Positions 1 through 32,000 are shown, counted from the stretch's first letter. The stretch: DNA of 32,000 nt from Pseudomonas aeruginosa (GCF_001457615.1 NZ_LN831024.1:5760001-5792000); one strand, 5' to 3'. A program made the numbers and translations. Notes: a model not told the origin generated them from the sequence alone.

Positions 1-1
1 G

Positions 2-109
2 CGCCTGCGCGAATGGGCGCTGGACTGGCTGGAGGACAACGATATCCAGCCGGCCGCGCGGCAGAGTCCGACGTCGCTCCTGCCGCCGCCGGGCAAGCCG
101 TTCGCCTAG
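2..109 (+). CDS. 3' end of an unidentified CDS entering from the left window edge (...LLPPPGKPFA*)
   Basis: Frame is open from position 2 to TAG at 107-109. About 32 of 35 codons end in G/C, the coding signature of this genome. Too short to assign a family. Confidence 0.35.
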   Translation, partial: RLREWALDWLEDNDIQPAARQSPTSLLPPPGKPFA

Positions 110-116
110 CGCGGTA

Positions 117-851
117 CTAGAGGACCTGACGGAGGAAGGCCTGGGCCCGCGGGTCCTGCGGATTGTCGAAGAACTGCGCCGGCGGCGCGTCCTCCAGCAG
201 CTTGCCGTGGTCGAAGAACAGCACGCGGTCGGCCACTTCGCGGGCAAAGCCCATCTCGTGGGTCACGCAGACCATGGTCATGCCTTCCACGGCCAGGGTC
301 TTCATGACGTCGAGGACTTCGCCGACCATCTCCGGATCGAGCGCCGAGGTCGGTTCGTCGAACAGCATCACCTTGGGGTCCATGCACAACGCGCGAGCGA
401 TCGCCACGCGCTGCTGCTGGCCGCCGGACAGGCGCGAGGGATATTCGTCGGCCTTCTGCCCGATGCCGACCTTGGCCAGCAGCGCCCGCGCCTTGGCCTC
501 GCGCTCGGCCTTGCCGCGCTTGCGCACCACGCGTTGGGCCAGGCAGAGGTTCTCGAGCACGGTCATGTGCGGGAACAGGTTGAAATGCTGGAACACCATG
601 CCGACTTCGCGGCGGTAGGCATTGATGTCGGTCCTCGGGTCGGCCAGGTCGACGCCGTCGATGCTCACCGAGCCTTCGTCGAACTCCTCCAGGCCGTTCA
701 GGCAGCGCAGGAAGGTCGACTTGCCGGAACCGGACGGACCGATCACCACCAGTACCTCGCCCCTGGCCACGCGGGTACTCACGTCGTCCACCGCGCGCAC
801 TACCTGGCCGCGGGTATCGAAGACCTTCAGCAGGTTGCGTACTTCAATCAC
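117..851 (-). CDS. Polar amino-acid ABC transporter, ATP-binding subunit (GlnQ/HisP-like), 244 aa
   Basis: Walker [13 protein letters not shown] signature [15 protein letters not shown], Walker [15 protein letters not shown] start at 851 with GGAGG about 9 nt upstream. The start overlaps the upstream permease stop by 8 nt. Confidence 0.93.
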
Positions 852-1806
852 TTTGTCCGAGCCTCCGCTCCAGTCGGGATGCCATGTGCGAAAGGGGCAG
901 GTTCAACAGCAGGTACAACGCGGCGACGCAGAACCAGATCTCGAAGGTGGAGAACGAGGTGGTGATCGCCTCGCGGCCGCTCTTGGTCAGTTCGGTGATG
1001 GCGATCACCGAGACCAGCGAGGTGTCCTTGACCAGGCTGATGAACTGCCCGGCCAGCGGCGGCAGCACGCGCTTGAAGGCCTGCGGCAGGATCACGTAGC
1101 GCATCGACTGGCCGGCGTTCAGGCCCAGGGAGCGGGCGGCCTCGTTCTGTCCGCGGGCGATGGACTGCACGCCGGCCCGGATGATCTCGGCCACGTAGGC
1201 GCCGGTGAACAGCGCCAGCGCCGCGACCCCGGCGAACTCGCGGGACAGGTTGAGCACGGTGCCGATGAAGAAGTAGAAGATGAAGATCTGCACCAGCAAC
1301 GGCGTGCCGCGCACCAGCTCGACGTAGATCGTCGACAGGTCGTGCAGGGTCGGGTTCTTCGACAGCCGGCAGAGGCCGGCGACCAGGCCGATAGCCAGAC
1401 CGATGGCACCGGACACCAGCGATAGCCAGAGGGTGGTCCACAGGCCCCAGAGCAGTGGGCCGGCGGCCCAGTGGCGGGTCACCCCGACCGCGTCGCCCTC
1501 GGCCACGTCGTCGCCTTCGGAGAATTGCAGGCTGTCCTGGGCGACGGTCACGACCTGCTTCTCGCCGCTCTCGCCAAGCAGCGTGACGCGCGCGTCCCTG
1601 CCCTGTTCCTCGATAGCCTCGACCCGGCCGATCTCGTTGGCCCGTAAAGGCTCCTCGGCCTGGTAGGCGAAGTACTGCGGAACGCGGTTCCAGCGCCATT
1701 CATAGGAAATCAGCGAGGTGGAGAACCACAGCGCCCAGGCCAGGACCAGCAGGATCAGCCCGGTCAGCAGGTGCCAGGGCCAGACGGAACGTTTCTTCTT
1801 GGTCAC
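844..1806 (-). CDS. Polar amino-acid ABC transporter permease (His/Glu/Gln/Arg/opine family) with a long N-terminal extension, 320 aa
   Basis: Multiple hydrophobic segments. The C-terminal half is typical of HisM/GlnP-type permeases (ARSLGL..Q..R.VILPQA). GTG start at 1806 is preceded by GAGAGAG. Translationally coupled to the ATPase. Confidence 0.88.
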
Positions 1807-1841
1807 GGAAACTCTCTCGAACGATGGAATGCGCAGGTACG

Positions 1842-1866
1842 ACGGCCCCCTTCGCGGGGGCCGTCA
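1842..1866 (-). terminator. Intercistronic GC-rich stem-loop between the binding-protein and permease genes (possible attenuator or mRNA stabiliser)
   Basis: Perfect 10-bp inverted repeat GACGGCCCCC / GGGGGCCGTC with a 5-nt loop, in the 65-bp gap after the binding-protein stop. No clear U-tract follows, so probably only partial termination. Confidence 0.45.
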
Positions 1867-1871
1867 GCGGT

Positions 1872-2672
1872 TCATTCCATTTCCTTCAGCCACTCGGTGT
1901 TCTTGAACCACTTGTCGTGGATGCGCTGATAGGTGCCGTCTTCGCGGATCTGATGGAGGAAGTTGTTGATGAAATTGATGCTGTCGTAGTCGCCTTTCTT
2001 CAGGCCGAACGCCAGCGGCTCGTAGGTGAACGGCTGGTCGAGGTAGACCAGCTTGCCGGCGCCGAACTTGCTCACCGCCACCACGTTGTAGGGCGAGTCG
2101 TAGATGAAGGCGTCAGCCTTGCCGTTGACCACGTCCATCACCGCTTCCGGCTCGTTGTCGAAGCCGTGGTACTTGGCCTTGCTGATCAGCTTGCGGGCAA
2201 CGATCTCACCGGTGGTGCCGATCTTCGAGGTGATGCTGTACTGCGGATCGTTCAGGTCCTTGTAGGACTTGATCTTGCCTTCCAGTTCCTTGCGCACCAG
2301 CAGGGTCTGGCCGACCACGATGAAGGGCTCGGAGAAGTTCAGGCGCAGGTTGCGCTCCTGGGTCAGGGTCATGCCCGAGCCGATCATGTCGAACTTGTCG
2401 GTCAGCAGCGCCGGGATGATGCCGTCGTAGCTGGTGGAGACCAGCTCCAGCTTGACGCCCATGGACTTGGCCATGGCCTTGAGCAGGTCGACTTCGAAGC
2501 CGATGATCTGGCCACGCTTGTTGGTCATCTCGAACGGCATGTAGGTCGGGTCCATGCCGACCCGCAGGGTGCCGCGCTTGACCGCGTCCTCCACCGCGCC
2601 GGCCGCCTGGACCGAAGCCACGCCCACCAGGGCGCAGACGCCCAGAACCAATGAAGCAAGATACTTTTTCAT
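1872..2672 (-). CDS. Periplasmic amino-acid-binding protein (family 3 SBP), 266 aa
   Basis: The ORF track gives 1872..2756. I place the start at the ATG at 2672 (MKKYLASLVLGVCALVGVASVQA-AG), which gives a canonical signal peptide and has GGGGA upstream. The fold family is inferred from the sequence pattern and the operon context. Confidence 0.88.
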   Translation of the reverse strand: MKKYLASLVLGVCALVGVASVQAAGAVEDAVKRGTLRVGMDPTYMPFEMTNKRGQIIGFEVDLLKAMAKSMGVKLELVSTSYDGIIPALLTDKFDMIGSGMTLTQERNLRLNFSEPFIVVGQTLLVRKELEGKIKSYKDLNDPQYSITSKIGTTGEIVARKLISKAKYHGFDNEPEAVMDVVNGKADAFIYDSPYNVVAVSKFGAGKLVYLDQPFTYEPLAFGLKKGDYDSINFINNFLHQIREDGTYQRIHDKWFKNTEWLKEME

Positions 2673-2875
2673 TCCCCAATCCCCAGCAGTCTTAGAAACA
2701 CAGTCGTCGAACGGATGCTCTCGTCGTGTCGCCGTCCCGGGCGGGCAGCAGGCCATGACCGGCTGCGCAAAAGGCGGCCGATAGTACCTCAGCTGGCGAA
2801 CGATACGAGACTTTCTGGATTGCCGGCGCAGGGTAACAGCAGCGCCGCACGGGGAAAACAGGCAAGAAACAGACC

Positions 2876-2905
2876 ATGCCCCCGGCGGCGCTCCGCCGGG
2901 GGCAT
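2876..2905 (-). terminator. Rho-independent terminator of opgGH
   Basis: Perfect 13-bp stem ATGCCCCCGGCGG / CCGCCGGGGGCAT with a 4-nt loop, 4 nt after the opgH stop. On the minus strand it is followed by the T-rich GGTCTGTTTCTTGCCTGTTTTCC. Confidence 0.8.
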
Positions 2906-2909
2906 GGGA

Positions 2910-5495
2910 TCAGGACTGGGCGGCGGGCAGCAGGCCGGCGTCGCCGGGCACTACCTGGGCCAGCGGTACGCTGGCGGCGTGGGGGTCGTCCGCCTCGGCC
3001 TTGCGCCAGCGGCCGAGCCAGTCGTCGCGGTCCTCTTCCCAGACCCGCGTATGCAGGCGCGAAAGTGCTACCGGGTCACTCAACAGAGCCAGGCGCGTGG
3101 TGCCGTCGAGCTGTTCCGGGCCCTTATCGATGGCCTTGCCGATACGCTCGCCGCGCACCGTCTCGATGGCTTGCGCACGGTTGTGGCGAGCCGTGCCCAT
3201 GGCGCAGGCCAGGGCGTTGAGCAACGGATCGACGGCGGCCTTGAGGAAGCCATCCTTGAGCGCATGCCAGCGGTTCTCGTAGGTGTACTCGTCGGTGGCG
3301 CGCAGCTCGCGCGGCGTGTCGTACTCCTCCGGGATCAGGAACAGCTTTTCGTCGCGGGCGCGCAGGCCCAGCTTCACCCGGCTGGAGATCACCGATACCG
3401 GGATCGACAGGATCAGCGAACCGACGATCGGCGACAGCCACCACAGGAAGCGCGGGTTGAGCCAGGCCACCAGCAGGGTCCAGGCGATACCCAGCAGGGT
3501 CTGCATGCCGTGCCGGCGGATCGCCTCGCTCCAGGGCGTGGCGTCGTCGTCGCGCTGCGGCGAGTTCCACTGCACCGACCAGCCGAGGAAGGCGGCCAGC
3601 ACGAAGCGGGTGTGGAAGAGCATGCGCACCGGCGCCAGCAGCACCGAGAAGAACATCTCCAGGAGCATGCTCAGGGTCACCCGGATCACCCCGCCGAAAC
3701 CCTTGGCGCCCTTGGCCCAGATCAGCATTACGCTGAGCAGCTTGGGCAGGAACAACAGGGTCAGGGTGGTGGAGAACAACGCGATGGCCTTCTCCGGATG
3801 CCACTGCGGCCAGATCGGGAACAGCTGCCGCGGTTCCAGGAAGTACTGCGGCTCCATCAGTTGGTGCACCGCCAGCAGCGCGGTGGAAAGCACCAGGAAG
3901 AAGAACCACAACGGCGCCGACAGGTAGGACATGACCCCGGTGAGGAACACCGCGCGGTGCACCGGGTGCATGCCCTTGACCAGGAACAGGCGGAAGTTCA
4001 TCAGGTTGCCGTGGCACCAGCGGCGGTCGCGCTTGAGTTCGTCGAGCAGGTTCGGCGGCAGTTCTTCGTAGCTGCCGTCGAGGTCGTAGGCGATCCACAC
4101 GCCCCAGCCGGCACGGCGCATCAACGCAGCCTCGACGAAGTCGTGGGACAGGATCGCGCCGGCGAACGAGCCCTTGCCCGGCAACGGCGCCAGGGCGCAG
4201 TGGTCGATGAAGGGCTGCATGCGGATGATCGCGTTGTGGCCCCAGTAGTGCGACTCGCCGAGTTGCCAGAAGTGCAGGCCGGCGGTGAACAGCGGGCCGT
4301 AGACGCGGGTGGCGAACTGCTGCATGCGCGCATACAGGGTGTCCATGCCGGACGCCTTCGGCGCGGTCTGGATGATCCCCGCCTCAGGATTGGCCTCCAT
4401 CAGGCGTACCAGCTTGGCCAGGCAGTCGCCGCTCATCACGCTGTCGGCGTCCATCACCACCATGTAGCGGTAGTCGCCGCCCCAGCGCCGGCAGAAGTCG
4501 TCGATGTTGCCGCTCTTGCGCTTCACCCGACGCCGGCGGCGACGGTAGAAGATCTTGCCGAAGCCCTTGGTCTCGCGGCACAGCTCGAGCCAGGCCTGCT
4601 GCTCGGCGACGGCGATATCCGGGTCGTTGGTGTCGCTGAGGACGAAGAAGTCGAAGCGCTCCATCTCGCCGGTGGCGGCCATCGACTCGACGGTCGCCCG
4701 CAGGCCGGCGAATACCCGCGGCACGTCTTCGTTGCAGATCGGCATGACGATCGCCGTGCGGGCGTCGGCGGCGATCGGCTCGCTGCCGGCGCTGCTGCCG
4801 GAGATCCGGTAGCGGTCACGCCCGGTGAGCAGCTCCCAGAAGCCCATCAGCGCGGTCCAGAAGCCGGCCGAGACCCAGCAGAAGAGGATCGCGAAGAGCG
4901 CCAGGATGCCGAACTGGATGACATAGGGCAGCACCTGCTGGACGGTATCCAGCAGGCTCTGCTGGGCCAGCTCCTCCAGGTCGACGAAGGCCCAGCCCTG
5001 GTAGGGCAGGATGCCTTTCATGTAGTAGGTGGCGACCGAGGTCTGCGCCAGCATCAACAACAGCAGGATGAACCGGCGCAGCGAGCCGACCCGCTGCCAG
5101 CGGGCCCGCGGCAGGGCACGCTTGGGCTTGGGCGGGTTGCTGCGTCCGGTCAGCCGACGCCAGCCGCGCACCAGGATGTTGGTGCGCCAGGGCTCGGGAA
5201 TCACCTTGGTACGGCGGATCGGCGGGGAAATCTTGAGGAAGGTGCGACCCCGGGCGTCGACGCCGAACATCTCGGCGTCGTCCAGCTCAGGGGTGCCCAG
5301 CTGCAGGCGGGCGCGTACCGAGGCCAGGGCGGGATCGCCCCCGGCATCGGCAGCGGCGCCTTCCGCTCCCGCCAGGCGAGCGTGCAGCTCGGAGAAGGAA
5401 GCGGACTCGCCAAGTCGCTCCCGCTCCTCTTCCGCCAGGGGAAGATGAGCGAGGTAGTCGGCCAGCGGTGCTTTCGTAGTGGATGGGTTATTCAT
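2910..5495 (-). CDS. opgH: Glucans biosynthesis glucosyltransferase H (OpgH/MdoH), 861 aa
   Basis: Large polytopic protein with a central GT2 domain ([33 protein letters not shown]). Overlaps opgG by 8 nt, the usual opgGH arrangement. Confidence 0.95.
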
Positions 5496-7065
5496 CGGCA
5501 GGCAGCTGATAGCTCCAGGTTTCGCTCAGTGGCTTCTGCGCCTCGTCGACCAGCGCCGCGCGCATTTCCACCGGCTTCTTCGGATCCTTGACCTTGATCC
5601 GCAGCGTCAGGCGCCAGCCTTTCAGGACCGGGTTGTAACGCAGGCTGTTCTCCACCACCTCGGCGTTGCTGTCGGTGCTGACCTGGGTGGTCACCGGCGC
5701 GTCCGGCGCCAGGTCCTTCAGGGCCGGCCCTTCGAAGTCGACGACCAGGGCGGTGCTGCCGTCCTGCTGGCGGATCAGGTTCTTCTGCTTCACGTCGCCG
5801 ACCGAGCGCATGGTCTGCTTGACCCAGGAGGATTTCGGGTCGTGCAGCTCGTCTTCATCCATGGTCCAGTGCAGGCGGTAGGCGAAGTCCAGCGGCTTTC
5901 CGACCTCAGGCTGGGTCTCGGGGTTCCAGAACGCGACGATATTGTCGTTGGTTTCGTCCGGGGTCGGGATTTCCACCAGTTCCACGGTGCCCTTGCCCCA
6001 GTCGCCCTTCGGCTCGATCCAGGCGCTCGGACGCAGGTCGTAGCGGTCGTCCAGGTCTTCGTAGCGGGAGAACTCGCGGCCGCGCTGGAGCAGGCCGAAG
6101 CCTTTCGGGTTCTCCACGCTGAAGGTGCTCACCGACAGGTGCTTCGGATTGTTCAGCGGACGCCACAGCCACTCGCCGTTGCCGGCATGGATCTGCAGAC
6201 CGCTGGAGTCATGCAGCTCGGGCCGGAAGTTGTGCTGCTCGGACGGCTGGTTGGAGCCGAACAGGTACATGCTGGTCAGCGGCGCCAGGCCCAGTTTGCT
6301 GACCTTGTCGCGGAGGAACACGCGGGCCTGGACATCCATCACCGCATCCTTGCCCGGACGCAGCACGAAGCGGTAGGCGCCGGTGGCCCGCGGCGAGTCG
6401 AGCAGGGCGTAGATCACCAGTTGCTTGTCCTGCGCCTTCGGCCGCTCGATCCAGAATTCGCGGAAGCGCGGGAACTCTTCGCCCGAAGGCAGCGCGGTAT
6501 CGATCGCCAGGCCGCGCGCCGACAGACCGTAGACCTGGCCCTTGCCGACCACGCGGAAGTAGCTCGCGCCAAGGAAGGTGGCGATCTCGTCCTGCTTGTC
6601 GGCCTTGTTGATCGGATAGAGCACGCGGAAACCGGCATAGCCGAGATCCTTGGTGGCATTCTCGTCGAACTTCAGGGATCCGAAATCGAATTTGGTGCGA
6701 TCGTACTTGATCGGCTTGACCGTGGTAGCGGTCACCTCGTTGATCTTCACCGGCGTGTCGAAGTGCATGCCCTGGTGATAGAAGCTCAGCTTGAACGGCG
6801 TCTTCAGCTTGCCCCAGTAGGCGCGCTCGTTGATAAAACGGATCTGCTGGTAATCGGCGAATTTCATTTCGCTGAATTCCGATGGCAGGTTGCTGGTCGG
6901 CGCGGAATACTTGTCGCCGGCCAGGTCCTTGGCCTTGCTCGCCACGTCGTCGATGCTGAACGCCCATACCGGGGCGGCGACGAATGCCAGCGCGGTCGAG
7001 CCGGCAAGCAGCAGGGTGCGCACGCGGGCGCGGAAATCGGTGTTTGAAACGGAACGGAAAATCAC
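5488..7065 (-). CDS. opgG: Periplasmic glucans biosynthesis protein G (OpgG/MdoG), 525 aa
   Basis: N-terminal signal peptide ([20 protein letters not shown]). The sequence is typical of OpgG/OpgD. GTG start at 7065 with GAGGGGG upstream. Coupled to opgH. Confidence 0.93.
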
Positions 7066-7521
7066 GAGGCCCCCTCGTCCGTGAACATGAATTACTGAAG
7101 ACGCCCTGACCGTTCAGGGGTCTCCGACGGCACCGGAGTGCCGGTCGAACATGGTTTCGCCACATTCGCTGCCAAACCCGATAGATAGCCAGATTTGGCG
7201 CGATCTGACAAAAAGAATGCCTGTTTCCAGTCATTCGCGTTACGTGCACCGGGCCTGGAAAACCAGGGGGCATGCCGCTCGTCGGCTAGCGACCCCAGAG
7301 GTTCCGACCCTGCCCGGGCGGAATGATTCCCGTCCATTGGGTTGCAGGACGCCCCGCCCGGCATCGGGATGCCGGCCGGCCTGTCCTGTACAGCATGAAA
7401 TCGGCGTGCGGATGATGCACCGAGGTTGTGACAAAAGGCCATGTATCTGTCACAAAAATTCACCGTTCCGGCCCCGCCATCCCTCCCTGAAGCACCTTGG
7501 GGACAATCCCCTCGACGCCGA
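7066..7521 (-). promoter_or_regulatory. Long (456 bp) opgGH upstream/leader region, also the 3' flank of dtd
   Basis: Non-coding by codon usage. Contains several hairpins: CCCTGA-ccgt-TCAGGG at 7104-7119 and CCGGCAT..ATGCCGG at 7358-7375. Also an 8-bp inverted repeat TTGTGACA-N14-TGTCACAA at 7436-7465. No promoter element could be assigned with confidence. Confidence 0.3.
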
Positions 7522-7959
7522 TCAACTCTCCAGCAGGAAGGTCACCGGCCCGTCGTTGACCAGGTGCACCTGCATGTCGGCGCCGAAACGCCCGGTCGCC
7601 ACCTGCGGATAGGCCTCCCGCGCCAGTTTCACCAGGTGCTCGAACACCGTCTCTCCTTGCGCCGGCGGCGCCGCGCTGGAGAAGCTCGGACGCAGTCCGC
7701 TGCGGGTGTTCGCCGCCAGGGTGAATTGCGAGACCAGCAGCAAGCCGCCCTGCACGTCCAGCAAGGACCGGTTCATCTTGCCCTCGTCGTCGCCGAACAC
7801 CCTGTAGTTGAGCAGCTTGTGCAGCATCTTCGCCGCGCAACGCTCGCCATCCTCGGGCTCGACCCCGACCAGCACCAGCAGGCCGCGATCGATGGAGCCG
7901 ACGATTTCGCCGCCAACCTCCACCCGAGCCGCGCCGACGCGCTGCAGCAATGCCTTCAT
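7522..7959 (-). CDS. dtd: D-aminoacyl-tRNA deacylase, 145 aa
   Basis: Typical Dtd length and motifs ([14 protein letters not shown]-terminal NDGPVT). ATGA overlap with the pip stop. Confidence 0.95.
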
Positions 7960-8927
7960 TCGGCCTCCGGCGGCAGGTCGAGCAGTCGCCGGCCGATCTC
8001 GTTGGTGGCGCGCACCAGCGCATCGACTATCCCCGGCTCGCTGGCGGTATGCCCGGCGTCGCGGATGATCTGCAGTTCGCTGTTCGGCCAGGCCTGGTGC
8101 AGGGCCCAGGCATTGTCCAGCGGACAGATGGCGTCGTAGCGGCCATGCACGATCACGCCAGGCAGATGGGCGATGCGGTGCATGTCCTCGAGCAACTGGT
8201 TGGGCCTGAGGAAGCCCTGGTTGACGAAGAAGTGGTTCTCGATGCGCGAGATCGACAGCGCCCTGCCCGGCTCGGTGAAGCGGTCCACCACCATGGGGTT
8301 GGGGCGCAGCGTGGCGGTGCGGCCCTCCCAGGTCGACCAGGCCTTGGCAGCGTGCATCTGGGCGATCTGGTCGCTACCGGTCAGGCGCTTGTGGAAGGCC
8401 GCCAGCAGGTCGCCGCGCTCTTCCGGCGGGATCGGCGCGACATAGTCTTCCCAATAGTCGGGGAACAGGCGGCTGGCGCCTTCCTGGTAGAACCAGTGGA
8501 TGTCCTGCGGACGGCAGAGGAAGATGCCGCGCAGGATCAGCGCATGGACCCGCTCGGGATGGGTCTGCGCGTAGGCCAGCGACAGGGTCGAGCCCCAGGA
8601 ACCGCCGAACAGCACCCACTTCTCGATACCCAGGTGCTCGCGCAGGCGCTCCATGTCCGCCACCAGCTCCCAGGTGCTGTTCTTCTCCAGGCTGGCGTGG
8701 GGCGTGGAACGGCCGCAACCGCGCTGGTCGAAGGTGACGATACGGTAGAGGTTGGGATCGAAGAAGCGACGCGACAGGGCATCGCAACCGGAGCCGGGGC
8801 CGCCGTGGACGAAGACGACCGGCAGTCCGTCCGGCGAACCGCTTTCGTCGGCATACAGCACATGCGGTTCGTCGACGGCCAGCTCGTGGCGAGCGTAGGG
8901 TTTAATTTCCGGATACAGAACTAGCAT
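7956..8927 (-). CDS. pip: Proline iminopeptidase (alpha/beta hydrolase), 323 aa
   Basis: The ORF track gives 7956..9203. Start set at the ATG at 8927 ([11 protein letters not shown]...). HGGPG oxyanion motif and GGSWGS nucleophile elbow. The upstream extension is Arg/Ser/Pro-rich out-of-context sequence. Confidence 0.92.
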
Positions 8928-9108
8928 GATGCGCTCCCGAGGCGATGTGTTCGGCCCCCGGCGCAAACGTCGACAGCGGGGCCCGTCCTTTGCTCTGCCG
9001 CGCATGATACTTCGGCGCCGGGAAAAAAACCGAGCGGCTTTCATGTCCGCCCCGGTAGAGGGGAAACCATCAATCCAAGCAACGGCGCCTGGCGCCGGGA
9101 GAACGAGC

Positions 9109-9585
9109 ATGGCCGAGGCCTTGCGACACCGTATCCGCGCCGCCGGCCTGCTGGTGGTGGAGCAACGCATCCTGCTGGTCCGCCACGAGGTCGGCGGCGA
9201 CATCTACTGGATTCCGCCCGGCGGCGGCTTCGAGTCGGAATGCGACGAATCGACGAAGGATACCGTCCGGCGCGAGTTTTTCGAGGAGACCGGCCTGCGG
9301 GTGGACGTCGGCCCGCTGGTCTACGTGCGCGAATTCGCCGAACCCGCCGCCGGGCGCTTCCACATGGAGCTGTTCTACCGCATCGACGCCTGGCGTGGCG
9401 AGCCGACCCTGGCCAACCTGAAGGGCCTGGGCGGCGACGAGTTCGATATCCGCGAGGTCGGCTGGATCGCCCGCGACGAACTGCCTGGCCTGCCGTCGTT
9501 CTATCCGGCCGAACTGGCCGACGACGTCTGGTCGCGCCTGGACGCGCCGACGCCGTCGATCCGCCACCTCGGCCTGCAGCGCTAG
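9109..9585 (+). CDS. NUDIX family hydrolase, 158 aa
   Basis: Near-consensus Nudix box GGGFESECDESTKDTVRREFFEETGL. Start set at the ATG at 9109, which has GGGAGA 6 nt upstream; the ORF track starts at 8926. Substrate unknown. Confidence 0.8.
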   Translation: MAEALRHRIRAAGLLVVEQRILLVRHEVGGDIYWIPPGGGFESECDESTKDTVRREFFEETGLRVDVGPLVYVREFAEPAAGRFHMELFYRIDAWRGEPTLANLKGLGGDEFDIREVGWIARDELPGLPSFYPAELADDVWSRLDAPTPSIRHLGLQR

Positions 9586-9589
9586 ACGC

Positions 9590-10489
9590 TCACTGCACCG
9601 GATCGCTGGTGGGGTTCTCGAGGATCGCCTTCAGCTCCGCGGTCATGGGAAACTCCAGGTTCAACCCCTTGGGCGGGATCGGCTGCTGGAACCAGCGCTG
9701 GTAGATGCCCTGTATCTCGCCCGAGCGATACAGCCCGGCCAGGGTCTCGTTGACCAGGGCAAGGAACTGCGGGTCGTCCTTGCGCACCATGCAGCTGTAG
9801 ATCTCCCGCGATTGCGGCTCGCCGACCACCACCCAGTCGTGCGGCTGGCGCGCCTTGGCGCGTTCGCCGTAGAGCAGCGCATCGTCCATGTAGAAGGCCA
9901 CCGCGCGACCCGATTGCAGCATCTGGAAGGCTTCGCCGTGGTCCTTGGCGCTGACCACGTTCATCCCCAGCTTGTGTTCGGCGTTGTAGTTCTTCAGGTA
10001 GCGCTCGTTGGTGGTGCCGGCGGTGGTCACCACGTTCTTGCCCTTGAGGTCGTCGAAGTGGGCGATGCCGCTGTCCTTGCGGGTCAGCAACTGGCCCTTG
10101 ACGTAGATGAAGCCGTAGGAGAACGCCACCTGTTTCTGCCGCTCGGCGGTGACCCCGGTGGAGCCGCACTCCAGGTCGACGGTGCCATTCTGCACCAGAG
10201 GGATACGGGTCTGCGAAGTGACCAGGTTGTACTTCACCTTGAGTTCCGGCTTGCCGAGGGTGCTTTTGAGCCGCTCCACCACCTTGTCGGCCAGTTCCAC
10301 CGAATAGCCCATGGGCTGGCCGCTGTTATCGCCAAGGTAGGAGAAAGGCACCGAGGCATCGCGATAACCCAGGGTTATCGTGCCGTTGTCGGCAACCTTC
10401 TTCAGGGTGCCGCTGAGTTCCTCGGCCTGCGCGGCGCCGATGGCGAGCGACAGGGAGAGTGCGAGAGTGCTGGATACAAGAATTTTCAT
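9590..10489 (-). CDS. dguC: Periplasmic amino-acid-binding protein (GltI-like), last gene of the dgu operon, 299 aa
   Basis: Signal peptide MKILVSSTLALSLSLAIGAAQA-EE and SBP family 3 features. Lies downstream of dguA-dguB as I recall for PA5082. Confidence 0.8.
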   Translation of the reverse strand: MKILVSSTLALSLSLAIGAAQAEELSGTLKKVADNGTITLGYRDASVPFSYLGDNSGQPMGYSVELADKVVERLKSTLGKPELKVKYNLVTSQTRIPLVQNGTVDLECGSTGVTAERQKQVAFSYGFIYVKGQLLTRKDSGIAHFDDLKGKNVVTTAGTTNERYLKNYNAEHKLGMNVVSAKDHGEAFQMLQSGRAVAFYMDDALLYGERAKARQPHDWVVVGEPQSREIYSCMVRKDDPQFLALVNETLAGLYRSGEIQGIYQRWFQQPIPPKGLNLEFPMTAELKAILENPTSDPVQ

Positions 10490-10531
10490 CGGAGGTTCTG
10501 CCTCTTTTTTCTTATGGCTATGGAAAGTAAG

Positions 10532-10882
10532 TCAGCCCCTGGCCGCCACCACGGTGATCTCCACCAGCACCGACGGACGCGCCAGCTCCGCCTGGACGGT
10601 GGTCCGGCTGGGCGCCTGGCCGATCGGCAACCACTGGGTCCAGACCTCGTTCAGGGCGGCGAAATCGCGGGCGATGTCCTTCAGGTAGATGGTCGCGCTG
10701 AGGATACGCTCCTTGCGCGACCCGGCCTCGGCCAGCAGCGCGTCGATCTTCGCCAGCACCTCGCGGGTCTGGCCATGGATATCCTCGGCCTGGCCCGGCA
10801 CCTGGCCGGAAAGAAATACCAGGGCGTCGAAGCAGACCGCGGCGGACAGGCGGTCGTTGGTGGCGATACGGGTCGGTTCCAT
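10532..10882 (-). CDS. dguB: RidA/YjgF/TdcF family enamine/imine deaminase, 116 aa
   Basis: The ORF track gives 10532..11308. Start set at the ATG at 10882 (MEPTRIATNDRLSAAV...), with GGAG upstream. The length and C-terminal VEITVVA motif are typical of RidA. Confidence 0.85.
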   Translation of the reverse strand: MEPTRIATNDRLSAAVCFDALVFLSGQVPGQAEDIHGQTREVLAKIDALLAEAGSRKERILSATIYLKDIARDFAALNEVWTQWLPIGQAPSRTTVQAELARPSVLVEITVVAARG

Positions 10883-10907
10883 GGGAGTGCTCCAGGTCGA
10901 GGGGAAT

Positions 10908-12158
10908 TCAGCCAGCCAGCGCGCCGCGCGGAAGCAGGCCAGAGGTATCGATGCTCGGCGGGCGGCGGCCGATCTGCTCGGCCAGCAGGCGCCCGCTGCC
11001 GCAGGCCAGGGTGAAGCCGAGCGCGCCGTGGCCGAGGTTGAGCCAGAGGTTGCGGTAGCCGCCGTTGCCCACCAGCGGTACCCCGGTGGGCGTGGCCGGG
11101 CGCATGCCGGCCCATTCGACGGCGGCGTCGAAATCGCCGCCCTGCGGGAACGTGTCCCGCGCCTGCTGGCGCAGCAGTGCCAGGCGCGCGGGCTCGAGGC
11201 CGGGGTCGAAGCCGACGATGTCGACCATCGCGGCGATCCGCAGCCGCTCGCCGATCCGCGCGTAGACGATCTTGCGGTCGTAATCGGTGATGCTGGTATC
11301 CGGCGCACGGTGCTGCGCGCCGACCGGCAGGGTCAGGCTATAGCCCTTGAGCGGGTATAGCGGCAGGCGCAGGCCCGGCAGCATCAATTCGGCGCTGCGG
11401 TAGCCGGCGGCCAGCACCACATGATCGGCCTCGATGAGATCGCCGACGACCTCGACGCCACGCACCGCCGCGCCGCCCTCGACGATCTTCGTCACCCTGC
11501 GGCCATGCAGTTGCCGGCAATGTCCGGAAGCCTGCAGGCGCTCGGCAAGTTGCACGCAGAAGGCATGGCAGTCGGCGACCTCCTCGTCCGGCGTGTGGAT
11601 GCCGCCGACGAAGGGCGCGGCGGACAGGGCCGGCTCCAGCGCGCGGCACTCGGCGGCGGTCAGGACGAATTGCGCCGAAGGATCGGCCAGACCCTGGCGG
11701 GCCCGCGCAAAGCTGGCCGGTTGGCGAAACGCCACCAGCTTGCCGTTGCGCCGCCAGTCGAAGCCATCGAGGCCATCCTCCTCGCGCCAGGCCTGCAGGG
11801 TGCGCTGGCTGAGCAATGCCAGGCGCAGCAGGTGCGCGGCATTGCGGCGGTTCAGCGAGCCGCGGCAGGCCGCGAGGAAGCCCAGCAGCCAGCGCCACTG
11901 CGCCGGATCAAGGCGCGGCCGCAGGCGCAACGGCGCATCGTTGCGCAGCAGCCAGCCGAGCGCCTGGGCCGGCACGCCGCTGTCGGCCAATGGCGCCACG
12001 TAGCGATAGGACAACTGCCCGCCATTGGCGTAGCTGGTTTCCAGCCCGCCCCGCTCGCGCGCTTCCACCAGGGTCACGTCGAATCCTTCGCGAACCAGGG
12101 CGTAGGCCGTGGCCAGGCCGACCACGCCGGCGCCGATGATGCAAACCCGCTGAGCCAT
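10908..12158 (-). CDS. dguA: FAD-dependent D-amino-acid dehydrogenase (DadA-like), 416 aa
   Basis: N-terminal dinucleotide fold VCIIGAGVVGLATAYAL and DadA/DAO family length. Divergent from a LysR regulator, matching the dguR-dguABC layout I recall. Confidence 0.85.
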   Translation of the reverse strand: MAQRVCIIGAGVVGLATAYALVREGFDVTLVEARERGGLETSYANGGQLSYRYVAPLADSGVPAQALGWLLRNDAPLRLRPRLDPAQWRWLLGFLAACRGSLNRRNAAHLLRLALLSQRTLQAWREEDGLDGFDWRRNGKLVAFRQPASFARARQGLADPSAQFVLTAAECRALEPALSAAPFVGGIHTPDEEVADCHAFCVQLAERLQASGHCRQLHGRRVTKIVEGGAAVRGVEVVGDLIEADHVVLAAGYRSAELMLPGLRLPLYPLKGYSLTLPVGAQHRAPDTSITDYDRKIVYARIGERLRIAAMVDIVGFDPGLEPARLALLRQQARDTFPQGGDFDAAVEWAGMRPATPTGVPLVGNGGYRNLWLNLGHGALGFTLACGSGRLLAEQIGRRPPSIDTSGLLPRGALAG

Positions 12159-12270
12159 GACAATCGTTATCCAGGTGTTTTCCAGGGCTTCGACGATAGG
12201 CGCGGATGACAGCGGTAGGACAATGAATAAAGATGGCCAGGGTATAAATCCAGGTTATGGGCTCGCGCCG
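12159..12270. promoter_or_regulatory. Divergent dguA/dguR control region with candidate LysR-type sites
   Basis: The octamer ATCCAGGT occurs twice, at 12169-12176 and 12248-12255. The second copy sits inside the dyad ATAA-N7-TTAT (12245-12259). Assigning it to DguR is inference only. Confidence 0.3.
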
Positions 12271-13179
12271 ATGAAGCTCCGCCATATCGAAGTGTTCCAG
12301 GCGATCCGCCAGGCTGGCTCGGTCAGCGGCGCCGCACAGTTGCTGCATGTGTCCCAGCCGGCGGTGAGCAAAGTCCTGCAGCACGCCGAGCAGCAACTGG
12401 GCTTCCCGCTGTTCTTGCGAGTGCGCGGCAAGCTGCTGGCGACTCCGGAAGCGCTGGAACTGGAGCGCGAAGTGGCCAAGCTCAGCGATAGCCTGCAGGC
12501 GGTGCGGCGCCTGGCGCAGAACCTGCGGCGCCAGCCGGGCCACAGCCTGCGCATCGGCGCCACCCCGGCCCTGGCGCTGTCGCTGCTGCCGCGGGCGATC
12601 GGCGAATGGAGCGCGCGCTATCCGCAGAGCGGCTGCGAACTGGCCACCTTGCATTCGCGCGAACTGGTGCAGGGCCTGCTGATGCGCGAACTGGACCTGG
12701 CCCTGAGCCTGAAGCAGCCGGAACACCCCGGCCTGCGCGGCGAAGCCATCGCCAGCGGCGTATTGGTGGCCCTGGCGCCGCGCGAACACTGGCCCGAAGC
12801 GGAACGCCGGCAGCCGCTGAGCCTGGCCGGGCTGGCCGGCGAAGCGCTGATCGGGCTGTCCACCGCCGACCCGCTGTTCGCCCGCCTGGAGGATTACCTC
12901 AGCGCCGTGGTGCCACCGCCGCAGGTGAAGATCGCCGTGCAGACCTACGCCCTCGCCCGCGCCCTGGTGGAGGCTGGGGCGGGCCTGGCGCTGGTCGATC
13001 CCTTCACCGCCCTCGGCGCCGACCCGCACAGCACCGCGATCCGCCCATTGAGCCCGGCCTTCCCGGTCACCCTCTACGCCATCACCCGCGCCGACGAAAC
13101 CCCGCCGCACACCCTCGCTCCGCTGCTGCGGATGCTCGCCCGCCAGGCCGAGGAGCGTTTGCGGGCCGTGCAGATGTAG
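12271..13179 (+). CDS. dguR: LysR-family transcriptional regulator, 302 aa
   Basis: N-terminal wHTH MKLRHIEVFQAIRQAGSVSGAAQLLHVSQPAVSKVLQ and a LysR substrate-binding half. Start is taken at the ATG at 12271. The ATG at 12223 or the ORF-track start at 12157 cannot be excluded. Confidence 0.85.
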   Translation: MKLRHIEVFQAIRQAGSVSGAAQLLHVSQPAVSKVLQHAEQQLGFPLFLRVRGKLLATPEALELEREVAKLSDSLQAVRRLAQNLRRQPGHSLRIGATPALALSLLPRAIGEWSARYPQSGCELATLHSRELVQGLLMRELDLALSLKQPEHPGLRGEAIASGVLVALAPREHWPEAERRQPLSLAGLAGEALIGLSTADPLFARLEDYLSAVVPPPQVKIAVQTYALARALVEAGAGLALVDPFTALGADPHSTAIRPLSPAFPVTLYAITRADETPPHTLAPLLRMLARQAEERLRAVQM

Positions 13180-13246
13180 CATTTGCCGCCTGGCCTGCCG
13201 CTGGAAACCTTGGACGTCGTTCTGGCCTGGCCCACGCCTCGCGTCC

Positions 13247-14128
13247 TTACCGCTCCGGCTTCCAGTCTGGGCGGTCCGCGTCGTAGCCCTGGGTCGGGTG
13301 CGGTGGCAGAGGATGGTCCTTTATCAAGTCGGGAAAACGCAAATCAGGATCAGCGGCAAGTCGATCGTAAATACCATCATATAGTTTGTGCAGTTTTTCA
13401 TCGGGGACGTACCACATTGCACTTGCAGGAGGAGTCTTGTTTCCAAAGACGCGCGAGAGGAAGAAAGCCGCGCTCTTGCCCCCCTGAGAGACTGACACCT
13501 GATAGTAACCTAATGCTTTTGGGAAATTATGCTCTACTATCTTGTAATACGCCCCCAGCTCATAACTAGCCGGCGCATAGCCCTGGCTAGCAGCACAGTT
13601 AGTATACGCCAACCCCAAATCCTTTTTTTTGGCCACATATATATAAAGCTTACCTAGTTCGGTTAGCGCCGGCGGATTTCCTAGGCTAGCAGCCTTATCA
13701 AGAAAAGTAAGTCCGTCAGTTGCAGGATTCTTGACCCCGGCACGATTACCGATCATTGCCCCCATATTATAGAAACCTTGAGGAATCTTCAGATCGATCA
13801 TTTTCTGGTAAAGGTCTAGAGCTTTCTGAGTGTCCTTCTCCACACCTCCCGGCCAACCGGTACGATAGAGGTTCGCCAAGTTATGCATGGCCTTCCAGTG
13901 GCCACGCTCCACTGCCTTGCTGTAAAGCTCGACGATACGGCCCCAGGGCCGCAGAGTATCGGGCTTGGCCAAGGCGGCTGCTTCGCGGTACCAGACATCG
14001 GCTTGCGAATCCAACGGCGGCAGATGGTCTTTTTCATTAACGCAGACAAACGATTTGCTGTTGGCCATCACGGGAACGGCTGCAAGACACAGCACGGCCC
14101 AAAGTCCAATAGCCATCAGCCGCATCAT
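13247..14128 (-). CDS. Sel1-like-repeat periplasmic protein, PLD-effector immunity paralogue (array copy 1, distal), 293 aa
   Basis: Signal peptide MMRLMAIGLWAVLCLAAVPVMA-NS. Repeated Sel1-type helical motifs (GHWKAMHNLANLY, PQGFYNMGAMI, NPPALTELGKLY, YAPASYELGAYY). Lies downstream of the PLD effector, as described for Tli5b. Confidence 0.88.
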   Translation of the reverse strand: MMRLMAIGLWAVLCLAAVPVMANSKSFVCVNEKDHLPPLDSQADVWYREAAALAKPDTLRPWGRIVELYSKAVERGHWKAMHNLANLYRTGWPGGVEKDTQKALDLYQKMIDLKIPQGFYNMGAMIGNRAGVKNPATDGLTFLDKAASLGNPPALTELGKLYIYVAKKKDLGLAYTNCAASQGYAPASYELGAYYKIVEHNFPKALGYYQVSVSQGGKSAAFFLSRVFGNKTPPASAMWYVPDEKLHKLYDGIYDRLAADPDLRFPDLIKDHPLPPHPTQGYDADRPDWKPER

Positions 14129-15006
14129 TGCTCCGGTTTCCAGTCGGGCCGATCTGCGTCGTAGCCCTGGGTCGGGTGAGGAGGCAGAGGATGATCCTTT
14201 ATCAAGTTGGTAAAACGTAGATCTGGATCAACTTCAAGCTTCTTGTAAATAGAGTAATACATCTCATAAAGCTCCTTATCCGCGTCATACCACATCCTAT
14301 CAACTGGTCGACTTTTTTCATCGAATATATCTGTCATTAGAAGCGCAGCATCACCATCCCCTTGAGAAGTAGCAAGCTGGTAATAGCTCAGCGCCTTAGG
14401 ATAATTATGCTTAACTATTTTGTAATACGCACCCAATTCATAATTAGCGGGAGCATATCCTTGCTCAGCAGCGCATTGCGTGTAACGAAGTCCTAGTTCG
14501 TCCTGATTCGCTTCATAAATATAAAGCTTACCTAACGCAGTTAAGGCTGGAGGGTTACCCATACTGGCGGCCTTGTCCAAGAAGGTCAGGCCATCGGTAG
14601 CAGGATTCTTAACACCGGCACGATTGCCAATCATTGCCCCCATGTTATAGAAGCCTTGGGGCACTCCCAGATCGATCATCTTCTGGTAAAGGTCCAACGC
14701 TTTCTGCGTATCCTTCTCTACCCCACCAGGCCACCCTGTACGATAAAGATTCGCCAGGTTATGCATGGCCTTCCAGTGACCACGCTCCACTGCCTTGCTG
14801 TAAAGCTCGACGATACGGCCCCAGGGCCGTAGAGTATCTGGCTTGGCCAAGGCTGCTGCTTCGCGGTACCAAGCATCGGCTTGCGAATCCAACGGCGGCA
14901 AATGGTCTTTCTCATTAACGCAGACAAACGATTTGCTGTTGGCCATCACGGGAACGGCTGCAAGACAGAGCACGGCCCAAAGTCCAATAGCCATCAGCCG
15001 CATCAC
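14125..15006 (-). CDS. Sel1-like-repeat immunity paralogue (array copy 2), 293 aa
   Basis: Same architecture and signal peptide as copy 1. Its DNA carries many synonymous differences in the block that is near-identical in the other three copies. GTG/ATG start overlaps the stop of copy 3. Confidence 0.88.
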   Translation of the reverse strand: MMRLMAIGLWAVLCLAAVPVMANSKSFVCVNEKDHLPPLDSQADAWYREAAALAKPDTLRPWGRIVELYSKAVERGHWKAMHNLANLYRTGWPGGVEKDTQKALDLYQKMIDLGVPQGFYNMGAMIGNRAGVKNPATDGLTFLDKAASMGNPPALTALGKLYIYEANQDELGLRYTQCAAEQGYAPANYELGAYYKIVKHNYPKALSYYQLATSQGDGDAALLMTDIFDEKSRPVDRMWYDADKELYEMYYSIYKKLEVDPDLRFTNLIKDHPLPPHPTQGYDADRPDWKPEQ

Positions 15007-15884
15007 TGCTCCGGTTTCCAGTCGGGCCGATCTGCGTCGTAGCCCTGAGTGGGATGGGGTGGTAACGGATGCTCCTTCATCAGGTTGGGAAAACGTAAAT
15101 CAGGATCAGCCTCAAGCTTTTTATAGATTGAATAATATTCCTTGTGTAGTCTTTCGTCGGGGGAGTACCACATCCTGTCAACATCGGGACTAGCCTTATC
15201 AAAAACTCCGGACATGAAGAAGGCAGCATCACCATTTCCTTGACTGGCAGCAAGAAGATAATAGCTCGCCGCCTTGGGGAAGTTATGCTCTACTATCTTA
15301 TAATACGCCCCTAACTCATAATTAGCCGGTGAATAACCCTGACTGGCAGCGCAATTGGTATACGCCAAACCCAAATCTTTCTTCTTAGCTACATAAATAT
15401 AAAGCTTTCCAAGCTCAGTCAATGCCGGCGGATTTCCCAAGCTGGCGGCCTTATCCAGGAAGGTAAGTCCATCCGTTGCAGGATTCTTGACCCCGGCACG
15501 ATTACCGATCATTGCCCCCATATCATAGAAACCTTGAGGAATCTTCAGATCGATCATTTTCTGGTAAAGGTCTAGAGCTTTCTGAGTGTCCTTCTCCACA
15601 CCTCCCGGCCAACCGGTACGATAGAGGTTCGCCAAGTTATGCATGGCCTTCCAGTGGCCACGCTCCACTGCCTTGCTGTAAAGCTCGACGATACGGCCCC
15701 AGGGCCGCAGAGTATCGGGCTTAGCCAAGGCTGCTGCTTCGCGGTACCAAGCATCGGCTTGCGAATCCAACGGCGGCAGATGGCCTTTTTCATTAACGCA
15801 GACAAACGATTTGCTGTTGGCCATCACGGGACGGCTGCAAGACACAGCACGGCCCAAAAGTCCAATAGCCATCAGCCGCATCAC
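15003..15884 (-). CDS. Sel1-like-repeat immunity paralogue (array copy 3), chimeric, with an altered signal peptide, 293 aa
   Basis: The 5' two-thirds resemble copy 1 and the 3' third resembles copy 4. The signal-peptide core reads GLLGRAVSCSRPVMA because of paired indels (see findings). Confidence 0.8.
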   Translation of the reverse strand: MMRLMAIGLLGRAVSCSRPVMANSKSFVCVNEKGHLPPLDSQADAWYREAAALAKPDTLRPWGRIVELYSKAVERGHWKAMHNLANLYRTGWPGGVEKDTQKALDLYQKMIDLKIPQGFYDMGAMIGNRAGVKNPATDGLTFLDKAASLGNPPALTELGKLYIYVAKKKDLGLAYTNCAASQGYSPANYELGAYYKIVEHNFPKAASYYLLAASQGNGDAAFFMSGVFDKASPDVDRMWYSPDERLHKEYYSIYKKLEADPDLRFPNLMKEHPLPPHPTQGYDADRPDWKPEQ

Positions 15885-16756
15885 TGCTCCGGTTTCCAGT
15901 CAGGCCGATCTGCGTCGTAGCCCTGAGTGGGATGAGGTGGTAACGGATGCTCCTTCATCAGGTTGGGAAAACGTAAATCAGGATCAGCTTCAAGCTTTTT
16001 ATAGATTGAATAATATTCCTTGTGTAGTTTTTCATCGGGGGAGTACCACATTCTGTCAACATCGGGACTGGTCTTATCAAAAACTCCGGACATGAAGAGG
16101 GCAGCATCATCATTTCCTTGACTGGCAGCAAGAAGATAATATCTTGCTGCTTTTGGAAAGTTGTGTTCAACGAGTTCGTAGTAACTCCCCAACTCATAGT
16201 TTGCCGGAGCATAACCCTGACTCGCAGCACATTGGGTATATGCCAAACCCAACTCTCTGTTTTTGGCCACATAAATATAAAGCTTACCCAGTTCGGTTAG
16301 CGCCGGCGGATTTCCTAGGCTAGCAGCCTTATCAAGAAAAGTAAGACCATCAGTTGCAGGATTATTGACCCCGGCACGATTACCGATCATTGCCCCCATA
16401 TTATAGAAACCTTGAGGAATCTTCAGATCGATCATTTTCTGGTAAAGGTCTAGAGCTTTCTGAGTGTCCTTCTCCACACCTCCCGGCCAACCGGTACGAT
16501 AGAGGTTCGCCAAGTTATGCATGGCCTTCCAGTGGCCACGCTCCACTGCCTTGCTGTAAAGCTCGACGATACGGCCCCAGGGCCGCAGAGTATCGGGCTT
16601 GGCCAAGGCGGCTGCTTCGCGGTACCAAGCATCGGCTTGCGAATCCAACGGAGGAAGATGGTCTTTTTCATTAACGCAGACGAATGATTTGCTGTCGGCC
16701 ATAACGGAAACTCCGAAACTCAGCAGGAAAGTGAACAGATAAATAGAGATACGCAT
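15881..16756 (-). CDS. Sel1-like-repeat immunity paralogue (array copy 4, effector-proximal), 291 aa
   Basis: Has a different, AT-rich-encoded signal peptide, MRISIYLFTFLLSFGVSVMA-DS; the rest is the same SLR body. The ATG at 16756 is 3 nt after the PLD gene stop. Confidence 0.88.
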   Translation of the reverse strand: MRISIYLFTFLLSFGVSVMADSKSFVCVNEKDHLPPLDSQADAWYREAAALAKPDTLRPWGRIVELYSKAVERGHWKAMHNLANLYRTGWPGGVEKDTQKALDLYQKMIDLKIPQGFYNMGAMIGNRAGVNNPATDGLTFLDKAASLGNPPALTELGKLYIYVAKNRELGLAYTQCAASQGYAPANYELGSYYELVEHNFPKAARYYLLAASQGNDDAALFMSGVFDKTSPDVDRMWYSPDEKLHKEYYSIYKKLEADPDLRFPNLMKEHPLPPHPTQGYDADRPDWKPEQ

Positions 16757-16759
16757 CGC

Positions 16760-18996
16760 TCAGTCAACCGTAAAATTGGGACTATAGGGTGTGGTGACAT
16801 CCCAGAACCGCAATAAATGGGTCGTTAGAGATTCACCATTTCGCTGCTGCTTCCAGTTCTTATCCATCTTCTGATTCCACAGCTTGAAGTTTTCTTCGGT
16901 CGTTTCGGCCAACTTATAAGCATGTGCCCCCCACAACTCCTCCCGCATCGCCCTCGCCAAATCCGGATTGGGTTGGGCAATCCCCAATTCGCTGTCGCTA
17001 TGCATGCTGCGGACATTGATATTGGCCGAGCTGAGCAGGGTATAGAGGTCGTCCACCAGCAGCAGCTTGGAGTGCACGTAGATGTGCTTGTAGCGCGCCT
17101 TCAGCGGCGGCGCCCCGAGGGCGGCCTCGGCTTCGGCGGACATGCGTACTGGCGGCGGGCTGCCGGGGGCGGGGTCGCTGGTGGCCAGGGTGGCGATGAC
17201 CACCTTGAGGCCGGGCACGTCGGCGAGCTGGTAGGGCTTGTCGTCCTCGCCGGTGTTCTTCGCCAGTTCGGGAATGTCCTGCGCGCCGAGACCGCCGAGG
17301 CGTTGCTCGACTTCCGGCGTCACGCCTTTCTCTTCGAGCGCCTCGATCTTGCGTTGCAGCCGTTCGATGTTGTTTTCCTGGCCGCGCCGGACATAGGGAT
17401 CGGGGTGCGGGTTTTCCCTGAGCTGCTTCAACTGCTCGCGCTTTTCCCGCAGGTCATGCGCCAGGTCGCGCTGCACTTGCGGCATCAGCTGCTCCTGGCC
17501 CAGGCCTTTCATCATGTCGTAGGTGGTCTTCGAGGCGTCGCTGGAGTCGGGGGTGTTGGTCACGACGAACAGGTACAGGTCGCCGGGCACGCCCCGGGCC
17601 TTGCGCACCTGCGCAGTCTTCCGCAGGCGCTCGGCGAAGCCGGCATAACGGAAGTACTGGTTTTCCATGTAGACGTAGTCGGTGGCATTGCCCAGGGCCT
17701 TGAGATAGTGCTCCAGGATCGAGCGCTCGTCGTCCTGCGGCTGGGTCCGGCAAATCTGCGCGACGCTGTTGCTGGCGGGCGTGGCGATCTTCGGCAGCGG
17801 CAAGGCGTCGCGCTCGGCGGTCAGCGATGGCGTCGAGAACCAGCGCTTGTACCACGGCGTCTCGAGGTCCCAGGCCTCGCTGAAGTTGCGGCTGAGGTCG
17901 GCCAGCACCGGGCCCTGGACCTGCATGGAGATATCCTGCCAGGGCCCGAACCCGGGATCGCGACCGGCGGCGCGGTCGTCGAACAGGTGGGCGCTGGTGT
18001 CCCAGTAGTTGCGGTGCATGTTGTGACCCATGACGAAGCCGATGGCCTGCGGGCTGCCATAGTCGACCAGGACCATCTTCTGGTGATGGCTGGCGAACTG
18101 GGTGAGTACCAGCAACTGGCCGATGCCCAGGTCGTCGATGCCATCGGCGCGCAGCAGGTGGATCAGGCTTTGCAGTCGCCCATTGACGAGGCGCACTTGC
18201 TCGCCGTTCATCACCGGTCTGGCCGTCTGCTCGAAGTCGCGGGTACGGAACTCGACGTTCTGCAACCCACCGCCGCGTACCGCCTTGAACCAGTCGCGGG
18301 TGAATATCTGCCCCCAGGGATCCTGGCGGGTGCCGCCGGAACCGCGCTTGCCGCCGTAGCCCTGGGCCTCGCTGCTGTCGAGAGTGCGCTGGATCTCGGC
18401 GTTCTCCGCCTCCAGCTCGGCGATGCGCGCCCGCGCGTGGCGGCGCCCCGCGGGTCGAAGCTCGGCAGCCTGCCTTCGCGGTGCAGCCGTTCCGAGCGCT
18501 CCAGGGCTTCCTGCTGCCGCGCGATGAGGTTGAGGTTATGCTGGCGCCGCTGCTCCAGTCGCAGCACCTCGTTGTCCACCGCGCTGCCGCTGGCGACGCC
18601 CGAGCCCGCCCAGGTGCCGCCGGAACCGCCGACGCCGGCCCCGGGGATGGTGTTTTCCTTGAGCCTGGCGAGCTGGTTGCTCCAGACCAGCACCCGCGCC
18701 TGCACCCCTTCGCGGCCCTTCGTCTGCAGCAATTCGCCGATTCGCGGTCCGTCGGGGCGTTTGAAGCGCATGGCCGGGTCGAAGCCCCAGGTGATGATGT
18801 CGATGCTCTGCCGGGCCGCTTCCATCGCCGCATGCACCGCGTCGAAGGCCGCCTGGCCATTGATCAGCGGCTTGATGTGCACACCCGCGCGCGGTGGGTA
18901 GAAGGCCTTGTTGGCGAACCAGTCGAGGGTCAGCCGGACGCTGCCGGCCTGTTGCGCGTACAGCTTGAGGGTCTGCGGTTTGTACAGGTCGCTCAT
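16760..18996 (-). pseudogene. pldB: Phospholipase D superfamily T6SS effector (PldB/Tle5b-like), reading frame interrupted by an apparent 1-nt frameshift
   Basis: Two HKD motifs sit in the downstream ORF (HHQKMVLVD and HSKLLLVDD...NINVRS). The PLD N-terminus is in ORF 18211..18996, in a different frame. The span is 2237 nt, which is not a multiple of 3. Plausible protein sequence switches frame around 18425-18455. A sequencing error cannot be excluded. Confidence 0.75.
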
Positions 18997-21365
18997 GGCG
19001 TGGGGTCATCCTTGTCGGCGGCGCCGGGCCGCGAGGCGTCGCGCCGGTAGGCGTCCGGGGCGGAACGCGGCTTGTGCTGGGGCATTTCCGCCCGGTAGTC
19101 ACGGAACCCCTGCTGGGCGAGCCGATCGTCGGCCTGCAGTGCGTCCGGTTGGTCGACCATCTCCACTTCGTAGGCGTGGCCATTGGCGGTCTCGATACGA
19201 TAGGTGCGTTCGCCCGGCAGCGGTTCGAAGCTGATTGCGCCGCCTTCGTCGGCGATGCCCTCCTCCTTGAAGGCACCGTTGGCGTAGAGCCGATACGGTT
19301 GCCTGGCCGCCGATGCCACGCCGGGCAACGGACTGAGTTCGAAACGCAGGAGTTTCTGCGGCGCTTCGCCGATCTTCTGGGCGATGGCTCCCAACAAGGC
19401 GCCTCCCGCCGCCGCGGCGTCGGCCGCGAGCGGTTGCAGCGGCGACAGCGCGCGAACGCCGCTACCGATGCCGGGGCTGCCGCCGCTGTTGATCATCACC
19501 TGGGCGCCGTCGAGGGTGACACCGACCGGGTCGAGCCTGGCGAAGCTGCCACCGCCCTTTAGGGTCAGCTCCATGCCTGCCTCGATCACTACCTTGTCGC
19601 CGGCCTTGAAATGGATCTCGTCGCCCGCCTCGACGAACTGGCCGGTGCCGATCCTCAGGTGCAACGCGTCGGCGACGCTGAGGTGGTCGGCCGCCTTCAG
19701 TTCGACCTTGCGGTCGGCATGGACCGTGCGCTGTTCCTCGGCCCTGAACTCGCTGTAGCTATCACCCTCGACCGTGTCGTGGCGCTCGTGGCCGACGCGG
19801 ATCTTCTGGTCGTGCTCGATGTTCTCGTCCCAGTCGCGCTGGGCGTGGACGAAGATCTGTTCCTGGCCCTTGCGGTCCTCGATGCGCAGTTCGTTGAAAC
19901 CGCCGCCGCCGGGGTAGCTGTCGGTCTTGAAAACGCTGCGGGTCTTGTTCTGCGGCAGCTCGTAGGGCACCCGGTTTTCGCTGTGGTAGAGGCAGCCGGT
20001 GACCAGCGGCTGATCCGGATCGCCCTCCAGGAAACCCACCAGGACTTCCATGCCCACCCGCGGGATGGCGACGCCGCCATAGCGCTTGCCCGCCCAGTTG
20101 GAGGCGACGCGCAACCAGCAACTGGTGTTGTCGTCGGCCTGGCCGAGGCGATCCCAGAAGAACTGCACCTTGACCCGGCCGTATTGGTCGCAGTGGATGG
20201 TCTCGCCGGCGGGGCCGGTCACGACCGCTGTCTGACAGCCCAGCACGCGTGGCCTGGGATGCTCCAGCGGGGGGCGGAAATGCGCGCTCCAGGGAGTGGC
20301 GACGAAACGGTTGCGATAGCCCTGGCGGAAATCGCCCCGGCCCTGCGCGACGTCGCTGTCGATCGACTCTTCCAGTACCTGCGGCTGCCGCCCTTCGTGG
20401 AGAACCTCGGTAAGCAGCCAGAGATCGTTCCATTCGCCGCGGGGATGCGCGGACAGCGTCAGGAAGTGTCCGCTGAGCAGCGCCGGTTCGTCGCTTTCGC
20501 CCCTGGCCTGTAGGTAGTCGGCGCGATGCCGTTCCAGCGCGCGCCGGCTCAGGTGCTTGCCGCGCTCGCGGTGGGTGAAGCGGCCGGGATAGTCGTAGTC
20601 CTCCAGGTCCGGTTGCTGCGCCCCGGGCTGCGGGCCATGGGCGGCCTGCATCTGCAACGCGGGTTGCTCGAAGTCGTAGTCGCGCCGGGTAACCCGGCTG
20701 GCACGGGTGTCGAAGCGCACGCCGAAGCGCTTGACCACCGGCTGGTCGGCGACCAGCCCGGCGTCCTGCACGTAGGCGACGGGGCGTTGCAGCCGCGGAA
20801 AGGAGGTCTGGTCGTCGCCGAAGACCAGCATATGGCCCTGGGCAGAAAACTCATGGTGGTAATGGATGCCTTCCTCCTCGCAGAGCCTGCTGAGGAACGC
20901 CAGGTCGGTTTCGTCGTACTGCGTGCAGTATTCGCGGGCCGGGTACGGCGTCGGGCCCAGCTGGAAGCGGTAGGCGTCGGCGAGAACGCCGTGGCCCTCC
21001 AGCACCCGGCCGATGATTTCCGGCACGCTGAGGCGCTGGAAGATGCGTTGGTCGCTGCACAGCCCCAGGTAGGCCAGGCGCGGCTCCAGGGTCGCGCGAT
21101 AGCCGGTCAGGCGCTTGCCGGAGTCCCCCTGGGCGATGCTGGTGAGCTGTCCGTGGACCCCTTGCCCGCTCGGCGAGAGGATCAGGAAGGCCGGCTGGTG
21201 CAGCAGCGCGTCGAGGTCCAGATCGGATCGCTCGCTGACCAGCTCCAGGTCGAAGCGAAAGGGCTGGCTGATGGCTTCGCGACCGCGGAAGGCGAGTACC
21301 TGGAAGTCGTGCCGGAGGTTTTCGATGCGAAGGCTGAAGTGCGTCTGGTTGGCGGGGGCGAACAT
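18993..21365 (-). CDS. vgrG: T6SS spike protein VgrG with a C-terminal extension of about 158 aa, 790 aa total
   Basis: The N-terminus is typical of VgrG (FRFDLELVS, gp27-like) and is followed by a gp5-like beta-helix region (VHADRKVELKAADHLSV...). GAGGA RBS. The stop overlaps the pldB ATG (ATGA). The position matches what I recall as VgrG5/PA5090. Confidence 0.93.
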   Translation of the reverse strand: MFAPANQTHFSLRIENLRHDFQVLAFRGREAISQPFRFDLELVSERSDLDLDALLHQPAFLILSPSGQGVHGQLTSIAQGDSGKRLTGYRATLEPRLAYLGLCSDQRIFQRLSVPEIIGRVLEGHGVLADAYRFQLGPTPYPAREYCTQYDETDLAFLSRLCEEEGIHYHHEFSAQGHMLVFGDDQTSFPRLQRPVAYVQDAGLVADQPVVKRFGVRFDTRASRVTRRDYDFEQPALQMQAAHGPQPGAQQPDLEDYDYPGRFTHRERGKHLSRRALERHRADYLQARGESDEPALLSGHFLTLSAHPRGEWNDLWLLTEVLHEGRQPQVLEESIDSDVAQGRGDFRQGYRNRFVATPWSAHFRPPLEHPRPRVLGCQTAVVTGPAGETIHCDQYGRVKVQFFWDRLGQADDNTSCWLRVASNWAGKRYGGVAIPRVGMEVLVGFLEGDPDQPLVTGCLYHSENRVPYELPQNKTRSVFKTDSYPGGGGFNELRIEDRKGQEQIFVHAQRDWDENIEHDQKIRVGHERHDTVEGDSYSEFRAEEQRTVHADRKVELKAADHLSVADALHLRIGTGQFVEAGDEIHFKAGDKVVIEAGMELTLKGGGSFARLDPVGVTLDGAQVMINSGGSPGIGSGVRALSPLQPLAADAAAAGGALLGAIAQKIGEAPQKLLRFELSPLPGVASAARQPYRLYANGAFKEEGIADEGGAISFEPLPGERTYRIETANGHAYEVEMVDQPDALQADDRLAQQGFRDYRAEMPQHKPRSAPDAYRRDASRPGAADKDDPTP

Positions 21366-21635
21366 TCACTGTCCTCTTGGAAACGCAGCCGTGCGTTCCT
21401 GGCGTATTCGGTTCCGGGCGCGACGCGCCTGCGCCCGCGCGATGGAAATGCTGGCCGAGAGGATAGAGGAGAACAGTTGTGCAACTCTTTGCGCACTCGG
21501 CCTCCCGGCCGCATCAACGCTGACCTCAATAAATTTGTAACAGAAAATTTCCAGAATGCCGACGCGGACGCCCCACCCCATCCGCGGCATTCACGTCCGC
21601 CAGGACGGGCCAGGCGTCCGCCGCCTCCGAGCGCC
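21366..21635 (-). promoter_or_regulatory. vgrG upstream region with an AT-rich patch; also the hutG 3' flank
   Basis: 270-bp non-coding gap. It contains the locally AT-rich CTCAATAAATTTGTAACAGAAAATTTCCAGAAT (about 21525-21557) and inverted repeats GCGGACG..CGTCCGC (21564-21600). No consensus promoter could be assigned. Confidence 0.3.
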
Positions 21636-22436
21636 TCAGGCGTAGCGCTCGTGCCCCCAGGCGAGGAGGCTTTCCAGCAGTTCGCGGATGACCGCGCGGG
21701 TCGCTTCGGCGAGGTCCGCGCGGTAAGCGAACGGGGCCTGCTCGTCCATGTAGGTGCACTGCGCCAGCTCCAGCTGGACGGCATGGACGTGCTGCTCCGG
21801 CTGGCCGTAGTGGCGGGTGATGTGGCCGCCCTTGAAGCGCCCGTTGAGCACATGGCTGTAGCCTTCGGCGGCAGCGCAGACCGCCTCCAGGCGGGCCGCC
21901 AGCGCTGGATCGCAACTGGCGCCGGCGTTGGTGCCGAGATTGAAGTCGGGCAGTCGGCCGTCGAACAGGTGCGGCACGTGGGAACGGATCGAGTGGGCGT
22001 CCCAGAGCAGCGCGTAGCCGAACTCGGCCTTCAGCCGCGCCAGTTGCTCGGCGATGGTCCGGTGGTAGGGCGTCCACACTTCGGCCAGGTAGCGCATGCG
22101 TTCCTCGGCGGACGGCGCCATGCCTTCGCGGTAGAGCGGCCGGCCGTCGAACAGGGTGTCCGGATACAGGCCGGTAGTGGCGGTGCTGTACAGCGGCTTG
22201 TCGTCGGAAGGGCGGTTGAGATCGACTACATAGCGCGAATAGTGGGCAGCCAGGGTGCTGGCGCCCAGTTCCTCGGCGAAATCGTAGAGCCGGGGAATGT
22301 GCCAGTCGGTATCGGTCAGCGCCCGCGCCTCCTCCACCAGGCCGGCGTCCACCGCCGGGGTCAGGCGCGTGCCGGGGTGCGGCATGCTGATCAGTAGCGG
22401 CACGCGGCCGCGCTTGAAACTCAGGACTTCATCCAC
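21636..22436 (-). CDS. hutG: N-formylglutamate amidohydrolase, 266 aa
   Basis: The ORF track gives 21636..22610. Start set at the GTG at 22436 ([23 protein letters not shown]...), with GAGGAGG 6 nt upstream. FGase family features. Overlaps the hutI stop by 8 nt. Confidence 0.88.
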
Positions 22437-23637
22437 GGTATACCTCCTCGGCGTGGCGAATGACGCGTTTCGGCAGATCGCCACCCAGCCAGTAGGCCAG
22501 CTCCGCCGGACGCTCGATGTCCCAGGCGACGAAGTCGGCCAGCTTGCCGACCTCCAGGCTGCCGTGGCGGGCTTCCAGCCCCAGCGCCCGGGCGGCGTGC
22601 AGGGTGACACCGGCCAGCGCCTCCTCCGGGGTCAGGCGGAACAGGGTACAGGCCATGTTCAGCATCAGGCGCAACGACAGCGCCGGCGAGGTGCCGGGAT
22701 TGAGATCGCTGGCAATGGCCATGGCCACCCCGTGCCGGCGCAGGGCATCGATCGGCGGCAGCTGGGTCTCGCGCAGCAGGTAGAAGGCGCCCGGCAGCAG
22801 CACCGCGACGGTGCCCGCCTCGCCCATGGCGCGGGCGTCGTCCTCGGTCATGTACTCCAGGTGGTCGGCCGACAAAGCCCGGTAGCGCGCCGCCAGGCTG
22901 GAACCGTGCAGCGAGGATAGCTGCTCGGCGTGCAGCTTCACCGGCAGGCCCAGCTCGCGGGCGGCGATGAATACCCGCTCGACCTGCGCCGGGGAAAACG
23001 CCAGGTGCTCGCAGAAGGCGTCCACCGCGTCCACCAGTCCCTCCCCGGCCAGCGCGGGGAGCATCGTCGAGCAGATATGCTCGATGTAGTCGTCGGCGCG
23101 CCCGGCGTATTCCGGCGGTAGCGCATGGGCAGCCAGGCAGGTGCTGCGCACGGTCGCCGGCAGGCGTTCGCCGAGGCGGCGGATGACCCGCAGCATCTTG
23201 CGCTCGCTGGCCAGGTCGAGGCCGTAGCCGGACTTGATCTCCAGCGCCGTCACGCCGTCGCGCAGCAAGGGCTCCAGGCGCTTGCGCGCGCTGGCCAGCA
23301 ATTCTTCCTCGCTGGCCTCGCGGGTGGCGCGTACGGTGCTGGCGATGCCGCCGCCGGCGGCGGCGATCTCGGCGTAGCTGACGCCCTCCAGGCGCTGCTC
23401 GAATTCGCCGCTGCGGTTGCCGCCGAACACCGCGTGGGTGTGGCAGTCGATCAACCCCGGGGTCAGCCAGGCGCCATCGAGGTCGATGCGTTCGGCGTAG
23501 TCGCCGGGCGGCAGTTCGGCGCGCGGGCCGATCCAGTGGATCAGCGGACCGTCGGTGACCAGGGCGGCGTCCTCGACGATCGAGTACTTGCCGCCCTTGA
23601 GGGTGGCGGCATGGCAATGCTGCCAGAGTCGTTTCAT
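22429..23637 (-). CDS. hutI: Imidazolonepropionase, 402 aa
   Basis: Amidohydrolase metal-binding motif [12 protein letters not shown] and typical HutI length and sequence. ATGA overlap with the upstream gene. Confidence 0.95.
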
Positions 23638-25166
23638 TGCAGGTCTCCTATGCTCGCGGCCAGCCGGGCGAGACTCTTCCGCTCGCCGAGGATGGCCGCC
23701 GCGCTGGCGATGTCGGGAGCCAGCCAGCGGTCGGTGTCGTACGCGGGCACGCGCTCGCGCAGGATGCCCCAGGCCGCCGCGGTGCCCTGGCCGAAGCGTT
23801 GCGGGGCGAGGAATTCGAAGGCCTGGGCGGCCAGCAGGTACTCGATGGCGAGGATCCGCCGGAGGTTCTCCAGGGCCCTGCCAAGCTTGAGCGCGGCACT
23901 GGTGCCGAGGCTCAGGTGGTCCTCCTGGAGCGCCGAGGTGACGAAGTTGTCGACCACCGCCGGCTGCGCCAGCTGGCGGTTCTCGCCAGCCAGGGAGGCG
24001 GCGACGTACTGGGTGATCATCATCCCCGAGTTGACTCCCGGCTTGCCCACCAGGAACGCCGGCAGGCCGCTGACCAGCGGGTTGACCAGGCGATCCAGGC
24101 GCCGCTCGGCGACCCCGCCCAGCTCGGCCACGGCGATCGCCAGCAGGTCGGCGGCCATCGCCACCGATTCGCCGTGGGGATTGGCCTGGGATACCACCCG
24201 GTAGGCCTCCGGCGTACCCAGCAGCAGCGGGTTGTCGGTGGCCGAGTTGAGTTCGGTCTCTATCTGCCGCGCCGCGTGGGCCAACTGGTCACGGCAGGCG
24301 CCATGGATCTGCGGTATCGAGCGGATGCTCAGGGCATCCTGGGTGCGGATGCCGCGGGCGTTCTCCAGCACCTGGCTGCCAGCCAGCAAGGCCCGCAGAT
24401 TGGCGGCGACCCGCTGCATCCCGGGATGCGGCTTGAGCGCAACGATCTCGGCGTCGAACGCCGCCAGTTGGCCGCGCAGGGCCTCGAAGCTCATCGCCCC
24501 GATCACGTCGGCCCACTGCGCCAGGCGCTGCGCGTCGTCCAGGGCCAGGCAGGCGAGGCCGGTCATGCACGGCGTGCCGTTGACCAGGCAGAGCCCGTCC
24601 TTGGCTCCCAGGCGCACCGTCGCCAGGCCTTCCGCCGCCAACGCGGCGGCGGCCGGCACGACGCTGCCGCGGTAGCTGACCTCGCCGATGCCGAGCAGGG
24701 CGATGCCGACGTGCGCCATGTGGGTCAGGTAGCCCACCGAGCCCTGGGCCGGCACCTGCGGGGTAATGCCGTGGTTGAGCAGCGCCAGCAGCCCTTCCAC
24801 CAGCGAACGGTCGAGCCCGGACTTGCCCTGGCTGTAGTTGGCGACGGCGGCACAGATGATCGCCCGGGTCTGTTCGTCGCGCAGCGGCTCGCCGACCCCG
24901 CAGGCATGGCTGAGCAAGGTGTTGCGCGACAGCTCGGCGAGCTGCTCGCCTTCCAGCAGGACGTCGCACAGCGCGCCGAGGCCGGTACTGATGCCGTAGG
25001 CACGCTCGCCGTTGGCGACGATACGGCAGACGATGGCGCGGGCGTTGTCGATCCGTGCCCAGGCCGCCGCCGACAGTTCCAGGCGCGCACCGTGCCGGGC
25101 CACCGCGACCAGTTCCTGCCAACGCAGCGGGCCGTCGCCGAACACGACGCTCGGTAGGTCGCTCAT
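23634..25166 (-). CDS. Histidine/phenylalanine ammonia-lyase family paralogue lacking the MIO-forming Ala-Ser-Gly triad, 510 aa
   Basis: Similar to HutH along its whole length ([25 protein letters not shown]). It reads [11 protein letters not shown] where HutH in this window reads [18 protein letters not shown] overlaps at both ends. Confidence 0.85.
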
Positions 25167-25993
25167 AGGTTCGCCACCCGCCGCTGGACGAAGCGGTCGA
25201 CGTAGTCGTCGGCCGGCTGGTGGAGGATTTCCCGTGGTGTGCCGACCTGGATCAGTTGGCCGTCCTTGAGGATCGCGATGCGGTTGCCGATGCGTACCGC
25301 CTCGTCGAGGTCATGGGTGATGAAGACGATGGTCTTGTGCAGGGTTTTCTGCAGTTCCAGCAACTGGTCCTGCATGTCCGCGCGGATCAACGGGTCGAGG
25401 GCGCTGAAGGCCTCGTCCATGAGAATGATCTCGGTGTCGGCGGCCAGCGCGCGGGCCAGGCCAACGCGCTGGCGCATGCCACCGGAAAGCTGGTGCGGAT
25501 AGGACTTCTCGTAGCCCTTCAGGCCCACCGTGGCGATCCAGTGCAGGGCCCGCTCGTGGCACTGCGCCCGGCTTTCGCCGCGAACCTTCAGGCCGTAGGC
25601 GACATTGTCGAGCACGCTCTTGTGCGGCAGCAGGCCGAAACTCTGGAACACCATGCTGATCTTGCGCCGGCGGAATTGCCGGAGGGCTTCCATGTCGTAG
25701 CGCAGGATGTCCTCGCCATCCACCAGGATCTCGCCGCTGGTGGGGTCGATCAGGCGGTTGAAGTGGCGCACCAGGGTCGACTTGCCGGAACCCGACAGGC
25801 CCATGATCACGAAGATCTCGCCAGCGCCGATGGACAGCGACAGGTCGTTGACGCCGACCACGCAGCCGGTCTGCGCCAGCACTTCGGCCTTGCTGCGTCC
25901 CTGGCGGATCAGCGCCAGCGCGGCATCGGCGCGCGGGCCGAAGATCTTGAACACGTTCTTCACTTCGATCTTGTTCATCTGCGCACCGCTCAT
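25163..25993 (-). CDS. ProV-type ABC transporter ATPase without CBS domains (HutV-like), 276 aa
   Basis: The ORF track's 801-aa ORF is an upstream read-through artefact. Start set at the ATG at 25993 ([19 protein letters not shown]), which overlaps the permease stop (ATGA). Walker [10 protein letters not shown], signature [15 protein letters not shown], Walker [12 protein letters not shown]. Confidence 0.9.
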
Positions 25994-26841
25994 TTGCTCG
26001 TCTCGTGCCGGGAACGGCCGTAGGCCTGGGTGATGCGGTCGATCACCACCGCGAGGATGACGATCGCCAGGCCGGCTTCCAGGCCCTTGCCCACGTTCAG
26101 CGTCTGGATGCCCACCAGTACGTCTTCGCCGAGGCCGCGGGCGCCGATCATCGAAGCGATCACCACCATCGACAGGGCCATCATGGTGGTCTGGTTGATC
26201 CCCGCCATGATGCTCGGCAGGGCCAGCGGCAACTGCACGCCGAACAGCTGCTGCCAGCGGTTGGCGCCGAAGGCGTTGACCGCCTCCATCACCTCGCTGT
26301 CGACCTGGCGGATGCCCAGGTCGGTGAGGCGGATCAGCGGCGGCGCGGCATAGATCACGGTGGCGAAGATCGCCGGCACCTTGCCCAGGCCGAACAGCAT
26401 CAGCACCGGGATCAGGTACACGAAGCTGGGCATGGTCTGCATGATGTCCAGCAGCGGCATCAGTACCGCGCGCAGGCGGTTGCTGCGCGCGGCGAGGATG
26501 CCCAGGGGGATGCCGATCAGCACCGAGATGAAGGTCGCCACCAGCATCAGCGCGAGGGTCTGCATCAGCTTGTCCCAGAGGCCGACGGCGCCGACCAGGA
26601 ACAGCAGGCCGGTGATCACCAGGGTCGGCAGCAGGCGCCGGGTGGCGTGCCAGGCGATCGCCGCGACGATCGCCAGCAACAGCCACCAGGGCGTGGCGCG
26701 GAGTAGCCCTTCGAGGTTGACGATGGCCCACAGCAGGGTGTCGGAGATCTTGCGGAACAGGTCGCCGTAGTTGGTCACCAGGGCGTCGACCCAAGCGTTG
26801 ACCCAGTCGGCGATGGAAAATGTCAGGCGTTCGGGAAACAT
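25990..26841 (-). CDS. ProW-type ABC transporter permease (HutW-like), 283 aa
   Basis: Polytopic membrane protein with the glycine-betaine/proline permease family pattern ([32 protein letters not shown]). Confidence 0.9.
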
Positions 26842-26865
26842 GGTCTGCTCTCGTCGGTCGTGGGT

Positions 26866-27834
26866 TCAGAGTGCCGCTTCGATCTTCTTCGCCGCGTCCT
26901 CGTCGACCCAGGCGTGCCAGACCTCGGGGTGCTCCTTGAGGAATTCGCGCGCCAGGCGCGCTGCATCGATCCTGTCCTTGGCCATCCGCGCCAGGTCGCT
27001 GTTCAGCAGCTCCGCCGGCAGGTTGACCTTCTCCAGCACCGCCACCAGCTCCGGCGCCTGGTCGTGGAAGGTCCGCGACAGGCCGACCTGGATCCTGATG
27101 CGCTTGTCGACGCCGGGCCTTTCCTCCAGGCGCACCAGGTCGGCACGGCCCATCAGCGGCGTCGGCGACCAGTAGTAGAACAGGATAGGCTCGCCGCGCC
27201 GATAGCTCGACAGCACCGCCGCGTCCAGTGCCGGGCCGGTGCCCGGACGGAAATTGGTGAACGTCTCTTCCAGGCCGTAGCTTTTCAGCATCTCGCTGTT
27301 CTCCAGCTCGCAAGTCCAGCCGGCCGGGCAATTGTAGAAGCGCCCCTTGCCCGGCTCTTCCGGGTCGCGGAAGACCTCGGCGTACTGCGCCAGGTCGGCG
27401 ATAGAGCGCAGCTTCGGCGCCTTCGCCTCGAGCTTGCGCTGCGGGTCGCCCTCGATCACGTAGCGCGGCACGTACCAGCCCTCCACCGCGCCGACGATGG
27501 GTTCGCCGACGCCGACCACCTTGCCGGCCGCGGCAGCCTTGTTCCAGGCGTCGCTGCGGCCGATCCACTCCTCGGCGAAGACCTGGATGTCATTGGTGCT
27601 CAGCGCCTGCTCCATGGTGATCGAGTTGCCCGGCAGGCTGTCGGTGGTACAGCCGTAGCCCTTGGCCAGGACGAACTGCATCAGCTCGGTGAGCAGGGTC
27701 CCGCTCTCCCAGTTCAGCCCGGCGAACTTCACCGCCTTGCCGGACTCGCACCAGCCTTCCGCCTGGGCGCCCGCCGCGGCGGCGAGCAGGCCGAGGGCAC
27801 AGAGAACACTCAACATCGACTTCTTGTATCGCAT
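26866..27834 (-). CDS. ProX-type periplasmic substrate-binding protein (HutX-like), 322 aa
   Basis: Start set at the ATG at 27834 ([27 protein letters not shown]), giving a signal peptide and GGAG 9 nt upstream; the ORF track starts at 27855. First gene of the coupled operon. Confidence 0.87.
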
Positions 27835-27924
27835 GGTTCGACGCTCCAGATGCACGATTGGGAAAGGCAGTTGGAAAACCTGCGGGCCGCGCCCGGGGGA
27901 ACGGCCTCGATCGTTGTTATTGGC

Positions 27925-27942
27925 CGGCGGCTCAGGCCGCCG
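27925..27942 (-). terminator. GC-rich stem-loop after the APC permease gene
   Basis: CGGCGGC-tcag-GCCGCCG, a 7-bp stem, lying 10 nt after the stop. No U-tract on the minus strand, so its function (terminator or RNA stabiliser) is uncertain. Confidence 0.3.
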
Positions 27943-27951
27943 TCGGTTCCG

Positions 27952-29355
27952 TCACAGCCCTCCCTGGGCCTGAAGCACGCCATGCGCGGCATCGCCCTTC
28001 GGCCTGACCCAGCGCCGGTAGGCGATCACCAGCAAGGCGATCCAGATAGCCCCGACCCACAGGGCCGGGCGGGTGTCCGGGAAATAGCCGAGCACCACGA
28101 AGATGAACAGCATGAAGACGATCGCCGCCGCCGGCGCGAATGGCCACAGCGGCACCGGGAACTTCAGCGCGGCGACCTGGCGCGGCCCCATGCGCCGGCG
28201 CATGCCGACCTGGGCCAGGAGGATCATCAGCCAGACCCACACGGTGGCGAAGGTGGCGATGGAAGCGATCAACAGGAATACGCTCTGCGGGATCAGGTAG
28301 TTCAGCGCCACGCCGAGCAGCAGGGCCACCGCCATCAGCAGCACGGTCATCCACGGCACGCCGTGCCGCGACACCCGCGAGAAGCCGACCGGCGCCTGGC
28401 CCTGGCGGGCCATGCCGTAGAGCATGCGACCGGCGCCGAAGATGTCGCTGTTGATCGCCGAAATCGCCGCGGTGATCACCACGACATTTAGGATCGCCGC
28501 GGCCGACTCGATCCCCAGGCCGTCGAAGATCTGCACGAAGGGACTGCCGTTGCTGCCGATCTGCTGCCAGGGGAAGATCGCCATCAGCACGAACAGGGTC
28601 AGCACGTAGAACAGCAGGATGCGCAGCGGCACCGCATTGATCGCCCGCGGGATCACCCGCTGCGGGTCCTGCGCCTCGCCGGCGGTGATGCCGATGATCT
28701 CGATGCCGCCGAAGGCGAACACCACCACCGACAGCGAGGCGACCAGCCCGGCCCAACCGTTGGGCAGGAAGCCGCCGTGCTGCCACAGGTTGTGCACGCC
28801 GGTGGCGGACGTCGCCGCGCCGTCCAGGCTGAAGCCGAAGAACATGATGCCGAGCCCGGCGAGGATCATCGCGACGATGGCGCCGACCTTGACCAGCGAC
28901 AGCCAGAACTCCAGCTCGCCGAAGACCTTGACATGGCAGAGGTTCAGCCCGCCGATGAACAGCACGATGGACAGTACCCAGATCCAGCGCGGCACGTCGG
29001 GAAACCAGAACCCCATGTAGATGCCGAACGCGGTGACATCGGCGAGGCAGACGATGATCATCTCGAAAGCGTAGGTCCAGCCGGTGACGAACCCGGCCAG
29101 GGGGCCGAGATAGCTGCTGGCGTAATGGCCGAACGAGCCGGACACCGGCTCGTGCACCGCCATCTCGCCGAGCGCGCGCATCACCATGTACACCGCCGCG
29201 CCGGCGACCAGGTAGGCCAGCAGCACCGCCGGCCCGGCCATCTGGATGGCCGATGCGGAACCGTAGAACAGGCCGGTGCCGATCGCCGACCCCAGTGCCA
29301 TGAAACGAATATGACGGGCGTTCAGCCCGCGCCGAAGCCCCGTGTCGTGCGTCAT
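27952..29355 (-). CDS. hutT: APC-family amino-acid permease (histidine/proline permease type), 467 aa
   Basis: Start set at the ATG at 29355 ([33 protein letters not shown]), with AGGAGAG 7 nt upstream; the ORF track starts at 29463. About 12 TM segments and the AroP/ProY-like signature. The symbol is assigned from hut-locus context. Confidence 0.85.
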
Positions 29356-29390
29356 CCCTCGGCTCTCCTGTTGTTGTTCTTGCTGGAGCG

Positions 29391-29410
29391 CCCCGGCCGA
29401 GCGGCCGGGG
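29391..29410 (-). terminator. Perfect GC stem-loop between hutH and the permease gene
   Basis: CCCCGGCCG-ag-CGGCCGGGG, a 20-nt near-perfect palindrome, 8 nt after the hutH stop. No U-tract, so probably an attenuator or processing/stability element rather than a full terminator. Confidence 0.35.
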
Positions 29411-29417
29411 GCGGGTA

Positions 29418-30947
29418 TCAAAGGCTCGGCAACAGCCGGGCCGGCAGCAGCGCGTTCAGGCAACCGCTGGCGAGCAACTGGCTGGCGGCCTCGATATCAG
29501 GGGCGAAGAAGCGATCCTCCTGGTAGTACGGCACCTTGTCGCGCAGCAGGCGGCGAGCCTGCTCCAGCTTCGGCGAACTCTTCAGGCCCTCGCGGAAGTC
29601 CAGGCCCTGGCAGGCGCCCAGCCATTCCACGGCGAGAATCCCGCGGACGTTCTCGGCCATCGCCCAGAGCCGTTTGCCGGCGTTCGGCGCCATCGACACG
29701 TGGTCTTCCTGGTTGGCCGAGGTCGGCAGGCTGTCGACGCTGGCCGGATGGGCCAGGGCCTTGTTGTCGCTGGCCAGCGCGGCGGCGGTGACCTGGGCGA
29801 TCATGAAGCCGGAGTTGACCCCGCCGTTGGCCACCAGGAACGGCGGCAACTGCGACATGTGCATGTCCATCATCAGCGAGATGCGCCGTTCCGACAGCGA
29901 ACCGATCTCGGCCAACGCCAGGGCCAGGTTGTCGGCGGCCATCGCCACCGGTTCGGCGTGGAAGTTGCCGCCGGAGATCACGTCGCCCTCGGCGGCGAAT
30001 ACCAGCGGGTTGTCGGACACCGCGTTGGCTTCGATCTCCAGCACCTCGGCGGCCTGGCGCATCTGGGTCAGGCAGGCGCCCATCACCTGCGGCTGGCAAC
30101 GCAGCGAATAGGGGTCCTGGACCTTGTCGCACTTCTCATGGGAACGCGCCACCTCGCTGCTGGCGGTGAGCAGGTCGCGATAGGCCGCGGCCACGTCGAT
30201 CTGCCCACGCTGGCCGCGCGCGGCGTGGATGCGCGCATCGAACGGCGCCCGCGAACCGAGCATGGCCTCGACGCTGAGCCCGCCGCAGACGGTGGCGGCG
30301 GCGAACAGGTCCTCGGCCTCGAACAACCCGCGCAGCGCGTAGGCGGTGGACACCTGGGTACCATTGAGCAGGGCCAGGCCTTCCTTCGCCGCCAGGGTCA
30401 GCGGCTCCAGCCCGGCCACCGCCAGCGCCTCGGCGGCCGGCAGCCACTCACCGCGATGGCGCGCCCGGCTTTCGCCGATCAGCACCAGCGACATGTGCGC
30501 CAGCGGCGCCAGGTCGCCGGAGGCGCCCACCGAGCCTTTCAGCGGGATGTGCGGATAGACCTCGGCGTTGATCAGCGCGATCAGCGCGTCGATCACCTTG
30601 CGGCGGATGCCGGAGAACCCGCGAGCCAGGCTGTTCACCTTGAGCAGCATGACCAGCCGCACCATGGCGTCGTCCAGCGCCTCGCCGACGCCGGCGGCAT
30701 GGGACAGGACGATGGAGCGCTGGAGCTTCTCCAGGTCGGCCGGTGAGATCCGCGTCGAGGCCAGAAGGCCGAAACCGGTATTGATGCCGTAGGCGGTGCG
30801 GCCCTCGGCGATGATGTTCTCGACACAGGCGACGCTGGCGGCGACCGGCGCGTCGGCGCTGGGATCCAGGCTCAGGCGCACGGGGGCCAGGTAGGCTTGG
30901 CGCAGGTCGGCCAGGGTCAGCTGGCCGGGTTTCAGATGCAGGCTCAT
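29418..30947 (-). CDS. hutH: Histidine ammonia-lyase (histidase), 509 aa
   Basis: Canonical MIO motif [14 protein letters not shown], plus [41 protein letters not shown]. Confidence 0.95.
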
Positions 30948-31043
30948 CGAAGGCTCCTTGTTCGGTTCGGCGGGCTCGGCAGCGCCGTCCGCCAGCGGCG
31001 TTTCATGGGATTGAAGGCGGCCGCGCCGCCCTGGAAATTCGTC

Positions 31044-32000
31044 TCAGGCCCCGTGCGCGGGACGTTCGAAGGCGCCGGGATCGGCCGGCAGGATCATTCG
31101 CGCCGGGGCCTGGCGCGTGGCCTTGCGCCGCGCCACCAGGTAGTAGAGGACCGCCGGCACCAGCAAGCCGATGATCCAGGAGATATCCACGCCGCCGAGG
31201 TGCTCGACCATCGGTCCGGTGTACAGCGTGGTCGCCAGGAACGGCATCTGCACCAGCACGCCGAGGGTATAGACGGCGATTCCCGGCAGGTTCCAGCGAC
31301 CGTAGCGGCCGTCGGGGTCGGCCAGCGCGGGCACGTCATAGCGCTCGCGGGTGATGAAGTAGTAGTCGACCAGGTTCACCGCGCTCCACGGGGTGAAGAA
31401 GGTCAGCAGGAACAGGATGAAGGACTTGAACGCAGCGAGGAACGAGTGCTGGCCGAGCAGCGCGATGAGCGTCGAGGCGCCGACGATCACGAGGACGAAG
31501 AACAGGCGTTGCAGGCGGGTGATCTCCAGCTGACCGCGTACGCTGCTGATGATGGTCGCGATGCACATGAAGCTTCCGTAGGAGTTCAGCGTGGAAATGG
31601 TCACCTTGCCGAAGGCGATGCTGAAGTAGAGCAGCGCGGCGACGGTCCCGCTGCTGCCCAGGCCGACGATGTAGGCCACCTCGCGGCCGGCGAACTGACC
31701 GTTGGCCAGGGCTGCGGAGAACACCCCGAGGACCATCGAGGCCTGGGCGCCGAGCACCGAGCCGAGGCCGACGGCGAGGAAGGTCTTCCACGACGAGGTG
31801 GACGCCGGCAGGTAGCGTGAATAGTCGGCCACGTAGGGGCCGAAGGCGATCTGCCAGGACGCCGCCAGGGACACCGCGAGGAGGAACGAGGCCCAGCTGA
31901 AGTGGCGGATGGCGAGCAGATCGCCGATGTCGCTGAGCAGCATCAGGCGGCTGAACAGGTAGACGAAGGCGATGATGCCGAGGACGCTGGCGATCCGCCC
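31044..32000 (-). CDS. NCS1-family (cytosine/purine/uracil/allantoin-type) permease, 5'-truncated by the window edge
   Basis: The frame stays open from 31943 to position 32000 (GRIASVLGIIAFVYLFSRL precedes the ORF-track Met). Hydrophobic polytopic sequence. Its position next to hutH suggests a hut-associated transporter. Confidence 0.8.
   Translation of the reverse strand, partial: GRIASVLGIIAFVYLFSRLMLLSDIGDLLAIRHFSWASFLLAVSLAASWQIAFGPYVADYSRYLPASTSSWKTFLAVGLGSVLGAQASMVLGVFSAALANGQFAGREVAYIVGLGSSGTVAALLYFSIAFGKVTISTLNSYGSFMCIATIISSVRGQLEITRLQRLFFVLVIVGASTLIALLGQHSFLAAFKSFILFLLTFFTPWSAVNLVDYYFITRERYDVPALADPDGRYGRWNLPGIAVYTLGVLVQMPFLATTLYTGPMVEHLGGVDISWIIGLLVPAVLYYLVARRKATRQAPARMILPADPGAFERPAHGA

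What the first reader, a model, noticed from the sequence alone, without database searches (positions are those of the whole stretch)
13247..16756. Four tandem immunity paralogues with a constant-body / variable-third mosaic
Seen in sequence:
- Four genes of 291-293 codons sit head to tail.
- Residues about 23-165 are nearly identical in all four.
- Residues about 166-265 diverge strongly. Compare VSVSQGGKSAAFFLSRVFGNKTPPASAMWYVPDEKLHKLYDGIYDRL with LATSQGDGDAALLMTDIFDEKSRPVDRMWYDADKELYEMYYSIYKKL.
- The last 25 or so residues are conserved again.
- In the conserved body, copies 1, 3 and 4 share near-identical DNA, which suggests recent gene conversion or duplication.
- Copy 2 encodes the same protein there through many synonymous changes, which suggests purifying selection.

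From memory, three immunity genes (PA5086-PA5088, Tli5b1-3) are described for PAO1. If that is right, four copies here is a copy-number variant.

Inference: the variable third may be the specificity surface. The array may hold immunities against different PldB alleles rather than simple dosage copies.
Basis: partly seen in the sequence, partly recalled or inferred. Interest (0 to 1): 0.7.

Follow-up and report, generated by a model that had tools for sequence, protein, structure and literature searches.

The report
Four-copy PldB immunity gene array
Pseudomonas aeruginosa here carries four tandem copies of the known immunity gene against its own type VI phospholipase toxin PldB; the copy number and shuffled mosaic are real but are a common variant found identically in many finished genomes.

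Summary
Four head-to-tail ORFs of 291/293 codons lie on the minus strand at exactly 878-nt spacing. They sit just downstream of vgrG5-pldB. Each is 76-95% identical to the crystallised PAO1 immunity proteins PA5086-PA5088 (Tli5b1-3, Sel1-like repeats).

Residues 23-165 are 95-98% identical among the copies. Residues 166-270 are 57-88% identical. The tail is 91-100% identical.

Three copies share identical DNA tracts of 198-263 nt (permutation p as low as 1e-4). The fourth keeps the same body protein through synonymous change (dS 0.7-1.1, dN 0.03).

This is not an assembly artefact, and it is not special to this strain. The same a-a-c-d array occurs in many complete genomes. Copy number across the species ranges from 1 to 6.

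The variable third consists of a few old modules that are shuffled between copies and strains. dS there is saturated and omega is about 0.1-0.3, so there is no sign of omega above 1. A role in specificity is plausible but untested.

Only three module types are present here, because copies A and B share one. In this window copy B has a scrambled signal peptide and pldB is frameshifted.

The parts
18993..21365 (-). vgrG5, the T6SS spike gene and first gene of the operon
   Evidence: 790-aa ORF. TIGR03361 VgrG match, E 1e-198. Same position as the 790-aa Phage_GPD gene in all related loci.
16760..18996 (-). pldB / tle5b phospholipase D effector gene, frameshifted in this window by a 1-nt deletion at about 18438-18440 (GCCGCCCAC becomes GCCGCCAC)
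   Evidence: It is split into ORFs of 261 aa and 501 aa. There is a single missing C relative to L002, L010-12 and L020. The PLDc motif is found only in the downstream ORF. The truncated product is not on record anywhere.
15881..16756 (-). tli5b copy A (291 aa): position-1 immunity gene with its own signal peptide type and variable module 'a'
   Evidence: The exact protein is in 3025 blocks of the public collection. The hydrophobic signal peptide is MRISIYLFTFLLSFGVSVMA.
15003..15884 (-). tli5b copy B (293 aa): variable module 'a' again, 88% identical to A over residues 166-270. Its signal peptide is scrambled by +1 T (15856-15859) and a private -1 C (15828-15830).
   Evidence: The exact product is not on record.
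14125..15006 (-). tli5b copy C (293 aa): same body protein encoded by a synonymously diverged DNA haplotype, and variable module 'c', which has no PAO1 counterpart
   Evidence: dS 0.72-1.07 and dN about 0.03 against the other bodies. The variable core is 43-64% identical to every other copy and to PA5086-88. The 289-aa form is in 855 blocks.
13247..14128 (-). tli5b copy D (293 aa): last-position copy with variable module 'd', closest to PA5086/6lch. It contains an A8 tract (13623-13630) and a G6 tract (13479-13484).
   Evidence: 86% identical to 6lch over residues 166-270.
16365..16627 (-). Identical-DNA tract in copy A (263 nt), shared with D 13731-13993. B 15525-15722 shares 198 nt of it.
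   Evidence: exact string identity verified.
13319..13633 (-). Variable third (codons 166-270) of copy D. The equivalent segments are C 14197-14511, B 15075-15389 and A 15953-16267. In the AlphaFold model of copy C they correspond to helices 169-181, 185-198, 202-214 and 218-228, a loop, and helix 244-259.
   Evidence: Entropy profile over 124 proteins. Identity table. Secondary structure of the model.
12223..13179 (+). Convergent LysR-family regulator gene that bounds the array (PA5085 position)
   Evidence: 318-aa product found next to the array in all P. aeruginosa loci.

Best explanation
What it is. The region is the immunity end of the P. aeruginosa vgrG5-pldB-tli5b operon. The four genes are tandem paralogues of Tli5b. 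Tli5b is the periplasmic Sel1-like-repeat protein that binds and sequesters the T6SS phospholipase D effector PldB (Tle5b).

How the array evolves (shown here).
- It is an exact 878-nt tandem repeat. It changes by unequal crossing-over, giving 1 to 6 copies among finished genomes and chimeric genes.
- It also changes by gene conversion, seen as identical tracts of 198-263 nt.
- The N-terminal body is under very strong purifying selection (omega 0.03-0.09).
- The C-terminal SLR helices (residues 166-270) exist as a small set of old, still constrained modules. These are reshuffled between copies and strains.
- This window carries the common a-a-c-d haplotype.

How it most likely works (inferred).
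- The copies are co-transcribed and translationally coupled, through ATGA/GTGA overlaps and with no internal promoter or terminator.
- Copies A, C and D are exported by Sec.
- The constant body provides the common PldB-binding scaffold.
- Having several copies supplies dose.
- With about even odds, the different C-terminal modules also widen or tune protection against PldB variants of competitors.
For: Identity:
- PDB sequence hits to PA5088, PA5087 and PA5086 at E 1e-154 to 1e-164. Foldseek top hits are the same three entries.
- Sel1 repeats by Pfam.
- Synteny with vgrG5 and pldB.

Tandem-array dynamics:
- 878-nt spacing.
- 1, 2, 3, 4, 5 and 6 copies in finished genomes.
- The single-copy gene in L016 is a chimera of a first-copy N-part and a last-copy C-part.
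- A-B-B-C-D and six-copy arrays exist.
- Identical tracts give p=1e-4.

Selection:
- Body: dN 0.009-0.034 against dS up to 1.07. Variable third: dN 0.23-0.31 with dS saturated.
- At an 85% identity threshold there are 7 module types but 1 body type among 124 proteins.

Operon: no promoter-like site on the gene strand and no terminator-like sites at all. No Rfam hit.

Breadth idea:
- The last 70 aa of PldB are hypervariable, with 4 types, dN 0.13-0.20 and dS 0.5-1.3.
- The same partition is seen in Amphritea, Neptuniibacter and an uncultured Pseudomonas.

Literature:
- Three PAO1 immunities and the 'stockpiling' hypothesis (PMC12771364).
- A 'cup-saucer' sequestration model (PMC13133936).
- Prey strains deleted for the whole pldB-tli5b123 locus are used as the PldB-susceptible prey in competition assays (PMC6684961).
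Against: - No binding or protection data exist for modules a, c or d of this haplotype.
- No PldB-Tli5b complex structure is in the PDB copy searched, so the interface is unknown.
- Omega in the variable third is below 1 wherever it can be measured.
- The variable third is also the least conserved part between orthologues of different genera. The pattern could therefore simply reflect weaker constraint.
- PldB tail type and first-copy type are less than 1 kb apart, so their association may be linkage alone.
- In this window pldB is frameshifted and copy B probably is not exported. Part of the system may therefore be decaying here.
Confidence: 0.85

Rival explanations
1. Dosage only ('stockpiling'). 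All copies neutralise the same PldB interchangeably. The variable third is a weakly constrained C-terminal cap with no effect on specificity. Copy number simply drifts through unequal crossing-over.
For: - The literature frames the three PAO1 copies as stockpiled immunities (PMC12771364, citing Wen et al. 2020).
- A finished genome manages with one copy (L016).
- The b/d module at the last position occurs with PldB tail types 1, 2 and 3.
- Omega is below 1.
- The variable third is also the least conserved region between orthologues.
Against: - The modules are old (dS saturated) yet remain intact and constrained (omega 0.1-0.3), rather than being homogenised like the body.
- The order a-a-c-d is kept across many genomes.
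- The same partition arose in arrays of distant genera.
- PldB has its own hypervariable tail next to the array.
Confidence: 0.4
2. Allele-specific immunity archive. Each variable third recognises a different PldB allele, so the array stores immunities against non-self PldB variants, as orphan immunity arrays do.
For: - There are four PldB C-terminal tail types, each seen with a distinct first-copy type.
- Module 'c' has no PAO1 counterpart.
- The PldB tail is also the most diverged segment between the closest Amphritea pair.
Against: - The association is confounded by physical linkage.
- A and B carry the same module.
- The last-copy module is shared across tail types, and a single-copy strain exists.
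- No toxin-fragment/immunity pairs of the kind seen in CDI or Rhs orphan arrays lie between the units, which are exactly 878 nt.
- There is no evidence that the PldB tail contacts the immunity protein.
Confidence: 0.3
3. Orphan or decaying array. In this strain the effector is dead (pldB frameshift) and the immunity genes are relics on their way to loss.
For: - The 1-nt deletion breaks pldB at about codon 186.
- The copy B signal peptide is scrambled.
- In other assemblies, homopolymer length variants break individual copies.
- 5 of 52 clinical isolates lack pldB but keep tli5b genes (PMC9846239).
Against: - A, C and D are intact and identical to widely distributed alleles.
- Both indels are private single-C deletions in C runs and could be sequencing errors.
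- Retained immunity genes still protect against PldB from neighbours.
Confidence: 0.15
4. Assembly artefact: a repeat expansion that created extra copies.
For: Tandem repeats of about 0.9 kb are hard for short-read assemblers to resolve.
Against: - The copies are only 76-89% identical in DNA overall and each is distinct.
- The same four-copy array is present at 99.3-99.6% identity over 10-21 kb in several complete genomes.
Confidence: 0.01

Closest known systems
Tli5b1-3 (PA5086, PA5087, PA5088) of P. aeruginosa PAO1, the immunity proteins of PldB/Tle5b (PDB 6LCH, 5JKP, 5JJO)
   Same: Same locus, same operon position and same Sel1-like-repeat fold. The body is 87-94% identical. D resembles PA5086 at the last position. 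A resembles PA5088 in its variable module (80-84%).
   Different: - Four copies here rather than three.
- The position-1 signal peptide and body haplotype differ.
- Module 'c' (copy C) is only 43-52% identical to any PAO1 copy over residues 205-262.
- The adjacent PldB carries a different C-terminal tail type, with 29 substitutions relative to the PAO1-like allele, all after residue 525.
Orphan immunity gene arrays of polymorphic toxin systems, such as V. cholerae T6SS auxiliary clusters, Bacteroidales acquired interbacterial defence islands and CDI/Rhs orphan modules (recalled from general knowledge, not tested here)
   Same: Several immunity genes sit downstream of one effector. Copy number and content vary between strains. 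The effector has a variable C-terminus.
   Different: - All units here are paralogues of one family, with a homogenised constant body.
- No toxin fragments lie between them.
- Diversity comes from shuffling modules inside a fixed scaffold rather than from acquiring unrelated immunity genes.
- Only the last 70 aa or so of the effector vary, not its catalytic domain.
vgrG-pldB-tli5b arrays of Amphritea, Neptuniibacter sp. PT1, an Oceanospirillales MAG and an uncultured Pseudomonas (loci L026-L034)
   Same: Same gene order. Tandem arrays of 1 to 6-7 SLR genes. The same within-array pattern: body identity of about 0.6-0.8 in the larger arrays and 0.86-1.0 in the two-copy arrays, about 0.4-0.7 over residues 181-270, and a tail of 0.8-1.0.
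   Different: Only 35-44% identical to the window proteins. Some copies there have lipoprotein-like N-termini. Host GC is close to that of the array, whereas in P. aeruginosa the array is about 15-18 points below the flanks.

Membership tests
Tli5b (PldB/Tle5b immunity protein, PA5086-PA5088 family) | Sequence homology to the characterised PAO1 proteins | tested here: met
   phmmer against PDB gives 5jjo 9e-164, 6lch 3e-158 and 5jkp 6e-154 over the full mature length. Foldseek top three hits are PA5086, PA5088 and PA5087.
Tli5b (PldB/Tle5b immunity protein, PA5086-PA5088 family) | Sel1-like repeat, all-alpha architecture | tested here: met
   PF08238 scores above the gathering threshold in all four copies. 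The AlphaFold model of copy C is a stack of helix pairs. Next-best folds are SLR proteins such as SEL1L, HcpC and LpnE.
Tli5b (PldB/Tle5b immunity protein, PA5086-PA5088 family) | Encoded immediately downstream of pldB, on the same strand, in the vgrG5 cluster | tested here: met
   The order is vgrG5 18993-21365, pldB 16760-18996, then A-D, with 3-nt and 4-nt junctions. The synteny is identical in 30+ P. aeruginosa loci.
Tli5b (PldB/Tle5b immunity protein, PA5086-PA5088 family) | N-terminal export signal for periplasmic location | tested here: inconclusive
   By inspection and Kyte-Doolittle score, A, C and D have an uncharged hydrophobic core followed by VMA. B has two Arg residues inside the core after a +1/-1 frameshift pair. 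No dedicated signal-peptide predictor was available.
Tli5b (PldB/Tle5b immunity protein, PA5086-PA5088 family) | Binds PldB and protects against PldB intoxication | not testable with these tools
   This needs pull-down or ITC and competition assays. No PldB-Tli5b complex is in the PDB copy searched.
Tle5b / PldB effector (the partner gene) | Intact ORF of about 745 aa with PLD (HKD) motifs | tested here: not met
   In this window the gene is split into 261-aa and 501-aa ORFs by a 1-nt deletion. The PLDc motif is detected only in the downstream ORF. Relatives encode an intact 745-aa protein.
Tandem gene array under concerted evolution (unequal crossing-over plus gene conversion) | Exact periodicity, copy-number polymorphism, chimeric units, and identical tracts between paralogues beyond chance | tested here: met
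   878-nt period. 1-6 copies. Chimeric L016 unit and block sharing. Run test p=1e-4.
Polymorphic-toxin style orphan immunity array (CDI/Rhs type) | Orphan toxin C-terminal fragments paired with unrelated immunity genes downstream of the main effector | tested here: not met
   The units abut with 4-nt overlaps and all belong to one family. No effector fragments lie between them.
Diversifying (positive) selection on the variable third | dN/dS above 1 between paralogues or alleles | tested here: not met
   Nei-Gojobori pairwise estimates give dN 0.06-0.31 with dS 0.58 to saturated, and omega 0.07-0.27 where defined. Other genera give 0.15-0.38. Site-model tests that allow for recombination were not run.

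The most novel reading that the evidence does not exclude
The hypervariable, low-GC last 70 residues or so of PldB and the shuffled C-terminal SLR modules of Tli5b may form a co-diversifying recognition pair. In that case each array is a combinatorial archive: a constant scaffold carrying swappable specificity modules. Strains would assemble it by unequal crossing-over to resist the PldB variants of competitors. The same design would have arisen repeatedly in distant gammaproteobacteria.
Probability: 0.25. Interest if true: 0.55.

Novelty: new member of a known kind. Interest (0 to 1): 0.3.

Why it matters
PldB is treated as a uniform 'core' effector with three redundant immunities, a picture based on PAO1. 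The data here show three things:
- The immunity array is a copy-number-polymorphic (1-6), recombining tandem repeat with a handful of old C-terminal modules.
- PldB itself has at least four divergent C-terminal tail types.
- The PAO1 arrangement is only one of several haplotypes.

If the modules differ in which PldB variants they neutralise, strain-to-strain T6SS compatibility in P. aeruginosa would depend on this locus.

The mosaic also matters for per-gene dN/dS or presence/absence surveys that map reads to PA5086-88. Paralogue exchange would confound them. For this particular window, however, the finding is an ordinary, widely shared haplotype of a known system.

Tried and rejected
- Assembly expansion was rejected. 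The copies are distinct, and the same array is in several complete genomes.
- Positive selection on the variable third was not supported. Pairwise dN/dS is below 1 and dS is saturated.
- Tandem Repeats Finder returned nothing because its maximum period is 500. Spacing was taken from BLAST and the repeat finder instead.
- NCBIfam has no specific Tli5b or PldB model, only weak SLR or PLD cross-hits below cut-off.
- Rfam and the promoter/terminator scans found nothing inside the array.
- The primary papers on PldB immunity could not be read because they are not held. These are Jiang 2014, Yang 2016 and Wen 2020. Statements about them come from citing papers or are marked as recalled.
- The genome-contig scan did not return the P. 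aeruginosa representative itself. It returned two short, low-coverage contigs in non-Pseudomonas assemblies (L024, L027) that look like P. aeruginosa contamination.
- My first anchor-based array extraction failed for loci with a different pldB 3' end. That failure led to the finding that the pldB tail is hypervariable.
- My tblastn-based module table left many units untyped ('?') because of a strict full-length criterion. Only the typed units were used.
- A complex prediction (PldB tail plus Tli5b) could not be run with the tools available.
Full report
**1. What is there**

The minus strand between 13247 and 16756 carries four ORFs:
- A, 15881-16756, 291 aa.
- B, 15003-15884, 293 aa.
- C, 14125-15006, 293 aa.
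- D, 13247-14128, 293 aa.

Each stop overlaps the next start by 4 nt. Both repeat finder and BLAST of the conserved core give start-to-start spacings of exactly 878, 878, 878 nt.

Upstream on the same strand lie vgrG5 (18993-21365; TIGR03361, E 1e-198) and pldB (16760-18996). Downstream lies a convergent LysR gene (12223-13179). On the gene strand the scans find no promoter-like site, and on either strand no terminator-like site. No Rfam family matches. This fits one operon with translational coupling, which is an inference.

The array has 49-52% G+C (GC3 0.48-0.56), against about 67% in the flanks.

**2. Check of the observation**

The protein alignment and region table give these pairwise identities:
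- Body, residues 23-165: 95-98%.
- Variable third, residues 166-270: 57-88%. Residues 205-262 are 43-91%.
- Tail, residues 271-293: 91-100%.

At the DNA level:
- A and D are identical over 263 nt.
- B is identical to both over 198 nt.
- Shuffling the mismatches of each pair over the polymorphic sites reaches such runs with p=1e-4 for A-D and B-D, and p=0.025 for A-B.

A and B share the same variable module (88% identity over residues 166-270). Three module types are therefore present, not four.

**3. Identity**

- All four copies hit the Pfam Sel1 repeat above its threshold.
- They match three PDB entries over the full mature length at E 1e-154 to 1e-164.
- The PDB descriptions and a paper supplement name those entries: PA5088 (5JJO), PA5087 (5JKP) and PA5086 (6LCH), i.e. 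Tli5b3, Tli5b2 and Tli5b1.
- An AlphaFold model of copy C (mean pLDDT 73.5) is a stack of helix pairs. Its best Foldseek hits are the same three structures.
- In PAO1-like loci (L015, L017) the order after pldB is 5jjo-type, 5jkp-type, 6lch-type.

The literature held here says the following:
- The three PAO1 proteins are the immunities of PldB/Tle5b (PMC6099711, PMC4899435, PMC10281587).
- They contain Sel1-like repeats and are thought to sequester PldB by a 'cup-saucer' interface outside the catalytic pocket (PMC13133936).
- Prey strains deleted for the whole pldB-tli5b123 locus serve as the PldB-susceptible prey in VgrG5/H2-T6SS-dependent competition assays (PMC6684961).
- Multi-copy immunity is discussed as 'stockpiling' (PMC12771364).

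**4. Not an artefact, and not unusual**

- The window aligns end to end with complete genomes carrying the same four units. Examples are CP073082.1 (L002) at 99.3% over 10 kb, and CP015650.1 (L010), L011, L012 and L020 at 99.3-99.6% over 17-21 kb.
- L037, L039 and L046 (CP012001.1) have variable modules identical to A, B, C and D.
- The exact product of copy A is listed in 3025 blocks of the public collection. The 289-aa form of copy C is in 855 blocks.
- Array sizes in finished genomes are as follows:

| Copies | Examples |
|---|---|
| 1 | L016, CP041785.1 |
| 2 | L001, L003-5, L008 |
| 3 | L014, L015, L018, L022 |
| 4 | many |
| 5 | L042, A-B-B-C-D |
| 6 | L038 |

**5. How the mosaic arises**

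Blocks are shared between different positions and different strains. The single gene of L016 joins a first-copy N-part to a last-copy C-part. That is the expected product of unequal crossing-over.

Among 124 P. aeruginosa proteins, an 85% threshold gives 7 types for residues 205-262 but only one type for the body. Several of the 7 are visibly recombinants of three sub-blocks. A database search returned 392 clusters at 90% identity, and the best 120 are all from P. aeruginosa. Per-site entropy reproduces the constant-body/variable-third/constant-tail profile at population level.

**6. Selection**

| Region | dN | dS | omega |
|---|---|---|---|
| Body | 0.009-0.034 | up to 1.07 | 0.03-0.09 |
| Variable third | 0.06 (A-B), 0.23-0.31 (other pairs) | 0.6 (A-B) to saturated | 0.07-0.27 where defined |

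The modules are therefore old and still constrained. They are not recent products of positive selection. Recombination-aware site tests were not run.

In the model of copy C, the variable third covers helices 169-181, 185-198, 202-214 and 218-228, a low-confidence loop, and helix 244-259. The invariant Pro-rich tail (271-293) is predicted to be disordered.

**7. Evidence on the specificity idea**

For:
- PldB is not uniform. There are 16 alleles in 22 loci, 94.5-100% identical.
- 27 of the 64 variable positions lie in the last 70 residues. There, dN is 0.13-0.20 and dS 0.5-1.3, while the first 500 codons have dS 0-0.07.
- G+C falls to 0.46-0.49 in the last 150 nt of pldB. The divergent low-GC block therefore starts inside the effector gene.
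- Four tail types were seen, each with a different first-copy type.
- Distant relatives have the same gene order, with 1 to 6-7 tandem copies: Amphritea, Neptuniibacter sp. PT1, an Oceanospirillales MAG and an uncultured Pseudomonas.
- They also show the same within-array pattern. In the two two-copy arrays (L029, L026) body identity is 0.86-1.0 and the tail is 1.0. In the five-copy comparisons (L030, L032) the body is about 0.5-0.76 and the tail 0.77-0.91. Residues 181-270 are 0.38-0.70 throughout. For the pairs measured (L029, L026, L030), body dN is 0.015-0.064 at dS 0.27-1.85.
- In the closest Amphritea pair, the PldB tail is again the most diverged segment.

Against:
- Tail and first copy are less than 1 kb apart, so linkage alone could explain their association.
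- The b/d module at the last position occurs with three tail types, and one strain has a single copy.
- The variable third is also the least conserved part between orthologues, as expected from weaker constraint alone.
- No PldB-Tli5b complex has been solved.

I put roughly even odds on the modules affecting the spectrum or affinity of protection. I put about 0.3 on strict allele-specific immunity.

**8. Peculiarities of this window**

Against its nearest relatives, the window has only two private indels in 17-21 kb. Both are single-C deletions in C runs.
- One breaks pldB at about codon 186 (window about 18438-18440). It leaves ORFs of 261 and 501 aa.
- The other (15828-15830) lies 30 nt downstream of a +1 T (15856-15859). 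That +1 T is shared with L010-12 and L020, judging by the alignment and indel comparison. The same 273-aa gene call and 879-nt spacing suggest it is also shared with L039, L042, L045 and L046.
- In those relatives the +1 T frameshifts copy B, so it is called from Met21 without a signal peptide. Here the pair of indels restores the frame. The signal peptide, however, becomes MMRLMAIGLLGRAVSCSRPVMA, with two Arg residues in the hydrophobic core.
- Neither product is on record elsewhere, so I cannot tell real mutations from sequencing errors.

If the mutations are real, this strain keeps three exportable immunities (A, C, D) but has lost the effector. That state resembles the 5 of 52 clinical isolates reported to lack pldB while retaining tli5b genes (PMC9846239).

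**9. Verdict**

This is a real, correctly described feature of a known system. It is the Tli5b immunity array of the vgrG5-pldB operon, in a common four-copy haplotype. The haplotype includes one module type (c) that PAO1 lacks.

The array evolves by unequal crossing-over and gene conversion. Purifying selection is strong on the body, and a small set of old C-terminal modules persists.

The copy number and mosaic are not novel at the sequence-database level. I did not, however, find them described in the literature I could search.

The open question of real interest is whether the modules and the hypervariable PldB tail form a specificity pair. That question needs experiments.

Noticed in passing
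window about 18438-18440 (pldB, minus strand): pldB carries a private 1-nt deletion in a C run (GCCGCCCAC becomes GCCGCCAC). It splits the 745-aa effector gene into ORFs of 261 and 501 aa. The truncated product is not on record in the public collection. This is either a real pseudogene or a sequencing error.
   Followed up: partly
window 15828-15830 and 15856-15859 (5' end of copy B): A +1 T also seen in related four- and five-copy genomes frameshifts copy B's signal peptide there. This window adds a private -1 C 30 nt downstream. That restores the frame but leaves a signal peptide with two Arg residues in its hydrophobic core, so copy B is probably not exported.
   Followed up: partly
window 13623-13630 (A8 on the gene strand) and 13479-13484 (G6), inside copy D: These are homopolymer tracts inside the coding sequence. 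In other assemblies the same tracts have length variants (A9 in L009 unit 4, A7 in L022 unit 1, G8 in L006 unit 2) that break the frame of single copies. This could be slipped-strand on/off switching or sequencing error.
   Followed up: partly
window 16760 to about 17000 (3' end of pldB); compare L011, L014, L015, L018: The last 70 codons or so of pldB are hypervariable among P. aeruginosa strains. There are at least 4 tail types, with dN 0.13-0.20 and dS 0.5-1.3, while the first 500 codons have dS 0-0.07. G+C drops to 0.46-0.49 there. The divergent low-GC block therefore begins inside the effector gene, not at the immunity genes.
   Followed up: yes
window 13247-16756 against the flanks: The array has 49-52% G+C and GC3 of 0.48-0.56, in a genome region of about 67% G+C. 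The related vgrG-pldB-tli5b loci fetched from Amphritea and Neptuniibacter are 44-52% G+C overall. This hints at a foreign origin or ongoing exchange.
   Followed up: partly
L030 (Neptuniibacter sp. PT1, AP025763.1) 7001-12239; L032 6878-12406; L029; L026: Distant gammaproteobacteria carry the same vgrG-pldB-tandem SLR immunity layout, with 2 to 6-7 copies. The within-array pattern is the same: constant body, variable residues 181-270, constant tail. Some copies there have lipoprotein-like N-termini (for example MNLVKLLYLGVITMTLCACNSES).
   Followed up: partly
window residues 271-293 of each copy (for example D 13247-13318): The Pro-rich C-terminal tail HPLPPHPTQGYDADRPDWKPE is almost invariant in all paralogues and strains, yet AlphaFold predicts it to be disordered (pLDDT below 50). 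A conserved disordered tail suggests a binding or anchoring motif of unknown role.
   Followed up: no
L024 (Ramlibacter sp. WS9, 710-nt contig) and L027 (Mesorhizobium caraganae, 424-nt contig): These are very short, low-coverage contigs in non-Pseudomonas assemblies. They encode 85-89% identical Tli5b fragments, so they are most likely P. aeruginosa contamination of those assemblies.
   Followed up: no
PMC12771364, Table S2 and Figure S3: The published medians for per-gene dN/dS of the tli5b genes disagree between the paper's own tables. For tli5b3 they are 0.093-0.110 in one place and 0.14-1.29 in another. The paralogue mosaic documented here could confound such read- or ORF-assignment-based estimates.
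   Followed up: no
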